Assembly: GCA_001776935.1 (NCBI GenBank)
Contig: MFDN01000008.1
Coordinates: forward strand, 8,998 to 72,997
Reading direction: 5' to 3'
Source of the DNA: Candidatus Daviesbacteria bacterium RIFCSPLOWO2_01_FULL_39_23
GTDB taxonomy: Bacteria; Patescibacteriota; Microgenomatia; Daviesbacterales; UBA10151
Length of the DNA: 64,000 nt
The notes under the pieces were generated by a model that searched no databases, was not told the origin of the DNA, and saw nothing but the letters and a program-made list of their open reading frames with translations. Below, piece after piece: positions 1 to 64,000 of this stretch. The number at the start of each line of letters is the position of its first letter. Position 1 is the stretch's first letter. The translations under genes and the position numbers were made by a program.

Positions 1-765
1 TGGGCTCTTTTTTATACGGTTATAATTGCACAGAATTTTAAAATAATATACCCTGTAAGTGAGCCTGCAGTATATATTTTACAAGTGGAAAAGGATTTTC
101 CGGCCCAACTTGCAGGAATTAAAGCGGGAGAAAAACTTCTGGCAATAGATAATCAGCAAATTTCAGATATTGATCAGGCAAGAAATTTTATCCAGACAAA
201 AGATGAAAAACCTTTGACTTTAACCCTTGTGGATATTGATGGTAAAAACAAAAGAGAAATTAGCGTGACTCCTAAAAAGGGAGAAGACGGTAGGGCTTTA
301 ATAGGGGTGGTATTTTCTCCAATTCCTTTCAAGCAGTATCACACTCCCATTGAGAAAATCTTTTCCGGTATTACTTATTCTTATGATTTAACAAAAATTA
401 CGTTTGTGGGATTTGCAAAACTTGTCGGTGATTTAACGACCGGTAATTTTGGACAGGCTTCACAATCTGTAGCCGGGCCGGTGGGGCTTGCTACGGTTAC
501 AAACAGTATCCTCTCAACAGGATGGGAAGCAATTGTTCCATATATTTGGTTTGTGGGAGTAATATCTTTGACACTTGCTATATTTAATGTTTTGCCCATA
601 CCTGCTTTGGATGGAGGCAGGCTTTTGTTTTTGGTAATAGAAGCAGTAGCCCGTAAAAAGGTTAAAGAGGATGTGGAAAAAATGGTGCATCAGGTAGGTT
701 TTATAATATTGATCGCTTTAGCCATACTTGTTACATTTTCAGACATCCGCAAACTCTTGCCTTGA
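1..765 (+). CDS. rseP: RseP-type site-2 zinc metalloprotease, C-terminal part (5' end outside the window)
   Basis: The frame is open from nt 1. A PDZ-like segment is followed by the C-terminal membrane helix with the NVLPIPALDGG motif typical of RseP. Confidence 0.6.
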   Translation, partial: WALFYTVIIAQNFKIIYPVSEPAVYILQVEKDFPAQLAGIKAGEKLLAIDNQQISDIDQARNFIQTKDEKPLTLTLVDIDGKNKREISVTPKKGEDGRALIGVVFSPIPFKQYHTPIEKIFSGITYSYDLTKITFVGFAKLVGDLTTGNFGQASQSVAGPVGLATVTNSILSTGWEAIVPYIWFVGVISLTLAIFNVLPIPALDGGRLLFLVIEAVARKKVKEDVEKMVHQVGFIILIALAILVTFSDIRKLLP

Positions 766-798
766 AGCCTCCAAAGAAGTACCATTAAAACTAAGGAT

Positions 799-2505
799 AT
801 GTTGTATTCAAAACTTTTTGGTAAAACAATTAAAGATGTGCCTAAAGATGCGACGCTTATTTCTCATAAGCTTTTATATAAGGCAGGGTTTATCCGGGAA
901 TCAACAGCCGGCAGATATTACTTATTACCCTTAGGACTTCGCGTTCAGCAAAATATTCAGCAGGTTATAAAAAAAGAAATGGATAAAACTGGTGCCCAAG
1001 AGCTTATCACTCCTGTTTTGCACCCCAAATACTTATGGGAAGAAACTAACCGGACTTCCTCTGTTGGTTTTGAACTGATGAGTATTAAAGATAGAAATGA
1101 AATGGAGTTTGTGTTAGGCGGAACCGCGGAAGAGATGCTGGTTGATTTGGTTAGAAAATTTCAAATTAGTTATAAGGATTTACCCTTTAATTTGTACCAA
1201 TTCTCAGTAAAATTTCGGGATGAACTTCGTGCTCGTGGCGGATTACTTCGGCTTCGTGAATTTGTTATGAAGGATGCATATTCTTTTCATACAAGTGAAG
1301 AAGACTTTAAAGTTGAATACGAAAAAATGAAAAATACTTATACAGCTATTTTTAAGAATATGGGTTTGAATACGGAAGTTGTGGAGTCTGACAATGGGTA
1401 TATCGGCGGCGAATATTGTCATGAATTTGTCGTGGGAAGCGAGATAGGTGAGAGTAAATTTCTGATGGATGAGATGGGGTATTGTGCGCATGAGGACGTA
1501 GCTGTATTTGACCCGGAGAATAAGAATCTGGATGAAATAGAAAAAGAAATGACGGAGGTAGATGCGGTTCGCGGCAATACTATGGAAGACGGAGAAAAGC
1601 TGCATAACCTTCCTTTGTGGCAACAGATGAAGGATGTATTGTATGTGGATGAAAAAGGCAGGTTTATTCTGGCAGTTATCCGGGGAGACCTTGAGGTTAA
1701 TGAAATAAAGCTGATGCATGCAGTTAAGGCTTATCAATTAAGACATGCAACGGAAGATGAGGTACGGCAAAAACTAAACTCAGAACCAGGTTTTATATCT
1801 CCGGTGGGAATTAAAAAACAGGGCGCAGAACTCAAAATAGTTGGTGACGAGTCGCTAAGAACCATAAAAAATGCATATACGGGTGCAAATAAAAAGCATA
1901 AAGACTATCTTAATGTAAATATAGACAGGGATTATAAAGTTGATATGGAGGCAGATATTGCTTTGGCAAAAGAAGGATATCTCTCTAAAAATAAAAAACC
2001 CTTAATTGCGAAAAAAGGGATTGAGGTGGGAAATATTTTTCAGCTTGGGTTCCACTATTCTTCGAAGATGACTGGTGCAAGCTTTCGGGACGTTGACGGC
2101 AAAGAAAAGCCTTATTACATGGGATGTTACGGTATAGGCCTTGCAAGAACTCTTGCAACCGTTGTAGAAGTTTATCATGATGATAAAGGAATTATCTGGC
2201 CGGAGACTGTTGCGCCATTTCAGGTTCATATCGTTGGATTGGATTTGGAAGAAAAGCAAGTTTTAGAAAATGCTAAAAAAGTATATAAATTACTACAAAC
2301 GGAAGGCATAGAAATTTTATTTGATGACAGGATTGGTGTTTCAGCCGGAGCCAAATTTGCAGATGCGGATTTAATAGGCATTCCTTACCGGGTAGTTATT
2401 TCAAAAAAAACCAAAGATCAATTAGAAGTCAAAAAAAGATCAGAAAAAGAAACGAAATTTGTTTCATTTGAAGAATTTCTGAAGATTTTACAATTTTCTC
2501 ATTGA
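799..2505 (+). CDS. proS: Prolyl-tRNA synthetase (bacterial type with insertion domain)
   Basis: 568 aa with class II aaRS motifs and a ProRS-like N-terminus (GFIRESTAGRYYLLPLG). Confidence 0.9.
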   Translation: MLYSKLFGKTIKDVPKDATLISHKLLYKAGFIRESTAGRYYLLPLGLRVQQNIQQVIKKEMDKTGAQELITPVLHPKYLWEETNRTSSVGFELMSIKDRNEMEFVLGGTAEEMLVDLVRKFQISYKDLPFNLYQFSVKFRDELRARGGLLRLREFVMKDAYSFHTSEEDFKVEYEKMKNTYTAIFKNMGLNTEVVESDNGYIGGEYCHEFVVGSEIGESKFLMDEMGYCAHEDVAVFDPENKNLDEIEKEMTEVDAVRGNTMEDGEKLHNLPLWQQMKDVLYVDEKGRFILAVIRGDLEVNEIKLMHAVKAYQLRHATEDEVRQKLNSEPGFISPVGIKKQGAELKIVGDESLRTIKNAYTGANKKHKDYLNVNIDRDYKVDMEADIALAKEGYLSKNKKPLIAKKGIEVGNIFQLGFHYSSKMTGASFRDVDGKEKPYYMGCYGIGLARTLATVVEVYHDDKGIIWPETVAPFQVHIVGLDLEEKQVLENAKKVYKLLQTEGIEILFDDRIGVSAGAKFADADLIGIPYRVVISKKTKDQLEVKKRSEKETKFVSFEEFLKILQFSH

Positions 2506-2540
2506 TTTTCACCCCATTTTCTGGTAAATTACTCCTTTAG

Positions 2541-2656
2541 TGTCATCCTGATCCGCCAGTAACTGCATAGCTGTGGGCGGAGAAGGATCTCTTACGAATG
2601 TAAGGTACCTTAAACAAGTTAGGAGATTCTTCGTCGCAGACTCCTCAGAATGACAG
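2541..2656. repeat. Intergenic repeat element, copy 1 (inverted termini tgtcatcctga / tcagaatgaca with a GC-rich ccgcc..ggcgg core)
   Basis: About 50 nt are near-identical to 33526-33575. Both copies end in an inverted repeat and both sit between same-strand genes. Confidence 0.5.
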
Positions 2657-2663
2657 AAAATAT

Positions 2664-3770
2664 ATGATTACTAAAAATATTGTCAAACAGCCAAAATCTA
2701 TAGTTGAAGTTACAGTCACAGTTCTCTGGGGTGATGTCCAAACTATGTGGGATCAAACGCTTTCTAAAATGGCTGGCGAGGTTGAGCTTCCGGGATTTCG
2801 GAAAGGCGCTGCTCCTTTGCCAATGGTTGAGTCTCAGCTGGGAACCAAGCTTCAGGATGAGGTTTTAAAAGCTGCAATGCCCAATTTTTTGATTGAAGCC
2901 TTAAAAGGCACAGATATTGTCCCTATAGATTATCCAAAATATGATTTAATTGCTTTTACAAAAGGTCAAACAATCCAATTTAAAGCAACAATTACAAACA
3001 AGCCTCAAGTTGTTGTGGGTAATTACAAAGGCATTAAAGTGACAAGAACGGCTCCTAAGCCTGTTGTGGAAGAAGAAGTGCAAAAAATTATTGATGATTT
3101 GTATAAAAGATGGAAAGCTAAGCAGTCTTCAGCTGTCAGTCTTCAGTCTTCAGCCACACAAAATCAAAATACAACAGGACAAACAGGATCAATCAGCTTT
3201 CAAGGGGGTCAAACTCAAACGCAAACACCTGCCAACGGTCAAACTGAAGGCCCGGATGATGTTTTTGCCAAAGCCATGGGAGCTTTATCTTTGTCTGATT
3301 TAAAAACTAAAGTCCGTAAAGATTTAGAATCAAATGTATCCTACAACAATGAATTGGATTACGAGGAAGCAATTTTGCAGGAAGTTGAAAAAATAACCAC
3401 GGTAGAACTGCCGGAAATATTAATTGGCGATGAGCTAAACAGAATGCTTGTTTCATTGCAAAGACGGGTTGCGGATATGGGACTATTGCTTGAAGATTAT
3501 TTAAAAAGTCAGGGTAAGACTTTAGAACAACTCAAAGACGAATGGAGAGTGCAGGCTGAGAAAAATGTCAGGATGGAGCTTGGGCTTGCAGAAATTGCCC
3601 GATCAGAAAATGTGACCATAACAGATGAGGAATTAAAAGCGGAAATTGATAAAATCCAGGATGCCAAAGTAAAAGCGCAATTTGAGGCACAGGAACCAAG
3701 ATTACATTTAAGGCATGCTTTGAGACAAACCCGCACGCTGGATCTTCTTAAAAAGATGGTTGGAGGGTAA
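2664..3770 (+). CDS. tig: Trigger factor with a Q/T-rich low-complexity insertion
   Basis: N-terminal trigger-factor signature PGFRKGAAP and a C-terminal chaperone arm. Positions 3127-3160 carry tandem cagtcttcag repeats. Confidence 0.8.
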   Translation: MITKNIVKQPKSIVEVTVTVLWGDVQTMWDQTLSKMAGEVELPGFRKGAAPLPMVESQLGTKLQDEVLKAAMPNFLIEALKGTDIVPIDYPKYDLIAFTKGQTIQFKATITNKPQVVVGNYKGIKVTRTAPKPVVEEEVQKIIDDLYKRWKAKQSSAVSLQSSATQNQNTTGQTGSISFQGGQTQTQTPANGQTEGPDDVFAKAMGALSLSDLKTKVRKDLESNVSYNNELDYEEAILQEVEKITTVELPEILIGDELNRMLVSLQRRVADMGLLLEDYLKSQGKTLEQLKDEWRVQAEKNVRMELGLAEIARSENVTITDEELKAEIDKIQDAKVKAQFEAQEPRLHLRHALRQTRTLDLLKKMVGG

Positions 3771-3772
3771 AA

Positions 3773-4105
3773 ATGGATAGTTGCCTTTTTTGCAAAATTA
3801 TCAAAAAAGAGCTTCCGGCAAAATTTATCTTTGAATCGGAAAATGCGGTGGCTTTTCCGGATATTAACCCTTCGGCAGAGGTTCATATTTTAATTGTTCC
3901 TAAAGGACATATCGGCGGGGTGCAGGATTTGGATAAAGAAAGCGGGGGTTTGCTCGCAGAAATTTACTTGGTAGCTAATCAGTTAGTAAAGCAGTATAAT
4001 TTAGAGGATAGTTTGTACCGTGTGGTGGTGAATGGCGGTAAGGCTCAGCATGTGCCTCATTTGCATTTCCATCTATTGGGCGGTAATTTGAACAAGTTAG
4101 TTTGA
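3773..4105 (+). CDS. HIT-family (histidine triad) hydrolase
   Basis: 110 aa with the HVPHLHFHLLGG histidine-triad motif. Confidence 0.8.
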   Translation: MDSCLFCKIIKKELPAKFIFESENAVAFPDINPSAEVHILIVPKGHIGGVQDLDKESGGLLAEIYLVANQLVKQYNLEDSLYRVVVNGGKAQHVPHLHFHLLGGNLNKLV

Positions 4106-4163
4106 TAAATAAAATTTTAACTGGACAATTTTGTCCGAACACAAAAAGGAGGTGTTTTTTTTC

Positions 4164-4358
4164 TTGATTATTGTAAAAGCCGGTCCGGGTGATAATACCG
4201 ATTCGGTTATTAGAAAATTTCAAAAAAGAGCTATTGCAGAAGGAAGAGTGCAGGAAATAAGAGACAGATCAGTTTACAGAAAACCTTCTGAGCTTCGTCA
4301 GGAATATTTGGCAGAAAAGCGCAGAAAGATTATGCGTGCCAGAAGATATAGCAGGTAA
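4164..4358 (+). CDS. rpsU: 30S ribosomal protein S21
   Basis: A TTG start lies 9 nt after AAAGGAGGTG. The basic C-terminus (RKPSELRQEYLAEKRRK) aligns to S21. The upstream TTG at 4131 that begins the computed ORF has no RBS. Confidence 0.75.
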   Translation: MIIVKAGPGDNTDSVIRKFQKRAIAEGRVQEIRDRSVYRKPSELRQEYLAEKRRKIMRARRYSR

Positions 4359-4372
4359 AAGCCTTTTTATAT

Positions 4373-4813
4373 ATGTTATTGGGTACAATACAAACTGATT
4401 TAAAAAATGCGCAACTTGCCCGTGATGAGGTGAAAGTTTCCGCCTTAAGGATGCTCCTTTCTGAAATTCATAATATGAATATTCAAAAAGGAGGCGAGTT
4501 GTCTGATGCTGAGGTAGTATCGATTGTGCAGAGGGAGGTCAAAAAGCGCAAAGAAGCAGCAGCAGGATTTAGATCAGGCGATAGAGAAGCTTCAGCAAAG
4601 AAGGAAGAGGCAGAGCTTGAAGTGCTGATGGTCTATCTTCCTGCCCAATTATCAACTGAGGAATTGACTAAAATCATAGTGGAGTCTATAAATGAAACTG
4701 GTGCAGTTTCAATAAGCGATATGGGAAAAGTGATAGGATCAGTTATGGGTAAAGTTGCAGGCCGGGCAGATGGGGGAACAGTCAGCGCTTTGGTTAAAGA
4801 AAAGTTGTCCTAA
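4373..4813 (+). CDS. GatB/YqeY-domain protein
   Basis: 146 aa. Both the N-terminus and the C-terminus (LSTEELTKIIVESINETG) are YqeY-like. Confidence 0.65.
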   Translation: MLLGTIQTDLKNAQLARDEVKVSALRMLLSEIHNMNIQKGGELSDAEVVSIVQREVKKRKEAAAGFRSGDREASAKKEEAELEVLMVYLPAQLSTEELTKIIVESINETGAVSISDMGKVIGSVMGKVAGRADGGTVSALVKEKLS

Positions 4814-4842
4814 ACGAAATAAAAGGAGAAAGGTCCAAAAAT

Positions 4843-5256
4843 ATGGTGAATATTATTGTAAACGCTGATCCAAGATATAATGTTAATAAGGAAGGTATAA
4901 AAGCAGTAGTTTCAAGGGTGCTTACCAGGCTGCGTATTTCCGGGAAAATAGAATTGGGAGTTAATGTTATCGGTGACAGGAAAATGCATGAGCTTAACAG
5001 GAAATATAGAGGTTTAGATCAGACGACTAATGTCTTATCTTTTGCTTTAGAAGATACAAATCCTGAAAGCCTGCAACATATCCCCAGGATTGGTTTTGTG
5101 GCAGCGCCTGATAAATGGCTTCGTTTGGGCGACATAATAATTTCTTATCCGCAGGCTTTGGAAGATGCTTCAATGGATGGTATTTCGGTTGATGAGGAGA
5201 TCAGAACTTTAGTGGAGCATGGAATGAATCACCTGCTGGGAATTCACCACACTTAA
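4843..5256 (+). CDS. ybeY: rRNA maturation endoribonuclease YbeY
   Basis: Carries the HGMNHLLGIHH zinc-binding motif (HxxxHxxGxxH). Confidence 0.8.
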   Translation: MVNIIVNADPRYNVNKEGIKAVVSRVLTRLRISGKIELGVNVIGDRKMHELNRKYRGLDQTTNVLSFALEDTNPESLQHIPRIGFVAAPDKWLRLGDIIISYPQALEDASMDGISVDEEIRTLVEHGMNHLLGIHHT

Positions 5257-6914
5257 TGTCTAACAATTTTGCTTTCTATTTAAAGTACCGCCCGCAGGTT
5301 CTTGATGAGCTGATTGGCCAGGAAGCTGTTAAGAAAACACTTCTTTCATCTTTTCAAAATAATAAACTGTCTCATGCGTATCTTTTTGTGGGCCCGCGCG
5401 GTACAGGTAAAACTTCAACAGCCAGGATTTTGGCAAAGATGGTTAATTGCGAAATGGCTTTTAGCGATTTGCCGTTGGCTGTTGGCAATGAAAAAGCGAA
5501 TAGCCAAAAGCTAACAGCCAGTAGCGAAATTCCATGCAACAAATGCGCTACCTGTTTATCAATTACAGATGGAAGCAATATGGATCTGATTGAAATTGAT
5601 GCTGCATCAAACAGAGGCATAGAAGATATCCGGTCTTTGCGTGATAAAATTAAATTGTCTCCAACCACCGGCAAAAAGAAAGTTTATATCATTGATGAAG
5701 TTCATATGCTGACTCCGGAGGCATTTAATGCCCTTTTAAAAACTTTGGAAGAACCTCCTGCTCATGCTTTGTTTGTATTGGCTACGACCGAAGCATCCAA
5801 GTTGCCTCAAACAATTCTTTCGCGGGTTCAAAGATTGGATTTTAAATTAGCAGAGTCTCAAGAGCTGGAGGAAGCCTTAAAAAAAATTATAAAAAGCGAA
5901 AAGGTGGAGATTGATGAAGAGGCTTTAAAAATTATTGCAAAAAAGGCAGAAGGTTCTTTTAGGGACGGAGTGAAGCTATTGGATCAGCTTGCTTCAATGG
6001 GAGAAAAAATCACCGTAAAGTTTGTAAGCGATAATTTTAGGTCATCGCAGTTTGAAAATATTTTAGATTTAATAAAAAATTTAAAAAATAAAAATGTTTC
6101 CGGAGGATTATTAAGTATCGGAAGACAAATAGAAAGCGGCGTAGATATAAAACAATTACTGCTTTCTTTGATGGATATTTTAAGAAGCTTAGTGCTTATA
6201 AAAAACGGCGTTGGTAAACAGTTGGTGAAAGGGTTGACTCAGGATAAATATACCGAGCTGGAAACTCTTGCAGAAGGTTTTGAAAATCATGATTTAATCA
6301 AAGATTTGGATATTCTGCAGCATGCCCTGGAGAAATTAAAATTTACTTCTATTCCTTCTCTGCCGCTGGAACTGGGTGTGGTTGAAATGTGCAATTCCAA
6401 AAATAAACCGTTGGACTATTTTCCTTTGGAAAAGAAACTGAGAGATTCTTCACCGGCAAAGCCGGTTCAGAATGACAATATAGAAGCTGCAGCTAATGAA
6501 CCAAAAGCTCAGGATTCTAATACTTTGAGTGCCGATGAGGTGCCGGCTGTTGATACTGCAGACTCCGATATTTTAAAACTAAAAGAAAAATGGACTTTTG
6601 TTTTAGAGACAGTCCGTTCTTTTAATTTTTCTTTGGAGGCACTTTTGCGGGTTATCAATATTAAAGAATGCACCCCGACTTCTGTTGTATTGGAGGTGCC
6701 GTATTCTTTTCACCAGCGGATTTTGGAAGCTCCAAAAAATAGGGATCTTATAGAGGGAGTATTTTCTGATATTTTAGGAAGAAGCATAAGGATATCTACA
6801 AAGCTGGGGAGCCGTTTGCCAAAAACGGAAGACGTTGCCAATATAGAAGTGGCGCAGGATGATGAAATTATAAAAGCAGCAGCAGAAATTTTTAATTCAG
6901 ATTCTATAAATTAA
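5256..6914 (+). CDS. dnaX: DNA polymerase III subunit gamma/tau
   Basis: AAA+ Walker A motif GPRGTGKTS, zinc module CNKCATC and an SRVQR sensor. The start overlaps the ybeY stop (TAATG). Confidence 0.85.
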   Translation: MSNNFAFYLKYRPQVLDELIGQEAVKKTLLSSFQNNKLSHAYLFVGPRGTGKTSTARILAKMVNCEMAFSDLPLAVGNEKANSQKLTASSEIPCNKCATCLSITDGSNMDLIEIDAASNRGIEDIRSLRDKIKLSPTTGKKKVYIIDEVHMLTPEAFNALLKTLEEPPAHALFVLATTEASKLPQTILSRVQRLDFKLAESQELEEALKKIIKSEKVEIDEEALKIIAKKAEGSFRDGVKLLDQLASMGEKITVKFVSDNFRSSQFENILDLIKNLKNKNVSGGLLSIGRQIESGVDIKQLLLSLMDILRSLVLIKNGVGKQLVKGLTQDKYTELETLAEGFENHDLIKDLDILQHALEKLKFTSIPSLPLELGVVEMCNSKNKPLDYFPLEKKLRDSSPAKPVQNDNIEAAANEPKAQDSNTLSADEVPAVDTADSDILKLKEKWTFVLETVRSFNFSLEALLRVINIKECTPTSVVLEVPYSFHQRILEAPKNRDLIEGVFSDILGRSIRISTKLGSRLPKTEDVANIEVAQDDEIIKAAAEIFNSDSIN

Positions 6915-6966
6915 TAGATTTCCCCTTGACAAAAAATATCTTCTAGTTAACAATACTTACATCTTT

Positions 6967-8256
6967 ATGGCATCGAAAGTTTTTAAATTAATAGCAGAAG
7001 AAGCTCATCGTCAAAAATACGGCCTTGAGATGATCCCCTCGGAAAATTATGTTTCTGAAAATGTTTTAAAAGCTTTGGGTTCAATACTTACTAATAAATA
7101 CTCTGAAGGTTTCCCCGGAAGAAGATATTACGGCGGCAATGAAGTAATCGATAAAATTGAAAATTATGCGGTAGAATTAGCCAAAAAGCTCTTTAAAGTT
7201 CCGGCTGCTTTTGTGCAAGCTTATTCAGGTTCTCCGGCAAATCAGGCTGTCACTATGGCTGTTTGCGAGCCCGGGGATGTGGTAATGGGATTGTCTCTTT
7301 CATCAGGAGGTCATTTAACTCATGGTGCAAAGCTCAGTTTTTCAAGCCTTTTTTACAAGGCAGTTAATTACTCTGTCGGTGAAGATTGGAAAATTGATTT
7401 TGATGAATTGGAAGAACTTGCTAAAAAACATAAGCCAAAATTAATTTGGGCCGGTACCACTGCTTATCCTTTTAAATTAGATTATAAAAAATTCAAGAAA
7501 ATTGCCGATGAAGTAGGGGCTACGCTGGTTGCAGATTGTTCTCACATTACTGGCTTAATTATTGGCGGAGTCCATCAGTCACCGGTACCTTACGTTGATA
7601 TTATTATGACTACAACTCATAAAACTTTAAGAGGGCCAAGAGGAGCAATAATTCTGGTGACAGAACGGGGACTTAAAAAAGACCCGGAAATAAAATCTAA
7701 AATTGAGAGGGCAATTATCCCAGGGTTACAAGGAGGACCTCATAATCACCAAACAGCAGCGATTGCTGTAAGTTTGGAAGAAGCACTAAAGCCATCCTTT
7801 AAAAAATATGCAGTTCAAGTTGCTGAAAATGCAAAAATTTTGGCAAAAGAATTGGGTACGGTTTCGGAAACCCATCTGGTGCTTTTAAGTTTAACTAAAT
7901 ACGGATATGGATTAGGTTATCAGGCGCAATACGCTTTAGAGGAAGCGGGAATTACTGTCAATAAAAATACTATACCCGGAGAACCGGCATCTCCATTTTA
8001 TCCTTCAGGAATTAGATTGGGTACGCCAGCTTTAACTACCCGGGGGATGAAAGAAAAAGATATGGTAAAAGTTGCGGGTTGGATAAAAAGAGTTTTAGAA
8101 GAAATTAAGGGATTGGATTTGCCGAAAGAACAGGATAAAAGAAAAGATTTCTTAAAAGAAGTTAAGGTGAAATTGGCCAAAAATAAGAATTTGAAGACTA
8201 TAAAAGCAGAAATTGAAAGATTTGCCGGTAAATTCCCGGTACCCGGAATCCGATGA
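6967..8256 (+). CDS. glyA: Serine hydroxymethyltransferase
   Basis: SHMT PLP-lysine context (HKTLRGPRG) and similarity along the full length. Confidence 0.95.
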   Translation: MASKVFKLIAEEAHRQKYGLEMIPSENYVSENVLKALGSILTNKYSEGFPGRRYYGGNEVIDKIENYAVELAKKLFKVPAAFVQAYSGSPANQAVTMAVCEPGDVVMGLSLSSGGHLTHGAKLSFSSLFYKAVNYSVGEDWKIDFDELEELAKKHKPKLIWAGTTAYPFKLDYKKFKKIADEVGATLVADCSHITGLIIGGVHQSPVPYVDIIMTTTHKTLRGPRGAIILVTERGLKKDPEIKSKIERAIIPGLQGGPHNHQTAAIAVSLEEALKPSFKKYAVQVAENAKILAKELGTVSETHLVLLSLTKYGYGLGYQAQYALEEAGITVNKNTIPGEPASPFYPSGIRLGTPALTTRGMKEKDMVKVAGWIKRVLEEIKGLDLPKEQDKRKDFLKEVKVKLAKNKNLKTIKAEIERFAGKFPVPGIR

Positions 8257-9089
8257 AAATCAGCGGAAAAGAAGTTGCAGATGCCATTGCAAAAAAGCTT
8301 CAGGAAGAAGTAAAATCCTTAAAAGTTAAACCGGTTTTAGCAATCGTTTTAGCAGGCGATAACCCTGCCTCCAGAATTTATGTAAGAAATAAAATCAAAA
8401 GGGCGGAAGAAATTGGGGTTACAGCAGAGCTTTTTGAATTTTCTAAAGATCAATTTGATGAGTGTTTGGAAAAAATACAGGAATTAAATCAGGACCCGAA
8501 AACGCATGGAATTATTATTCAGTTTCCCATATTTGAAGGATGGAATTTTGAGGAACTGATAACAAAAGTAGATCCCCAAAAAGATGTGGACGGGTTTTTA
8601 CCTAACTCGTCATTCAGAGGAGCCACTGCTTTAGGGGTTTGGGAAATGCTTACTGCTTTTGCCTTAGAAGAAGGTTTTTTAACTACAGAAGAATTTTTAA
8701 AAGATAAAAATATTGCACTTTTGGGAAAAGGAAAAACCGCAGGGGGCCCTACCAGAGATTTATTAAAGGAAAAAAATATCCAATTTAGCCTAATTGATTC
8801 CAAAACTATAAACCCTGATGAAATAATTAAAAATGCAGATGTGATAATTTCTGCAACCGGCAAAAAAAATATTATCGCAGGAGAAAAAATTAAAGAGGGA
8901 AGTTTTGTAATTGGGGTGGGAGTAGGTAAAGAAAAAGTGAATGATGAAGAGAAAATTTTTGGCGATATTGAAGAGCAGTCAGTTTCTCAAAAAGCAAAAC
9001 TATATTGTCCGACCATTGGCGGAATTGGGCCTTTGACAATTGTGTGTCTTTTAAGAAATGTGGTAAAATTAGTAGAAGGAAAAATATAA
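8253..9089 (+). CDS. folD: Bifunctional methylene-THF dehydrogenase/cyclohydrolase
   Basis: FolD N-terminus (ILAGDNPASRIYVRNK). ATGA overlap with glyA. Confidence 0.9.
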   Translation: MKISGKEVADAIAKKLQEEVKSLKVKPVLAIVLAGDNPASRIYVRNKIKRAEEIGVTAELFEFSKDQFDECLEKIQELNQDPKTHGIIIQFPIFEGWNFEELITKVDPQKDVDGFLPNSSFRGATALGVWEMLTAFALEEGFLTTEEFLKDKNIALLGKGKTAGGPTRDLLKEKNIQFSLIDSKTINPDEIIKNADVIISATGKKNIIAGEKIKEGSFVIGVGVGKEKVNDEEKIFGDIEEQSVSQKAKLYCPTIGGIGPLTIVCLLRNVVKLVEGKI

Positions 9090-9090
9090 T

Positions 9091-9369
9091 ATGGGATTCA
9101 TGGATAATTTAAAACAACTGGGTGATTTAAAGAAAATGCGCGACCAGGCTATGGAAATGCAGAAAAAACTGGCGCAGATTAAAATCACCATTGAGCATAA
9201 AGGCGTAACAGTAGTGATGACTGCGGATCAAAAGGTTCAATCAATCTCCGGTGATATGGATCCGCAAAAAGTCACGGAAGCAGTTAATGAAGCCTTAAAA
9301 CAATCGCAAAAAGTAGCCGCAGAAGAAATGAAACCCCTAATGGGCGGCATGGGTATTCCCGGAATGTAA
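9091..9369 (+). CDS. ybaB: Nucleoid-associated protein YbaB/EbfC
   Basis: 92 aa of YbaB family. It sits in a dnaX/ybaB/recR neighbourhood. Confidence 0.8.
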   Translation: MGFMDNLKQLGDLKKMRDQAMEMQKKLAQIKITIEHKGVTVVMTADQKVQSISGDMDPQKVTEAVNEALKQSQKVAAEEMKPLMGGMGIPGM

Positions 9370-10152
9370 ATGGTAGACCAATTATCTGAGCATCCGCTGC
9401 CGGGAAAGTGGAAAGAGGAAACTTTTCATCACAAAGCAGATTTATTTGCTTGGGACGCCTTAGATTTTTTGGCAAAAAGCGGGTTTTTCATCTTCGGAGA
9501 AAAGCTAAAAGAAGGAACTGATTCCAATCAAGTTCGGCTGAATTTAACCGCGGTTCAATCGCAGGCTTTTCAACTATTGTATACATCCGTACTTAGCGAA
9601 GCTATGATCAGAAATGCCCGTCAGGAGGATAACCCTGTTAACAGGCCGCACATAAGTGAAAGGGTTTATGAGGCAAGCGGTGAAATCCCCGGCAAAGCTC
9701 CCGCTACTATTGCTGCTATTTCCAGATTACATCTATTTTGGGATACAGCTGAACAGCAACCGTGGAAGTTTTACTTTGAGGGTGAAGTCAGTCCCGGTAC
9801 ACATAATAAAAAAGAAATTCCGGAAGTTTTCTTTATGGTTTCGCAGGGTCCGATTAAAACTCAATCTCAAGTAGTAAATTTATACGGCGGCCGTTTTGAC
9901 GTGGAAAATAATATCAAAGTGTCTTATGATTATTTAGACGATAGAAGGATTTGCAAAACTGAAGTGGTGATTGGCGGCGACCAAAAGGAGGTAAGCGTAT
10001 ATACGCATAGATTAATCGGTTCTATGGGTAATGAATATTTTATTTACGGATGCAATTACAATCAGCCTGTTTCATCTACGGAGGTTTCTGTTGAAACTCC
10101 AATTAGCGGGATAGATGGTGTGAGCATTTCGGGGAGAACCCCGGTAAGATAA
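9370..10152 (+). CDS. Hypothetical protein inserted between ybaB and recR
   Basis: 260 aa ORF starting 1 nt after the ybaB stop. No recognisable motif. Confidence 0.4.
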   Translation: MVDQLSEHPLPGKWKEETFHHKADLFAWDALDFLAKSGFFIFGEKLKEGTDSNQVRLNLTAVQSQAFQLLYTSVLSEAMIRNARQEDNPVNRPHISERVYEASGEIPGKAPATIAAISRLHLFWDTAEQQPWKFYFEGEVSPGTHNKKEIPEVFFMVSQGPIKTQSQVVNLYGGRFDVENNIKVSYDYLDDRRICKTEVVIGGDQKEVSVYTHRLIGSMGNEYFIYGCNYNQPVSSTEVSVETPISGIDGVSISGRTPVR

Positions 10153-10206
10153 AAATTATCCCGGAGGTAGTAAAATGATTTTGGTAGTGCTAAAATTAGC
10201 TTCATT

Positions 10207-10803
10207 ATGGCACGAATTCCCAAATCAGTTCAGGATTTAATAGAGGCATTTGAAAGACTCCCCGGCATCGGGCCAAAAACTGCCCAGCGGCTAACTTATT
10301 ACCTTCTGCATGCCCCAATTGAGGAAGCAAAAGCTTTGGCAGATGCTGCTATGGGGATGAAAGAAAATACCAGGATCTGTTCTATTTGTTTCAACATCGG
10401 AGAAGAAGACCCTTGTCAGATTTGTTCTGATCAAAGCAGGGATAAAGAAGTTATTGCAGTGGTGGAAAATCCTTTGGATGTATTGGCTTTAGAGAAGGCT
10501 AATTTTAAAGGACTTTACCATGTTTTGCATGGAGTTATTTCACCTTTAGAAAATATAGGTCCTTCTGAGATCCGTATAAAAGAACTTTTACCAAGACTTA
10601 AGGACGGCATTGTAAAAGAAATTATATTAGCAACAAATCCCACCATGGAAGGAGAGGCAACTGCAATGTATATTCAAAGATTAATTTCTCCCCTGGAGGT
10701 AAAAGTTACAAGAATTGCCAGAGGGTTGCCGGTGGGGTCTGACTTGGAATATGCAGATGAGACAACATTGTCACGGGCGCTGGAAGGAAGGAAAGAGTAT
10801 TAA
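10207..10803 (+). CDS. recR: Recombination protein RecR
   Basis: HhH motif (LPGIGPKTAQR), a C4 zinc finger (CSICxxxxxxxxxCQIC) and a Toprim domain. Confidence 0.9.
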   Translation: MARIPKSVQDLIEAFERLPGIGPKTAQRLTYYLLHAPIEEAKALADAAMGMKENTRICSICFNIGEEDPCQICSDQSRDKEVIAVVENPLDVLALEKANFKGLYHVLHGVISPLENIGPSEIRIKELLPRLKDGIVKEIILATNPTMEGEATAMYIQRLISPLEVKVTRIARGLPVGSDLEYADETTLSRALEGRKEY

Positions 10804-10805
10804 CA

Positions 10806-12248
10806 GTGGAAAAAAATACAGTTACATCAGAAGGGAATGCACTGCCTCCTAAAAGAGAGATAAGTCTCTGCAATTTTACCGGAACTTTTATCCCTGAAAG
10901 TGGAATACTACATAGACTGAATCATTTTCTCTCAAGATTTAGTGGTGAGGAAATAAAAGCCACAACACCATCTTTTTGGACACCACAGAGAAGACAGTTA
11001 GCAGAGAATATTATAGAGTCGGTTAACACTCATCTTAAACCTTTCGGTGCACCTCAGATGGAATTTAATCCAGAGCAGGTAGAACTATATCCCAGATCTA
11101 ATTTTGCTACATATGGAAGTAATAGTTTTACTTCAGGGTATTTTAGAATTAATAAGTTGTATACTGCGGGAGATGCAGATTTTGCAAAGGTTTTTGCCGG
11201 CCTTGTTTTACGCAATCTTTCTTTACGGTTAGGTAAGAAAGCAGCACCTACAGAATGGGAACAAAGAAGATATGGTCTAGAAATGAAGGCCAGACAGACA
11301 GATGGCGGACATGAAGCACACTTTGAGTTTTTAAACAACTCCATACTTGAAAAAACCAGGCAGGAGATATTAAGAAAAGAATTTCCTTCATTATTTCCAG
11401 AAGACTCGGAACATCCCGAAGAAGAACTGGAAATTTTTTGCCAGGTTGTTTCTATTACGAATAAAGAAAAATATCCTACTCCTGAAGATGTATTTAAAGT
11501 TTGTCAAAAGGCAGTGTTTGGTCGAGGTAGGCTTTTGGAGTTAGGTAGATTAGTAAAAATAACTTATGGTAAAGGTGGCTTGAGAGCGTTGGATGAGGCA
11601 TATTCAAGAAAAACACTTGATGATAAAAGGGCATTTATTATATCCCCTGTAGAAGAGGAAGAACTTTATGCAGCTGCTTGTGATGGACCAAGAGAGGAGG
11701 CCTATCAGGTAGGCAAAGACGAGATTTCAGTTGATTTCTCAAAGGTTCCTCCTAATATCCCTATTAGGGACTTTTTCCGCAAAGTAAAAGATGAAAATGG
11801 TGTTGTAAAGCTTGAACGGGGATTAAGGAGAAGACTGGTGTCCGGTATAAACAACCTTTCTTCTGAACTTGAAGATTTTAGTAAAGGATATATGCAATTT
11901 CCTCCCTTTGGTTTTGAAAGTGTTAGGGTAAGGATCAAAAAAGCCCTGAAAGGTGAAGGAGAGCTTCTTGTTCTTGCTGTGGATAGGCCTGATGATATAG
12001 CAAATATAGATGTGGCAGCAAAGAATGTTATGTTTGATTCTTTAGGTAAGGAAGATAAGCCAGCAGCTACTTTGGATGAAAGGTATTTATTAATGAATTT
12101 TTATCGTGTTAGGAATTTACCTAATGCCCCTGTTTCTGTTTATTGTTTAGAAGCAAAAGACAAAAAAAGCGGGGCCACTGTCTATGCTCTTGATTTTGCG
12201 CCTAGAGATGCTGATCCACAAGAGTGGTGGAAGAATAAAAAACACTAA
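10806..12248 (+). CDS. Hypothetical protein (480 aa) translationally coupled to recR
   Basis: A GTG start lies 2 nt after the recR stop, with a purine-rich RBS. Codon usage (AGA, CCT, ACA-rich) differs from neighbouring genes. No motif recognised. Confidence 0.4.
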   Translation: MEKNTVTSEGNALPPKREISLCNFTGTFIPESGILHRLNHFLSRFSGEEIKATTPSFWTPQRRQLAENIIESVNTHLKPFGAPQMEFNPEQVELYPRSNFATYGSNSFTSGYFRINKLYTAGDADFAKVFAGLVLRNLSLRLGKKAAPTEWEQRRYGLEMKARQTDGGHEAHFEFLNNSILEKTRQEILRKEFPSLFPEDSEHPEEELEIFCQVVSITNKEKYPTPEDVFKVCQKAVFGRGRLLELGRLVKITYGKGGLRALDEAYSRKTLDDKRAFIISPVEEEELYAAACDGPREEAYQVGKDEISVDFSKVPPNIPIRDFFRKVKDENGVVKLERGLRRRLVSGINNLSSELEDFSKGYMQFPPFGFESVRVRIKKALKGEGELLVLAVDRPDDIANIDVAAKNVMFDSLGKEDKPAATLDERYLLMNFYRVRNLPNAPVSVYCLEAKDKKSGATVYALDFAPRDADPQEWWKNKKH

Positions 12249-12288
12249 ATAACTTTTAACTTTTGTCTTTTTACTTTATACTATACCC

Positions 12289-12705
12289 ATGGCTGATGCT
12301 AATAATGTGATCGGGCAGTTTAAAGATGAAGTACTGGAAACTACGGGAGAAATCGCACAGGATGTTAAAGATTCTGTTGGTGAGATGATTGAACAGGGTG
12401 TGCAATCTGCAAAACAAACGCCCCTTACCCCACAGCAAATTCAACAAAAACAAGCTGAAGACCAAAAAAAAGAAATGCAGACCCAAAAGCAAATAACCTA
12501 CACCAGAAAATGGCTTAAGGATGTAGAAATGGCGCAAGCTAAAGTCAGAATGGAAAATCAGCAAAAGGAACAACAGAGGTTACAAGTACAAAAACAGGAA
12601 GAGCAAGCGACTGAAATTAAAAAGGAAGAAAAGAAAAGACAACCTGTTGATCCGGCAATTGCTTATGCCGGTAAAGCAGAAATTAAAAGAGGAGTAGGAG
12701 GATAG
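12289..12705 (+). CDS. Hypothetical Q/K/E-rich coiled-coil protein
   Basis: 138 aa of low-complexity charged sequence. Confidence 0.35.
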   Translation: MADANNVIGQFKDEVLETTGEIAQDVKDSVGEMIEQGVQSAKQTPLTPQQIQQKQAEDQKKEMQTQKQITYTRKWLKDVEMAQAKVRMENQQKEQQRLQVQKQEEQATEIKKEEKKRQPVDPAIAYAGKAEIKRGVGG

Positions 12706-12768
12706 GTGGAGAAAATATCAAATATCAAAGATTAAATATCAAAAATTTTGTAATTTGAAATTTAGATT

Positions 12769-14163
12769 TTGGAATTTATGCTAAAAATATACAATACTTT
12801 ATCGCGAACAATAGAAGATTTCAAACCAATTAAAGCCCCCAAAGTAGGAATGTATTCCTGCGGCCCGACTGTTTATGATTATACCCACATAGGCCACCTT
12901 AGGACTTACGTGGGAAATGATATTTTGCGAAGGATTTTGGAAAATAGCGGATATGATGTTACTCATGTAATGAATATTACCGACGTAGGGCATTTGGTAT
13001 CGGATGAAGATTCAGGGGAGGACAAGATGGAAAAAGGAGCAAGGGAGTCAGGCCGGACAGTTTGGGAAGTTGCAGAATTTTTCGAAAGATTTTTTTGGCA
13101 ATCTGTGGATGCAATTAATATTAAAAGACCAAATATTGTGGCAAAAGCCACTGATCATATAGAAGAGCAGATTAAATTAATACATAAACTGGAGAAAAAC
13201 GGCTTTACTTACCAAACAGAACAGGCAATTTATTTTGATATTTCTAAATTCACAAGCTATACAAAATTATCCGGACAAAAACTGGAAGAAAAAGAAACAG
13301 GCGCAAGGTCTGATGTAGTGGTAGATAAACAAAAGAAAAATCCGGTTGATTTTGCTTTATGGTTTTTTACTGTTGGGCATTTTGAGGGTCACTCAATGAG
13401 GTGGCCTTCGCCTTGGGGGGAAGGCTTTCCCGGTTGGCATATTGAGTGTTCTGCTATGAGCATGGAATATTTAGGGGACAGTTTAGATATTCACACCGGC
13501 GGCATTGATCATATCTCCGTTCATCATACCAATGAAATTGCCCAATCAGAGGCAGCAACAGCTAAGCAATTTGTTAAATACTGGATACATTTTGGTTTTT
13601 TACAGGTTGACGGAGAAAAGATGAGCAAATCCAAAAAGAATTTTTACAGAATAGATGAAATTACGGAAAAAGGATTTGATCCGTTAGCGCTACGGTATTT
13701 ATTTTTGACAGCTCATTACAGGGATAAATTAAACTTTACCTGGGAATCTTTGCAGGCTGCCCAAAATGCTTTGAATAATTTAAGGGAAGAAGTCAGGGAT
13801 TGGGATCAACCAGACATAGGTTGTGCAGAGTTTGAACAAAAGTTTACGGAAGCTGTAAATAATGATTTAAATATGCCGCAGGCTTTGGCTGTGCTTTGGG
13901 ATTTGGTTAAATCTGATTATCCGACATCTGCTAAAGCACAAACACTTCTGCAGATGGATAAAATTTTAGGCTTAGGCCTTGAGCAATATGTTGGTAAAAA
14001 AATAAGAATTCCCGAAGAAGTACAAAAGCTGATTAATCAAAGAGAACAGGTCAGAAAAGCAGGGGATTTTAAAACCTCAGACAAGCTCCGCCACCAAATT
14101 AAAAAATTAGGTTTTGAAATTGAAGATACTCCCAAAGGTACAAACATTAAAAGTGTGCTTTAG
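12769..14163 (+). CDS. cysS: Cysteinyl-tRNA synthetase
   Basis: Class I HIGH (HIGH-like YTHIGH) and KMSKS motifs, plus a Cys-binding CGPTVYD motif. Confidence 0.9.
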
Positions 14164-14192
14164 CACTTCAAATTATGGTAAACTAAATTCTT

Positions 14193-14855
14193 GTGGAAAC
14201 TGATGTAATCACTATTGACGGACCGACCTCTTCCGGAAAAAACAGCGTTGGGTTTTTACTTGCTCAAAAATTGGGGTATCAATATATTGATTCAGGTTCC
14301 ATTTACCGGGCCGGATCTTTTTTTGTTTTAAGAAAAAATATTTCTTCGGATGATTTGGAAAAAATAGTTGAAGCTTTTGAAAGCTTAATAATAGAGATAA
14401 AATCAGAAGATCACAAGCAGAGGTTTTTTGCAAACGGGCAGGATATAACGGATAATTTGCATGATCCTGATGTAACAAGATTGGTACCGGTTGTTTCTGC
14501 CATAGGAGATGTTAGACAGGCAGTAAAAGTAATTCAGTATAAATTAACCAAAATCAAAAATACGGTAATGACAGGACGGGATATAGGTTCGGAAATTTTT
14601 CCACTGGCAAAACATAAATTTTTTTTAACAGCAGATATTAAAGTAAGAGCCCAGAGACGTTTTAAACAGCTTTATGAGAAGGATTCGTCTATTACGTATG
14701 AAGATGTATTAGTTAATATGGATAAAAGAGACCGTGATGATATGACAAGAGCAGTTTCCCCTTTACGGGTTCCAGAGGGCGCAGTTGTAATTGATAACAC
14801 TAACTTAGATGTTGAACAAACTGTGGAAGAAATGTTAAAACACATTAATGCATAA
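14193..14855 (+). CDS. cmk: Cytidylate kinase
   Basis: P-loop ITIDGPTSSGKNS and CMP-kinase similarity. Confidence 0.85.
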   Translation: METDVITIDGPTSSGKNSVGFLLAQKLGYQYIDSGSIYRAGSFFVLRKNISSDDLEKIVEAFESLIIEIKSEDHKQRFFANGQDITDNLHDPDVTRLVPVVSAIGDVRQAVKVIQYKLTKIKNTVMTGRDIGSEIFPLAKHKFFLTADIKVRAQRRFKQLYEKDSSITYEDVLVNMDKRDRDDMTRAVSPLRVPEGAVVIDNTNLDVEQTVEEMLKHINA

Positions 14856-16125
14856 AAAAGTTACATTAAAAAATGGTCTTACCTTAATAACCATAGATCG
14901 TCCTTATCTTGATTCGGTTACCACACTAGTGGCAATTGGAGCAGGTTCGCGGTATGAGACAAAAAAAATAAATGGTATATCCCACTTTTTGGAACACATG
15001 TTTTTTAAAGGATCCAAAAAATACCCTTCTGCTGAACAAATTTCAAATTTAGTTGACGGGATTGGAGCTGTAAATAACGCGGCAACTGACAAAGAAGTCA
15101 CCTATTATTGGATTAAGTCATCAGTAAGGCATATAAAACTATCCTCTGATATTTTGTCTTCGATGATTAAAGAGTCCCTGCTAAGCGCAGAAGAAATCGA
15201 AAGGGAAAAGGGGGTAATTATTGAAGAGCTTAGGATGTATAGGGATAACCCTTCTAGATATGTATGGGAACTCTACGAAAGACTGCAGTTTGGGGATCAG
15301 CCTTTGGGTTGGGATATTGGAGGGGATGAAAAAACCATAACATCGCTCGGGCGCAAAGATTTTGTGTCATATATGAATTCTTTATACTCACCCAAAAATA
15401 TGGTGCTTGTATATGTGGGAAAACTGCCAAAAAATATAGAGAAAATGGCAGAAGAGCATTTTGGTGATTTGCCAAAAAGAGCAACATCCCAATTTAAACC
15501 ATTTGTTAAAAGTAAGCAGGTAAAGCCGAGGGTTAATATATTTTATAAAGCAACTGATCAGGCTAATCTTGTTTTAGGGATGGAAGGATTCAGTCGCTAT
15601 GATGATAAGCGCTACTCAGCAAGAGTGCTGGCAACTATTCTGGGAGCAGGTATGTCTTCGAGATTATTTATTCAGGTAAGGGAAAGACGGGGATTTGCTT
15701 ATCATGTAAGCGCCCAGCATGATAGTTATAAAGATACAGGAACATTTACAGTGTATGCCGGATTAAAGTTGGAAAAAGTTTATGAGGGGTTAGGGGTAAT
15801 TTTAACAGAGCTTGAAAAAACAATCTTAGAAGAAGTTACAGACGAGGAGTTGAAAAAAGCCAAGGAGATGATCAGAGGAAGAATTGCGCTTCAGTCTGAG
15901 TCAACTAACTTTTTGGCAGAATATTTTGGGACCAATTTTGCGCTGGATAGAAAAGTTCGTACTTTTGAAGAGCTTATACAAAAGATAGATAAAGTCACAA
16001 AAGAGGACGTGCAGGTTCTTGCAAAAGAATTATTTAAAAAAGATAAAATGAATTTGCAAATCATTGGTCCGTTTAAAGATGCTGATAAATTTGAGAATAT
16101 TTTAAACGGATTTAAATATGTATGA
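14848..16125 (+). CDS. M16-family zinc peptidase (insulinase-like)
   Basis: Inverted zinc motif HFLEH...E near the N-terminus. 425 aa. Confidence 0.8.
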   Translation: MHKKVTLKNGLTLITIDRPYLDSVTTLVAIGAGSRYETKKINGISHFLEHMFFKGSKKYPSAEQISNLVDGIGAVNNAATDKEVTYYWIKSSVRHIKLSSDILSSMIKESLLSAEEIEREKGVIIEELRMYRDNPSRYVWELYERLQFGDQPLGWDIGGDEKTITSLGRKDFVSYMNSLYSPKNMVLVYVGKLPKNIEKMAEEHFGDLPKRATSQFKPFVKSKQVKPRVNIFYKATDQANLVLGMEGFSRYDDKRYSARVLATILGAGMSSRLFIQVRERRGFAYHVSAQHDSYKDTGTFTVYAGLKLEKVYEGLGVILTELEKTILEEVTDEELKKAKEMIRGRIALQSESTNFLAEYFGTNFALDRKVRTFEELIQKIDKVTKEDVQVLAKELFKKDKMNLQIIGPFKDADKFENILNGFKYV

Positions 16126-16813
16126 TAAGGAAAAAATTGTATCTTTGGGTAAGCAGGCTTTTGTAAAAAGACCGACTTTTCTTAAAAGGGCATTTTCTTA
16201 TACGAATTTTCTGATTGCTACTATTTTAGGGTTTGCTGTTTTAACCTTTTTTGTCAGGCAATATGACTATTTCAATTTTGATTTAACCATTACTATATTT
16301 ATTCAAAAGTATAGTCAAAATTGGTTTGATTTGCTTATGAGGCTTATAACCTTAATGGGGAATGGGCCGGCGGTTGGAATTATCGTCATTGCCCTGTCTT
16401 TATATGGCTACCTGATCGGAAAAAGACATTCACCCTTGCTGCTTGTGATTTCTACGTTTGGAGGAATCATTATTAGCCAGCTTTTAAAGATTTTGGTTGC
16501 AAGACCCCGGCCTGATCCTTCGCTTATTAATCAGATTAGTCATTTTTTAGGATCTGATAGTTTTCCATCAGGACATGTTCTAACTGCAATTTCATTGTAT
16601 GGCTTTATTTTATATATTGCATATACCCAGCTGAAAAAATCCTTAGTCAGAAAATTTATAATCGGATTTTGCTTAAGTATAATTCTCCTGATGGGTGTTT
16701 CAAGAATTTATCTGGGAGCCCATTGGTTCTCGGATGTTTTAGGGGCTTACCTGATAGGATTTGTCTGGTTATCAGTAATTATTTTTGTCTATCACAAATT
16801 TAAAAAAGTTTGA
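16118..16813 (+). CDS. PAP2-family phosphatase (undecaprenyl-diphosphatase-like membrane protein)
   Basis: PAP2 motifs KILVARPRPD, PSGH and SRIYLGAHWFSD. Confidence 0.75.
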   Translation: MYDKEKIVSLGKQAFVKRPTFLKRAFSYTNFLIATILGFAVLTFFVRQYDYFNFDLTITIFIQKYSQNWFDLLMRLITLMGNGPAVGIIVIALSLYGYLIGKRHSPLLLVISTFGGIIISQLLKILVARPRPDPSLINQISHFLGSDSFPSGHVLTAISLYGFILYIAYTQLKKSLVRKFIIGFCLSIILLMGVSRIYLGAHWFSDVLGAYLIGFVWLSVIIFVYHKFKKV

Positions 16814-17172
16814 ATATAAGGCAGAAATATCACAGTTCCTAAAATTGCTGAAGTTACAGCGGCAACCAAAACCGCTCCTGCCGATACATCCTTGGCCAAT
16901 TTTGCTCCCGGGTGAGCATCATTTGTAAATGAATCCACAACAGCTTCAATTGCAGTGTTTGTAAGTTCCAACGAAACTACAAATCCTATTAAAAATATAA
17001 TTATCATAAAATCCCATTTTGAAATACCTAAAACGATTGCAGCAGTGAGTACTAAAAAAGCTGTTAGGAAATGGAATTTTAAATTGGGTTCTTCTTTTAA
17101 TGCAGAAATGATTCCTGTAAATGCGTATTTAAAAGAAAGCACTCTTTGGGTCGAAATCTTTTGAAATGACAT
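16792..17172 (-). CDS. dgkA: Diacylglycerol/undecaprenol kinase DgkA family
   Basis: 126 aa, three TM helices and the DgkA signature ELTNTAIEAVVD. Confidence 0.75.
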   Translation of the reverse strand: MSFQKISTQRVLSFKYAFTGIISALKEEPNLKFHFLTAFLVLTAAIVLGISKWDFMIIIFLIGFVVSLELTNTAIEAVVDSFTNDAHPGAKLAKDVSAGAVLVAAVTSAILGTVIFLPYIQTFLNL

Positions 17173-17284
17173 GATTTTAGTATATCATTTTTTAAATGGT
17201 CATTTACAATAATCTTACCCAATTTTAATTGATTCATTGCCTACTTGAGAGAAACTTAATTAATTAAGAAAGGAGGTGAAGTAT

Positions 17285-17695
17285 TTGAAAAGTCAGACAA
17301 TTATTGTTGCCATTGTGATTTTATTGGTGGTTATTGGCGGAGCATGGTATCTGTCAGGCAAAGGAGGAGTACAAGCTCCAACCCCAACGCAAACACCTGG
17401 TATAACTTTAGATCAGCCGGATAAAACTTTTGAAGTGGAAGGCAAACCTTTTGAGTTTAATCCCAAAGAGCTTAAGGTTAAAAAAGGCGATGTAGTTAAA
17501 ATTACCTTTAAAAACACTCAGGGTTTTCACGATTTAAGCGTTGATGGATACAACGTTAAAACTAAACAAATTCAGGCTGGTGAAAGCGACACTATCCAAT
17601 TTAGGGCAGACAAGGCGGGAACTTTCCCGATGTTCTGCGGGGTGGGCACTCATCGTCAACAGGGAATGGAAGGGGTTTTAATTGTGGAGGAATAG
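17285..17695 (+). CDS. Cupredoxin (type-1 blue copper, plastocyanin/amicyanin-like) with an N-terminal membrane anchor
   Basis: A TTG start follows AGGAGGTG. The Cu ligands H...C...H...M (FHDL ... FCGVGTHRQQGM) are present. Confidence 0.7.
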   Translation: MKSQTIIVAIVILLVVIGGAWYLSGKGGVQAPTPTQTPGITLDQPDKTFEVEGKPFEFNPKELKVKKGDVVKITFKNTQGFHDLSVDGYNVKTKQIQAGESDTIQFRADKAGTFPMFCGVGTHRQQGMEGVLIVEE

Positions 17696-17707
17696 CTTTT
17701 TTGCTCC

Positions 17708-17768
17708 ATAGCCTAATATATCGTCGGTATACTTGACATAGGGACTTTAAATAGTTATATTAGGCTAT
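17708..17768 (+). promoter_or_regulatory. Near-consensus sigma70 promoter (TTGACA-17-TATATT) bracketed by a perfect 13-bp inverted repeat (atagcctaatata / tatattaggctat); candidate operator of the pur operon
   Basis: The -35 box is at 17733-17738 and the -10 box at 17756-17761. The right IR arm overlaps the -10. The purF start codon is at 17767, so the transcript would be leaderless or nearly so. Confidence 0.4.
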
Positions 17769-19173
17769 GAGACTCAGGCTGGGAGAAAAATGCGGAATAT
17801 TCGGAGTCATAGGAAAAGGTTTTGAGGCGGCCCGTTTAGTTCATCCGGGTCTTTGGGCCCTGCAGCATCGTGGTCAGGAATCTTCAGGAATCGCATCTTC
17901 AGACGGCAAAAAAATATTTCTTCATAAGGGAATGGGTTTGGTTTCCCATGTTTTTTCGGAAGAAGATCTTAAAGAATTAAAAGGATATCTGGCAGTCGGT
18001 CACAACCGTTATTCCACCTCAGGCGATTCATCTGCAACTCATGCACAGCCAATTTTAGAAAGGATTTCCGCTAACAAAAATATTGTTTTGGTTCACAATG
18101 GCAATCTTCCTACAACAAAAAAATTAGAAGAATTTTTAAAAAACGAAAAAATTTCAACGAGCGGACTCAATGATTCGGAGATGATTGCAAAATCTGTAGC
18201 TTTCTTTATGAAAAAAGGTCATTCTCTGGAAGCTTCAATTATAAAAGCTTATCCGTTGTTTACGGGCGTATTTTGTCTGCTGATTATGAATGAGCAAAAA
18301 ATAGTTGCCGTAAGAGACAGTTTTGGAATAAGACCCCTTGTTTTGGGTAAATTAAACGGCGGTCACATTGTAGCATCAGAAACCTGCGCGTTGGATATAA
18401 TCGGAGCAAAATTTTTAAGGGAAGTTAAACCAGGAGAGATGGTAACTATTTCTGATAAAGGTGTAAAAAGTTTTCAAATAGAAAAAGGAACGCAAAAGCT
18501 GGATGTTTTTGAGTTTATTTATTTTGCAAGACCGGATAGTTATATTTTAGGCAAAAGCGTAGATGCAGTCAGACAAAATCTTGGTATAGAACTGGCAAAA
18601 GAGAACAAAGTTTCCGCCGATGTGGTAATACCTGTGCCTGATTCTGCAATCCCTGCTGCTATTGGCTTTGCAAGGGAGTCTAATATACCGTTTGAGTTGG
18701 GGCTTATTAAGAACCGCTATATTCACAGGACATTTATCTCTCCGGAAGAGCATATAAGGCATAAAATAGTGCAGTTAAAACTTAATCCTATGCCGCATAT
18801 AATTTCCGGTAAAAGAGTGGTTATAGTGGATGATTCAATTGTTCGAGGCACCACTTCCCGTCAGATCATTAAGATGATAAGAAATGCCGGCGCAAAAGAG
18901 GTTCATTTACTGGTTTCTTCCCCGCCCTACAAATTCCCTGATTTTTATGGAATAGATACACCTTCCCAAAAGAAATTAATAGCATCGACTAAAAATATTA
19001 AGGAGATAAAAGAAGAATTAGGAGTTGATTCCCTGCACTATCTTTCTTATAAAGGTCTTATTAAGGCTGTTGGTTTACCGGAAAATTCCCTTTGTACAGC
19101 TTGTTTTACAGGTGATTACCCGGTGGATATTGGGGAGAGAAAAAAAGAAATTTCATATGATATTGTTCAATAA
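17767..19173 (+). CDS. purF: Amidophosphoribosyltransferase
   Basis: Ntn-hydrolase catalytic Cys after a short propeptide (MRLRLGEKCGIFGV). C-terminal PRTase domain. Confidence 0.9.
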   Translation: MRLRLGEKCGIFGVIGKGFEAARLVHPGLWALQHRGQESSGIASSDGKKIFLHKGMGLVSHVFSEEDLKELKGYLAVGHNRYSTSGDSSATHAQPILERISANKNIVLVHNGNLPTTKKLEEFLKNEKISTSGLNDSEMIAKSVAFFMKKGHSLEASIIKAYPLFTGVFCLLIMNEQKIVAVRDSFGIRPLVLGKLNGGHIVASETCALDIIGAKFLREVKPGEMVTISDKGVKSFQIEKGTQKLDVFEFIYFARPDSYILGKSVDAVRQNLGIELAKENKVSADVVIPVPDSAIPAAIGFARESNIPFELGLIKNRYIHRTFISPEEHIRHKIVQLKLNPMPHIISGKRVVIVDDSIVRGTTSRQIIKMIRNAGAKEVHLLVSSPPYKFPDFYGIDTPSQKKLIASTKNIKEIKEELGVDSLHYLSYKGLIKAVGLPENSLCTACFTGDYPVDIGERKKEISYDIVQ

Positions 19174-21073
19174 AAAGATTGTAGTACTTATATCCGATTC
19201 GGGAACAGGGACAAATTTAAATGCAATTATAAACGGGGTAAAATCAGGCAAAATTAAGGCAGATATTTTATCAGTAATAAGCGATACTTCCAAAGCTTTA
19301 GGTTTAAAATGGGCCCGGAAAAATAAAATTCCCACCCAAATTGCGGCAGATAAAAATAAACTTCTGCAGATTTTAAGAAAATTAAGCCCGGATTTTGTTT
19401 GTTTGGCTGGATGGAAACAAATAATTTTAGATGAAGTAATTGATGAGTATCCCAGTAAAATTTTAAATACTCACCCGGGGCTTATTCCGGATACCTTAGA
19501 TGGTGTTGTAAAAAATCCGGACGGAACAAAGGCGTTGTGGAATAAAGGGAAATTTACACAAAATGCAATGCAGGTATTTTTTGAAAAAAAAGCAACATAT
19601 GCCGGCTGTACCAATCACTTTTTGTCACATGAATTTGATTTTGGTCTGGTTTTAGGAAGATGTTTTGAGAAGATTCGAAAAAATGATACCCCTGTTATTC
19701 TATATAAAAGATTGAAGGTAAAGGAAAATAAATTATATGTAGAAGTGTTGTCAAAATTATGCAAAGAGGTAACTGTTTTAGTGGTGGATGGCGGGGGCAG
19801 GGGAGCAGCACTTGTAGATAAATATAGTCAAAGTAAACAGGTCGGGAAAATATTAGCAGTACCGGGCAATGATTTGATGCAAATTAATACAAAAAGTAAA
19901 ATTAAAACTTATCCTGATTTAAAAACTACTTCGGTTGAGGAAATAATAAAAATTTGCAAAAAAGAAAAGGTAGATTTGGTGGATGTGGCGCAGGATAATG
20001 CAGTGGAAGCTGGACTGGTGGATCTATTGAATAAAGAAGGGATTAAAGCAGTGGGGCCAACAAAAGGAGCCGGGAAAATTGAATGGGATAAAGCCTGGGC
20101 CCGGGAATTTATGAAAAAGCATGGCATTCCTGCACCAAAGTTTTATGTTTTTAATTCCCAAAAAGGCGGGATAGATTTTGTAAAAAAACATCAGCAAAAA
20201 TGGTTTGTCAAAGCTGCAGGGCTTGCGGAAGGAAAAGGGGTGATCCCGGCAACAAATACTGCTGAGGCAATTTCTGCCATTGAAGAAATGCAAAAATTTG
20301 GCAATTCCGGTAAATTCTACCTTTTAGAGGAATGGCTTGAAGGAGAGGAATTTTCTGCATTTGCTTTAGTTGATGGCAGCAATTTTCAAGTAGTCGGGTT
20401 TGCTCAGGATTACAAGCGGGTATTTGACGGAGACAAAGGGTCAAATACAGGAGGAATGGGATGTGTATCAAATCCTTTGATAATGGATGAGAATATAAAA
20501 CAACAGACACAAGCAGTTTTTCAAAGAGTTGTAAATGGTTTAAAGAAAGAAAATCGTCCCTACAAAGGTGTTTTATATCTTGGAGGTATGGTAGTTGATA
20601 GTAAGGTGTATGTTATAGAATTTAATGCCAGATGGGGTGATCCTGAGGCAGAAGTGATTTTGTCTTCTTTGAAAAATGATTTATTGGAAGTAAACAGCGC
20701 TATAATTTCAGGTAATATAAAAAAATTAAAAATTAAAATTGACAAAAATATAAGGGTAGCAGTGGCAGCAACAGCCAAAGGTTATCCCCAGGATTACAAA
20801 ACAGTAAGAGGTAAAAGAATATTCGGTATAGAAAAAGTTTTAAAAATTTCCGGAATAAAAATTTACGGCGCCGGTATTAAGAAAGCCGGTGAAAGTTATA
20901 TTGTAAATGGTGGCCGGATTTTATTTGTTGTGGGTTCGGGAAAAGATGTAGTGGAGGCCAAAAAGAAAGCATATGAAGCTATGAAATTTATAAATATTGA
21001 AGGAGATAGCCTACATTACAGAACAGATATTGGTTGGAGGGATGTTGAGCGGATGCAAAAGGATAAAAAATGA
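19157..21073 (+). CDS. purND: Fused GAR formyltransferase / GAR synthetase (PurN-PurD)
   Basis: Single ORF. The N-terminal about 200 aa carry PurN motifs (NTHPGLIP, HFLSHEFDFG). The C-terminal about 430 aa are the PurD ATP-grasp domain (VLVVDGGGRGAAL...). The ATG at 19157 overlaps the purF end. Confidence 0.8.
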   Translation: MILFNKKIVVLISDSGTGTNLNAIINGVKSGKIKADILSVISDTSKALGLKWARKNKIPTQIAADKNKLLQILRKLSPDFVCLAGWKQIILDEVIDEYPSKILNTHPGLIPDTLDGVVKNPDGTKALWNKGKFTQNAMQVFFEKKATYAGCTNHFLSHEFDFGLVLGRCFEKIRKNDTPVILYKRLKVKENKLYVEVLSKLCKEVTVLVVDGGGRGAALVDKYSQSKQVGKILAVPGNDLMQINTKSKIKTYPDLKTTSVEEIIKICKKEKVDLVDVAQDNAVEAGLVDLLNKEGIKAVGPTKGAGKIEWDKAWAREFMKKHGIPAPKFYVFNSQKGGIDFVKKHQQKWFVKAAGLAEGKGVIPATNTAEAISAIEEMQKFGNSGKFYLLEEWLEGEEFSAFALVDGSNFQVVGFAQDYKRVFDGDKGSNTGGMGCVSNPLIMDENIKQQTQAVFQRVVNGLKKENRPYKGVLYLGGMVVDSKVYVIEFNARWGDPEAEVILSSLKNDLLEVNSAIISGNIKKLKIKIDKNIRVAVAATAKGYPQDYKTVRGKRIFGIEKVLKISGIKIYGAGIKKAGESYIVNGGRILFVVGSGKDVVEAKKKAYEAMKFINIEGDSLHYRTDIGWRDVERMQKDKK

Positions 21074-23790
21074 TACAAAAAGTAAGGGTGCAGACTATTG
21101 GACAATCAAACATTAAAGTTTACCGCCTTGAAGGTATATCAGAAAAAGAAGCCAAACTATTGGCGGAAAAATTACTTTCTGAAAAAATAAACCAAAATTA
21201 TACAATTAACCGACCGCTGGCTTCTGCAAGAAGTATCATTGAGATTGCGTATAAACCAGGAGTAATGAATCCGGAAGTTGATTCGATTATGAAAGCAGCA
21301 GCTGATCTTGGCGTAAAGCTCAAAGCTTGCGATAGCTCTACAGAATATCCTTTTAATGTTTCGAAAAAAGAAGCTTTAAAAATAATTCAGAAACAAAGAA
21401 TTTATAACCCCTTAATAGAACACATTGTTGAAGAAGAACCGCAGACCCTGTTTATAAGAGGAGAATCCGGTAAAACTCAAATTATTCCAATTAGAAATTT
21501 AAGCGAGATCCAATTAATGGATTTATCGAAAAATAAACTTTTTCTTAATTTGGATGAGATGAAAACAATCCAACGGTACTATCAAAAGATAAAAAAAGAT
21601 CCGACTGATTTGGAGCTTGAGACTCTTGCCCAAACCTGGAGCGAGCATTGCGCACACAAAACCTTTAAGGCAAAACTCGTTGTTGATGGTAAAACTAAAG
21701 AACCCTTATTTACGCGTATTAAAAAAGAAGCCTTAAAACATAATAAAAATATAGTTTCGGCTTTTGTAGATAATGCCGGAGTGATGGATTTTTATGATGG
21801 TTGGGCGATTAATGGCAAGGCGGAAACCCATAATGCTCCTTCTGCCATTGAACCATATGGCGGGGCAATGACAGGATCCGGAGGGGTTTTCCGGGATGTG
21901 GTGGCAACCGGGCAGGGCGCTAAGGCTTTGGTATCAACAGATATATTTTGTCTGGCCCCGCCGGATTTACCAAAAAGTAATTTACCGGTAGGAACCCTGC
22001 CTCCTGATTATATTTTAAAAAGAGTGGTTTCTGCTGTGCGGGATTATGGGAATAGAATAGGGATTCCTACTAACAACGGATCTTTTCATTTTCATGAAGA
22101 TTTTAGAGCAAAGCCGGTCGTTTTAGTAGGATCATATGGAATGCTGCGCAAAAATATGAGCAAACAGGGATCTCCTAAAATAGGAGATGTGGCAGTAGTA
22201 GTTGGTGGCAGGACCGGTAGGGATGGTATACATGGGGCAACATTTTCCTCCGGTGAGATGAGCGAGAAAACTATAGAAGTTCATGCTACTGCAGTACAGA
22301 TTGGCAATGCTATTGAGGAAAAAAGAACTTTTGATGCAATATTGGAAGCCCGGGATAAAGGGATAATTCGGGCAGTTCAGGATTTAGGGGCAGGGGGATT
22401 TTCTTCTGCTATTGGAGAGATGGGTGCAGAAGTTGGAGTTAAAGTTTTTCTTGAAAAAGCCCCTCTAAAGTATCAGGGATTGGCCCCCTGGGAAATTTGG
22501 GTATCAGAATCCCAGGAAAGGATGCTGGTAATTTTGGATAAGAGAGATATAAAGAAATTTTTAGAGATTTGTAAAAAATACAATGCAGAAGCAGTAGAAA
22601 TTGCAGAGTTTGACGGCAGTAAAAGATTGAAAGTCTTTTATGGGAAAGAAAAGGTTGGAGATTTGGACATGAAGTTTTTGTATGAAGGTTTGCCCCAAAG
22701 GGTGATGAAAGCCCTTCGACTCCCTTCGGTCGCTCAGGGTCTGCGACAACAAACTCAAAACCCGACAACGCAAAGAGAATGGATAAAGGGTTTGGAAGAA
22801 GTTTTGTCTCATGGTGATATTAATTCCAAAGAACCGATTCTAAGGATGTATGATCATAATGTTCAAGGGACAAATGCCTTGCATCCATTCGGAGGAGTGG
22901 GAATGGATGGCCCAAATGATGCAGCAGTTGTAAAACCGCTGTTAGATAAACCTTATGGTTTAATTGTGGCACACGGCTTAAATCCAAAACTTACCAATAT
23001 TGATGCTTACCGGGGAACTATTTGGTCGGCAACAGAAGCAATCTCAAATTACGCGGCAGTAGGCGGGGATTATAAAAATGCATCACTGATTAATAATTAC
23101 ATTTGGCCGTTTCCGGATGAGGAGTGGATGGGGAAGTTAGACCAATCAGTGACGGCGGTTTGTGATTTTATGAAAGCCTTAAAGATTCCGGTAATTTCCG
23201 GAAAGGACAGCTTGTCTGCAACTTATCGGGGATCGAATGGATTTGTTCTGCACAGTCTGCCGACTTTTGTGATGTCCGTATTCGGAAAAATTCCCGATGT
23301 TAAAAAAACCGTTTCTTCGGATTTTAAAAAAGTCGGATCAATGATTGTATTGGTTGGACAGCTAGCTCACCTCGGAGGTGAGACTAAGTTGTCGTCTGTA
23401 CACCTCCGAGGTGTGACTAGGGTTGACCTAAAATTATTGCCAAAAGTTTTGGAAAGTTTGCATAAGGCGATTGCTGGTGGAAAAGTTTTGTCCTGTCATG
23501 ATGTTTCAGAGGGGGGTTTAATAACCGCTATTTTTGAAATGTGTGTGGGAGGAAACTGCGGCGCAGAAATTAAGGTTTTACCAAAAGATGTTTTTGCAGA
23601 AACCGCCGGGTGTTTTATTGTAGAGTTGGAGGACGAAATTTCTGCTGAGAAATTATTTAAAGGGATTCCTTATAAGATTTTAGGTAAAACTATTAAAGAG
23701 GAAAAACTGACAGCAAAGGGATTATTTACAGCTGATATGAAAAGCTTACAGGAAGTTTGGCAAAAACCAATGAAGGAGATATTCGGATGA
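21070..23790 (+). CDS. purL: FGAM synthase PurL with a PurS-like N-terminal extension
   Basis: SEHCAHKTF motif and PurM-like duplicated domains. The first about 100 aa are PurS-like. An in-frame tandem palindromic insert lies at 23368-23419. Confidence 0.85.
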   Translation: MIQKVRVQTIGQSNIKVYRLEGISEKEAKLLAEKLLSEKINQNYTINRPLASARSIIEIAYKPGVMNPEVDSIMKAAADLGVKLKACDSSTEYPFNVSKKEALKIIQKQRIYNPLIEHIVEEEPQTLFIRGESGKTQIIPIRNLSEIQLMDLSKNKLFLNLDEMKTIQRYYQKIKKDPTDLELETLAQTWSEHCAHKTFKAKLVVDGKTKEPLFTRIKKEALKHNKNIVSAFVDNAGVMDFYDGWAINGKAETHNAPSAIEPYGGAMTGSGGVFRDVVATGQGAKALVSTDIFCLAPPDLPKSNLPVGTLPPDYILKRVVSAVRDYGNRIGIPTNNGSFHFHEDFRAKPVVLVGSYGMLRKNMSKQGSPKIGDVAVVVGGRTGRDGIHGATFSSGEMSEKTIEVHATAVQIGNAIEEKRTFDAILEARDKGIIRAVQDLGAGGFSSAIGEMGAEVGVKVFLEKAPLKYQGLAPWEIWVSESQERMLVILDKRDIKKFLEICKKYNAEAVEIAEFDGSKRLKVFYGKEKVGDLDMKFLYEGLPQRVMKALRLPSVAQGLRQQTQNPTTQREWIKGLEEVLSHGDINSKEPILRMYDHNVQGTNALHPFGGVGMDGPNDAAVVKPLLDKPYGLIVAHGLNPKLTNIDAYRGTIWSATEAISNYAAVGGDYKNASLINNYIWPFPDEEWMGKLDQSVTAVCDFMKALKIPVISGKDSLSATYRGSNGFVLHSLPTFVMSVFGKIPDVKKTVSSDFKKVGSMIVLVGQLAHLGGETKLSSVHLRGVTRVDLKLLPKVLESLHKAIAGGKVLSCHDVSEGGLITAIFEMCVGGNCGAEIKVLPKDVFAETAGCFIVELEDEISAEKLFKGIPYKILGKTIKEEKLTAKGLFTADMKSLQEVWQKPMKEIFG

Positions 23791-24584
23791 CCCTTCGACA
23801 TCGCTTGAGACAAGAAGTTAATGTTTGCATATTAAAATCAGATGGGACTAATTGTGATAATGAGCTGTTTTATGCATTTAAAAAAGCAGGAGGGAATCCG
23901 GAGCTTGTTCATGTTAACGAGCTGCGGGATAAAAGTGTGACTTTAAAAGATTTTGATATTTTGGCTTTTCCGGGGGGATTTTCTTATGGTGATGATATTG
24001 TATCCGGCAAAATTTGGGCTATCGAAATGATTAGTTTTTTAAAAAAAGAAATCGAAGATTTTAGAAAAAAAGGCGGATTGATTTTAGGAATATGTAATGG
24101 ATTTCAGGTTTTGGTAAGGACCGGTCTATTGCCGTTTGGAAACTTAGGCAAAATGGATGCCACACTTGCAAACAATGACAGCGGACATTTTGAATGCAGG
24201 TGGGTGGATTTAAAAACGGAAAAAAGTAAATGCGTATTTTTAAAAAATATAAATATTGGGCATTTTGCCGTAAATCACGGAGAAGGAAAATTTTTTACGG
24301 ATGTAAAAACTTTAAAAGAAATTGAGGCAAAAAATTTAGTGGTATTCCGCTATGTTGATGAAAACGGCAATCCCACCCAAAATTATCCTCAAAACCCCAA
24401 CGGGTCTTTAAATGCCATTGCCGGGGTTACAGATCCATCCGGAAGAATTTTAGGACTCATGCCTCATCCGGAAAAATTTGTGGATATTACCCAATATCCA
24501 AATTGGAGAAGAGAAAAGATATTAAAGCCCCACGGATTATTTATCTTTGAAGAAATGGTAAAGTATGTTAAGGAGAACAAATGA
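23787..24584 (+). CDS. purQ: FGAM synthase glutamine amidotransferase subunit
   Basis: Class I GATase triad context (GICNGFQ, MPHPE). ATGA overlap with purL. The N-terminus carries a GC-rich extension encoding MTLRHRLRQE. Confidence 0.85.
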   Translation: MTLRHRLRQEVNVCILKSDGTNCDNELFYAFKKAGGNPELVHVNELRDKSVTLKDFDILAFPGGFSYGDDIVSGKIWAIEMISFLKKEIEDFRKKGGLILGICNGFQVLVRTGLLPFGNLGKMDATLANNDSGHFECRWVDLKTEKSKCVFLKNINIGHFAVNHGEGKFFTDVKTLKEIEAKNLVVFRYVDENGNPTQNYPQNPNGSLNAIAGVTDPSGRILGLMPHPEKFVDITQYPNWRREKILKPHGLFIFEEMVKYVKENK

Positions 24585-26152
24585 TAATACTTGTAGATTT
24601 TGGATCACAAACAGCACATTTAATAGCAAGAAGGATAAAAGAGTTGGGAACAGAAGTGGAAGTGGTAGACCCTGAAGGAGCGATGGATATATTGGATTCC
24701 CGCTTTCGCGGAAATGACAGAAGAAGAAGCGGGAATGACAAGGGTGCAAAGGGGATAATTTTTTCCGGCGGCCCGGCATCTGTATATCAGGAAGACTCGC
24801 CTTCAATTGATCCGAAAATTTTTATGATTGGTATTCCGATATTGGGAATTTGTTACGGACAGCAATTGATGTGCCACCTTTTAGGCGGAGAGGTAAAAGC
24901 GGGGTTTAAGAAAGAGTATGGACCGGCAGTATTAAGTTCAAAGTTAAAAGTTAAAAGTTCAAAATTATTGGTAGGGGTGCCAAGCGGAATTACGGTTTGG
25001 ATGAGTCACGGGGATGAGGTGGTAAAGATTCCTCAGGGTTTTGAAACTAAGGCTTTTACGAAAACAATTCCTCATGCAGTAATTGAAAATAAAGATAAAA
25101 AAATATACGGGATACAATTTCATCCGGAGGTAATACACACGGAATTCGGAGAACAGCTTTTGGAAAACTTCCTAAAAATATGCAATCTTGAAATTAAAAG
25201 AAGAGTGATTAATAAAGAGTTTGTAGAAAATATTATCAAAGATATTAAAGATTCTGTGGGAGAGGAAAAAGCAATTTGTGCTTTATCCGGGGGAGTAGAT
25301 TCATCAGTTGCTGCATTACTTGTACACAAAGCAATCGGCAGAAATTTAATTTCCTGCTACATTGATTCAGGGTTGATGAGAGACGGGGAAACTTCTGCTT
25401 TAAGAAAAATTTTTCAAAAAGATTATCAAATGGGTATTCAAATTATTGATGCAAAAAATGAATTTTTAGATTCCTTAAAAGGAGTAATTGATCCGGAAGA
25501 AAAAAGAAAAAAGATCGGGAAAGCTTTTATAGATGTTTTTGAAAAAATTGCTAAAAAAAGCAGGGCAAAACTTTTGGTGCAGGGGACAATTTATCCTGAT
25601 GTGATAGAGTCTGCAGGAACTAAGCATTCGCAGGTTATAAAATCGCACCATAATGTCGGCGCACTCCCAAAGAATATGAACCTTGCGCTAATTGAACCAT
25701 TAAGAAATTTCTATAAAGATGAAGTAAGAGCAATCGGTAAAATTTTAGGTCTGCCGGATGAAATTATCAACAGACAGCCTTTCCCGGGTCCCGGACTGGC
25801 AGTCAGAATTATAGGAGACGTAACAGAAGAAAAACTTGAGATTTTAAGAAAAGCCGATAAAGTTATTCAGGAGGAAATAAAAAAGACTGATCTGGAAAAA
25901 AGCCTTTGGCAAATCTTTGCAGTATTTACCGGAATTAAAACTACAGGAGTCAGGGGAGATGAAAGGGCGTATGGAGAAACTATTGCCATAAGAGCAATAG
26001 AAGCCAAAGATGCCATGAGTGCAAATTTTGCCAAACTTCCATATGAACTATTGGAGAGAATTTCCTCAAGAATTGTTAATGAAATCCGTGAGGTAAACCG
26101 GGTAGTTTACGATATCACCAACAAACCTCCCGCTACTATGGAGTGGGAGTAG
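24581..26152 (+). CDS. guaA: GMP synthase (glutamine-hydrolysing)
   Basis: GATase domain, ATP-PPase SGGVDSSV motif and a C-terminal dimerisation domain. ATGA overlap with purQ. Confidence 0.9.
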   Translation: MIILVDFGSQTAHLIARRIKELGTEVEVVDPEGAMDILDSRFRGNDRRRSGNDKGAKGIIFSGGPASVYQEDSPSIDPKIFMIGIPILGICYGQQLMCHLLGGEVKAGFKKEYGPAVLSSKLKVKSSKLLVGVPSGITVWMSHGDEVVKIPQGFETKAFTKTIPHAVIENKDKKIYGIQFHPEVIHTEFGEQLLENFLKICNLEIKRRVINKEFVENIIKDIKDSVGEEKAICALSGGVDSSVAALLVHKAIGRNLISCYIDSGLMRDGETSALRKIFQKDYQMGIQIIDAKNEFLDSLKGVIDPEEKRKKIGKAFIDVFEKIAKKSRAKLLVQGTIYPDVIESAGTKHSQVIKSHHNVGALPKNMNLALIEPLRNFYKDEVRAIGKILGLPDEIINRQPFPGPGLAVRIIGDVTEEKLEILRKADKVIQEEIKKTDLEKSLWQIFAVFTGIKTTGVRGDERAYGETIAIRAIEAKDAMSANFAKLPYELLERISSRIVNEIREVNRVVYDITNKPPATMEWE

Positions 26153-26199
26153 AGAAGATGGTTTGCATCAATTTCAATTGTGTTAAATTATCGGAGAAT

Positions 26200-26235
26200 G
26201 GTTACAATTAATCGCTCGAGCGACTGGTTGTAACC
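26200..26235. other. Nested perfect palindrome GGTTACAA-ttaa-TCGCTCGAGCGA-ctgg-TTGTAACC downstream of guaA
   Basis: An 8-bp inverted repeat encloses a 12-bp perfect palindrome. It is GC-rich in an AT-rich context. Possible terminator or protein-binding site. Confidence 0.3.
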
Positions 26236-26264
26236 GTAGTAAAAGATAAAAATTTGGCAGATTG

Positions 26265-27325
26265 TCTAGGATCCGATACATTCCGTACACTTAAGACATT
26301 TAATTGAACGGCAGATATAATGGCTGCTACATGAGAGCCTACAAGATACTCCCGGTAGAGATTAAAGTTAGGGATTTCAAACTATCCAAGAAAGCTTTAA
26401 AAAGATTGGAGTGGATGGATTGGTATTTTAGCCATGGCATGAATGCCAGGTTAACATGCAGACACTTTGGAATCTCCCCAGATACCTTCTACCTCTGGAA
26501 GAGGAAATTTAATCCATATAACTTAAGTACACTTGAATTCAATACTAAACTCTGTACTCCTCACAACCTCCGGGAGATGACTACAAGTCCAAAGGTGCTT
26601 AAGCTGATATATGACATTAGGTCAAATGATTTAACCAAATCCAAGTATGAAATTGAGGAAGAGTTAAAAAGGTCAGGCATTAAAATCTCATCCAAAGTAA
26701 TCCAGAAAGTCATTAACAGACATATTGAGCTTAAAAACACTGAGCATATTAGAAAGATTAGAAAATACAGGAATTACAAGATAGCCAGGGTTAAAGCTGC
26801 ATTGGAGCTTAAAGAGAAAGATTTAGGATCACTGGTTCAGATTGATACCAAACACCTGTATATTTTAGGACAGAGATTTTACATCTATGTAGCCATTGAT
26901 TGTAAATCCAGGTTAGGGTTTGTGTATGCATACAAATCATGCAACTCCACCAATGCAGCAGACTTCCTTTTAAAAGTCATTGACTACTTTCCATTCACAA
27001 TTTCAGCTGTTAATACAGACAACGGACCGGAGTATCTGCTTAAATTTCATGAGCTGACAGAGCAGTTAGGTATTCCTCACTACTTTACCCATCCCCATAC
27101 CCCTAAAATGAACTCCAGAGCTGAAAGGTTAATTAAGACACTGGAATATGAATTCCTTCATTACAGGGATCTTTTGCCTGAGCTTCAAGAAGTTAGAAAT
27201 ATATGCCCATGAGTTTAATGATCATTACAACAACCACAGATTCCACCAAGCCATCCACTACCAAACCCCCAGGGAGTATGTTACAAGTTACCTACAACAG
27301 AAAGGAGTGGTGTACGGTATCTAGG
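26265..27325 (+). mobile_element. IS481-family insertion sequence with 6-bp TCTAGG target-site duplications
   Basis: TCTAGG lies at 26265-26270 and again at 27320-27325. Imperfect terminal inverted repeats are present (..gatacattccgtacac / gtgtacggtatc). The element encodes one HTH + rve(DDE) transposase. Confidence 0.7.
26304..27324 (+). pseudogene. DDE transposase (rve integrase core), frameshifted near 27195-27215
   Basis: The 302-aa frame ends at RNICP*. The +1 frame continues with the canonical C-terminal motif (YAHEFNDHYNNHRFHQAIHYQTPREY) up to the TAG at 27322-27324. Confidence 0.55.
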
Positions 27326-27341
27326 GTTCCAGTACACAGAT

Positions 27342-28088
27342 TTGACAATACCCTATAGATTTGATAAGATACACGACAATATGATTGAAAGAGCTTTTAA
27401 TGAAGCATTACTACATAAAGGTAACAAAAAAGATGCACTTAGGGAATTTGCCATCTCTCAAGCAAGGCATATTCTTCAAGCTGCCGGCGTAGTTGATCCC
27501 GCAATTAAAGACCATGGAGTAGCCGTAAAACCTGAAGAATCAGTTGAAAAACCTTTTTACATGATCCCCGAAGGAGAAGTTGTTAAATTTATCCAAGAGA
27601 TCGGCGGTAAATCAGCGGAACAATTAGAGGCTGAAGTAAAATCTACCGGAAGGGAAGTCACTATATATGCTTCTGATTCGATTCATAGTCCTAAATTTGA
27701 AGTTCTTGATGAAGTTACTCCTCAAGAGTTAGCTAAATTTCCTGTTAGAGCCTTAAGATTCAGAGGTAATCCAACTACCAGACAATTATATGAAAAAATC
27801 CCGCAAACCAGATGTAGAATAGATGGAGAGGAATATATATTAGAACTTCCTAGAGCAGAAGTTGGACCCCACAAAGCTATAGCAGATAAAGACCAAGCTT
27901 TAAATGATTGGTATTATGTTATGCATGAGCCGATTACCGGCCGTCACGGCGATCCGGGCGTGTTCGAGGTCGGACGCAATTCTGATGGCCGGTTCCTCTA
28001 CGGCCCATGGGCTAGCCCTGACGACAGGTGGGCTCCTGACGATCAGTTGGTTGTGGCTCTCCGCAAGCTTGAATCTGTAAAACCTTAA
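27342..28088 (+). CDS. DGR target (variable) protein; its C-terminal 45 aa are encoded by the VR
   Basis: 248-aa ORF with a TTG start. The VR occupies codons 198-242. No signal peptide is seen. The gene begins 17 nt after the IS element. Confidence 0.75.
   Translation: MTIPYRFDKIHDNMIERAFNEALLHKGNKKDALREFAISQARHILQAAGVVDPAIKDHGVAVKPEESVEKPFYMIPEGEVVKFIQEIGGKSAEQLEAEVKSTGREVTIYASDSIHSPKFEVLDEVTPQELAKFPVRALRFRGNPTTRQLYEKIPQTRCRIDGEEYILELPRAEVGPHKAIADKDQALNDWYYVMHEPITGRHGDPGVFEVGRNSDGRFLYGPWASPDDRWAPDDQLVVALRKLESVKP
27933..28067 (+). repeat. DGR variable repeat (VR), 135 bp
   Basis: 116/135 identity to the TR. All 19 mismatches fall at TR adenines. Confidence 0.85.
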
Positions 28089-28409
28089 ACTCTTTGATTC
28101 TTACAATTAAAGAGTACTCTTTGAGTTTTTAATACTTTGTTTCTTTACCGCGTAGCGGCCGCTACAAATTTTTGATATATTACTTTTAGATTGGTTGTAT
28201 TGAACGGCTACGGCTTTTCAAAATCATTTTGGCAAATATATATTGAGAGCTTAGAAGGTTAAGGCTTTCTGGGGAGTAATAGTATTTGTCTTTAAAAAAG
28301 AATTACTTGGTATGGTATGCTTGCAGGATTTATTCCGCAAATAAAATACAGCCCTTTGTCTAAAGATTAGCTTTTTACATGGGCAGTGATAATAGATGGC
28401 ATATCATAC

Positions 28410-28544
28410 ATTACCGACCGTAACGGCAATCCGAACGTGTTCAAGGTCGAACACAATTCTAATGGCCGGTTCCTAAACGGCAAATGGGCTAACCCTGACA
28501 ACAGGTGGAATCCTGACAATCAGTTGGTTGTGGCTCTCCGAAAG
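28410..28544 (+). repeat. DGR template repeat (TR), 135 bp
   Basis: Non-coding copy of the VR. The variable positions are A, mostly in AAY codon contexts of the VR frame. Confidence 0.85.
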
Positions 28545-28871
28545 TTATTCTTTTCCCCGCTTTATTGGCGGGGTTTTTGTTGGTATTTCAAGGCTTTTTT
28601 TCCAGCCGTAAAGCATTTTACCAATTTCATCCAGTTTAGTGGACATACTCTCATATTGTCTATTAGAAATGAATTTTCCTTCCCAACAAGTTGTGACTAG
28701 AAATTTAAGTATATCTGCTGTAAAAATACATTCACTTAATAAGACTAATTTTTTATCCTTACCACTAAAATATGATGTGTATGAACTTTCCAGAAGATCA
28801 AGGAATTTATTTTCAATTCTTATACCCAGCGTGTAACGGGCAGTTCTAGGAATATGAGGCACAATACCCAT
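28545..28871 (-). CDS. avd: Avd-like four-helix-bundle DGR accessory protein
   Basis: About 108 aa from MGIVPHIPRTARYTLG... to ...KLDEIGKMLYGWKKSLE. This matches the four-helix-bundle/Avd (23S rRNA IVS protein) family pattern. It is encoded on the opposite strand to the VR, TR and RT. Confidence 0.6.
   Translation of the reverse strand: MGIVPHIPRTARYTLGIRIENKFLDLLESSYTSYFSGKDKKLVLLSECIFTADILKFLVTTCWEGKFISNRQYESMSTKLDEIGKMLYGWKKSLEIPTKTPPIKRGKE
28555..28580 (+). terminator. Rho-independent terminator-like hairpin immediately after the TR
   Basis: CCCCGC-tttattg-GCGGGG followed by TTTTTGTTGG. Confidence 0.5.
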
Positions 28872-28916
28872 CCAAAACAGATATCCCTCTTTGATTTTAC
28901 TGAGGATCGAGGTTTT

Positions 28917-28938
28917 AGAGAGAGAGAGAGAGAGAGAG
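28917..28938. repeat. (AG)11 dinucleotide microsatellite in the divergent avd/RT intergenic region
   Basis: agagagagagagagagagagag read directly. Confidence 0.9.
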
Positions 28939-28979
28939 TACGAAGACCGTGCCATATTAAATTTAATAGTATCATCTCT

Positions 28980-31188
<2,209 letters not shown>

Positions 31189-31232
31189 TTAACATTATTT
31201 GCTAAATTAAGGTAAGTTAGTTATAATAAATT

Positions 31233-32249
31233 ATGGGAAATAAAAGTTACACAATTGTAACGCTTGGTTCTCACTCCGCCCTGCAAATTTTAAAAGGGGC
31301 AAAAGATGAGGGTTTTCAAACTGCAGTAGTAGTTACACCTGATCGAATCGCACTTTATTCTTCATATAAAAATTTTATTGATGAAATTTTAGAAGTTAAA
31401 TCCTGGAAAGGTTTTCCTGCTTTAGAAAAAGAACTTATTAAAAGAAATACAATCCTGATTCCGCATGGTTCATTTGTGGCATATTTGGGGATGGAGCAAA
31501 ATAAAAAAATGAAGGTCCTATACTTTGGCAACAAGGCTGTTTTGGATTGGGAAGAAAACCGGAAAATGCAAAGGACCTGGATGGAAAAATCCGGGATCAA
31601 AGTCCCGCATCGGTTCAGAAGAGGAGACAAGATAGACCGTGCGGTAATTGTAAAATCTTATGGAGCTGCCGGCGGTAAAGGATATTTTACTGCCACAAAC
31701 CAAAAAGAATTTGACGAAAAGTTAAAAAACTACAACGAAGAAAAATTTATTGTGCAGGAATATGTTATCGGGGTGCCTGTTTATTTCCATTTTTTCTATT
31801 CACCTTTGACTAAAAAAGTGGAGATAATGAGTTTAGATAAACGTTATGAAACAAATGTTGACTCGCTTGGAAGAATCCCTGCTAAAAATCAAAGGGGTTT
31901 GGATATTGAACCCTCGTTTGAAGTAGTTGCCAATATTCCTATGGCCATAAGGGAATCTCTTTTGGCCCAAGGTATTTCCATGGCAGAAAGAGTTATTAAA
32001 ACTTCCCAAAAATTAATTCCGGAGAAAGGGCTTTTCGGGCCGTTTTGTCTGGAAACTATTATTACTTCAACTGAGGAAATATATGTAATAGAAATTTCTG
32101 CAAGGATTGTGGCAGGGACTAATTGTTTTATAGACGGCTCGCCTTATACATATTTATTGTATGATGAGCCCATGTCTACAGGAAGAAGAATAGCCCGGGA
32201 AATAAAATATGCCATAAGACAAAATAGATTAAAGGAGGTTTTGGATTAA
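31233..32249 (+). CDS. purP: Archaeal-type FAICAR synthetase (formate-dependent AICAR formyltransferase, ATP-grasp), paralog 1
   Basis: LGSHSALQILKGAKDEGF N-terminus and an ATP-grasp core. Similar to the archaeal PurP family. Confidence 0.8.
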   Translation: MGNKSYTIVTLGSHSALQILKGAKDEGFQTAVVVTPDRIALYSSYKNFIDEILEVKSWKGFPALEKELIKRNTILIPHGSFVAYLGMEQNKKMKVLYFGNKAVLDWEENRKMQRTWMEKSGIKVPHRFRRGDKIDRAVIVKSYGAAGGKGYFTATNQKEFDEKLKNYNEEKFIVQEYVIGVPVYFHFFYSPLTKKVEIMSLDKRYETNVDSLGRIPAKNQRGLDIEPSFEVVANIPMAIRESLLAQGISMAERVIKTSQKLIPEKGLFGPFCLETIITSTEEIYVIEISARIVAGTNCFIDGSPYTYLLYDEPMSTGRRIAREIKYAIRQNRLKEVLD

Positions 32250-32327
32250 ATGATCGCTCGTCACATCAAAAAGCACCGTTCGACTAGTGATACTGTAACA
32301 TTAAGTAATCCTCAACCCTCACTATGT

Positions 32328-32364
32328 GAAGATTTTGCGCCAAGTTACTGCACGCAAAATCTTC
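32328..32364 (+). promoter_or_regulatory. Perfect 12-bp-stem hairpin (GAAGATTTTGCG / CGCAAAATCTTC) between the two purP paralogs
   Basis: 13-nt loop followed by a weak U-rich tract. Candidate attenuator or terminator. Confidence 0.3.
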
Positions 32365-32409
32365 AAATTGCTTTTGTGATTTGTGACTTCGCAATTCTAA
32401 AGGAGTGTT

Positions 32410-33519
32410 ATGGCTAACAGATACACAATTGCTGTACTTGGTTCCCACTCTGCTTTGGATGTTTGTCGCGGAGCAAAAGATTTGGGGTTTAAGACTTTAG
32501 TAGTTGTACAAAAAGGCAGGGATAAAACTTATGCAAAATATTATAAAACGCAAAGTGGTAGTCCTTCGGTCGGTTGCGTGGATGAGGTCATTGAGTTAGA
32601 AAAGTTTGCAGATATTATTAAGCCGGAAATACAGGAAGAATTATTAAAAAGAAATTGTATTTTTATTCCCCATAGGTCTTTTGAGGTTTACATTAATGAT
32701 TATGACGCCATAGAAAAAAAGTTTAAAGTTCCGATGTTTGGGAACCGATTTTTACTAAGGTGTGAAGAACGGGGAGTAAAACCAAACCAGTATGACCTCT
32801 TAGATAAAGCAAATATCCGATACCCCAAACAATTCAATCCGCCAGCTGGCGGACCAAAAGATATAGACAGGCTTTGCATTGTTAAAGTTTTGGAAAAGGA
32901 GCGGGGGTTTGAAAGGGCATTTTTCTTTGCAGAATCTTTTGAAGAATATAAAATTGGCGTCACACAGGGGCTTGGCTTAGGAAAATTTACAGAAGCGCAG
33001 ATTAAGGGAGCAATAATAGAGGAATTTATTGTTGGTGTGCAGGTAAATTTTAATTTCTTTTATTCGCCGGTTAACAATCGATTGGAGCTGATTGGAACAG
33101 ATACAAGAAGACAAACTAATATAGAAGGCCTGACAAAATTGCCATCTGTTTATGAAGGAGAGTTGATTAAAAAAATCGGTGTTAAATATGAAGAAGCCGG
33201 GCATATTGCGGTGACTGTTTTGGAATCATTATTGGAAGATGCATTTGCTATGGGGGAGCAATTTGTGGAAGCTTCCAAAGAATTATTTAAGCCGGGAGTA
33301 ATAGGTCCGTTTGGTTTACAAACTATGATTACTGCGGGACCTCCTAAAAAAGAAATTATTGTATTTGATGTCTCACCCAGAATGCCGGGAAGCCCGGGAA
33401 TTTTTGCCACCCCTTACAGTGGGTATTTATACGGACAAAATATCAGCATGGGCAAAAGGGTGGCAATGGAAATAAAAGAAGCAATTGAAGAAAGAGAATT
33501 GGAAAAGGTTCTAACGTAA
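32410..33519 (+). CDS. purP: Archaeal-type FAICAR synthetase PurP, paralog 2
   Basis: VLGSHSALDVCRGAKDLGF N-terminus, co-linear with paralog 1. About 10 aa are inserted by a GC-rich palindromic segment at 32548-32579. Confidence 0.8.
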   Translation: MANRYTIAVLGSHSALDVCRGAKDLGFKTLVVVQKGRDKTYAKYYKTQSGSPSVGCVDEVIELEKFADIIKPEIQEELLKRNCIFIPHRSFEVYINDYDAIEKKFKVPMFGNRFLLRCEERGVKPNQYDLLDKANIRYPKQFNPPAGGPKDIDRLCIVKVLEKERGFERAFFFAESFEEYKIGVTQGLGLGKFTEAQIKGAIIEEFIVGVQVNFNFFYSPVNNRLELIGTDTRRQTNIEGLTKLPSVYEGELIKKIGVKYEEAGHIAVTVLESLLEDAFAMGEQFVEASKELFKPGVIGPFGLQTMITAGPPKKEIIVFDVSPRMPGSPGIFATPYSGYLYGQNISMGKRVAMEIKEAIEERELEKVLT

Positions 33520-33525
33520 TTCTAT

Positions 33526-33619
33526 TGTCATTCTGATCCGCCAGCAACTGCGTAGCTGTGGGCGGAGAAGAATCTCAAGATTAGTCTAGAGATCCTTCAC
33601 TAATCATTCAGGATGACAG
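33526..33619. repeat. Intergenic repeat element, copy 2
   Basis: Core tgtcattctgatccgccagcaactgcgtagctgtgggcggagaagaatctc and terminal inverted repeat tgtcattctga / tcaggatgaca. Confidence 0.5.
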
Positions 33620-33625
33620 ATACAT

Positions 33626-35164
33626 ATGAAACAAGAAAAGAAGTTTGCATTAGTAAGTGTTTATGATAAAACCGGAATAGCAGATTTTGCCAGGGTTTTA
33701 GAAAAGGGGGGATATGAAATTATTTCTACCGGCGGCACATTTGAGGTATTAAAAAAAGACGGAATTAAAGTCACTCCCGTTGATGAAATTACCGGTAATC
33801 CAAGAGACTGCTTCGATGGTCGGATGAAAACAATCAGTTTTCAAATAGAATCCGGAATTTTATTTGACCGGGAAAACCCTTCTCATGTTGAGGAGGCGCA
33901 AAAATTAAACGTTCCTAAAATAGACATTGTGGTATGCAATCTTTATCCCTTTGAGGAGAAACCCGGCATTGAAACAATTGATGTGGGAGGACCGACAATG
34001 ATCCGGGCTGCTGCCAAAAATAATGCCAGCGTTTTAGTAGTAGTTGATCCGGCAGATTATGAAGAAGTATCAAAGGTTGTAAAGGTATCAAAAGTATCAA
34101 AGGAATTAAGACAAAAACTGGCTGCCAAAGCTTTTTATCATCTGTCTTTTTATGATTCCCAAATTGGTAAATATTTTTCAGAAGAAGATTTTCCGAAAGA
34201 GGTAACAATACCACTTCGAAAAACTAATGTTTTAAGGTATGGAGAAAATCCTCACCAAAAAGGTGCCTTATATTTAATGCCAAATACAAATTCTCCTTTT
34301 AGTAAGTTAAAGCATCTTTGGGGAAGGGAGCTTTCCGGAACAAATATAGGAGATATTCAGGCAGGTTTAGAAACTGTCAGGCAATTTAATGAAGCAGCTG
34401 CTTGTGTGATAAAACATTTAAGCCCTTGTGGTATTGCTAGAGGATCTGATGCCAGGGAGGCTTTGTATTTTGCAATTGAAGCAGATCCGGTTTCTGCATT
34501 CGGAGGAGTAATTGTTTTAAATAAAGTAATGGATTTGGAGGCTGCAAAAAATGTGGCAACATTTAAAAACGAAAGGGAAGAAAATATAGATATTGTGGCA
34601 GTTCCTGATGTGACCCCTGATGCTTTAGAACTTTTGAAAAAGGTCAGAAAAAGTATGGGAGTCTATACTTTTGGTGAAATTCCCACTGGTAGAAGTGAAC
34701 AGTGGGACTTAAAATATTTTGCAGGGGCTGTACTTTTGCAGGACTTTGATGATAATGTGGAAGAAAGTTTTCAAAACTGGAAAGTTGTGACAAAAATGAA
34801 GCCTTCTGAGAAACAAATGAAACAAATGCAGTTTGGTTTTAAATGCGTCAAAGCTGTCAGGTCCAATGCTGTGATTGTTATTGATAAAGATATTCCTATG
34901 ACTCGCGGGATTGGTTCGGGTCAGACCTCAAGAGTCGGGGCTACCAAAATTGCTTTAGAGCAGGCAGGAGATTTTAATAAAGGGGGAATCTTAATAAGCG
35001 ACAGCTTTTTCCCGTTTGATGACAGTGTGAAGATGGCTGCAAAATATGGAATCGGTGCAATTTTAGAACAAGGGGGTTCAGTCAACGATAAAGCGTCCAC
35101 TGAGGCAGCAGATGAGGCAGGTATCCCAATGGTATTTACCGGAAGGAGGGCATTCAGACACTAA
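33626..35164 (+). CDS. purH: Bifunctional AICAR transformylase / IMP cyclohydrolase
   Basis: MGS-like N-terminus (LVSVYDKTGIADFA) and an AICARFT C-terminus. 512 aa. Confidence 0.9.
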   Translation: MKQEKKFALVSVYDKTGIADFARVLEKGGYEIISTGGTFEVLKKDGIKVTPVDEITGNPRDCFDGRMKTISFQIESGILFDRENPSHVEEAQKLNVPKIDIVVCNLYPFEEKPGIETIDVGGPTMIRAAAKNNASVLVVVDPADYEEVSKVVKVSKVSKELRQKLAAKAFYHLSFYDSQIGKYFSEEDFPKEVTIPLRKTNVLRYGENPHQKGALYLMPNTNSPFSKLKHLWGRELSGTNIGDIQAGLETVRQFNEAAACVIKHLSPCGIARGSDAREALYFAIEADPVSAFGGVIVLNKVMDLEAAKNVATFKNEREENIDIVAVPDVTPDALELLKKVRKSMGVYTFGEIPTGRSEQWDLKYFAGAVLLQDFDDNVEESFQNWKVVTKMKPSEKQMKQMQFGFKCVKAVRSNAVIVIDKDIPMTRGIGSGQTSRVGATKIALEQAGDFNKGGILISDSFFPFDDSVKMAAKYGIGAILEQGGSVNDKASTEAADEAGIPMVFTGRRAFRH

Positions 35165-36570
35165 TGGAAAGTAAAAAGGAAAAAGTAAAAAGTCAAAATT
35201 ACAGTAGTTATCAAAGTCCATTTGCATGGCGTTACGGATCAGAAAAAATGCGTCAGATTTTTTCTGAAGAATATAAATATAAACTTTGGAGAAAAATATG
35301 GGTATCTTTGGCAAAGGCCCAGGCAAAAGAGGGATTGGTATCAGAAGAAGAGTGGAAAGACTTAGAAAAAAATCAGGACAATTTAGATATTGAAAGAATC
35401 TGGGAGATTGAAAAGGACACCAGACATGATGTGGTGGCCGCGATCAAAGAGTTTGCAGAAAAGGCGAAGGTGGGCGGCGGCAAGATTCACCTGGGTGCAA
35501 CATCTATGGATATTTCTGATAATGCAGAAACCGTAAGGATGCAGGAAGCGCTTATTTTGGTTGAAAAAAATCTTAAAAAACTCATTAAAATCTTTGGAGA
35601 AAAGATAAAAAAATATGCTGATCTTCCCTGTATGGGTTATACACACTTACAAGCAGCTGAACCAACCACACTCGGTTACAGGTTTGCCTTCTATGCCCAG
35701 GATCTTTTGATGGATCTAAAGCTTTTGCAATTTGTTAAGGAGAATTTAAAGAGTAAGGGATTAAAAGGGGCAGTAGGAACTTCAGCAAGCTATGTTAAAT
35801 TGCTTGATGGAAAAAAAGCCAAAGAAATGGAAGAAGGAGTGCTCTCTGAGTTGGGAATAGAAGCAGCTGAAATTACCAGTCAAACAGCCCCAAGAAAAAT
35901 AGAATTTTGGCTGGGAAATTTACTGGCATCTATTGCTCAAAGTCTTAATAAATTTGCATTTGATTTAAGGATTTTGCAGGCTCCTTTTATGAATGAATGG
36001 ATGGAACCTTTTGGCAAAAGCCAGGTTGGTTCGTCTGCCATGCCCTTTAAAAGAAATCCTATAAAGGCAGAACAGATTTGTTCGTTGGCAAGATTAGTTA
36101 TTAATTTATCAAGAACAACCTGGGATAATGCTGCTAATCAGTTACTGGAGCGGACTCTGGATGATTCGGCAAATAGAAGAGTAGTGATTCCGGAAATGTT
36201 TTTAGCAATAGACGAGATAATTGATACTGCAGGTAATTTAGTTGAAGGCCTAAATATTAATGAAATAGTAATTACGAAGAACTTAAAATTTTTCTTTGTT
36301 TTTTCAGCAAGCGAATCAATTATTATAGAAGCAGTTAAAAAGGGTGCGGATAGGCAAGTTGTGCACGAGATATTAAGAGAAATTTCTATGAAGGCCTGGG
36401 AGGCTATGGACAAGGCAGGAGAGATGCAGAAGTTATTATTAGAAAATGCTGAGATTAAAAAATATTTAAATGCAGCAGATTTAAAGAAATTATTAGATGC
36501 TAAAAATCATATTGGAAATGCGCCGCAAAAAGCATTGACTTTGGCTTTGGAGATTGATAAGTTGACTTAA
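35164..36570 (+). CDS. purB: Adenylosuccinate lyase
   Basis: Fumarase/ASL signature GSSAMPFKRNP. Confidence 0.9.
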   Translation: MESKKEKVKSQNYSSYQSPFAWRYGSEKMRQIFSEEYKYKLWRKIWVSLAKAQAKEGLVSEEEWKDLEKNQDNLDIERIWEIEKDTRHDVVAAIKEFAEKAKVGGGKIHLGATSMDISDNAETVRMQEALILVEKNLKKLIKIFGEKIKKYADLPCMGYTHLQAAEPTTLGYRFAFYAQDLLMDLKLLQFVKENLKSKGLKGAVGTSASYVKLLDGKKAKEMEEGVLSELGIEAAEITSQTAPRKIEFWLGNLLASIAQSLNKFAFDLRILQAPFMNEWMEPFGKSQVGSSAMPFKRNPIKAEQICSLARLVINLSRTTWDNAANQLLERTLDDSANRRVVIPEMFLAIDEIIDTAGNLVEGLNINEIVITKNLKFFFVFSASESIIIEAVKKGADRQVVHEILREISMKAWEAMDKAGEMQKLLLENAEIKKYLNAADLKKLLDAKNHIGNAPQKALTLALEIDKLT

Positions 36571-36574
36571 AACT

Positions 36575-37060
36575 ATGTCAAAAAAAGTATTGATATTAAT
36601 GGGTTCGGATTCTGATTTTTCTGTAATGTCGGAAGCGGGAAAAACGTTGGAAGAATTTAACGTAGAATACGAAATCACAGTTTCTTCGGCCCATCGCTCA
36701 CCAGAAAGAACGAAGGAGCTGGTTTCAAAAGCCAAAGACGAGGGAGTCAAAGTTATTATTGCCAGCGCCGGTTTGGCTGCTCATCTGGCAGGGGTGGTGG
36801 CGGCACACTTCCACTTGCCGGTTATTGGTGTACCAATCCAAAGTGGGCCTTTGAGTGGGCTCGATGCACTTTTATCTACCATGCAGATGCCGCCGGGCGT
36901 GCCGGTGGCAACTGTCGCTATAAACGGCGCTAAAAATGCTGCAGTTTTGGCTGTCCAAATATTGGCAACTTCTGACGGGGCTTTAGAAAACTCATTAATA
37001 GAATATAAGAAAAAGTTAGCAGATGCAGTAGAAGAAAAAGCCCGCAACCTTGGAAAATGA
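36575..37060 (+). CDS. purE: N5-CAIR mutase / AIR carboxylase catalytic subunit
   Basis: PurE motifs (MGSDSD, AHRSPER, IIASAGLAAHLAG). No purK was seen in this window. Confidence 0.9.
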   Translation: MSKKVLILMGSDSDFSVMSEAGKTLEEFNVEYEITVSSAHRSPERTKELVSKAKDEGVKVIIASAGLAAHLAGVVAAHFHLPVIGVPIQSGPLSGLDALLSTMQMPPGVPVATVAINGAKNAAVLAVQILATSDGALENSLIEYKKKLADAVEEKARNLGK

Positions 37061-38022
37061 TTGACAAAAAAACTGTTATTGAAAATATTCCTTCTGCCTT
37101 AAAAAGTGTTAATATCCGGAAGTTCGGCAAGAAACACCAGGGAAAAGTCAGGGATAGCTATCAAGTTGGTGAGAAAAGAATTATTATCACAACTGACAGG
37201 CAATCTGCTTTTGATAGGGTTTTAGGTTTTATTCCGTTTAAAGGGCAGGTACTCACTCAAATTTCAAAATTTTGGTTTGAAAAAACAGAAGATATTATCC
37301 AAAATCATCTGATTTCCGTTCCGGATCCAAATGTAATGCTGACTAAAAATTGCAAAGTAATTCCTATTGAAATGGTTGTCCGGGGGTATATTACCGGGGT
37401 TACAGATACTTCTATATGGGGATCTTACGAAAAAGGAGAAAGGATAATTTATGGAATTAAGTTTCCGGAAGGTTTAAGTAAAAATCAAAAATTGCCAGAA
37501 TCCGTGATAACCCCAACTACAAAAGCAGAAGCAGGACATGACGAAAGATTAACAGAAAAAGAAATACTGCAAAAAGAAATTGTTACTCCTAAAATTTGGA
37601 AAGAAATGAAAAAAGCAGCATTGGCTATTTTTGAAAGGGGACAAAAAATCTGTCAAAAAGCCGGGATAATATTGGTTGATACAAAATATGAATTTGGTCT
37701 GGATGAAAAAGGAAAATTAATTTTAGTTGATGAGGTTCATACACCGGATTCTTCAAGGTACTGGATAAAAAAGACTTACAAAGAAAGGTTAAAAAAAGGG
37801 TTGGAACCGGAAAGCTATGATAAGGAGCCTTTAAGAATTTGGTTTAAGGAACAAGGTTACACCGGCAAAGGCAAAATTCCCAAAATGCCTCCCGAATTTA
37901 TTGCCAAAATGAGCATGCTTTATATGAGTATATTTGAAAAAATTACCGGTAAAAAGTTTGTGCCGGATATGAGTAAAAACGTCACAAAAAGGATTAAAGA
38001 TAATTTGTCAGGAGTACTTTAG
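37057..38022 (+). CDS. purC: SAICAR synthetase
   Basis: Long-form PurC similarity (LVDTKYEFG, GKVRDSY). Confidence 0.85.
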   Translation: MIDKKTVIENIPSALKSVNIRKFGKKHQGKVRDSYQVGEKRIIITTDRQSAFDRVLGFIPFKGQVLTQISKFWFEKTEDIIQNHLISVPDPNVMLTKNCKVIPIEMVVRGYITGVTDTSIWGSYEKGERIIYGIKFPEGLSKNQKLPESVITPTTKAEAGHDERLTEKEILQKEIVTPKIWKEMKKAALAIFERGQKICQKAGIILVDTKYEFGLDEKGKLILVDEVHTPDSSRYWIKKTYKERLKKGLEPESYDKEPLRIWFKEQGYTGKGKIPKMPPEFIAKMSMLYMSIFEKITGKKFVPDMSKNVTKRIKDNLSGVL

Positions 38023-38062
38023 AGTTTGCAAAACTAATTTGAGAAAGATATAATTTTAAGCG

Positions 38063-39043
38063 ATGGCAAATGATAATGGTTTTGTACTTTTAACAGGGAC
38101 TGCAAATTTAAAACTAGCGCAAGATGTTGCCAAAATTTTAGGAAAAAATGTTGACGAAACTGTCAGTGTTTTTGCAGACGGCGAGAAAAGAATTGTTATT
38201 CCTGAGAACCTTCGGAAGAGAGATGTTTTTATAATTCAACCCACCTGCCCTCCTGTTGATGCAAATATTATGGAACTTTTTCTAATAATAGATGCGGCAA
38301 AAAGGTCATCTGCTTCTGAGGTTTCTGCGATTATTCCTTATTTTGGATACTCAAGACAAGACAGAAAAGACAGACCCCGGGTTCCGATTTCTGCATCTAT
38401 TATTGCAAGGCTTATTGAGTATGCGGGAGCAGACAGAATTTTAACTGTTGATATTCATTCCGAACAGGAACCGGGCTTTGTGGAAATTCCGTGGGATAAT
38501 TTATACAGTAGCTATTCATTCCTCCCGTATCTTAAAGGCCAATTTACCTCTAATCTTATTATAGCCTCTCCTGATAAGGGTGGTGTTTTGAAAGCAGCTT
38601 TTTACGCAGATCTGCTTGACGCAGACGGAGTTGCAATAGTTTTCAAAGAAAGGGATGTAATGAAGGCAAACGAAAGCAAAGCTTTAGATATGATTGGTGA
38701 TGTCAAGGATAAAGATGTATTAATAGTTGATGATATGATCGATACGGCCGGGACAATTTGCGATGCTGCAAATTTAATCAAAGAAAGGGGTGCGAAAAAA
38801 GTGGTGGCTTTAGCAACGCATGGACTTTTTTCAGATCCTGCTCCTCAAAGAATTAAAGATTCTTCTTTGGATAAAATTTTCATTACCGATACTGTACCTA
38901 TTAGAAAAGAAATGTTGGAAAATCCAAAATTAGAAGTGATTTCTGTTGCTAAACTTTTAGCAGAAGCTATAAGTTGTATTTATAACGGGGATTCAATCTC
39001 CGAAAAATTAATTCCTAAAACCCACAGAGAAGAGAGAAATTGA
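38063..39043 (+). CDS. prs: Ribose-phosphate pyrophosphokinase
   Basis: PRPP-binding motif VDDMIDTAGT and Prs similarity along the full length. Confidence 0.9.
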   Translation: MANDNGFVLLTGTANLKLAQDVAKILGKNVDETVSVFADGEKRIVIPENLRKRDVFIIQPTCPPVDANIMELFLIIDAAKRSSASEVSAIIPYFGYSRQDRKDRPRVPISASIIARLIEYAGADRILTVDIHSEQEPGFVEIPWDNLYSSYSFLPYLKGQFTSNLIIASPDKGGVLKAAFYADLLDADGVAIVFKERDVMKANESKALDMIGDVKDKDVLIVDDMIDTAGTICDAANLIKERGAKKVVALATHGLFSDPAPQRIKDSSLDKIFITDTVPIRKEMLENPKLEVISVAKLLAEAISCIYNGDSISEKLIPKTHREERN

Positions 39044-39044
39044 C

Positions 39045-40151
39045 TTAACGTACTCCTAAACTTATAGCGCCAAAAATAACATTTTTATCCTTTATAATAA
39101 CCTGTTTTGGTCCATTTTGAATGACTCCTGTATTCCATGATTTTAAATTATTTTTTTGGGCAATTTCCTGTGCTTTTTCTACTTGAATAGGAGGTAAATA
39201 TACTGCAAAGCCTGCGCCCATGTTGAAATTGCCGTACATGTCTTCGTCAGTGCTGCCTGAGTTATTTTGAATAAAATCAAAAATCGGAGTGATGGGAGGT
39301 GTTTGAGTTATTACGTAACTAAAGTCTTTATTTGCTCTCATTAATTTTCTAAAGCCGTGTCCTGTAATATTGACCATATAATGAATATCAATACCATCTT
39401 CAAACAAATCCTTCACTAAATTTACATATATATGGGAAGGATTAAGCAGTGCGTCTCCGTACATAGTTCCATCGCTTAGCTTGGCTGAATATCCATCAGG
39501 AAGCTTTTGTGCAATTGCCCGTGCTAAAGATAACCCATTTGCATGAATGCCGCTGCTTTCTATTAACAAAATAGCATCTCCGGCCGTAAGTTTTTCTCCA
39601 AGGATGAGTCTTTCCTTTGGTTTGATAATACCAATGCAGGAGCCCACAAGGTCTAAAGTATCCGGGTTTATAATGCCGGAAAGTCCTGGAGTTTCGCCGC
39701 CGCCCCAGGTTGCGCCTGCCAAATTGCAGGCTTTTGCCCATCCTTCAATCAGGGCTTTTGAACGTGCAGTATCCGAAAACCATGCCGGCCCGCCAGAACC
39801 GAAATAGGCATTGATCACCTGCGGCATGGCGCCCACCGTTATAATGTCATTAACAATTGCTGCCACGGTATCCTGTGCAATTTGTCCGTAGTACTCTTTA
39901 CCGGTAATTTTACTCATGTCATCTGCCACTAAATTTTTAGTACCCAAACCCTCAATTACAAAAGCCCGGAAAGCATCGCTTTCCTCCCAAACAAAAGCAG
40001 ATTCGCCGCGGCTTTGTGTTATCTCTTTGAAGTTAAAGTTTAAAAGATTTTGAGAAGTTTGTTTGCCTGCATTTTGCGCCAGTTTTTTTAGAGGATCCAT
40101 CACATCGTAATTTACGCCTGTTTGTGAGTAGGAAATCTTTGACTTATTCAT
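39045..40151 (-). CDS. purM: AIR synthetase (FGAM cyclo-ligase)
   Basis: PurM N- and C-domain similarity. Convergent with prs. Confidence 0.9.
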   Translation of the reverse strand: MNKSKISYSQTGVNYDVMDPLKKLAQNAGKQTSQNLLNFNFKEITQSRGESAFVWEESDAFRAFVIEGLGTKNLVADDMSKITGKEYYGQIAQDTVAAIVNDIITVGAMPQVINAYFGSGGPAWFSDTARSKALIEGWAKACNLAGATWGGGETPGLSGIINPDTLDLVGSCIGIIKPKERLILGEKLTAGDAILLIESSGIHANGLSLARAIAQKLPDGYSAKLSDGTMYGDALLNPSHIYVNLVKDLFEDGIDIHYMVNITGHGFRKLMRANKDFSYVITQTPPITPIFDFIQNNSGSTDEDMYGNFNMGAGFAVYLPPIQVEKAQEIAQKNNLKSWNTGVIQNGPKQVIIKDKNVIFGAISLGVR

Positions 40152-40179
40152 CCTGTTAATATACCATAATTGTAGCCTT

Positions 40180-40923
40180 ATGCGAAATTTTTATGCGGCA
40201 ATAATTGCCTTTATTTTTTTTGTTTTTATATTTTCTCCAAATGCGGTACAGGCTGTTAGCGTCCGGGTGCCGATTTTGATGTATCACTACATTGCAAGTA
40301 ATCCAAATCCCTCAGACAGGGCACGGGATTCATTGTCTGTTTCTCCTGATAAATTTGATGCTCAAATGCAATACCTTTTGCAAAACGGCTATACCCCAAT
40401 TAGTTTGGATACCTTGTATGGAATTATTTATGGCCATGCATCAAAGCCTGAAAAACCTGTTGTTTTAACTTTTGATGACGGGTATATAGATTTTTACACA
40501 AATGCTTATCCGATACTTAGGAAATATAATTTTCATGCTGTTTCTTTTATTCCAACAAAACTGATAGGCGGAAGTTATTATATGAGCTGGAATCAAATTA
40601 AAGAAATCGCATCATCGGGGCTGGTTACTTTTGAGGGGCATACGATAACTCATGCTTACTTGCCTTCGCTAAGTTTTTCTGCCGCTTTCAAAGAGCTTAG
40701 TGATTCAAAGAAAATCATAGAAAGTTATACCGGCTACCCTGTGAATTTTATTGCTTATCCCGGCGGTTCCTCTAATGGGAATACTTGGGCTGCTGCACAG
40801 AAGGCAGGATACGTTGGGGGGTTAGGTACCTGGTATGGGAAATCATGGGGGCCATCTATGAATATGCCGAGAATTAAAGTATCTGGTTTATGGAATTTAA
40901 AGGAATTTGCCTCGAGGTTGTAA
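40180..40923 (+). CDS. Polysaccharide deacetylase (NodB homology) with a signal/anchor
   Basis: VVLTFDDGYIDFY motif and an N-terminal hydrophobic segment. Confidence 0.75.
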   Translation: MRNFYAAIIAFIFFVFIFSPNAVQAVSVRVPILMYHYIASNPNPSDRARDSLSVSPDKFDAQMQYLLQNGYTPISLDTLYGIIYGHASKPEKPVVLTFDDGYIDFYTNAYPILRKYNFHAVSFIPTKLIGGSYYMSWNQIKEIASSGLVTFEGHTITHAYLPSLSFSAAFKELSDSKKIIESYTGYPVNFIAYPGGSSNGNTWAAAQKAGYVGGLGTWYGKSWGPSMNMPRIKVSGLWNLKEFASRL

Positions 40924-40929
40924 TTTATC

Positions 40930-41802
40930 ATGAGTAAAAAAACTATTTTTCTGCCGGTTGCGTATTTTGCAGTGGTCAGCATATTTTTAATATGGCACGG
41001 GAAATTTTTTTCTCCTGATCAGTTTTTTGCTGCCGCAATATTGATTACTCTTTTTTTAGGAAGATCAAAAGCATTTATAAAGGACTGGTCAGTGCCGGTA
41101 GTGCTTTTGTTAAGTTATGATTATTTAAGGGGGTTGGTTCCTAGTTTGACGCAGGGGGTAAATATTTATCCTATGATAAATTTTGATAAAGCAGTTTTTG
41201 GAAGCTTGCCTACAAACAGCTTGCAATCAGTTTTTTATACAAACGGAACAGTTAACTGGTATGACTATTTAGGAGCAGGACTTTATATGTCGCATTTTAT
41301 AGCGCCTATGTTATTTGGTTTTATCTTTTGGCTAAAAGACAGGGATACATTTCAAAAATATTTTTTATCTTTACTTCTACTCTCTTACGCGGCTTTTTTT
41401 ACTTATATTTTATTTCCTGCTATGCCGCCCTGGATGGCTTCGCAAAAAGGCCTTATCCCGGAAGTTTCCAAAGTTATGGATAGAGTTTTTATAAGCTTGC
41501 CTAAGGCAATAGATCTTCCTTCAGTTTATCAATTTGTCGGCGCTAATTTAGTGGCTGCGGTTCCTTCGTTGCATGCAGCATACCCTTTGCTTACCTTTTT
41601 CTTTTTAGTTAAGAAATTTAAAGCATTGGGTTTTTTAATCCTGCCTTATATTTTAGGAATTTGGTTTTCCATTGTGTATTTTGGGGAACATTATGTCTTT
41701 GATATTGTTGCAGGTGCGCTATATGCTGTGGCTGCTTTTTGTCTTGTGCTGTATTTTCAAAAGATTATCAAAATATTTACTTATGCTAAAATACGCAGAT
41801 GA
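40930..41802 (+). CDS. PAP2-superfamily-like polytopic membrane protein
   Basis: Multi-TM protein with C-terminal motifs VPSLHAAY and GEHYVFDIVAG that resemble PAP2 C2/C3. Confidence 0.5.
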   Translation: MSKKTIFLPVAYFAVVSIFLIWHGKFFSPDQFFAAAILITLFLGRSKAFIKDWSVPVVLLLSYDYLRGLVPSLTQGVNIYPMINFDKAVFGSLPTNSLQSVFYTNGTVNWYDYLGAGLYMSHFIAPMLFGFIFWLKDRDTFQKYFLSLLLLSYAAFFTYILFPAMPPWMASQKGLIPEVSKVMDRVFISLPKAIDLPSVYQFVGANLVAAVPSLHAAYPLLTFFFLVKKFKALGFLILPYILGIWFSIVYFGEHYVFDIVAGALYAVAAFCLVLYFQKIIKIFTYAKIRR

Positions 41803-43303
41803 ATTTTTAAACGGTATCACCATGTACCGTCTTATGCTTTATGAACTAATCTTGCTTTTGTTTGTTGCAGTGTTTTTAAGTTTTTTAAAGGTATTGCCTT
41901 TTGAACCTGTTAATTTAATTTTTCAAGCCTCAATATTAATTTCGGTTTGTTGGGGTGCTAATAAAATTTTTGCCCATCTTTTCAAAGCGCCGGCTAATTT
42001 GGAATCTACATATATTACTGCTCTTATTTTATTTTTGATTATTAACCCTGTTAGGTCTTATCAAGAGGCTGTTATTCTGGTGGTGGTCGGAGTTTTGGCT
42101 ATGGCGTCCAAATATATATTAGCTACCGGCAAAAAGCATATTTTTAATCCGGCTGCTTTTGCGGTTTTTGCAACTGCTTTAGTTTTAAATTATTCCGCCG
42201 GTTGGTGGATTGGCAATATTTGGATGGCTCCGTTTGTAATTTTGGGTGGTATTTTAACCGTCAGAAAATTGAAAAGGTTTGATTTGGTAATTTCTTTTTT
42301 TTGTACTTCCTTGGCGGTTTTTTTATTTTTCGCGGTATGGAGGGGTAACAGTTTTTTGGCTTTTTTTCAAAAAATCTTTCTTGAAACACCCTTATTTTTC
42401 TTTGCTTTTGTAATGTTAACCGAACCGCAGACAACCCCTCCAAGTAAAAAATGGAAAATTCTCTATGGCGCTTTTGTAGGCTTTTTGTATGCTTCTCCCT
42501 TAAGTATAGGGCAATTTTCAACCACACCGGAAACAGCTTTGATTTTGGGGAATATATTTTCTTATATTGTAGGACTTAAAAAAAAGCTGATTTTGGAATT
42601 AAAGGAGAAAAAACAAATAGGGTTAAATATTTACGATTTTATTTTTAATTTAAAAGATAAACTTTCCTTTTTGCCGGGGCAATATATGGAGTGGACTTTG
42701 GGTCATCAGATCCCTGACTCGAGGGGAAACAGAAGATTTTTTACTATTGCATCAGCGCCTACAGAAAAAGATATGCTCGTAGCGATAAGAGTTTTGGAAA
42801 ATTCCAGCAGTTTTAAAAAAGCGCTTTTAAATTTGAGTCCCGGGGGCAAACTTGTTGCTTCCAATCCGGACGGAGAATTCGTATTACCAAAAGATCAAAA
42901 TAAAAAACTGGTTTTTATTGCAGGAGGAATCGGGATAACGCCATTTCGCAGTATGATTAAATATCTTTTAGATAAAAGTGAAAAAAGAGATATTGTTTTA
43001 TTTTATATAAATAAAACTGCGGAAGAAATTGTTTTTAAGGAAATTTTTGATGAAGCTTTTAGGAAACTCGATATTAAAACAGTTTACGTATTAACTGATA
43101 AAGAAAATATTCCTAAAGGATGGAAAGGCAGAGTAGGACACCTTGGTGGAGACATTATACGCAAAGATGTTTTTGATTTTCGGGAAAGAATTTTTTATAT
43201 ATCCGGATCACATTCAATGACAGAGTCCTTAAAAGAAATCTTAAAGGGGATTGAGGTTTCCGATAACCAGATAAAAACAGATTATTTCCCCGGGTATGCA
43301 TAG
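41783..43303 (+). CDS. Membrane-anchored FNR-like FAD/NAD(P)-binding oxidoreductase
   Basis: About 8 N-terminal TM helices. The C-terminus has RRFFTIAS (RxYS-type FAD motif) and GGIGITP (NAD-binding motif). The ATG at 41783 overlaps the upstream gene by 20 nt. Confidence 0.6.
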   Translation: MLKYADEFLNGITMYRLMLYELILLLFVAVFLSFLKVLPFEPVNLIFQASILISVCWGANKIFAHLFKAPANLESTYITALILFLIINPVRSYQEAVILVVVGVLAMASKYILATGKKHIFNPAAFAVFATALVLNYSAGWWIGNIWMAPFVILGGILTVRKLKRFDLVISFFCTSLAVFLFFAVWRGNSFLAFFQKIFLETPLFFFAFVMLTEPQTTPPSKKWKILYGAFVGFLYASPLSIGQFSTTPETALILGNIFSYIVGLKKKLILELKEKKQIGLNIYDFIFNLKDKLSFLPGQYMEWTLGHQIPDSRGNRRFFTIASAPTEKDMLVAIRVLENSSSFKKALLNLSPGGKLVASNPDGEFVLPKDQNKKLVFIAGGIGITPFRSMIKYLLDKSEKRDIVLFYINKTAEEIVFKEIFDEAFRKLDIKTVYVLTDKENIPKGWKGRVGHLGGDIIRKDVFDFRERIFYISGSHSMTESLKEILKGIEVSDNQIKTDYFPGYA

Positions 43304-43362
43304 TAAATTTCATACCTTGCTCTTGCGTATTCTTTACCTTGCTGTATTAATCTTTTGAAAAG

Positions 43363-44415
43363 ATGATTAACAGATTAAAAATGAAATTTATTTTAGGAAT
43401 TGCCTTTTTATCGGCAGTTTTAGCAGGCTATTTTATATTTTGGCAAAAAAGTATCCCCACTGTTCCGGCAATTAATCTAAAAACATCAAATGAAACTGTG
43501 CAAAATTTATTGCCGGCTCATCCTTTACAGATTACCGAAATGAGAAAAAAAGAATATCCCGGCAGCGAAATTACTATTGAAAGAGAATTGCCCCAGGGGC
43601 AAAATTACCGGCAATACCTTGCTTCCTATCAATCGGAAGGCTTGAAGATACGTTCACTTTTAACAGTTCCGACCGATAATCCGCCGGAAGGCGGTTGGCC
43701 AGCAATTATCTTCAATCATGGTTATATTCCCCCGGCCCAGTACCAGACAATCGGAAGGTATGCTGCATATACAGACGCTTTCTCAAGAAACGGCTATATT
43801 GTTCTAAAGCCTGATTACCGTGGGCATGGGGATTCTGAAGGTAACCCGGAAGGGGCCTATTATTCATCTGCGTATACTGTTGATGTTTTAAACGCATTAT
43901 ATTCCATAAAAAAATACCCTGATGTAAACCCGGATAAAATCGGCATGTGGGGACATTCAATGGGAGGAAGTATTACCCTGCAGTCAATGGTTGTAAGTAA
44001 AGATATTAAAGCAGGCGTGATTTGGGCAGGAGTAGTTGCCTCCTATGAAGATATGATAAAAAATTGGAGACGAGCTTCTCCTTTTGTCCCTTCGCAAAGA
44101 GAGCAAATCTTTAGAAGGCCAAACAGACAGGAACTTATTAATAAATATGGCGACCCGGATAAAAATCCCCGGTTTTGGCAGTCAATTTCCCCGATTTTTT
44201 TTGTTAGCGATATCTCCGGTCCTTTACAAATCCAGCATGGAACCGGAGATCAGGAAGTTCCGTTGCTTTTCAGTCAGCGCTTAAATGAGGCAATGGAAAA
44301 TGCCCAAAAGCCTGTTGAGTTTTACACCTATGATGGGGATGATCATAATCTTTCAGGAAACCTATCACTTGCCCTAAACCGCTCTGTGGAATTTTTTGAT
44401 AAATATTTAAAGTAG
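43363..44415 (+). CDS. Alpha/beta hydrolase (S9 prolyl oligopeptidase / dienelactone hydrolase-like), anchored
   Basis: GHSMGG nucleophile elbow and a C-terminal HGTGDQEVP acid/His region. Confidence 0.7.
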   Translation: MINRLKMKFILGIAFLSAVLAGYFIFWQKSIPTVPAINLKTSNETVQNLLPAHPLQITEMRKKEYPGSEITIERELPQGQNYRQYLASYQSEGLKIRSLLTVPTDNPPEGGWPAIIFNHGYIPPAQYQTIGRYAAYTDAFSRNGYIVLKPDYRGHGDSEGNPEGAYYSSAYTVDVLNALYSIKKYPDVNPDKIGMWGHSMGGSITLQSMVVSKDIKAGVIWAGVVASYEDMIKNWRRASPFVPSQREQIFRRPNRQELINKYGDPDKNPRFWQSISPIFFVSDISGPLQIQHGTGDQEVPLLFSQRLNEAMENAQKPVEFYTYDGDDHNLSGNLSLALNRSVEFFDKYLK

Positions 44416-44419
44416 GAGC

Positions 44420-44641
44420 TCATTTAATTATTTCAAAAATCTTATATTTTGATTTAGAGCCCGAAATTAACATTACATCTGATCTTTTAACTTTTAAATA
44501 ATCTGCCAATGCTGCGGTGGCTGCTTTGTTGGCTTTTCCCTCCAGGGGAGGCGCATTTACATAAATATGTAAATTGTCCAGTAAATCCTTATCAATTCTT
44601 TCTCTTTTGGAGTTAGGGTGAACTATTACTGAAACTTTCAT
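44420..44641 (-). CDS. DUF167/YggU-family small protein
   Basis: 73 aa. The NAPPLEGKANKA motif is typical of YggU. Confidence 0.6.
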   Translation of the reverse strand: MKVSVIVHPNSKRERIDKDLLDNLHIYVNAPPLEGKANKAATAALADYLKVKRSDVMLISGSKSKYKIFEIIK

Positions 44642-44647
44642 ATTCGG

Positions 44648-45709
44648 TTAAATAGGAAAATTTGTTTCATTGTAAAGACGGGCTTTTTCAAATTCTGCTT
44701 TTGCCAAATCAGGTTTTCCCTGCTCAAGATAAATTTCTCCTCTTATCTGGTAAAGTTCTGAAAATGCCCGGTTGTGATTTCCTAAAATTTTATCAGTTAA
44801 CGTAAAAACTTTATCATATTTTTTTAATTTTTGATAAGCTAAAATAGGCTCTATTTGATACCATAACATCCTGAAAGGAAGTTTATCTTCAACAAGTTCA
44901 AAGATTTCAACAGCTTTTTGATAATCACCTAAGTAATAATACCCAACAGAAATATTAAATTTAGTAAAGATATCATCAGGGTTTTCCTGCAGTTCTTTTT
45001 GAGCTAGCTCTAAAGCTTTTTCCCATGCTTTTTTCTCATCATTGCTTTCCCTCAAAATACTTTCGGCCAAAGCTTGTTTTTCTTTGGGGACTAAAACTAA
45101 ATATTCATAATTAAACCCCTGCCATAAGTTTAAGAATTCCCCGTAAGAATATTTTAAGTCAGCTCCTTGTAAAGAATCATCCTGAATAAACTGGCCTAAA
45201 GTATCATCAAAACCCCGTATAAGCCGGTAGTGTCCGATATCATCATTTTCTTTGAGCCATGTCCTAACAATTACGGGCATATCATATGATATGAAAAGTT
45301 TAATGGTGTTAATATCGCCTGCCGGCCGATGATATGTTAAAAAGTTATACTCTCTGGCTTTCTTGGCCAGTTCTGCTAATGTTACTGATTTATCATCATT
45401 GTCTCCTTGTGGATTTTGAAAGGGGCGGAGGTTTTTGCCCAGTTCTTGTTGGGAGACATTAATATCAAAATATGAAAGAGCCATAGATAATGCTGCAGGG
45501 CCGCAATTATTAAAGGTTTGAAAGACGTGCAGCTTTTGGGGAATAGTCTTTTGACCAAGTATTTTAAGGGGTGCGGGTGAGGTAGAGGAAACTGCAGAAG
45601 GAGAAGGGGCAATTTTAATTGGCTGAGGAGATGCCTGATTAAGTGGCCGTATAAAAAACACTAAAACAAAAATAAGGATTGCGCAAACCAGGGAAATAAT
45701 CCACATCAT
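44648..45709 (-). CDS. Membrane-anchored C39-like cysteine peptidase domain fused to TPR repeats
   Basis: FNNCGPAALSMAL (papain-like Cys) followed by C-terminal TPR-like helices. Confidence 0.5.
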   Translation of the reverse strand: MMWIISLVCAILIFVLVFFIRPLNQASPQPIKIAPSPSAVSSTSPAPLKILGQKTIPQKLHVFQTFNNCGPAALSMALSYFDINVSQQELGKNLRPFQNPQGDNDDKSVTLAELAKKAREYNFLTYHRPAGDINTIKLFISYDMPVIVRTWLKENDDIGHYRLIRGFDDTLGQFIQDDSLQGADLKYSYGEFLNLWQGFNYEYLVLVPKEKQALAESILRESNDEKKAWEKALELAQKELQENPDDIFTKFNISVGYYYLGDYQKAVEIFELVEDKLPFRMLWYQIEPILAYQKLKKYDKVFTLTDKILGNHNRAFSELYQIRGEIYLEQGKPDLAKAEFEKARLYNETNFPI

Positions 45710-45815
45710 AAAGATATGTATTTTAAACCAATTTAATTCTATAATGCAAAATTTCTAACTATATTCTTACAAAATTTTCTTTCTATATTGAAATAATTTT
45801 GGTATGGTAGTTTGA

Positions 45816-46949
45816 TTGGTAATGAAAAACTTAGGTTTTGTTTTGGTGATAATAATTAGTTTAATAATCGGGCTTTCGCTGCTACAGTCTTCCCAAACAA
45901 CTATGAGTGAGGATTCTGCGATAAAATCCGGGCAGCAGATCCAGGGAGCTGATTTTCAAACTTCCTCTCCTGCTCAGGTTACACAAATTGCTCAAAACCT
46001 TGATACGCCGTGGAGTTTAGTGTTTTTGCCGGATAAAAGTATGCTGGTGACTGAGAGGGTCGGACGGGTGAGAATAATAGATGCAGGCGGTAATCTTCAA
46101 TCAGAACCTGTAGCAGTTATCGAAAAAGCAAAAGAGATTGGCGAAGGCGGGCTTTTGGGCATCGCTTTGCATCCTGCTTTTTCCGATAATAATTCTGTTT
46201 ATTTGTATTATACATACTCAGCTGAGGGGGAAAACACAAAAAACCGGGTTGTTCAAATGACTTACCGTGATAAAAAACTGTCAGATGAAAAAATTATTGT
46301 AGATAATATTTCGGGGGCATCAAACCATAATGGCGGCAGGATAAAATTCGGGCCGGATGGATTTTTGTATATTACAACAGGTGATGCCCAAAATCCTTCC
46401 CAGGCTCAGGATAAAGCTTCTTTGGCAGGGAAGATTCTGCGGGTCACAGACCAAGGAAATCCGGCGCCTGATAATCCGTTTGGGAATTTAGTATATTCAT
46501 ACGGACACCGTAATCCTCAGGGCATTACCTGGGACGCAAGCGGTCAACTATGGGAGACTGAGCATGGGCCCTCAACTAAAGATGAAATCAACAGGATTGA
46601 GAAGGGTAAGAATTATGGCTGGCCGGATATTACAGGTGACGAAACAAAGCAAGGCATGGAAACGCCTGTTTTAAATTCCGGCACCAATACCTGGGCGCCT
46701 TCAGGGACTGTATTTTTTAGAAATTCTGTATTTTTTGCCGGGTTAAGAGGGCAGGCTCTTTTCGAAGCAAAAACAGAAGGAGGCAATATGAGTCCTGAGG
46801 AGCATTTTAAAGGGGAATTTGGAAGAATAAGAGATGTAATTCTGGGGCCGGATAATATGTTTTATATTGCTACAAGCAATCAGGATGGCAGGGGACTGCC
46901 AAAAGATACGGATGACCGGATAATAAAATTGAACCCACAAAAGCTTTAA
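45816..46949 (+). CDS. PQQ-dependent soluble sugar (glucose/sorbosone) dehydrogenase-like beta-propeller
   Basis: GGRIKFGPDGFLYITTGD and YSYGHRNPQGITWD motifs. N-terminal signal/anchor. Confidence 0.75.
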   Translation: MVMKNLGFVLVIIISLIIGLSLLQSSQTTMSEDSAIKSGQQIQGADFQTSSPAQVTQIAQNLDTPWSLVFLPDKSMLVTERVGRVRIIDAGGNLQSEPVAVIEKAKEIGEGGLLGIALHPAFSDNNSVYLYYTYSAEGENTKNRVVQMTYRDKKLSDEKIIVDNISGASNHNGGRIKFGPDGFLYITTGDAQNPSQAQDKASLAGKILRVTDQGNPAPDNPFGNLVYSYGHRNPQGITWDASGQLWETEHGPSTKDEINRIEKGKNYGWPDITGDETKQGMETPVLNSGTNTWAPSGTVFFRNSVFFAGLRGQALFEAKTEGGNMSPEEHFKGEFGRIRDVILGPDNMFYIATSNQDGRGLPKDTDDRIIKLNPQKL

Positions 46950-46968
46950 CCTGTGATATATTTCTTGG

Positions 46969-47943
46969 ATGCGGCAATTGTTGTTGGGCAGGGAAAAAAC
47001 AATATATTTGCGGTCCAGGAGAAGAAATAAGCTAGGCAGCTTTTTGATACTGCTTGGAATAGGTGTAACAGCAGTATATTTTCTTTATGGGACTTTAATT
47101 CTGAGCCGCGAAAAACCGCTTATCTCGCCAGTAAGCGGTCAGATGAAGGCAGAAATGCTGGGTATTGCAGATTCTAATCAGGTGAATTTAAAAAATGCTG
47201 TAGAAAATGTATTAGCCGGAACAAAAGGAACGTATGCGGTGGCAATTAAAAATTTGAAAACAGGCGAGAGCTATTTTGCGAACGAACATAAGAGTTTTGA
47301 AGCAGGAAGTCTTTACAAATTATGGGTAATGGCAGCAGTGCTTTCTAAAATAAGGGATGGGACTTTAAGTGAAGAGCAGGTTCTAAGCAGGGACATAAGC
47401 GCTTTAAACGAGGTATTTGGTATTGATTCTGAGGTGGCGGAGCTTACAGAAGGGAAAATTGCACTCAGTGTGAATGATGCCCTTACTCAAATGATTACAA
47501 TTTCGCATAATTATGCAGCGCTTCTTTTGACAGAGAAAATAAAATTATCAACTGTTGCAAATTTATTGAAAGAGAAGGGGTTTGGTGAATCCAAAGTCGG
47601 AAGAGGAGACGATGTTCCTCATACCACTCCCTATGATATTTTTCTCTATTTCGAAAAATTGTATAAAGGTGAGTTGGCTCAACCTGAGGATACTGAAAAA
47701 ATGCTCGTCCTGCTTAAAAATCAAAAGTTAAATGGCAAATTGCCTAAAAATCTGCCAAAAGATACAGTCATTGCGCATAAAACAGGTGAAATCGGGTGGT
47801 TTACTCATGATGCAGGCATAATTTATTCAGATAAAGGCGATTATATAATTGTTGCTATGTCGGAAACTGATAAGCCTGCTGCAGCAGAAGAAAGGATTGC
47901 CCGGATTTCTGAATCCGTCTATAGGTATTTTACAAAATTCTAA
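46969..47943 (+). CDS. Class A beta-lactamase-like serine hydrolase
   Basis: SxxK (SLYK) and KTG (HKTGEIG) motifs, plus an SHN (SDN-like) motif. Confidence 0.7.
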   Translation: MRQLLLGREKTIYLRSRRRNKLGSFLILLGIGVTAVYFLYGTLILSREKPLISPVSGQMKAEMLGIADSNQVNLKNAVENVLAGTKGTYAVAIKNLKTGESYFANEHKSFEAGSLYKLWVMAAVLSKIRDGTLSEEQVLSRDISALNEVFGIDSEVAELTEGKIALSVNDALTQMITISHNYAALLLTEKIKLSTVANLLKEKGFGESKVGRGDDVPHTTPYDIFLYFEKLYKGELAQPEDTEKMLVLLKNQKLNGKLPKNLPKDTVIAHKTGEIGWFTHDAGIIYSDKGDYIIVAMSETDKPAAAEERIARISESVYRYFTKF

Positions 47944-47955
47944 AAAAGTACAGGG

Positions 47956-48159
47956 TTATTTATTAACATTTACATCTATTTGCCCGGGGACATTGATTTG
48001 AGGGGCTGAGGATTTTTGCAAAACAGGTAGTAAATAATTGAAAAATAAAATTATTAATACAACGACAATGATTACTCCAATCAAAAGGCCTAAGGGACCG
48101 CCCGAATCAGAGCTTGAACTTTGAGGAATATATTCTTTTTCTCTTACAACGTCTGCCAT
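47956..48159 (-). CDS. Small single-pass membrane protein
   Basis: 67 aa with one hydrophobic helix. Confidence 0.3.
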   Translation of the reverse strand: MADVVREKEYIPQSSSSDSGGPLGLLIGVIIVVVLIILFFNYLLPVLQKSSAPQINVPGQIDVNVNK

Positions 48160-48320
48160 TTTTTTATCCCCCTCTTATTTTATAGGTTGAGTTTACAAAA
48201 AAAGCTTAAAATTGACGTAAAAGAGAGGTAATAAGAGGGTAATAAAACCTTTCTTTCTTAATCTCTTCTTAATCCTTTTTTCTCTATTATGGATTTCATA
48301 GATAAGGAGGTGATAGTTTT

Positions 48321-48872
48321 ATGAATTTAGTTAACAGGCTTTTGGGAAAAGCTATGTTGGGAATTTTGGCAGTAGGGATTGGTGCGATTAGTGTAGCCTC
48401 ATTTACAAATCTTTTGAGCCCGAAAGATGCAGAAGCTGCCACTCCTTGTATCGTAACTATATTTGGTAAGCAGTATGATGTGGCTCCGTTGCAAACAAGC
48501 CACAGCGGCGGCAATATTTTTACATGCGGCACCGATATGACAGGCACTTATCAGGCAAGACACGGGTCTGATGTAAGTATGCTGACACCGTATCTTGTTG
48601 TTCCTCCGAGTCCGTCGCCAAGTCCAAGCCCAGTTCCGACTCCAAGCCCAGTCCCGACTCCAAGTCCAGTTCCGGATCCGGTAGTACCGCAAGATCCGCC
48701 GGTGATTACACCAGATCCTTCACCAGATCCGATACCTCCTGTTTATGAAGATGAAGATGATGAAGATGAGGATGAGGATGAGGATGAGGACAGAGAGCAT
48801 GAACGGCGCGAGCGCAAGCATAGAGAGCATAGAAGAAGCGAGGAGAGAGAAAACAGACACGGAGATGATTAA
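48321..48872 (+). CDS. Anchored protein with a Cys-containing domain, a (PS/PV)n linker and a poly-D/E + R/H tail
   Basis: N-terminal TM helix. The DNA carries tandem repeats (ccgactccaagtccagtt..., gatgag x n) at 48600-48790. Strong RBS. Confidence 0.45.
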   Translation: MNLVNRLLGKAMLGILAVGIGAISVASFTNLLSPKDAEAATPCIVTIFGKQYDVAPLQTSHSGGNIFTCGTDMTGTYQARHGSDVSMLTPYLVVPPSPSPSPSPVPTPSPVPTPSPVPDPVVPQDPPVITPDPSPDPIPPVYEDEDDEDEDEDEDEDREHERRERKHREHRRSEERENRHGDD

Positions 48873-48940
48873 TTAAAGGATTGGTTTTAAAGACGGAAGA
48901 AAGAGTCCTGCCTTTTTAGGCAGGGCTTTCTCTTGTTATT

Positions 48941-49309
48941 ATGAAACGAATAATATTTTCAGCTGGCTTAATATTTTTATTCCTATTGGTTTTTCTTGTA
49001 TTGGTAAATTTCTATATTAATTCCCGGTATAAGCCTGATGTTTCTTTACAGCCAACTCAAACCAATGAGGAAGCTGCAAAAACTTTTACCCAAGATGAGC
49101 TGAAAAAATATAACGGTACTGATGCAGATCTTCCCATATACCTGGCCTTAGACGGGGTTGTATATGATGTGACAGCAGGAAGAGAATTTTATGCTTCCGG
49201 AGGCGCTTACCATTATTTAGCGGGCAAAGATGCAAGTATACCTTTGCATCTTGTGGGTGCAGATATTATCAAAAATAAATATCCTGTTGTGGGAAAACTT
49301 GTTAAATAG
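48941..49309 (+). CDS. Cytochrome b5-like heme/steroid-binding domain protein, membrane anchored
   Basis: Cyt-b5 family motif FTQDELKKYNG...LALDGVVYDVT. Confidence 0.7.
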   Translation: MKRIIFSAGLIFLFLLVFLVLVNFYINSRYKPDVSLQPTQTNEEAAKTFTQDELKKYNGTDADLPIYLALDGVVYDVTAGREFYASGGAYHYLAGKDASIPLHLVGADIIKNKYPVVGKLVK

Positions 49310-49321
49310 CTCTCTATTCTT

Positions 49322-49356
49322 AGCTCTTAGCAGCTTTTTGTAAACAGCTAAGAGCT
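49322..49356. terminator. Perfect 10-bp-stem hairpin (AGCTCTTAGC / GCTAAGAGCT) between convergent genes
   Basis: No clear U tract. Candidate bidirectional terminator. Confidence 0.3.
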
Positions 49357-49368
49357 AACGGCAAACAG

Positions 49369-49470
49369 CTATTCACTTGTGACTTTATCTTTGGTATCTT
49401 CGGCCGCGTCTTTGATATCTTCTTTTGTTTCTTCTGCTTTATCTTTTATATCATCTCCCATATCTCCCAT
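49369..49470 (-). CDS. 33-aa hydrophilic small protein (MGDMGDDIKDKAEETKEDIKDAAEDTKDKVTSE)
   Basis: AAGGAGGTGA sits 7 nt upstream of the ATG. Below the ORF-track length cutoff. Confidence 0.35.
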   Translation of the reverse strand: MGDMGDDIKDKAEETKEDIKDAAEDTKDKVTSE

Positions 49471-49628
49471 TTTACTATCACCTCCTTTCTGAAAAGTATT
49501 ATGCTTTTATTATTTAAGAGACCGGCAAAGAAAATGTAAGTAAGTGGAAAGAAGCCTTTAAATTTCTTTCTGATTTATTACGCGGTTTTTACTGAATTTT
49601 TTTTATTATCTTATAAGATAGGCATGTT

Positions 49629-50390
49629 ATGAATGAGATTGTAAATAATTTATCTTTTACTTTAAGCGATACCTTAAACCGGATGATATCTTTTATTCCG
49701 CAGTTGATTGGAGGAGTAATCATTTTAGTTATTGGCTGGATTGTTGCTCGAATTGTAAAGTTTGTTACCGGAAGACTTTTAAATTTTGTAAAATTTGATG
49801 AGTTTTTGGTAAAAGTTGGTATGAAAGAAGGTTCATCAAAGGTATGGTCGGGAATTGCTTCCACAGTTGCTTTTTGGTTTGTCTTTCTGGCTTTTATAAC
49901 TGCAGCCTTTAATGTGTGGCAGCTTTTTTCTCTAACGGCACTTTTAAACCAGTTGCTATTTTATCTGCCGAATGTATTTGCTGCGGTTGTGATCGGATTC
50001 ATTGGATTTATGCTGGCTAATGTCGTTTACAATATTGTAAAAAAAGCAACCCGGAGCGGAGACGGCAGTTCAGGCAGGTCTGAAGTTTTAAGCAGGGTGG
50101 CACAGTACTCGCTTTATGGATTCACCTCGCTTGTGGTTTTGAATCAATTGCAGATTGCATCTAATTTAATACAGTTATTGCTGGGAGGATTTGTTGCTAT
50201 GGCGGCCCTGGCAGGAGGATTGGCATTTGGTCTTGGAGGGCAAGAAACAGCAAGGGATATACTTAGCAGATATATGGGACGAAGAAAAGATATGCATCAA
50301 TTGAGTGTGCATGGTCGCAGGTCATCTGTTTACGCAAGTGAAGTCCGCCGTCCCCGCAGCAAGAAGCAAACACGAAGCAGTAAGCAATAA
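49629..50390 (+). CDS. Membrane protein with 'conserved TM helix' repeats (as seen N-terminal to MscS-like channels)
   Basis: Two LIGGVIILVIGWIVARIV-like repeats and a basic C-terminal tail. Confidence 0.45.
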   Translation: MNEIVNNLSFTLSDTLNRMISFIPQLIGGVIILVIGWIVARIVKFVTGRLLNFVKFDEFLVKVGMKEGSSKVWSGIASTVAFWFVFLAFITAAFNVWQLFSLTALLNQLLFYLPNVFAAVVIGFIGFMLANVVYNIVKKATRSGDGSSGRSEVLSRVAQYSLYGFTSLVVLNQLQIASNLIQLLLGGFVAMAALAGGLAFGLGGQETARDILSRYMGRRKDMHQLSVHGRRSSVYASEVRRPRSKKQTRSSKQ

Positions 50391-50409
50391 ATAGGATTGG
50401 TTATAATTT

Positions 50410-50829
50410 ATGATTTTTCAATTGACTGCAAAGGAGTGCCGGATTTCGGATGTTTCGAGAAAACACATTAATGACTATTTAGCAAAGGTTACAAAATTGC
50501 TTAGTAACTTTGCGGGTGATTTGGTAGTTTTAAGGTTAACAATCAGAAAAAATATTGACAGGTATCATCCGCCAAAGATCAAAACCCGCAAACGTAAAAA
50601 TTATTCTGATTTAAAATCAGCCTTGTCTAATTTTGAAGGCTCGATCAATTTCCGTCTGCTTAAGAATAGCTTTTATACAAATTTTAAAGGAAAAACTATT
50701 GATGAATGCCTTAATTTGGGATTTATGTGTCTCTTTAAAAAGTTAAGAAAGTTTAAGGATTTACACTTTCCAGCCGCCAGTGAGTATCCTCATCGGGAAT
50801 CAATCCGCGGGGGTGTATTTAATGAGTAG
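50410..50829 (+). CDS. Possible ribosome hibernation factor (HPF/RaiA-like)
   Basis: The N-terminus (MIFQLTAKECRISDVSRKHINDYLAKV) resembles the HPF fold start. Weak. Confidence 0.35.
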   Translation: MIFQLTAKECRISDVSRKHINDYLAKVTKLLSNFAGDLVVLRLTIRKNIDRYHPPKIKTRKRKNYSDLKSALSNFEGSINFRLLKNSFYTNFKGKTIDECLNLGFMCLFKKLRKFKDLHFPAASEYPHRESIRGGVFNE

Positions 50830-50995
50830 CAAAGATGTTGGCGTGCTTTCAATTGGGCGAATCTTTTTTATTCTTTTTGTTTTAAGGTTGGCACTTCAAA
50901 ATGCAAAATTTTAATTCTTACATATCTCCTACTTAGATTTTATTGAATCTATTTATTCATATGCTATTTTAGATTTATATACAGGAAGAAAGGAG

Positions 50996-51604
50996 GTGAG
51001 AGATTTGAAGAACGTGATTTTAGGAGTATTTTCTAAGCGCGAAGACGCAGATGCTGCACTTTCCCGCCTCAGAGAAGAGGGGATTAAAAGCGAGCAAATA
51101 TCGCTTGCTGCACAGGATGAGGTATTAAAAGAATATCAGTCTAAAAAACCTGAGGGCGAAGGTCTTTTAACCGGAGGACTTGTAGAAGGCTTAACAGGAT
51201 ATTTGACTACTGCTACAGCAGTGGTGGTGCCGGGATTAGGTGCAATTTCAGTCGTAGGTTACCTACTCTCTTTGGTTGGTTTTGCAGTAGGTGCATTAGG
51301 TGCAGGCCTGATGGGGGCGCTGGTTAGCATTGGAGTCCCGCGAAATGTGGCTGGAATTTATGAGAAAGTTATAATTGGGGGCGGCTTGCTTCTTGCGGTG
51401 ACTGTTGATGAGACAACCGAAGATAAAGTCAGAGAAATCTTAAAAGCCCATAACGCTCAGGAAATTACACTTATTCCTTTTAATTTAGGAGATAAAAGAC
51501 AGCAGGAAGAGGCAGGGGCGGCGGCAGGCGAAGGAATGTTTGGTGCAGCTTTTCATGAAGTTACAAAGCCTTTAAAAGGAGTAGCAAAAGGGGGCAAGCG
51601 TTGA
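50996..51604 (+). CDS. YflT/DUF1269-like general stress protein with a glycine-zipper membrane segment
   Basis: The N-terminus LGVFSKREDADAALSRLREEGIKSEQISLAAQD is typical of YflT. Confidence 0.5.
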   Translation: MRDLKNVILGVFSKREDADAALSRLREEGIKSEQISLAAQDEVLKEYQSKKPEGEGLLTGGLVEGLTGYLTTATAVVVPGLGAISVVGYLLSLVGFAVGALGAGLMGALVSIGVPRNVAGIYEKVIIGGGLLLAVTVDETTEDKVREILKAHNAQEITLIPFNLGDKRQQEEAGAAAGEGMFGAAFHEVTKPLKGVAKGGKR

Positions 51605-51619
51605 TATTGTCTGTCTGGT

Positions 51620-51960
51620 ACATAGTCAGACTGAGAGACTGGGGCTAATCTGTGGGTTGGCAGGCTGTCGGTTTTCGCGTAGCCTGAGAAGTTTATTATC
51701 AAAGTCCAAAATTATGGGTTTACACCGGCGCGTGCCGGCAATGCTTGCGCACTGATACCGCAAATCTCTGGATAGCGTATCCGAGAAGCAGCGGCCAGTA
51801 GATGATATGCGGTTGTCGCATACTTTTATTACTTCTGAAATGGGAAGGGAAGTGGTATGAGTGCCTTCTGCGCTTTTTCCATCCATAAAACTAAAACTCC
51901 CACAACTTTATTCGAGATCTCCGGATTGTTTCTCATTGGTAGATTATACTTTCCCTGTCA
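51620..51960. ncRNA. GC-rich structured noncoding island (candidate ncRNA of unassigned class)
   Basis: About 340 nt with no credible ORF. GC content is far above the flanks, and the island holds many short perfect hairpins (ccggcgcgtgccgg, ggatagcgtatcc, atgcggttgtcgcat, caggct..agcctg). Confidence 0.3.
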
Positions 51961-52016
51961 AAAAAAGTTGCAAATTTAAAATAAATCGTGTATATATGTA
52001 AGCTTTCAGTAAGAAA

Positions 52017-52538
52017 ATGCTTACAAAAATGCCCGACCTTATTACTGACGATCCCATATCACACTCAAGTGAGCTTTTTTCCCTTGTCGTAAACCATGAG
52101 GAAATGAACACGAAAATTACCATGGAACTTTTTGCCTCAATAGTAAACACAAAACATATTCCGGCAACGTGTCAATTGCTCCAAAAGCACTTGCCGACTA
52201 TCATGCATTCCAAGTGTTTCAATAAGAAAAATTATCCTTTTGCAAAAGAAGTGAAAGAAACGGAAATAGGGCATCTTTTTGAACATATTTTACTGGAATA
52301 TTTGTGTCATTTAAAGCAAAGGCGGGGCATCTCAAAGCATGTGCATAATGGGTTAACAAGGTGGAACTGGAAAGAAGATGCGCGGGGAGTATTCCATATT
52401 CATGTGGATGCAGGGCATGAAGATAAAGAAATATTTCAGGTTGCTTTAAAGCACAGCATAGAACTTCTTACTGATATTCTTCAAACAGCAGGACCTTCGG
52501 CTTTTCCATATGGTTTGAAACAACCCCTAATTGATTAA
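52017..52538 (+). CDS. Hypothetical protein
   Basis: 173-aa ORF downstream of the GC-rich island, His-rich (HLFEH, HIHVD). Confidence 0.4.
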   Translation: MLTKMPDLITDDPISHSSELFSLVVNHEEMNTKITMELFASIVNTKHIPATCQLLQKHLPTIMHSKCFNKKNYPFAKEVKETEIGHLFEHILLEYLCHLKQRRGISKHVHNGLTRWNWKEDARGVFHIHVDAGHEDKEIFQVALKHSIELLTDILQTAGPSAFPYGLKQPLID

Positions 52539-52616
52539 AGGTTTTCATTCCGTTTTTCTTCCGTGGCTTTTTCAAGCCACGGAAGATTGTTTTGTTATGC
52601 AATGCGGACGGTAAAA

Positions 52617-52805
52617 TTAGTCGCCGCCCATTTTCTTGTCTTCTTCCTCGCCGCCCATAGACGGAAATTCTTTCCTTCCTCCAACGCCTCCCTGTTCTTC
52701 TTCCTGAGAGGGCATTTCTCCGGTTGTCTGACCTCCTTTTCCGCCTATTTCTTCCTGCCCTTTCTCTTCTTCAGCTTGATCACGGTCTTTTGTTTGATCT
52801 GTCAT
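52617..52805 (-). CDS. Small acidic Gly-rich stress-type protein (KGG-repeat-like)
   Basis: AAGGAGGTGA sits 8 nt upstream of the ATG. The GGKGGQTTGE / GGVGGRKE motifs resemble KGG stress repeats. The overlapping plus-strand ORF 52563-52856 looks spurious. Confidence 0.45.
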   Translation of the reverse strand: MTDQTKDRDQAEEEKGQEEIGGKGGQTTGEMPSQEEEQGGVGGRKEFPSMGGEEEDKKMGGD

Positions 52806-53197
52806 TTAATTTCACCTCCTTTCCTTCTGGACACTCATTTAAACACTTTAGAATAAGAAGAAAATCAGAAGAGGGTAAGAAATGTAAAGGAATGCAAATG
52901 GTAATTGACAGGGAAAAAGATTTGGGTAAGAATTAATACTATGACAGAAGGAATTGAAGGAATCGGAGGAATAAGAACAGACAGAGTAAACCCGGTGGAA
53001 AAAGTAAGAGAGATTATGGACAGAAGGCGCCGGGAACAGCAAAGACAGCAAAAGAATAAGCCTCCACAACCGCCGAAGAAATAATTTTAAAGAGCGAGCC
53101 CCAGACAACCTTCTTCTTAACAGTTTCTTGCCTATCTTTAACGCTATTTAAAAGGAATAGTTTTACAATACTATTGTATCTTTGGGAGGTGAGATAG

Positions 53198-53626
53198 ATG
53201 GTAAATAAAAAACAAAAAGAGGCTGTTAGAAAAAAACCCGGGGAGAGGAGTGAAGGCGAGTGGTACCGGATTGTGGTGCGCCCTAAAAAGCAATTTAAAA
53301 CTTTCAGGTACCACGACATAGGAGAAAAAGGCGGCGATGTTATGCGCCTTGCAGGCAGGAGATCTTCAGGTTCCTGGGATACCCAAGTATGGCTGATTAA
53401 TAAAAAATCAGCCCACATCCAGGACGAAGAATTGATTCCCGATACCGAGGATGCCAAAAAAGTGATTGAGGTATTAGGCTCTGTTCCGACACACGTTAAA
53501 GGGGATATTTTTGAAGCAAAAGACAGGCCTGATGTACCCGAGCGGCAAAAGCCAACCCAGTCTCAGCAAAGCGCCTATATGCACAATATCAGGCTGGCTC
53601 AAAAAACAAGAAAAAAGGCAGCCTGA
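53198..53626 (+). CDS. Hypothetical basic protein
   Basis: 142 aa with a GGAGGTGA RBS. Confidence 0.45.
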   Translation: MVNKKQKEAVRKKPGERSEGEWYRIVVRPKKQFKTFRYHDIGEKGGDVMRLAGRRSSGSWDTQVWLINKKSAHIQDEELIPDTEDAKKVIEVLGSVPTHVKGDIFEAKDRPDVPERQKPTQSQQSAYMHNIRLAQKTRKKAA

Positions 53627-53636
53627 GGGATGGCTT

Positions 53637-54920
53637 TTAGTCTTTGGTATAGGTAAATACCGGTTGCAGCTTTTGAGTATATTCCCTTAGTTGTTCCTGT
53701 TTTCTGACTGCATACAGGTAAACACCAATTGCATAAAGTGAAACTATGAAAAGACAGATACGGATAGCTGTTTGGGGACCAAAAGCAGAGGAAGCTGAAC
53801 CGATAAATATATTGCCAAGCGGGCCAAGACCTGCAAACATTAAAAAGTATAAGCTGGTTACCCGGCTTCTAAATTCTTCTTTTACCAGCCTTTGGACTGT
53901 TGCATGCATGGTGGCAAATTGCAGGTTCATTCCAAGTCCTGAGAAAAATAACATTCCAGCGGCAAGATAAATACTGCTGCTTAAAGTAAAGATAAAGCTT
54001 GAGAGAAGGAAAATAATATTCCCGATTACCATCAAGTGAATTGCATGGTATTTTTTGGATTTTGAAGAAACTATCAGTGATCCGCTTAAAGCGCCCAAGC
54101 CGGTTACAGAGAGTAAATATCCTAAGCCGGAAGATCCGCTATGAAAAACATTCTTTGCAAATACAGGCATGATGGTGGCTTGTGAGAAGCAAAATATTGA
54201 ACCGACTCCTGCGGATAAAAGCAGAATGAAAATTAGGGGATGGTTGAATGAATATGTAATCCCTTCTTTTATTGCCAAGATTGGATTTTCTTTGCTTTTG
54301 ATAATATTTGTCTCCAGTTTTATAAAGTATAAAGATGCTAAAATCGCCAAAAAGCTTAAGGCGTTTATTAAAAATATATTGCCAACACCAATTAAGGCAA
54401 TCAGAAACCCGGCTATAGCAGAACCTATCACGACTCCTGTATTGATTATGCTTGAGTTTAGGCCGACGGCTGAAGGAATATCTTCTTTATCTACAATATC
54501 TACCATAAAGGCCTGAGTGGCCGGATTATCCAAGGCATTTATTGTGCCGGCAAGAAGAGCGAGTAAAAGCAGAATAGGTAAATTAATAGCGTGAGCAAGA
54601 GTTAGCAAACCTAAAATAAAGGCAAGCAAAAGCGATGAGCCTTGAGTGAAGTAAAGTACCTTTTTCCTGCTGAATTTTTCTGCAAGTAAACCTCCAAAAG
54701 GAGCCAAAAATAAAATCGGTAAAGTGGAAAGGGCTGAGACTATCCCAAGCCAAAAAGGAGAGCCTGTTAAATTAAAAACCAGCCAGCCCCAAGCTACACC
54801 CTGAAGCCAGGTGCCGGTAAAGGAAATCAATTGTCCTGTAAAATAAAGCCTGAAGTTTTTATGTTTTAAGGCCGGAAATTGTTGGTATATTTTGTCTAAT
54901 AGGGCTTGTTGGGCAGTCAT
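53637..54920 (-). CDS. MFS transporter
   Basis: 427 aa, 12 predicted TM helices with typical MFS loop motifs. Confidence 0.8.
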   Translation of the reverse strand: MTAQQALLDKIYQQFPALKHKNFRLYFTGQLISFTGTWLQGVAWGWLVFNLTGSPFWLGIVSALSTLPILFLAPFGGLLAEKFSRKKVLYFTQGSSLLLAFILGLLTLAHAINLPILLLLALLAGTINALDNPATQAFMVDIVDKEDIPSAVGLNSSIINTGVVIGSAIAGFLIALIGVGNIFLINALSFLAILASLYFIKLETNIIKSKENPILAIKEGITYSFNHPLIFILLLSAGVGSIFCFSQATIMPVFAKNVFHSGSSGLGYLLSVTGLGALSGSLIVSSKSKKYHAIHLMVIGNIIFLLSSFIFTLSSSIYLAAGMLFFSGLGMNLQFATMHATVQRLVKEEFRSRVTSLYFLMFAGLGPLGNIFIGSASSAFGPQTAIRICLFIVSLYAIGVYLYAVRKQEQLREYTQKLQPVFTYTKD

Positions 54921-55095
54921 AAAGCTTTTGCAAGAGCGCGCAATTTACCATAAGGCTTTTTAAATGTAAAGATAGGTTTTTTAATTTGATAATTTTATGA
55001 TCAGGATTAGGTAAAAAGATGGTAATAAGTAGCGCTGTCTTGCTTTCAAACTATATTTCTTGATATTCTGAGAAAACTGTGAGAAAGTTTAATTA

Positions 55096-55752
55096 ATGCC
55101 CAAAAATAAAAACCAATCTGGAATAATTCATTTATGGCTTATTTTACTAATTATAGGAATCATCTTAGGTGGTGTAGTTTTAGTTAACAATTCTAAACCG
55201 GGCACTAAACCTTCTTTTAGCAACAAACCTATTGTTAGCCCGAGTTCTGCACCTACCGTAACCGCTGTGTCTGCAACATCAACCAGCACCCCTGTTCCTC
55301 AACAGGTAAAAAAAGGCGACCTTGAAGCTTTGGAGAAATATTGTAAGGAAGAAGCCTTAAAGCTGCCGCAGCCCTCCTTTACTTATAAATCCAAAGAAGG
55401 ACCTATCAGAAGTGGGCCAATGTCTTGGGTAGACCAGTTTATTCCGAAAGATAAAAAACAGTCTGAGAAAATAAGCTGTACTATGGCTTACAGGTTTGAT
55501 GGACAAGTAGCTTATGGGGAAATGGGAGCTAAATATCCTATGCAGGGGAAAGAATTTGACAGGACAGTTAGAGCCAGTTTAGCAAGTAAGCTGGATTCTG
55601 CTTGGGAAAAAGTTTCAGGACCAAGTATAAGCAATGATTCTTTTAATATGGTGTATAAAAGAGAAAATCCCCAAATGGGGACGGTGGATTTTATAGATGC
55701 ATTTGATGGAGGTTTAGTGATTTACGTTAAATTTAATACCTATTACAAATAG
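55096..55752 (+). CDS. Hypothetical anchored/secreted protein
   Basis: N-terminal TM helix followed by an S/T/P/V-rich linker. Confidence 0.45.
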   Translation: MPKNKNQSGIIHLWLILLIIGIILGGVVLVNNSKPGTKPSFSNKPIVSPSSAPTVTAVSATSTSTPVPQQVKKGDLEALEKYCKEEALKLPQPSFTYKSKEGPIRSGPMSWVDQFIPKDKKQSEKISCTMAYRFDGQVAYGEMGAKYPMQGKEFDRTVRASLASKLDSAWEKVSGPSISNDSFNMVYKRENPQMGTVDFIDAFDGGLVIYVKFNTYYK

Positions 55753-56994
55753 TTAGAATTTTGGGGTATTGGAGTCTTTGTAATAATAATCACAAAGGTC
55801 GTAGTTTTTTAATTCCTGGTCTTCCTTCACTACTGCCATCACCGGAATCCGCTGTTTGGTGTCGGCGCATGTTTCCTCATTGCCGGTAGGACAGACAGTG
55901 GTTGAAAACCCGAATATTTTGTCGTCTACGTTATACCTTATATAGTAATCTCCGGGTTCTAATTGAAATGAATAGGCGGGTTTGGCCCCGGTAATACTTC
56001 CAGGGTAATTTTCGGATATAATGTAATCATCCATCAACCTTTTTACCTCAAGCTTGCCTTTTGGTATAACTTCTGAAGGATAACAAATTTTACCTGAAAC
56101 TATACCAGTGGGTACTTGAGACGCGGATGATTCCTTGTTAGTCTTAGGTGATTGTTGCTGCTGCTCAATTGAAAATTCAGACCCAACCTCAGCGCTTTTA
56201 ATGCTCACCCTATACCAATTAAAAGTAGCAGTATGTCCATTTTTTACCTCATAAACATGGACGTTATATTCTCCCTCTAACTCATTATCCACCTCAACTT
56301 TTCCGTTAGAGACATTTTTTAAATATTCCTGCACCTCGGGTAACTTTTTAACATTTTCTACTGCCAGTTGGGGAGAAATTCTTGTTGATGCAACTTGTTC
56401 CAGCTGTTCTCCTGCTTTTTCAATAAGTAGCGGACTAACCCTTGGAAAGAGTAAAACTCCGCCTACGAGAATGATTCCTATTACTATTGATAAATGGATT
56501 AAAGAAAAACCTTTTTGGCCGGCATATTTTTTCAGCAGGTTCTTATCCTTATTAATAAACGCTAACCCCAAAACATTTCCTATCAGCACTAAAAAAACTG
56601 TACCTATGGATGCCAAACTTACTGCCTGGAATCCCAGGAAGCTGCTTAGCCTGATCATGATAATAATAAACAGGACAGTATTTATAAAATTTATACTAAC
56701 AACAATTGAGTTAAGTGATTTACCAACTAGTAAGAAGATTGCCTGAAGCAGGGTGATTAGGAAAAACAGACCCAATAGGGAGTCGGGGTAAGTCAATGCC
56801 AGTTCAAAACCGTTTCTGCCGGAAGTGAAATTTTCCCAATTCAAAAATCCCAAAAGAATTTGGGCAGAGAGGATCATAAACAAAATGATTTTCAGTTGCT
56901 GTTTGGTTTCTTTCTTTTGAGTTGAAGCAAGTTTTAAAACAGAAGGGGAAATTATCAAAACAGCAGCCAAAATTATCAAATAAGTAAAATTCAT
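55753..56994 (-). CDS. Hypothetical polytopic membrane protein with a C-terminal extracytoplasmic domain
   Basis: 413 aa with an N-terminal multi-TM region. Confidence 0.5.
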   Translation of the reverse strand: MNFTYLIILAAVLIISPSVLKLASTQKKETKQQLKIILFMILSAQILLGFLNWENFTSGRNGFELALTYPDSLLGLFFLITLLQAIFLLVGKSLNSIVVSINFINTVLFIIIMIRLSSFLGFQAVSLASIGTVFLVLIGNVLGLAFINKDKNLLKKYAGQKGFSLIHLSIVIGIILVGGVLLFPRVSPLLIEKAGEQLEQVASTRISPQLAVENVKKLPEVQEYLKNVSNGKVEVDNELEGEYNVHVYEVKNGHTATFNWYRVSIKSAEVGSEFSIEQQQQSPKTNKESSASQVPTGIVSGKICYPSEVIPKGKLEVKRLMDDYIISENYPGSITGAKPAYSFQLEPGDYYIRYNVDDKIFGFSTTVCPTGNEETCADTKQRIPVMAVVKEDQELKNYDLCDYYYKDSNTPKF

Positions 56995-57251
56995 TTCTTC
57001 TTACCCATTACCGCATCAGCTATAAATCCGCCAACAGTTTTTCCCCAGAACTTTTTGGCTCCAAAAAAGTAAACTAAAATAATTACAATCCAAATAATAA
57101 ATCCGGTTATGTCCATGTTGACTTTAAATGAGGCAGAATTACCTGTGGCAGCTATACCTTCACCGCGGCCAGTCAGTTTTGTTATCAAAATTGCTGTTCC
57201 TACGATACCAATTAAGAAATTTAAAAACCAAACACCTATTGTTTTAAACAT
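56991..57251 (-). CDS. Small two-TM membrane protein
   Basis: 86 aa, overlaps the downstream gene by 4 nt. Confidence 0.4.
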   Translation of the reverse strand: MFKTIGVWFLNFLIGIVGTAILITKLTGRGEGIAATGNSASFKVNMDITGFIIWIVIILVYFFGAKKFWGKTVGGFIADAVMGKKK

Positions 57252-57269
57252 TCAAATCACCTCCTTAAA

Positions 57270-57947
57270 TTAATCCGTTGAAAAACTTTTTATAATTGCT
57301 GTAGTTATTGGTCGGTTGATCTCTTTTGAATCAGGGTGATAGGCGGCGTGCACGCGCAAACTCCTGCCGGTTTTTCCAACCATCATCTTTTCTTCAAAAA
57401 GAACTGTTTTTTCGCCATAAGTTTCTTCGCCCGCGGCATTATATCCTCCGACGCCGTCTTTGGGCTCAACTTTGGAGAAATTGGTAATTTTTAAGTTGGT
57501 ATTTTGTTTAAACTTGTCCTCCAAGGAATCCAAAACTTGTTCAAGTTCACCCTCTTTTTCTAAACTGGAACCGGCAAATGCTTCAATTAAGACAAATGCG
57601 CTTTTTGCATCATCAGAAACCCTGATTAGCTGTCTGTCTTCCGCAGGTAGATTTTCTACAGTCCATCCTTCAGGGTGCTTAATTGAGTAGCCGCGCTCTT
57701 CGTCCTTGTAGGTTTTCCATACTAAAGGAGCAGCTTGGTTAGCAGAAGAAGTGGAGGTGTCGGTAGTTGTTTGCGGAGCAGGCCGGGTATTTTCGGTTTT
57801 TGAAGCTTTTTTAGAATTACTGGTTATTAAAATTATTCCACCGATGATAATAATACCGATAATAATTGGTATTAAAAAAGGAACAGCGCCTTTCTGGTTG
57901 TTTACACCGAACAAATGTGAGGTGGGCATTAAATTAACTGTACTCAT
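57270..57947 (-). CDS. Hypothetical anchored protein with an S/T-rich linker
   Basis: 225 aa with an N-terminal TM helix. Confidence 0.45.
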   Translation of the reverse strand: MSTVNLMPTSHLFGVNNQKGAVPFLIPIIIGIIIIGGIILITSNSKKASKTENTRPAPQTTTDTSTSSANQAAPLVWKTYKDEERGYSIKHPEGWTVENLPAEDRQLIRVSDDAKSAFVLIEAFAGSSLEKEGELEQVLDSLEDKFKQNTNLKITNFSKVEPKDGVGGYNAAGEETYGEKTVLFEEKMMVGKTGRSLRVHAAYHPDSKEINRPITTAIIKSFSTD

Positions 57948-57990
57948 AAATTATTTGACAAGTCAAGTGTTTTACTCTAGTGTGGAAATA

Positions 57991-58779
57991 ATGCCTAATT
58001 TTTTAAACCAAAAGGGGATTGCGCCTGTTATTTTAGTCGTTATTCTTTCTGTGGTATTCGTAGGGGCTTTTGGGGTTGTTTATCAATCAAGAAAAGAAAT
58101 TAAAATAAGAAGCGATAAGACATCAGAGGTAACCCAGCTTAAAGATTCTTCTACACCTGTTTCTGAAAGCAAAGATAATGAACCTAAGACAGAGCAAAAT
58201 TTTAAACTCTCCAGTAAACCTTTTGAACAAAATAATACCAGCTTGCCTAATTTTTCATTTTTTCCTCCTGATGGGTGGAGTAAGGAGAGCGGGGGAAATT
58301 ACATAGCTCCATTTAAGGATAAAATTTCAGAAGGTGTAGCATATTTGTCCTATGCCCCCTCTTTAAATATTTCAGCAGTTTCAAAAGATCTTAGTGGTCT
58401 AGACGAGGCTTTAGCGCTTGTAAAAACTGAAGTCAAAAAAGCTTCTATAGAGATTACTTCTTCTAAAAAAGTTACACTTAATGGAACTGAAGGGTATTTT
58501 GTGGAAGGGTTAATTAAATATGGGGAGCTTAGCAGGAGTGCTCTGGAAGCAGAAATTGATAAAGAGATTAAAAATGCGCAGAAGAAAGTGATCGTTTCGG
58601 AGGATCAGATTAAAAAAGATATAGATACTATTGTTAAAAATTCAGACGTTAAACTTATTGGGTATGTGTTTTACCAGGATGGCTATGTGATTACTTTTGC
58701 AGGCAGAGCTTTAGATAATTTTTGGGATTCCCGTGGTCCTCAAATGAAAAAATCACTGGACACTTTTAAATTTGAATAA
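57991..58779 (+). CDS. Hypothetical anchored protein
   Basis: An internal ATG at 57991 (MPNFLNQKG...) is preferred. The longer ORF from 57751 would overlap the minus-strand gene. Confidence 0.45.
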   Translation: MPNFLNQKGIAPVILVVILSVVFVGAFGVVYQSRKEIKIRSDKTSEVTQLKDSSTPVSESKDNEPKTEQNFKLSSKPFEQNNTSLPNFSFFPPDGWSKESGGNYIAPFKDKISEGVAYLSYAPSLNISAVSKDLSGLDEALALVKTEVKKASIEITSSKKVTLNGTEGYFVEGLIKYGELSRSALEAEIDKEIKNAQKKVIVSEDQIKKDIDTIVKNSDVKLIGYVFYQDGYVITFAGRALDNFWDSRGPQMKKSLDTFKFE

Positions 58780-58812
58780 CCTGCTTTGAAAATTTTCTGA
58801 AATAGTAAACAT

Positions 58813-59295
58813 ATGCCCATAAGAATTCCGCAGCTGATCTTATCTATAAGTCTTTGTTTAGGAGCAGGAATTTTAGGTTCATTTTTTACCATCTCATCAA
58901 TCCCTACCTGGTATGCAGCTTTAAACAAGCCTGTCTTTTCTCCGCCAAACTTTGTATTTGGACCTGTTTGGACGACGCTTTATATAGTAATGGGAGTAGC
59001 ACTGTATTTGGTGATAAGTGATAAGAGACAAGTGATACGAAAGACAAGAGAAAAAGCAATTCAAATATTTGGGATTCAGCTTGCTTTAAATGCTTTGTGG
59101 TCAATTGTTTTTTTTGGGATGAAAAATCCTGCTTTGGCTTTTGTAAATATAATAGCTTTATGGATAGCTATTTTTTTAACAACAAAAGCTTTTTATAAGA
59201 TTAATAAGTTTGCAGGCTATTTATTAATCCCTTACCTTCTTTGGGTCAGCTTTGCAACAATTTTAAATTTATCCATTGTGCTATTGAATCCATAA
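58813..59295 (+). CDS. tspO: TspO/MBR family tryptophan-rich sensory protein
   Basis: Five TM helices with Trp-rich motifs (WYAALNKP, GPVWTTLY, WSIVFF). Confidence 0.8.
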   Translation: MPIRIPQLILSISLCLGAGILGSFFTISSIPTWYAALNKPVFSPPNFVFGPVWTTLYIVMGVALYLVISDKRQVIRKTREKAIQIFGIQLALNALWSIVFFGMKNPALAFVNIIALWIAIFLTTKAFYKINKFAGYLLIPYLLWVSFATILNLSIVLLNP

Positions 59296-59361
59296 CCCTT
59301 TTTAACTGTTACAGCTGGTAGATTTATCTTTTGATGGGGGAAAGTGCCTCAGTATGAGACA

Positions 59362-59733
59362 TTATTTTGGTTTTGACCAGCCAGCTATCAGGGGAAGGGT
59401 AAAAGTTAGGGCATAATAAAGGTAAACATCCAATTTGTAATACCCATCAGCAGGGTTAAAAGCTTTCACCAGAAAAAAATAATCAAAAACAATTGCAATA
59501 AGAGTCCAGGAGACTGAGATTAATAAATAATGTTTAAAAGAACCGGATATTTTTTTAAATAAAACATACAGGGTAATTAAAGTGCCTATGGGAGTAATTA
59601 TCCAGCCAATTGCAGAGGCTGGGACTATAGTAAAAAGGAGTATTCCCAAGCCATAACCAAAAAGCCAAAGTAAAAATCCCCAGCCCAAAGTATCCATAAG
59701 AACTTTTCTGTTCATAGTTTGATTATATAACAA
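59362..59733 (-). CDS. Small polytopic membrane protein
   Basis: 123 aa with four hydrophobic helices. Confidence 0.4.
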   Translation of the reverse strand: MLYNQTMNRKVLMDTLGWGFLLWLFGYGLGILLFTIVPASAIGWIITPIGTLITLYVLFKKISGSFKHYLLISVSWTLIAIVFDYFFLVKAFNPADGYYKLDVYLYYALTFTLPLIAGWSKPK

Positions 59734-59834
59734 GCTAATTCACGTCTTGACTACAATACAGATATTCTTCTCCTTCTGCCGTGATGGATTTTAGCTTTTT
59801 GTAAGTTTCTATAACTTATTTTAAGGAAGTCGTG

Positions 59835-60475
59835 CTAACTTTTGCGGATTAATAAATGAGGGAGTTTATTGGCACCTTTTCTTATTTGGCAGGTAATTCC
59901 TCTTCTTCTAGAAAAATATTCAAATAAGTGTCTTTGATTAGCAACAACTACAGGGTTAATAGGTTCCCCATCCGCAGCTCCATCTCCATCATAGGGGAAA
60001 AATTGCACATTACCTCCTCCTCGTTTAGTAACACGAAGGCACTCTTCTGCAACAGCTTTTAGAAGTTCAAAATCCTCACATAAATAGGGAAATACTGATG
60101 AGGTAGAAAAAACTAGATCAAAGTAATTGATGTCAAAAGGAATTTCAGTAGCATATCCAGCTATATATCTGGTGGGATTTTGTTGTATAGAGTTAAGAAA
60201 ACTTTCTAAACACTTTTGTTTTAATGGAATATTGTCAGGATTAATACAGGTTGTGGCTAATAGGTTTGTGGGTCAACATATTTTGGATCTAATGCATAAG
60301 CATCAGCTCCTTGATTTAGAAGTGTAGCTGTAGCTTCAGAGTAACCAGCCCCTACGTCTAAAATTCTTTTATGAATTAAAGGTCGAGGAAGGGCTAAAGC
60401 ACGAGAGATGATGAGCAGATCTAACCCAGTCATAGCCGTATTTTGACCAATTCTTACTTCTTGCTCAGAAATCAT
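59835..60475 (-). pseudogene. Class I SAM-dependent methyltransferase disrupted by a 1-nt frameshift
   Basis: The N-terminal part (60257-60475) has ILDVGAGYS (motif I). The C-terminal part, in a different frame (59835-about 60250), has FDLVFS and RVTKRGG motifs. Confidence 0.5.
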
Positions 60476-60520
60476 AAAGGGTATTATAGCGTGTAATTAG
60501 TCTATTTCCAATCGTAAAGG

Positions 60521-61855
60521 TTGATTTCTCTATTAGGGTGTGAAATAGTTAATCTAATGCCCAATAAATCTAAAGAGATATATTTTGAAAGAGGTTTTTC
60601 CCATTTTGTGGTTTTGCTGATTTCTGCAGTTGTTATTATCCTAGTTCTTCTCCCCGGTGCAAAAACTATAAAACAGCAAGAAAACTTTACTTCCCAAGAA
60701 CCAAAAAACGTTTTGGGAGAAAAGCAGCAAATTGCACTTACTCCTTGTTCAGGCGGAGGCTTAACAGCTGCTGTTTATAAAGATTTTCAAATGCAGTATA
60801 CCAATGAGAATTTCCTCCGGGTGGTCAATTCAAAAGACTTGTTAAAAGATGTAAGTCAGCTTAAAGATTTAACCTGTTTACAATATCTGGATGCCACTGA
60901 CCAAACTGTAAAGGGTGATATTAAAGATTTAAAAAACCTAACAAATTTGGAGGTATTTAGCCTGTATTCTAACCCCGAAGTCTCAGGGGATATTTGCTCT
61001 TTATCTAATGCAACAAAGCTCAGAAGTTTAAAGTTTGCCTTTGATCCAAAAATAACAGGCGATATTTCCTGTTTAAAAAACTTAACAAACTTGGAAACTT
61101 TTGCCATGACTCATACCCAAATTTCAGGAGACATAAGTGTTTTTGCCAATATGCCAAATTTAAAAGCAATTTATTTAAGTGGCACTAATACTAAAGGTGA
61201 TATCTGTTCGCTTAAAAATTTGACTAATCTGGAAGAGTTGGGGATAGCGGATGAATATCCGGGAAATCCTGATATAACAGGTGATTTATCATGCCTTAAT
61301 GGTTTGCAGAAGCTAAAAAGGGTTGCCATTTATAATACTAAAACAACTAACTGCGAAGCATTTACAAAGTCCCACCCAACTCTTGCTCAGACTACCACGG
61401 AATCAGGGAAGCAAGGCGGCGGAGGATGTTCAAAAGAATCAATGAAAACTTCAGTCAATTATGGCCAAAAATATGAGAAAAAAATAGGGAAAGAAGTTCA
61501 AACAGAAGTTAGAGGGCAACCTGGCTATAACAAAGAAAAGACCGGTGGCGCAGGTCCAAATAATGGTGACGAAAGAGGTTCAAATCAAGGGTTGGATAGA
61601 GGGCCAGATAATCGAAATTTCTTTCAAAAATTGATTAGTTCAATATTGGGTATTTTTGGGATTAAGACAGAGGGTCCGCAAGGTAATTCGGGTCCATCTG
61701 CAAATATGAAAGGTGGAGGTGACCGAGGGCCAATGCTGGAAGGGGCGGTGGGACCGGGGGGATGTAAGTCTCAGACAGAATGTGACGCTTTCTGTAATAA
61801 AGTGGAAAACCGCGACACTTGTGATAAATTTACTCCGCCGGGAGAAAAAAGATAA
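60521..61855 (+). CDS. Anchored leucine-rich-repeat protein with a Gly-rich C-terminal region
   Basis: Repeated LKNLTNLE..F....ISGDIS.L units after an N-terminal TM helix. Confidence 0.6.
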   Translation: MISLLGCEIVNLMPNKSKEIYFERGFSHFVVLLISAVVIILVLLPGAKTIKQQENFTSQEPKNVLGEKQQIALTPCSGGGLTAAVYKDFQMQYTNENFLRVVNSKDLLKDVSQLKDLTCLQYLDATDQTVKGDIKDLKNLTNLEVFSLYSNPEVSGDICSLSNATKLRSLKFAFDPKITGDISCLKNLTNLETFAMTHTQISGDISVFANMPNLKAIYLSGTNTKGDICSLKNLTNLEELGIADEYPGNPDITGDLSCLNGLQKLKRVAIYNTKTTNCEAFTKSHPTLAQTTTESGKQGGGGCSKESMKTSVNYGQKYEKKIGKEVQTEVRGQPGYNKEKTGGAGPNNGDERGSNQGLDRGPDNRNFFQKLISSILGIFGIKTEGPQGNSGPSANMKGGGDRGPMLEGAVGPGGCKSQTECDAFCNKVENRDTCDKFTPPGEKR

Positions 61856-61939
61856 AATCACAGGAAATCACTAAATTAACTTTCCCCAAACCATCATCTA
61901 TTATTGTCAAACGATATAATTTGTGAGAAAGTTTAATTA

Positions 61940-63178
61940 ATGCCTAATTTGAAGCGTTTTATTTCCTGGAAATTAATTTTTGCTCCTTTTATTATTTTTG
62001 CCCTTCTGGTTTTGTCCCGGATTATTTTTCATACAGTGGATAGGTTTCTTTGGTCTCGGGAGCTTGATAATTCCCTTATTTTCCACCCGGAACAATTGCC
62101 GGAGTGTGAAGACAAAAAAGTTTTCTTTACAACATCGCCGATTAAAGATGGTTTATATCGCAATATTGTTCCCTTAGGTAAATTTGGGCCAGAGAGCGGC
62201 CATGTTTTTCCTACAAAGCATACTTATTTTATGGCTCCTGCTAAAAATATTGAGGAGCAATATGACGTTGATATCTTTGCGCCAGGGGATTTATTTATTA
62301 CAACTGTCCAGCGCTGGAACAATAAAACACTGGGTCTTACAGAGTACTTTCTTTATGCCTCTCCCTGCAAAGACGTTGAGGTTACTTTCTACCATTTGAA
62401 TGAATTGACTCCTAAACTTTTAAGTGCGCTTGATAAAACTGATTATTGTAAGGAAGAACAAACCGGTAATACCAAATATGAATTTTGTGGAAGAAATACA
62501 AAAGGGATTACTGTAAAAGCCGGTGAGCTTTTGGGTAAAGCCAATCCGGCTAAGAAAAAAAGTATAAAGCAGTTTCTTGACTTTGGCATGTCTGATCACC
62601 GGACTTCGGAGCTAAAATTTACCAACCCCAGCCGTTGGGTGGGGGATTTTGATAAGAAACATATGGTTTGCCCTTATGACTACTTTACACCGGAACTCCG
62701 CCAAAAGTTTTTGTCCCAAATGGCTGATTATGATGATCCAAGTATAAAAAGAACTATTGAACCTCTTTGTGGGGAATATATGCAAGATGTTTCTGGTACT
62801 GCCCAGGGAGTATGGTTTAGAGTTGGAGCTGACAGTAGAGAAGAGGATGCCCAAATTACTTTGGCCCATCATAATGTCTTAGCCCAAAAAGGAATTTTTT
62901 CAATCGGTACGATGGCTACACAAACTATAGAAGCGGGAACTTATCCTTTTGACCCTAAACCTCAAGGCTTAACAAACCGTGATTTTAAGGATATTACCGC
63001 TGATGGAAAAACTTATTGTTTTGAACCAAGTGCCTTGACGGGTACTTATAAGTATCCTTTCCGGGTTATTTTACAAATGACTTCATCCACCAAACTTAAA
63101 ATTGAAGGCCAAAAAACCGAGGGTTGTGGCAGCGGTCCATGGCAGTTTGACAGTGATGTGGTGGAGTTTGAACGGTAA
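61940..63178 (+). CDS. Hypothetical anchored/secreted protein
   Basis: 412 aa with an N-terminal TM helix. It shares a 23-nt start-region block with the gene at 55096. Confidence 0.45.
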   Translation: MPNLKRFISWKLIFAPFIIFALLVLSRIIFHTVDRFLWSRELDNSLIFHPEQLPECEDKKVFFTTSPIKDGLYRNIVPLGKFGPESGHVFPTKHTYFMAPAKNIEEQYDVDIFAPGDLFITTVQRWNNKTLGLTEYFLYASPCKDVEVTFYHLNELTPKLLSALDKTDYCKEEQTGNTKYEFCGRNTKGITVKAGELLGKANPAKKKSIKQFLDFGMSDHRTSELKFTNPSRWVGDFDKKHMVCPYDYFTPELRQKFLSQMADYDDPSIKRTIEPLCGEYMQDVSGTAQGVWFRVGADSREEDAQITLAHHNVLAQKGIFSIGTMATQTIEAGTYPFDPKPQGLTNRDFKDITADGKTYCFEPSALTGTYKYPFRVILQMTSSTKLKIEGQKTEGCGSGPWQFDSDVVEFER

Positions 63179-63187
63179 GCAATATTT

Positions 63188-63943
63188 ATGATAAGAAAAG
63201 TTTTGATTGGTAGTGGAGTTTTAATTCTGCTTTTAATAACAGTACTCTTTGTTTCTCTTAAGATCAATGAAAATCAACCTCCTCCAAAGCTTGTGGCTAA
63301 TTTTGTTGATATAAACAAAGTAAGACAGATCTCTAAATACAGGTCTTGTGTTGGGCATACAACTGTACCGCAAGATGGGCGGGAAAGCAAGAGAAGTATG
63401 AAGCATTATTTTGAGGTGAAGCCGGAGTTTAATAAAAACCAAACAGTGGAGATTTATTCTCCCTATGATGGGTATGTAACTGCTCTCCGTTCAGATCCGG
63501 GAGAGGGGTTGGAAGGGGAAATATGGATTATCCCTAAAAGAAAGCTGGCAATGCTGCCGCCCTTTGGGGTTTGGCAATTTAGTGTCCAGCATATTGATGT
63601 AAGAAAAGATCTGAAAATGGGAAGTGAGGTTAGAGCAGGAGAGCAAATAGGTTATGCTGCATTTTCAGGAAGCAGGATACCTACTTTTGATATTGTCTAT
63701 GGGAAAATGGCTTTTCCTCCAACTCCCAAAAAGATAGATAACTGGAACTCACCTTTTGCAGATTTGGACTCTGTTTTTAACCATATGTCTGAAGAAGTAT
63801 TGGCTCAGTATCAACAGAAGGAATTATCTAAAGAATCTATAGTTTTGAGCAAAGAGGCAAGAGACCAAAATTCTTGTGTATATAAAGATAACGGCCCTTA
63901 CTTTATTGATGACAGCCCTGATAATTGGTCAGTGCTCCAATAA
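63188..63943 (+). CDS. Hypothetical anchored protein (possible degenerate M23/LytM-like segment)
   Basis: N-terminal TM helix. VRAGEQIGYAAFSGS resembles an M23 G-rich loop, but the HxH motif is absent. Confidence 0.4.
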   Translation: MIRKVLIGSGVLILLLITVLFVSLKINENQPPPKLVANFVDINKVRQISKYRSCVGHTTVPQDGRESKRSMKHYFEVKPEFNKNQTVEIYSPYDGYVTALRSDPGEGLEGEIWIIPKRKLAMLPPFGVWQFSVQHIDVRKDLKMGSEVRAGEQIGYAAFSGSRIPTFDIVYGKMAFPPTPKKIDNWNSPFADLDSVFNHMSEEVLAQYQQKELSKESIVLSKEARDQNSCVYKDNGPYFIDDSPDNWSVLQ

Positions 63944-64000
63944 ATCCCCAGAATTTTAGCCTCGCTTTTTTTATTGGTAGAAGATATAATTTCTCAATGA

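Follow-up and report, generated by a model that had tools for sequence, protein, structure and literature searches.

The 64,000-nucleotide stretch of DNA analysed here (the window) belongs to the genome of a groundwater Candidatus Daviesbacteria (Patescibacteria/CPR). It was compared with about 60 Daviesbacteria/Microgenomates relatives, whose loci (L001–L066) amount to about 600 kb. This groundwater CPR bacterium carries short GC-rich repeat elements, some of them intergenic and others placed in frame within the loops of essential enzymes. The units have the form YGTC-AT..stem..AT-CTC/CCA, comprising four segments: a YGTC tag at the 5′ end is followed by a stem beginning with AT, an inner hairpin or loop that varies, and a short tail. 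GA..GA brackets the inner segment in the type that is commonest locally. The settings are of three kinds, in that units occur as dimers that fill intergenic gaps, as single in-frame units in the linkers and loops of coding sequence, and as decayed or partly deleted remnants.

Seven tagged units with an adjacent TGTC are present in the window (2541+, 2655−, 6477−, 24719−, 24740−, 33526+, and 33618−), compared to 0.11 ± 0.33 expected from 200 dinucleotide shuffles, the patterns used for such enrichment counts having been written after examples had been seen. The guaA unit ends in CCA, while all GA-type units end in CTC. In GA-type units, which also start with AT, the outer stem measures 5 bp, and inside the GA/GA bracket lies a hairpin whose loop has 3 to about 18 unpaired bases. 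A first-pass annotation of this DNA had placed GC-rich patches in dnaX, purL, purQ, guaA, and purP2 in one family of in-frame palindromic insertions. Every string that it quoted, including the guaA strings and the dnaX TAGCGA repeats, was found where it had been placed, and elements like those of Rickettsia do lie in frame in housekeeping genes, as seen from the GuaA peptide DSRFRGND and from the varied units that relatives carry at the same loops. The single family gave way to several distinct unit types: CGTC-1/NTS-like, GA-bracketed tagged, CCCT-stem (the focal patch described below), an untagged hairpin with 13-bp arms in purL, and the DnaX zinc-module insert. In addition, the clearest members were missing from that inventory, namely a unit in the DnaX linker (6442–6477) and two intergenic dimers (2541–2655 and 33526–33618). 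GC-richness by itself is not diagnostic, since several of those inspected among the 32 windows of 40 nt with at least 65% GC fall in normal coding sequence, one being a conserved PurL motif rich in glycine.

The unit in GuaA is located on the minus strand at 24693–24719, where it reads TGTC ATTTCCGC GAAA GCGGGAAT CCA, and the plus strand encodes LDSRFRGND. It fits the CGTC-1 definition in its tag, its 8-bp AT-starting stem (7 of 8 positions paired), its 4-nt loop, and its CCA tail, and the element folds better than shuffled sequence (z = −3.3). The insert adds 12–13 aa compared to GuaA structures in the PDB and is absent from 12 of 19 relatives. A duplicated 3′ half of the unit (24729–24740, minus strand; GCGGGAATGACA, peptide SGND) repeats GCGGrAATGACA in direct orientation, 21 nt further downstream than the first copy. 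Two relatives (L005 and L003) have one complete unit at this site. Across species, the GuaA loop carries at least three unit types, all in the same orientation, and peptides of the catalogued type in relatives include DSRLRGND and VIPANAGIQ.

The published CGTC repeats (REPs) provide the closest frame for these units. They have an unpaired CGTC tag (TGTC or CCTC being allowed), an 8–9-bp stem beginning with A-T and T-A pairs, a 4–5-nt loop, and a CCA tail, and they exist in tens to thousands of copies per genome, often as dimers (PMC3733652). CGTC-1 corresponds to RPE-6 in Rickettsia conorii and to dRS3 in Neisseria, and CGTC-4 corresponds to RPE-4 (PMC3733652). Intragenic copies encode catalogued peptides such as DSRFRGND, VIPAKAGI, and WIPAFTGMT, and DSRFRGND is given verbatim for CGTC-1 in R. 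conorii RC0249 and S. wittichii Swit_2580 (PMC3733652). The local units resemble these REPs in their YGTC tag, AT-starting stem, short loop, 3-nt tail, and arrangement as dimers; they likewise lie between co-directional genes near the upstream stop codon, or in frame in enzymes of DNA and RNA metabolism, and the guaA unit has the geometry of CGTC-1 together with its identical catalogued peptide. The differences are that the CPR host lies outside the five phyla listed for CGTC repeats (PMC3733652), that in most local units a 5-bp outer stem with a GA/GA bracket, a variable inner hairpin, and a CTC tail take the place of the contiguous 8–9-bp stem, 4–5-nt loop, and CCA tail of the published families, and that the focal CCCT-type unit has no stable stem.

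In DnaX, a GA-bracketed tagged unit lies on the minus strand at 6442–6477, in the linker between domain III and the C-terminal domain (Pfam domains 268–383 and 441–520). It reads TGTC ATTCT GA ACCGGC TTT GCCGGT GA AGAAT CTC, with LRDSSPAKPVQND on the plus strand, and its DNA fold has z = −4.0. Different units, VILSEAKDL and LRDSSPPSADQND among them, occupy this linker in relatives. A second DnaX insert of about 20–25 aa (5451–5525, plus strand) is found in the zinc module; its composition is AT-richer, its palindromic character is weak, and its family assignment is uncertain. It adds 20 aa compared to E. coli gamma/tau and folds weakly (z = −2.0). In relatives, 31 of 60 have no insert at this site, and the others have 9–42 residues. 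The insert is homologous to that of L065; in L064 the site is occupied by a canonical tagged dimer in which a further unit is nested. The sole candidate for a target-site duplication is the pair of TAGCGA repeats flanking the insert, and this pair is not seen in L065. Both this insert and the one in guaA are also missing from distant solved homologues.

The two intergenic dimers are arranged head-to-head, with their tags outermost and their terminal units inverted. Dimer A (2541–2655) occupies the proS/tig gap and consists of a left unit, TGTCATCCTGA[TCCGCC..GGGCGGA]GAAGGATCTC, and a right unit, GAGATTCTTCGTCGCAGACTCCTCAGAATGACA; it is missing from the same junction in L065, where the gap measures 36 nt. 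Dimer B (33526–33618; right unit GAGATCCTTCACTAATCATTCAGGATGACA) occupies the purP2/purH gap, has a DNA fold with z = −4.9, and is missing in L062 and L063, where purP2 and purH abut or overlap. The left units of the two dimers are near-identical over about 50 nt, and a unit resembling the right unit of dimer B is found in frame in the PurL linker of L004. No flanking direct repeats (target-site duplications) or other insertion scars were found at dimers A and B or at the dnaX and guaA units. Because no scars are visible, it is from the patchy distribution alone that mobility is deduced, and this distribution could in part result from one old insertion per site followed by later losses.

A further purL element, separate from the tagged units, is located at 23365–23416 and encodes the peptide AHLGGETKLSSVHLRGVT. 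It features a perfect 13-bp inverted repeat with arms CACCTCgGAGGTG (23368–23380) and CACCTCcGAGGTG (23401–23413) and a 20-nt loop, and the CACCTCsGAGGTGnGACTA units start at 23368 and 23401. Its DNA fold (23362–23420) has z = −6.5. The hairpin is present at this site only in the window and in L002, L046, L007, L005, and L004 (6 of about 20 Daviesbacteria), and it is regarded as an insertion because L005 retains the ancestral loop too. The arm sequence recurs in at least three other PurL positions in relatives.

It has to be considered whether such elements are mRNA or DNA structural signals selected by the host rather than selfish DNA, for example pause sites at domain boundaries, sites of RNase processing or stabilisation, or terminators and attenuators of the purine operon. 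The units do lie at domain boundaries, and the dimers fill gaps between co-directional genes, as published for REPs. In the purL hairpin, moreover, 98.5% of cells pair across five orthologues, with compensatory double changes at 3 of 13 pairs, and a compensatory G/C swap distinguishes the guaA units of L046 and L007 in their inner stems. Compensatory changes in quasi-palindromes can also result from template switching or arm-to-arm conversion. Against host selection, the guaA, purQ, purP2, dnaX, and purL-hairpin inserts are each missing from many relatives, and most close relatives lack each element with gene order and domain structure unchanged. Furthermore, sites do not keep the same type of unit, decay or truncation has affected several copies, and no Rfam family matches were found anywhere in the window. 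A role as host signals is unlikely.

Two patches appear to be degraded units. After the purQ start codon, the probable decayed unit CCCTTCGACATCGCTTGAGAC (23791–23811, plus strand) encodes TLRHRLRQ, which lengthens the N-terminus by about 6 aa, while about 36 of 41 relatives have M-K-x alone. Its fold is weak (z = −1.9). At this position L009 has CCCTTCGACTTCGCTCAGGGC, and L005, L020, and L047 have other GC-rich units. In PurP2, the patch AGTCCTTCGGTCGGT (32560–32575, plus strand; peptide SPSVG) looks like a remnant left by a 21-nt deletion, as judged from L062, which has AGTCCTTCGACAAGCTCAGGACGACCTTCGGTCGGT; the window carries that sequence minus 21 nt between two CCTTCG repeats. The patch adds 3 aa, and 16 of 72 aligned sequences exceed the 10-residue baseline at this site, mostly by an insert of the PSTSSGR type. 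Its fold was not better than that of shuffles (z = −0.8). The ACGCAA/TTGCGT bracket that had been described around it is present here but is not conserved in relatives (ACTCAA/TTGTGT in L062).

The focal patch, from which the first-pass annotation started, lies in the PurL inter-domain linker (22712–22748, minus strand; ALRLPSVAQGLRQ on the plus strand). Its core on the minus strand (22712–22739) reads CCCT-GA-GCGACCGAAGGGAGTC-GA-AGGG, with a stem formed by CCCT/AGGG alone. A TGTC is located 5 nt upstream of the core on that strand (plus-strand GACA, 22745–22748), apart from the stem. Two copies elsewhere agree closely with the core: one lies between genes in L043 and is identical at 26 of 28 bases, and the other, nested within the DnaX zinc-module dimer of L064, is identical at 25 of 28. 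The recurrent unit is found in other genes of relatives as well. The CCCT-type motif class has 1 match in the window compared to 0.01 expected, and 12 matches in the relatives' loci compared to 0.1 expected. The orthologous patch in L014 is identical at 33 of 36 positions, compared to about 75% in the flanks (as counted from the alignment), and this higher conservation holds at synonymous sites too.

Shared words had been offered as evidence that the patches form a family, and they do not bear this out. CCCTTCGAC occurs at 22712 and 23791, and a third copy, which had been overlooked, lies in purA at 30898, where the gene is AT-rich; CCTTCGGTCG occurs at 22723 and 32563. The focal patch shares 8 10-mers with the rest of the window compared to 5.6 ± 2.6 in dinucleotide shuffles, and 23 9-mers compared to 17.8 ± 3.4. 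Word sharing inside the window is thus at background, and tests of single words only look significant because the words were chosen after the fact. The other two general claims were borne out in part. Hairpins are supported for the purL element at 23362–23420 and for guaA, and weakly for the dnaX zinc-module insert, but the folds of the focal and purP2 patches are no stronger than those of shuffles, and that at the purQ start is weak. Extra residues are encoded in guaA, the dnaX zinc module, the purQ N-terminus, purP2 (just 3 aa), and purL 23365–23416, but not in the focal patch.

A rival view is that the focal, purQ, and purP2 patches are unconstrained linker or loop sequences that drifted to high GC, with shared 9–10-mers arising by coincidence. 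Word sharing at chance level would fit this view, as would the third CCCTTCGAC copy in purA and the many GC-rich windows that are plain coding sequence. The focal patch also has no significant fold compared to shuffles (z = −0.4) and adds no net length: the PurL linker aligns gap-free to T. thermophilus PurL 3VIU and equals Thermus PurL and the shortest relatives in length (49 aa here, 48 aa in the shortest relatives). Drift is nevertheless hard to reconcile with a 28-nt core that recurs at 25–26 of 28 bases in unrelated positions of other genomes, with a motif class enriched about 100-fold, and with a focal patch better conserved than its flanks. Nor does it account for a purP2 patch that equals the full L062 unit minus one clean 21-nt deletion, and the canonical guaA, dnaX, and intergenic-dimer units are left unexplained. 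This explanation is decidedly improbable. The focal patch is a CCCT-stem subtype in the hypervariable PurL linker, and its stable hairpin was lost or never existed. By comparison with other genomes, it would be a weak, non-hairpin member of the repeat class, a 28-nt copy of a recurrent unit, whose membership appears to depend on the copies in relatives and to gain nothing from shared words.

A purely local origin, in which slippage and intramolecular template switching in permissive loops produce convergent GC-rich palindromes with no transposition, could draw on the duplicated guaA half unit, on the purP2 deletion between direct repeats, and on the ongoing de novo formation of such repeats left open by Di Nocera et al., but it is very improbable and is contradicted as the sole source because near-identical units of 27–40 nt recur in unrelated genes, intergenic regions, and different phyla, including the left units of dimers A and B, with at least 120 exact 27-mers in metagenomes and matches of 25–27 of 28 bases to the Neisseria NTS. 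Local processes are plausible only as the cause of later rearrangements.

The preferred reading is that the genome of this Daviesbacteria and those of its relatives contain scattered short GC-rich units that are non-autonomous and belong to the CGTC-tagged REP superfamily, also described as Ssn-related motifs, and this reading is considered probable. The small palindromic elements of Rickettsia and the dRS3/NTS hairpin of Neisseria fall in the same class, which is a kind of selfish DNA already known; what is new here is the CPR host lineage and the unit variants. Another Rickettsia element, RPE-1, is about 100–150 bp long, longer than the local units. RPE-1 is palindromic, in frame in unrelated housekeeping genes, and patchy among species, like the local units, and in the accounts drawn on here it is tolerated because it is placed in permissive protein parts and is termed one of the "longer palindromic insertions", distinct from the small RPE-4 and RPE-6 units (Ogata et al. 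2000/2002; Claverie & Ogata 2003). The GTAG REPs and BIMEs mobilised by RAYT are likewise short hairpins, often dimeric and occasionally intragenic, which are recognised as single-stranded hairpins with an adjacent tetranucleotide tag, but the local units carry YGTC in place of GTAG. Pfam scans of most of the window's large ORFs revealed no RAYT or IS200/IS605-type Y1 transposase, and neither the window nor about 600 kb of the relatives' loci yielded a RAYT gene or any other candidate for mobilising the units.

A candidate partner is suggested by the Ssn system. In Neisseria, SsnA is a GIY-YIG single-stranded DNA endonuclease that cuts the single-stranded hairpin site-specifically and is paired with the Neisseria Transformation Sequence (NTS, consensus CGTCATTCCCGCGMAVGCGGGAATCYRG), with an IS-like NTS-ssnA-NTS layout and a proposed role in restriction of transforming DNA (Nat Commun 2025, PMC11893778). 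Ssn nuclease genes are described there as cd10448-type, single-domain GIY-YIG genes of about 95 aa, usually flanked by motifs that follow the SRM pattern HGTCWYN(0-2)YYVSBRHN(0-5)WNVSBRGN(0-2)RNCYNB (PMC11893778). Compared to the NTS consensus, the guaA unit agrees at 25 of 28 bases and the L003 unit at 27 of 28. Under the SRM pattern as printed, there are no strict matches in the window, the guaA unit failing at the last base alone, and 4 in relatives compared to 0.6 expected (L003, L025, L061, and L007, the last of which looks like chance). The GA-type unit falls outside this pattern. In-frame colonisation of essential genes goes unmentioned in the portions of that report drawn on here, but it is present in the Daviesbacteria window.

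The 27-mer GTCATYCTGAGCGAAGCGAAGRATCTC has at least 120 exact metagenome matches, and among the matches listed, 4 of 120 contigs have a GIY-YIG ORF within about 200 nt of the unit. These ORFs are Pfam-confirmed in L070, L084, and L177, and the L135 copy has an in-frame stop. Units lie on both sides of the GIY-YIG gene in L135 and L177, in inverted orientation in the latter, so that GA-type units flanking small GIY-YIG genes repeat the NTS-ssnA-NTS layout. The adjacent genes resemble the Ssn single-stranded DNA nucleases described in 2025. The adjacency is seen only in contigs of other organisms, mostly of 50–65% GC, and no ssn-like GIY-YIG gene was found in the window or in L001–L066 by motif scan and tblastn with an approximate consensus as the query. 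The trans-acting partner would most likely be a small Ssn-type GIY-YIG nuclease encoded elsewhere in the genome.

In the proposed mechanism, units would arrive by copy-and-insert acting on single-stranded hairpin DNA and driven in trans by this nuclease. Selection would then purge intragenic copies that are out of frame, contain a stop codon, or fall in structured protein parts, and the copies in permissive loops of essential genes alone would survive. Slippage, deletion between short internal repeats, and conversion between copies could subsequently give rise to remnants and to the replacement of one unit type by another at fixed sites. Relatives do carry different units at the same protein loops (GuaA, the PurL linker, the DnaX linker, and the zinc module).

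It is possible, though doubtful, that an Ssn-type GIY-YIG hairpin-repeat system is active in CPR, with the GA unit as a new cross-phyla motif class and repeated loop turnover as a main source of indels. The fixed loops in question would be GuaA residues 40–58, the PurL linker, the DnaX zinc module and linker, and the PurQ N-terminus. The GA-bracketed motif in that case would be one conserved to the base across phyla, outside the SRM pattern.

In-frame palindromic repeats in essential genes were formerly a curiosity of Rickettsia and a few proteobacteria, and the CPR case gives them a far wider range, as the same superfamily is found in a groundwater CPR bacterium down to an identical encoded peptide. 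In the purine-cluster neighbourhood of relatives, 41 of 97 insertions of at least 5 aa have a GC content of at least 0.5, in genomes of about 38% GC, and a large part of the length variation among CPR orthologues may thus be due to these repeats. In annotation, alignment, and phylogenomics of CPR bacteria, the segments should be masked, as they do not represent homologous protein sequence. The presence of the commonest unit type beside GIY-YIG genes widens the range of hairpin motifs that may pair with Ssn nucleases and provides concrete test substrates. If the system is indeed active in CPR, then the arrival, conversion, and decay of units would be a main source of indel variation in the essential enzymes of these minimal genomes.

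A superfamily of tagged hairpin repeats occurs in excess in the window, and its members lie both in intergenic gaps and in frame in the loops and linkers of essential proteins. The recurrent unit layout runs YGTC, AT(Y)C(Y), GA, inner hairpin, GA, (R)G(R)AT, CTC, while a second unit type has a CCA tail after a contiguous palindrome, ATTCCCGC-GAAr-GCGGGAAT. A strict pattern finds seven tagged units in the window, compared to 0.11 +/- 0.33 in 200 dinucleotide shuffles. Two intergenic pairs with their tags outermost, dimer A between proS and tig (2541-2655) and dimer B between purP2 and purH (33526-33618), are both absent from the corresponding junctions in relatives. Within genes, a single in-frame unit that the first-pass annotation had overlooked occupies the DnaX linker (6442-6477; peptide LRDSSPAKPVQND), and it folds better as DNA than its shuffles (z = -4.0). 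The guaA unit (24693-24719) is accompanied by a duplicated half (24729-24740), and the GuaA peptide across the insert is DSRFRGNDRRRSGNDK.

The left units of dimers A and B (2541-2591 and 33526-33576) are near-identical by eye over about 50 nt, a stretch that takes in the long inner hairpin TCCGCCAGyAACTGCrTAGCTGTGGGCGGA. This near-identity suggests that they were copied recently inside this genome.

The window has a GC content of 38% and a positive GC skew, and the majority of its genes are on the plus strand. A groundwater-metagenome contig from Rifle, k127_795130 (SRR1658473 / PRJNA268031), covers positions 1-7664 of the window with a single mismatch. Pfam bears out the gene names proposed earlier: dnaX (5256-6914), purL (21070-23790), purQ (23757-24584), guaA (24581-26152) and purP, which is archaeal-type and present as two genes (31233-32249 and 32410-33519). 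It also identifies a purN-purD fusion (19025-21073). Between 17767 and 40151, this CPR (Patescibacteria) host carries a near-complete de novo purine pathway, comprising purF, the purN-purD fusion, purL, a separate purQ, guaA, purA, the two archaeal-type purP genes with purH, purB, purE, purC, prs and purM. PurL is 906 aa long, and about 150 aa of this form an N-terminal extension that precedes the linker domain. Among species-representative genomes, its best matches come from MAGs of Candidatus Daviesbacteria and other Microgenomates, at 73-77% amino acid identity.

The first-pass annotation had described a family of GC-rich, hairpin-forming insertions in dnaX, purL, purQ, guaA and purP2, joined by shared words. 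All of the strings that it quoted are present where it placed them, and a third copy of one, CCCTTCGAC, lies at 30898 in an AT-rich stretch of purA. The shared words fail as evidence: the focal patch, at 22711-22760 in the purL inter-domain linker, has eight 10-mers in common with the rest of the window compared to 5.6 +/- 2.6 in dinucleotide shuffles, and 23 shared 9-mers compared to 17.8 +/- 3.4, which is chance level. Striking expectations for single words are valid only for words fixed beforehand. Predicted hairpin formation is uneven by DNA fold z-score. It is borne out at purL 23362-23420 (-6.5) and in the guaA patch (-3.3) and not in the focal patch (-0.4) or the purP2 patch (-0.8); the dnaX zinc-module insert scores -2.0 and the purQ start -1.9. 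The extra residues claimed for these proteins are lineage-specific in guaA, dnaX, purQ, purP2 and the second purL site, with no net gain at the focal patch. GuaA is 12-13 aa longer than solved structures, and the insert is absent in 12 of 19 relatives. The DnaX zinc module exceeds that of E. coli by 20 aa (no insert in 31 of 60 relatives), PurQ has about 6 additional aa following the start codon (lacking in about 36 of 41 relatives), and PurP2 has 3.

The core of the focal patch (22712-22739, minus strand) reads CCCT-GA-GCGACCGAAGGGAGTC-GA-AGGG. From GLPQR to SKE, PurL has 49 aa in the window, compared to 48 aa in the shortest relatives, and this stretch can be aligned to T. thermophilus PurL with no gaps. 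This 28-nt core recurs in a Curtissbacteria contig (L043), where an intergenic copy shares 26 of 28 bases, and in another Daviesbacteria (L064), where a copy nested in a tagged dimer of the DnaX zinc module shares 25 of 28. A looser CCCT-class motif (CCCTTCGrC..CTCAGGG) has one match in the window, where 0.01 is expected, and 12 in the relatives' loci, where 0.1 is expected. At the orthologous site of the relative L014, 33 of 36 patch positions are identical; the adjacent coding sequence shows about 75% identity (counted from the alignment), and most of its synonymous sites differ. From these comparisons it is concluded that the focal patch is a real member of the repeat family, despite having no fold and not lengthening the linker. 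The idea that the patch is a unit carrying an internal duplication of 9 nt was abandoned; the same long inner segment is found in L043 and L064.

Two further sites seem to hold degraded units. The CCCTTCGAC string at the purQ start appears to be part of a decayed copy of the focal (CCCT) unit type, comparable to CCCTTCGACTTCGCTCAGGGC in the relative L009. The purP2 patch, which equals AGTCCTTCGACAAGCTCAGGACGACCTTCGGTCGGT of the relative L062 minus 21 nt between two CCTTCG repeats, looks like the leftover of a unit. Repeat units decay through duplication and through deletion between internal repeats.

GC-richness was dropped as a detector because several of the 32 windows reaching at least 65% GC are ordinary conserved motifs. 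Recurring k-mers in the window and the purL loci were of no use as a detector, since homologous coding sequence dominated them. Scanners for a generic tag plus stem or for a GA bracket had too high a background (matches/expected 7/3.8, 12/7 and 13/7.3), and stricter patterns took their place. Rfam at gathering thresholds gave no matches in the window.

The GC-rich patches are unrelated to a diversity-generating retroelement at 27.3-29.9 kb, which accounts only for the patch at 27920-28045. This retroelement (27342-29921) includes a reverse-transcriptase ORF (28854-29921) and the most GC-rich patch of the window (27933-28067), in the C-terminal part of an unknown ORF (27342-28088). A second copy of that patch, 86% identical, lies at 28410-28544, and all mismatches within the repeat are A in this copy, as between template repeat and variable region. 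Directly upstream of the retroelement is an ORF encoding an rve (DDE integrase/transposase) domain (26304-27212); the two make up a mobile island inserted into the purine cluster between guaA and purA, at the point where the GC skew flattens. Elsewhere, a GC-rich tandem low-complexity run, CCAAGyCCAGTyCCGACT.. (48603-48682), in an ORF without a Pfam match (48321-48872), apparently has no relation to the hairpin units.

The second purL element (23365-23416) is of a family distinct from the tagged units, and it has no tag that relatives conserve. The PurL peptide across it is HLGGETKLSSVHLRGV, and the HLGGETK..HLRGVT segment is shared by 6 of about 20 Daviesbacteria. The relative L005, which keeps the ancestral MAGSIYL loop beside this segment, shows it to be an insertion. 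Its two 13-nt arms are mutually complementary. Across five orthologues, pairing is kept in 98.5% of cells, and changes on both sides are seen in 3 of 13 pairs, a covariation value based on n=5 sequences and reached by 6 of 500 shuffles. The relative L046 has CACCCCCGGGGTG in both arms, and the centre is G..C in the window compared to C..G in the others. The arm sequence is also found in at least three other PurL positions in relatives.

Repeat units vary between related species, and GC-rich units of several types occupy matching protein positions in them. In the PurL linker, L004 carries GTCATTCCGAGCGAAGCGAGGAATCTC..GGGATTCTTCACTAATCGTTCAGAATGAC, L005 carries GTCATTCCTGCGAATGCAGGAATCC..GGATCCCCGCCTGCGCGGGGATGAC, and the L009 units form a dimer that encloses a third one. 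The GuaA loop holds at least three unit types across relatives and a remnant in L010, all units sharing one orientation and ending ..ATGAC a little ahead of the GIIFSGGP motif. Similarly varied GC-rich units are seen in the DnaX linker, the zinc module, CysS and several further PurL positions. Of the 97 insertions of at least 5 aa that relatives carry around the purine cluster, 41 have a GC content of at least 0.5, in genomes of about 38% GC. An intergenic cluster in the relative L025 (900-1380) brings together three unit types (CCCT, GA-bracketed and CGTC-1) in at least four copies, with an adjoining GC-rich stretch of about 200 nt (1000-1200) that is possibly a structured RNA. A further hairpin family, GCCTGCC..GGCAGGC (peptides GLPVGRQ, PPTGRQG and PSGRQIS), lies in frame in L002, L032 and others, at sites aligning to window PurN-PurD aa 528 and PurQ aa 260-263; no copy was noticed in the window.

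Comparable elements have been described in other bacteria. CGTC-tagged REPs carry the tag CGTC, TGTC or CCTC, an 8-9 bp stem starting AT, a 4-5 nt loop and a CCA tail; they occur mainly as dimers between co-directional or convergent genes, at times intragenically, and have no known dedicated transposase (Di Nocera et al. 2013, PMC3733652). In that classification, CGTC-1 comprises Neisseria dRS3 and the R. conorii Rickettsia palindromic element RPE-6, and CGTC-4 is RPE-4. The guaA unit, TGTC ATTTCCGC GAAA GCGGGAAT CCA, has the tag, stem, loop and tail of CGTC-1, with 7 of 8 stem positions pairing, and its peptide DSRFRGND appears verbatim in the table of intragenic CGTC-1 units (PMC3733652). 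The analogy to RPEs drawn in the first-pass annotation therefore stands as to the family membership of the guaA element; its statistical argument does not, and it was centred on one of the weakest members. A search of the accessible literature found no publication tying REPs, RPEs or MITEs to Patescibacteria/CPR.

According to a 2025 paper (PMC11893778), dRS3 extends to the 28-nt Neisseria Transformation Sequence (NTS), CGTCATTCCCGCGMAVGCGGGAATCYRG. SsnA, a 94-aa single-domain GIY-YIG protein, binds this hairpin in single-stranded DNA and cuts just upstream, and ssn genes typically have copies of their motif on their flanks, arranged much as in an IS. Of the 28 NTS bases, the guaA unit matches 25 and a unit in L003 matches 27. 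The published Ssn-related motif (SRM) pattern is too strict for local variants and was rejected as a local detector, because it has no strict match in the window; the relatives' loci hold four, compared to 0.6 expected, of which three are clear units.

The exact 27-mer GTCATYCTGAGCGAAGCGAAGRATCTC of the GA-bracketed unit occurs in at least 120 metagenome contigs, and since most of these have 50-65% GC, the unit is not CPR-specific. Among the matches listed, four contigs of other organisms have a GIY-YIG ORF of about 90-120 aa within about 200 nt of such a unit. Pfam recognises the domain in L070, L084 and L177; the L135 ORF has an in-frame stop and is recognised by tblastn alone. Units lie on either side of the gene in L135 and L177, mutually inverted in the latter. 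This is the published Ssn layout, although the GA-bracketed unit falls outside the published SRM pattern. In L084 (686-1022) and L177 (12120-12471), the ORF runs into the neighbouring unit, which supplies its last residues (..RDSSLRSE*) and TGA stop. A protein search with the L070 sequence returned few source names, all Bacteroidales, and is uninformative on CPR. A GIY..YIG motif scan and tblastn with an approximate consensus query detected no such gene either in the window or across about 600 kb of loci from relatives (L001-L066), where a weak L025 match is a translated repeat unit. For this reason, a GIY-YIG partner of this organism's units is proposed by analogy.

Copies may spread by a process that acts on hairpins in single-stranded DNA and is catalysed by an enzyme supplied in trans, the most plausible candidate being a GIY-YIG nuclease of the Ssn type. 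Selection would then retain only in-frame, stop-free copies at permissive positions. The recurrence of different unit types at one site could reflect a preference for certain sites, or else conversion between a long-resident unit and copies elsewhere in the genome. The finding itself is real, and the kind of element is already known, and what is new is the host lineage and the variant unit architecture. Its relevance is mainly to CPR genome annotation and to the newly opened Ssn field.

What the first reader, a model, noticed from the sequence alone, without database searches (positions are those of the whole stretch)
26265..27325. IS481-family element with CTAG-containing 6-bp target duplications, frameshifted transposase, inserted inside the purine operon immediately upstream of the DGR target gene
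TCTAGG is present at 26265-26270 and again at 27320-27325. This flanks a roughly 1.05-kb segment with imperfect terminal inverted repeats and a single HTH + DDE (rve) transposase. IS481-family elements are known to insert at NCTAGN and make 6-bp duplications, which fits.

The transposase reading frame breaks near 27200, and the conserved C-terminal motif continues in the +1 frame. The element is therefore probably inactive, or the break is a sequencing error.

The DGR target gene starts 17 nt after the right end. It may be driven from, or have been truncated by, the IS. Together with the DGR, the IS forms a roughly 3.7-kb accessory island between guaA and purA.
Basis: partly seen in the sequence, partly recalled or inferred. 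Interest (0 to 1): 0.55.

Follow-up and report, generated by a model that had tools for sequence, protein, structure and literature searches.

The report
Dead promoter-seeking insertion sequence beside DGR
This is a broken copy of a small jumping gene from Candidatus Daviesbacteria. The copy itself is ordinary, but about 77 related copies all sit exactly five bases upstream of a gene's promoter, a targeting habit I found described nowhere.

Summary
The two TCTAGG hexamers, the HTH+DDE transposase and the frameshift are all real. The hexamers are not target duplications. They lie inside the element's terminal inverted repeats and are conserved in about 100 related copies at unrelated sites.

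The true element is 26263-27336 (1074 bp) with TGT...ACA ends. It is flanked by a 5-bp duplication, CAGAT (26258-62 and 27337-41). It is a divergent IS481-like insertion sequence of Candidatus Daviesbacteria and other CPR bacteria.

One extra C at 27206-08 breaks the transposase. The same break is present in three separate assemblies, so it is a real inactivating mutation.

Relatives have guaA and purA abutting, so the IS plus DGR is a 3.76-kb accessory island.

The main result is unexpected. At 77 independent sites, the right end of this IS clade is followed by 5 nt and then TTGACA-N17-TAnnnT, usually with a leaderless ATG. The clade therefore inserts, in one orientation, exactly upstream of sigma-70 -35 boxes. 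In this window the box belongs to the DGR target gene's own promoter (TTGACA 27342, TAAGAT 27365, ATG 27381). The gene is therefore neither truncated by the IS nor dependent on it for a promoter.

I found no earlier description of such targeting.

The parts
26258..26262 (+). Left copy of the 5-bp target-site duplication, CAGAT
   Evidence: Identical 5-mer directly outside both ends, which were defined from about 100 homologous copies. Chance of a match at fixed junctions is 1 in 1024.
26263..26290 (+). Left terminal inverted repeat (TGTCTAGGATCCGATACATTCCGTACAC). It contains the first TCTAGG (26265-70).
   Evidence: The sequence from 26263 onward is identical in copies at other sites (L001-L006, L020-22, L037). 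TCTAGG is at positions 3-8 in 101 of 104 copies.
26293..26321 (+). The transposase's own promoter: AAGACA, 17 nt, TATAAT. ATG 26331 lies 9 nt after the -10 box.
   Evidence: Best-scoring promoter match in the region (10 of 12). This stretch is conserved across the clade.
26331..27212 (+). Transposase reading frame up to the premature stop (293 aa). It holds the HTH_28 domain and the rve core, with D172, D230 and E265.
   Evidence: Pfam result. Alignment A1 to intact 330-aa relatives.
27206..27208 (+). CCC run holding one extra C, which causes the frameshift
   Evidence: Relatives read ..I-C-x-E-F-N.., and removing one C gives ICHEFN and 330 aa. The same CCC is present in three assemblies.
27208..27324 (+). 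C-terminal transposase segment, in the +1 frame (HEFNDHYNNHRFHQAIHYQTPREYV...). Its stop codon, TAG 27322-24, lies in the right repeat.
   Evidence: rve_2/rve_3 match. These residues are invariant in alignment A1.
27310..27336 (-). Right terminal inverted repeat (reverse complement TGTACTGGAACCCTAGATACCGTACAC). It contains the second TCTAGG (27320-25).
   Evidence: (I18). The end ...CCAGTACA is conserved in copies at other sites.
27337..27341 (+). Right copy of the 5-bp target-site duplication, CAGAT
27342..27370 (+). Native promoter of the DGR target gene: -35 TTGACA (27342-47), 17-nt spacer, TG-extended -10 TAAGAT (27365-70). This is the target feature next to which the IS inserted.
   Evidence: 10 of 12 match. 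The same promoter stands before homologous genes without an IS (L122, L125-127). The position matches the clade-wide pattern at 77 sites.
27381..28088 (+). DGR target gene (235 aa), nearly leaderless. Variable region at 27933-28067.
   Evidence: Gene calls in independent assemblies start here. Homologues start at M-I/L-E-R-A-F. VR/TR comparison.
28410..28544 (+). DGR template repeat
   Evidence: 135-nt match to the variable region with 19 mismatches, all at TR adenines
26153..29910 (.). Accessory island (IS + DGR target + TR + Avd + RT) between the convergent guaA and purA genes
   Evidence: guaA and purA are 0-1 nt apart in L118 and L121. L119/L120 carry an unrelated ORF at the same place.

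Best explanation
**What it is**
- Window 26263-27336 is a single defective copy of a 1.07-kb IS481-like insertion sequence.
- Its clade is common in Candidatus Daviesbacteria and other Microgenomates (CPR bacteria).
- It has imperfect 27-28-nt inverted repeats that begin TGT and end ACA.
- An internal promoter drives a near-leaderless gene for one HTH-DDE transposase, 330 aa when intact.
- A 5-bp target duplication, CAGAT, flanks it.
- The two TCTAGG hexamers are conserved parts of the two ends. The right one contains the transposase stop codon.

**Why it is dead**
- One extra C (27206-08) removes the invariant last 38 residues of the transposase.
- This copy is therefore very probably unable to move by itself.
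- Its ends are intact, so a related transposase could in principle still move it.

**How the clade works**
- Shown by comparison: at 77 independent sites the right end lies exactly one duplication length (5 nt, rarely 6) upstream of a TTGAC(A/T) -35 hexamer. A -10 box follows 17 nt later, often with an ATG 6-8 nt after that. The transposase gene always points the same way as the promoter.
- Inferred: during target capture the transposition complex recognises TTGAC on one side of a 5-bp staggered cut. It most likely does this by direct DNA recognition. The element therefore lands just upstream of the promoter core without destroying it, a 'safe haven'.
- Inferred from family knowledge and from one circular-junction contig: movement is probably copy-out-paste-in through a circle whose ends are joined by 5 nt.

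**Order of events here**
- The DGR cassette came first, landing at the guaA|purA junction.
- The IS then inserted 5 bp upstream of the -35 box of the DGR target gene.
- It later decayed.
For: **Ends and duplication**
- Copies with nearly identical ends sit in different flanks.
- A perfect 5-bp repeat flanks 28 of 77 unique flank pairs, and a 6-bp repeat flanks 2 more.

**Target pattern (78 unique right flanks, 77 independent clusters)**
- Counts at positions +6 to +10 after the right end: T 75, T 71, G 70, A 63, C 47. Position +11 is A or T in 68.
- Positions +29, +30 and +34 read T 59, A 64 and T 65.
- The spacer is 17 nt in 65 of 78.
- The -10 box matches at 4 of 6 or better in 68 of 78, against about 23 expected from shuffles.
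- 25 of 43 downstream co-oriented ORFs start 4-12 nt after the -10 box.
- There is no motif in the left flank.

**The promoter belongs to the target gene, not the IS**
- The 17-nt spacers differ at every site.
- Homologous DGR target genes without an IS keep TTGACA-17/18-TAnnAT-10-ATG.

**Family**
- The IS481 model is the best hit and is matched over its full length, at 166-189 bits for the four intact relatives tested and 174 for the repaired window protein. IS3 scores 86-100.
- The spacing D-58-D-35-E is present in alignment A1.
- TGT..ACA ends and target duplications of 2-15 bp fit the family (PMC10045372).

**Frameshift**
- A single C relative to relatives accounts for it.
- The same sequence is present in L017, L018 and L019. 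L017 and L018 differ from the window at SNPs elsewhere.

**Circle or tandem junctions**
- L021 is a 1133-nt contig with a 55-nt terminal overlap, equal to a 1078-nt circle of IS plus 5 nt.
- L027 is a tandem pair whose spacer equals the flank.

**Island**.
Against: - The score against the IS481 model is below NCBI's cut-off of 224 bits, so the clade is a divergent branch.
- 47 of 77 flank pairs show no matching repeat. I attribute this to chimeric metagenome contigs across multicopy IS. The left flank of L011 matches the right repeat of L010, and the left flank of L013 matches the right repeat of L014. I have not shown this for all pairs.
- 10 of 78 sites lack TTG at the expected place.
- Purifying selection against insertions in genes must contribute to the strength of the -10 signal. 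How much is true specificity cannot be separated from sequence alone.
- No empty site exists for this very locus. The exact 24-mer gave 0 hits.
- No transposition has been observed.
- The literature check covered only the open-access library.
Confidence: 0.85

Rival explanations
1. First reader's model. This is a classical IS481-type element bounded at 26271-27319. It inserted at an NCTAGN site and duplicated the 6-bp TCTAGG.
For: TCTAGG is present on both sides of the transposase gene and is rare in the window. IS481 itself is known to use NCTAGN, and most family members make 6-bp duplications (PMC10045372).
Against: The same hexamers, and conserved sequence outside them (TG on the left, GTTCCAGTACA on the right), occur in about 100 copies in unrelated flanks. 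The two hexamers occupy non-equivalent positions in the repeats: 3-8 on the left and about 12-17 on the right. A true 5-bp duplication lies outside them.
Confidence: 0.02
2. Same element and same promoter association, but the target is read through a protein. The transposase is recruited by sigma-70 or RNA polymerase holoenzyme bound at promoters, as Ty3 is recruited by the Pol III machinery. The transposase does not read TTGAC itself.
For: The relative weights of the six -35 positions mirror sigma region 4 recognition (TTG > A > C > A). At 55 of 78 sites a strong -10 box sits at the spacing that sigma-70 prefers. Many sites have a leaderless start codon, so most targets are working promoters.
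Against: 13 of 78 sites have TTG but only a weak -10 box. The -35 box at target sites is closer to consensus than the candidate -35 boxes before other genes of the window, where TTG is seen in only 6 of 28. That baseline is a noisy screen. This fits sequence read-out, or binding strength, equally well. There is no sigma-like domain in the transposase. Selection against genic insertions can create the -10 signal.
Confidence: 0.2
3. There is no target specificity. Insertion is random, and only harmless insertions upstream of promoters survive in small, gene-dense CPR genomes.
For: CPR genomes are compact, so intergenic survivors are expected. The -10 signal could be a by-product of selection.
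Against: Selection cannot explain a fixed distance to the base (5 nt in 28 pairs, 6 nt in 2, always abutting TTGAC). It cannot explain the single orientation or the lack of any signal in the left flank.
Confidence: 0.03
4. The frameshift is an assembly or sequencing error, and the window copy is an intact, active IS.
For: The change is a single base in a short homopolymer (CC to CCC). Both ends are identical to those of intact relatives.
Against: The same CCC is present in three assemblies from different samples. L017 and L018 differ from the window by 2 and 17 SNPs elsewhere. All contigs that carry the identical GuaA have the 293-aa gene call. No intact protein more than 87% identical exists in 5.8 billion clusters.
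Confidence: 0.06
5. The TTGACA-N17-TAnnnT promoter is part of the element, an outward-facing mobile promoter carried by the IS, and is not a feature of the target.
For: Many IS carry outward promoters or -35 boxes at their ends (general knowledge; PMC9330008 appeared).
Against: The promoter lies outside the target duplication. Its spacer and -10 sequence differ at all 77 sites. Homologous DGR target genes without any IS have the same promoter.
Confidence: 0.01

Closest known systems
IS481 family (type element IS481 of Bordetella pertussis)
   Same: One transposase ORF with no programmed frameshift. N-terminal HTH plus an rve-type DDE core with 35 residues between the second D and the E. About 1 kb long. 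TGT...ACA termini. A short target duplication within the family range of 2-15 bp. IS481 is the best-scoring NCBIfam model and is matched end to end.
   Different: The score is below the curated cut-off (166-189 bits against 224). The duplication is 5 bp where most family members make 6 bp. The target is not NCTAGN: it is the 5 bp just upstream of TTGAC(A/T), on one side only and in one orientation. The hosts are CPR bacteria.
ISAba32 subgroup of the IS1202 family (targets XerCD recombination sites; bioRxiv 10.1101/2022.12.17.520857)
   Same: A DDE transposase distantly related to IS481/IS3. TGT ends. A 5-6-bp duplication. Insertion always in one orientation and exactly one duplication length from a short conserved host site. 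Tandem insertions at the same site. Circles with a 5-bp junction. A 'safe haven' rationale.
   Different: The site recognised there is an xrs/dif site with the left IS end next to the XerC arm. Here it is the -35 hexamer of sigma-70 promoters with the right end next to it. No IS1202-type model matched the window's transposase.
IS3-family copy-out-paste-in elements (IS911, IS2; PMC3299598)
   Same: A related DDE core (second-best model, 86-100 bits), TGT ends, and evidence for abutted ends separated by a few bases (L021, L027).
   Different: There is no two-ORF arrangement and no programmed -1 frameshift. The frameshift in the window is a +1 lesion absent from relatives.
Ty3 and Ty1 retrotransposons (Pol III promoter targeting) and Tn7 at attTn7
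   Same: The functional logic is shared: integration at a fixed place next to a conserved host signal, so that genes are not disrupted.
   Different: These are unrelated or only distantly related machineries that use protein-mediated targeting. The resemblance is recalled from general knowledge and was not tested here.

Membership tests
IS481 family | The transposase matches the curated IS481 family model above its cut-off | tested here: inconclusive
   NF033577 is the best model and is matched over 1-283 of 284 positions, with E 6e-51. The score is 174 bits for the repaired window protein and 166-189 for intact relatives, against a cut-off of 224. IS3 scores only 86-100 bits against its cut-off of 160.
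IS481 family | A single transposase ORF with no programmed frameshift (unlike IS3) | tested here: met
   Hundreds of relatives encode one uninterrupted protein of about 330 aa. The break in the window is one extra base.
IS481 family | Terminal inverted repeats beginning 5'-TGT and ending ACA-3', with a length of about 1 kb | tested here: met
   TGTCTAGG... at the left and ...CCAGTACA at the right. Length is 1074 bp here and 1053-1091 bp in the clade. Family feature taken from PMC10045372 and bioRxiv 10.1101/2022.12.17.520857.
IS481 family | A short target duplication (2-15 bp; 6 bp in most members) | tested here: met
   5 bp in 28 unique flank pairs and 6 bp in 2. This is within the family range but is not the commonest length.
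IS481 family | DDE catalytic triad in an rve (RNase H-like) core | tested here: met
   Pfam rve at E 3e-14. D172, D230 and E265 are invariant in A1, with D-35-E spacing. Catalysis itself was not tested.
IS481 itself (Bordetella type) | Insertion at NCTAGN with duplication of those 6 bp | tested here: not met
   The TCTAGG hexamers belong to the element's ends (101 of 104 left ends). The duplicated bases are CAGAT and have no sequence preference across sites.
IS3 family | Two overlapping ORFs joined by a programmed -1 frameshift, and a match to the IS3 model | tested here: not met
   Relatives have one ORF. The IS3 model scores 86-100 bits against a cut-off of 160.
IS1202 family, ISAba32 subgroup | An IS1202-type transposase, with insertion next to XerCD sites | tested here: not met
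   No ISNCY/IS1202 model appeared among the NCBIfam hits at E <= 0.01. The adjacent site is a -35 box, not an xrs site. Only the logic of targeting is shared.
Copy-out-paste-in elements (mechanistic class) | A circular or tandem intermediate with abutted ends separated by a flank-derived spacer | tested here: inconclusive
   L021 shows a 1078-nt circular assembly signature (IS plus 5 nt). L027 is a tandem pair whose spacer equals the flank. Repeated insertion at one promoter would give the same tandem structure, and no reads were examined.
Diversity-generating retroelement (context of the finding) | A template/variable repeat pair differing only at template adenines, next to a reverse transcriptase and Avd | tested here: met
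   TR 28410-28544 against VR 27933-28067: 19 mismatches, all at TR adenines. Genes matching RVT_1 and bAvd are adjacent.

The most novel reading that the evidence does not exclude
This IS481-like clade of CPR bacteria may be a true promoter-seeking transposon. Its transposition complex would be guided to transcription start regions by sigma-70/RNA polymerase bound at the promoter, or by a transposase domain that reads the -35 hexamer as sigma region 4 does. It would integrate one helical half-turn upstream of the -35 box. That would make it a bacterial counterpart of Ty3-type promoter targeting, and a natural marker of promoters in uncultured bacteria.
Probability: 0.2. Interest if true: 0.85.

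Novelty: new variant of a known kind. Interest (0 to 1): 0.6.

Why it matters
The copy in the window is a dead insertion sequence, and its annotation only needs correcting: ends, duplication and the neighbouring gene's start.

The clade it belongs to matters more.
- **Target choice.** It shows an exact, oriented association with -35 promoter boxes at 77 independent sites. If this reflects target choice, it adds a new kind of site selection to the IS481/IS3 superfamily. The only close precedent I found is the Xer-site targeting of ISAba32-type elements.
- **A testable system.** It gives a simple system for asking how a DDE transposase reads a 5-6-bp signal on one side of its cut.
- **Promoter marks in uncultured bacteria.** The insertion sites show that these Microgenomates use canonical TTGACA-17-TATAAT promoters, very often with leaderless messages.
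- **Use of intact relatives.** They could be tried as tools that insert cargo just upstream of promoters.

Tried and rejected
- **Other copies or solo ends in the window:** none by tblastn or blastn.
- **Empty site of this locus:** the exact 24-mer AATTTGGCAGATTTGACAATACCC gave 0 hits in metagenome contigs. All contigs that carry the identical or 99% identical GuaA run into the IS.
- **Programmed frameshift:** rejected. Relatives have a single ORF. The required shift is +1 at UGC-CCA-UGA, where no re-pairing is possible (reasoning from the sequence).
- **Sigma region 4-like domain in the transposase N-terminus:** no Pfam hit even at E <= 10. Only transposase-type HTH families matched.
- **Avoidance of TTGAC inside the IS, as a sign of self-immunity:** not seen. 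There were 78 occurrences against about 74 expected in 74 distinct elements.
- **A motif or inverted TTGAC in the left flank:** none. GTCAA is present in 10 of 84 left flanks at scattered positions.
- **Baseline -35 strength of other promoters in the window:** the screen was too noisy to use as a control.
- **Homology between the DGR target protein and the ORF at the same junction in L119/L120:** none.
- **Literature:** eight searches of the library found no report of an IS that targets -35 boxes.
Full report
**1. What is in the sequence**

TCTAGG occurs at 26265-26270 and 27320-27325. It is rare in the window: 6 matches on both strands against 23 expected from shuffles.

Between the two hexamers lies one transposase gene.
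- An ORF from ATG 26331 to TGA 27210-12 (293 aa) carries HTH_28 and the rve integrase core (E 3e-14).
- A second ORF in the +1 frame runs to TAG 27322-24. It carries the rve_2/rve_3 C-terminal motif.
- So the hexamers, the HTH+DDE gene and the frame break are all real.

The window is part of MFCQ01000009.1 of assembly GCA_001776655.1. The closest GuaA and transposase relatives are labelled Candidatus Daviesbacteria, a CPR lineage.

**2. The frameshift**

A search of 5.8 billion protein clusters found 976 relatives. The best is 87% identical. Almost all are single proteins of about 330 aa.
- In alignment A1 the relatives read ...EVR(K/N)I-C-x-EFN... Here the window has ATA TGC CCA TGA.
- A nucleotide alignment with the nearest intact elements shows exactly one extra base in the run CCC at 27206-08.
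- Removing one C gives ICHEFN and a 330-aa protein.
- The truncated product keeps D172, D230 and E265. It loses about 38 residues that include eleven invariant positions, F296 to V318. The copy is therefore very probably inactive. This is an inference.
- The same CCC is present in two further assemblies from other samples. They differ from the window by 2 and 17 substitutions elsewhere. It is also implied by the 293-aa gene call on all contigs with identical GuaA. A random sequencing error is therefore unlikely.
- A programmed +1 shift is not credible. Relatives do not need one, and UGC-CCA-UGA offers no re-pairing.

**3. The true ends**

I fetched 16 copies through two intact relatives, 15 from species-representative genomes and 80 from metagenomes.
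- Copies with near-identical ends sit in quite different flanks.
- Their shared sequence starts at TGTCTAGG..., two bases left of the first hexamer.
- It ends at ...CTAGGGTTCCAGTACA, eleven bases right of the second hexamer.
- TCTAGG occupies positions 3-8 of the left end in 101 of 104 copies. It lies within the last 26 nt of the right end in 83 of 106. On the right it overlaps the transposase stop codon.
- The hexamers therefore belong to the element. They are at non-equivalent positions of the two repeats, so they cannot be a target duplication.

The window element is 26263-27336, 1074 bp.
- Its inverted repeats are 26263-26290 and 27310-27336.
- Directly outside them is CAGAT on both sides, at 26258-62 and 27337-41.
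- Across the clade a perfect 5-bp repeat flanks 28 of 77 unique flank pairs, and a 6-bp repeat flanks 2 more.
- The pairs without a repeat include demonstrable assembly chimeras. For example, the left flank of L011 carries the repeat found to the right of L010.

**4. Family**
- The repaired protein and four intact relatives match NCBI's IS481 model end to end. Scores are 166-189 bits for the intact relatives, 174 for the repaired window protein and 86-100 for IS3. All IS481 scores are below the curated cut-off of 224.
- The single ORF, the TGT...ACA ends, the length of about 1 kb and a duplication inside the family range of 2-15 bp fit the family as described in PMC10045372.
- I file it as a divergent IS481-like clade. 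It is not of the Bordetella IS481 type, because the NCTAGN/6-bp feature was tested and not met.
- The window copy is only 82-85% identical in DNA to the nearest intact elements. Its first ~50 and last ~25 nt are identical to theirs. It is a distinct, so far solitary, isoform with intact ends.

**5. The unexpected part: where the clade inserts**

In 78 unique right flanks (77 independent by clustering), the bases after the right end behave as follows.

| Position after right end | Content |
|---|---|
| +1 to +5 (the duplication) | no preference |
| +6 to +11 | T 75, T 71, G 70, A 63, C 47, then A or T |
| +12 to +28 | unconserved spacer, 17 nt in 65 of 78 |
| +29 to +34 | T 59, A 64, n, n, n, T 65 |

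- This is the logo of a sigma-70 promoter at a fixed distance from the IS.
- A -10 match of 4 of 6 or better is seen in 68 of 78 sites, against about 23 expected from shuffled flanks.
- 54 TTG-bearing sites have at least 200 nt of downstream sequence. Of these, 43 have a co-oriented ORF that starts within 150 nt.
- In 25 of those 43 the ORF starts 4-12 nt after the -10 box, with a peak at 6-8 nt. These are leaderless genes.
- The left flank has no motif.
- The one clear 6-bp duplication (L110) also abuts TTGAC. The cut next to the hexamer is therefore the fixed one.
- The spacers all differ. The promoters therefore belong to the targets, not to the IS.
- The transposase gene always points the same way as the promoter.
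- The pattern holds from 87% down to 57% transposase identity. It appears in bins labelled Daviesbacteria, Levyibacteriota, Microgenomates and others.

**6. The window fits this pattern exactly**
- After the right end come CAGAT, then TTGACA (27342-47), 17 nt, TG-extended TAAGAT (27365-70), 10 nt, and ATG 27381. This is one of the two best promoter matches in the region.
- The other is the transposase's own AAGACA-17-TATAAT (26293-26321).
- Independent gene calls start at 27381, giving 235 aa. Most homologues begin M-I/L-E-R-A-F.
- Homologous DGR target genes in other genomes have no IS but carry the same promoter. L122 reads CGCAC|TTGACA-17-TATTAT-10-ATG. L125-127 read GGAAT|TTGACA-18-TAATAT-10-ATG.
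- The gene is therefore not truncated and owns its promoter. The IS displaced only what lay upstream of -35. It may add read-through transcripts, which is an inference.

**7. Context**
- The DGR is genuine. TR 28410-28544 and VR 27933-28067 differ at 19 positions, all TR adenines. Avd and reverse transcriptase genes are adjacent.
- In relatives with 82% and 77% identical GuaA, the convergent guaA and purA genes are 0-1 nt apart (L118, L121).
- In a third relative an unrelated ORF with its own TTGACA promoter sits there (L119/L120).
- The IS is downstream of the last plus-strand purine gene and does not interrupt an operon.
- Given the targeting rule, the DGR must have arrived before the IS.

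**8. Mechanism**
- Shown: the ends, the duplication, the orientation and the distance to the -35 box.
- Inferred: the transposition complex recognises TTGAC(A/T) on one side of a 5-bp staggered cut.
- Direct DNA read-out seems most likely to me. 13 sites have TTG with only a weak -10 box. The -35 box at targets is unusually close to consensus.
- Recruitment by promoter-bound sigma-70/RNA polymerase is not excluded. I give it about 0.2.
- Selection alone cannot give a fixed distance and a single orientation.
- One 1133-nt contig with a 55-nt terminal overlap equals a 1078-nt circle of IS plus 5 nt. One tandem pair has a spacer that equals the flank. Both fit copy-out-paste-in as in IS3-type elements and ISKpn21. 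Repeated insertion at one promoter would give the same tandem structure.

**9. Comparison and novelty**

The closest precedent I could find is the ISAba32 subgroup of the IS1202 family.
- Those elements have TGT ends and 5-6-bp duplications.
- Insertion is always oriented and one duplication length from XerCD sites.
- Tandem insertions and a safe-haven rationale are described (bioRxiv 10.1101/2022.12.17.520857).
- Here the same logic is applied to the -35 box by an IS481-like transposase.

Eight searches of the library found no description of -35 targeting. ISfinder could not be consulted.

The copy in the window is an ordinary dead IS. The clade's target rule is, as far as I can tell, a new variant of a known kind.

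**10. Verdict**
- It is wrong on the ends, the duplication, the target rule and the relation to the DGR gene.
- Interest is 0.6. It rests on the promoter-targeting pattern and not on this copy.

Noticed in passing
L001-L116 (right flanks); window 27337-27381: Across 77 independent sites, the right end of this IS clade is followed by 5 nt and then TTGACA-N17-TAnnnT, often with a leaderless ATG. This points to oriented insertion exactly upstream of sigma-70 -35 boxes.
   Followed up: yes
L021 (1-1133); L027 (1432-2640); L048 (~519); L103 (~523): L021 has a 55-nt terminal overlap and equals a 1078-nt circle of IS plus a 5-nt junction, AAAAC. L027 has two tandem copies separated by GATAAT, the same bases as the left flank. 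In L048 and L103 an IS right end lies 4-6 nt before the next left end. These are circle intermediates, tandem dimers or repeated hits on one promoter.
   Followed up: partly
window 24694-24740 (inside guaA): GuaA carries an in-frame insert of 12-15 aa (SRFRGNDRRRSGND). It is encoded by a GC-rich palindromic repeat (ATTCCCGCTTTCGCGGAAAT...GCGGGAATGAC). The insert is absent from the 82%-identical GuaA P0122. It looks like a small repeat element tolerated inside a housekeeping gene.
   Followed up: partly
window 26200-26235: A near-perfect 18+18-nt palindrome (GGTTACAATTAATCGCTC/GAGCGACTGGTTGTAACC) lies between the guaA stop and the IS. No T-run follows it. Its role is unknown.
   Followed up: no
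L119/L120 8588-9139: A related Daviesbacteria genome has a different accessory gene at the same guaA|purA junction. It encodes 178-183 aa with no Pfam match and no similarity to the DGR target, and it has its own TTGACA-17-TATGAT promoter. The junction seems to be a recurrent landing place.
   Followed up: partly
L125-L127 (e.g. L127 1733-2698): A homologous DGR in another genome has a different transposase gene (DDE_Tnp_1 type, 321 aa) inserted between its target gene and Avd. DGR cassettes of this type seem to attract IS elements repeatedly.
   Followed up: no
L122-L124 5001-5693: A homologue of the DGR target protein (P0250, 53% identical) has no reverse transcriptase or Avd gene within 5 kb. 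It may be a remote or orphan target.
   Followed up: no
L018 vs window ~27381-28955: One population variant has a 211-aa call for the target gene where the window has 235 aa, and a 134-aa Avd where the window has 136 aa. It differs by 17 substitutions and 2 gaps over 17.6 kb. I did not locate the differences.
   Followed up: no
window 12201, 26265, 27320, 27849, 28845, 30994: Five of the six TCTAGG matches in the 64-kb window fall between 26.2 and 31.0 kb, in or next to the accessory island. The hexamer is about four-fold under-represented overall.
   Followed up: no
L046 and L091 (contig Ga0209541_10000825, 35330-40008): Two members of the clade, from different lineages (75% and 62% identity to the window's transposase), lie within about 300 nt of each other on one contig.
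   Followed up: no
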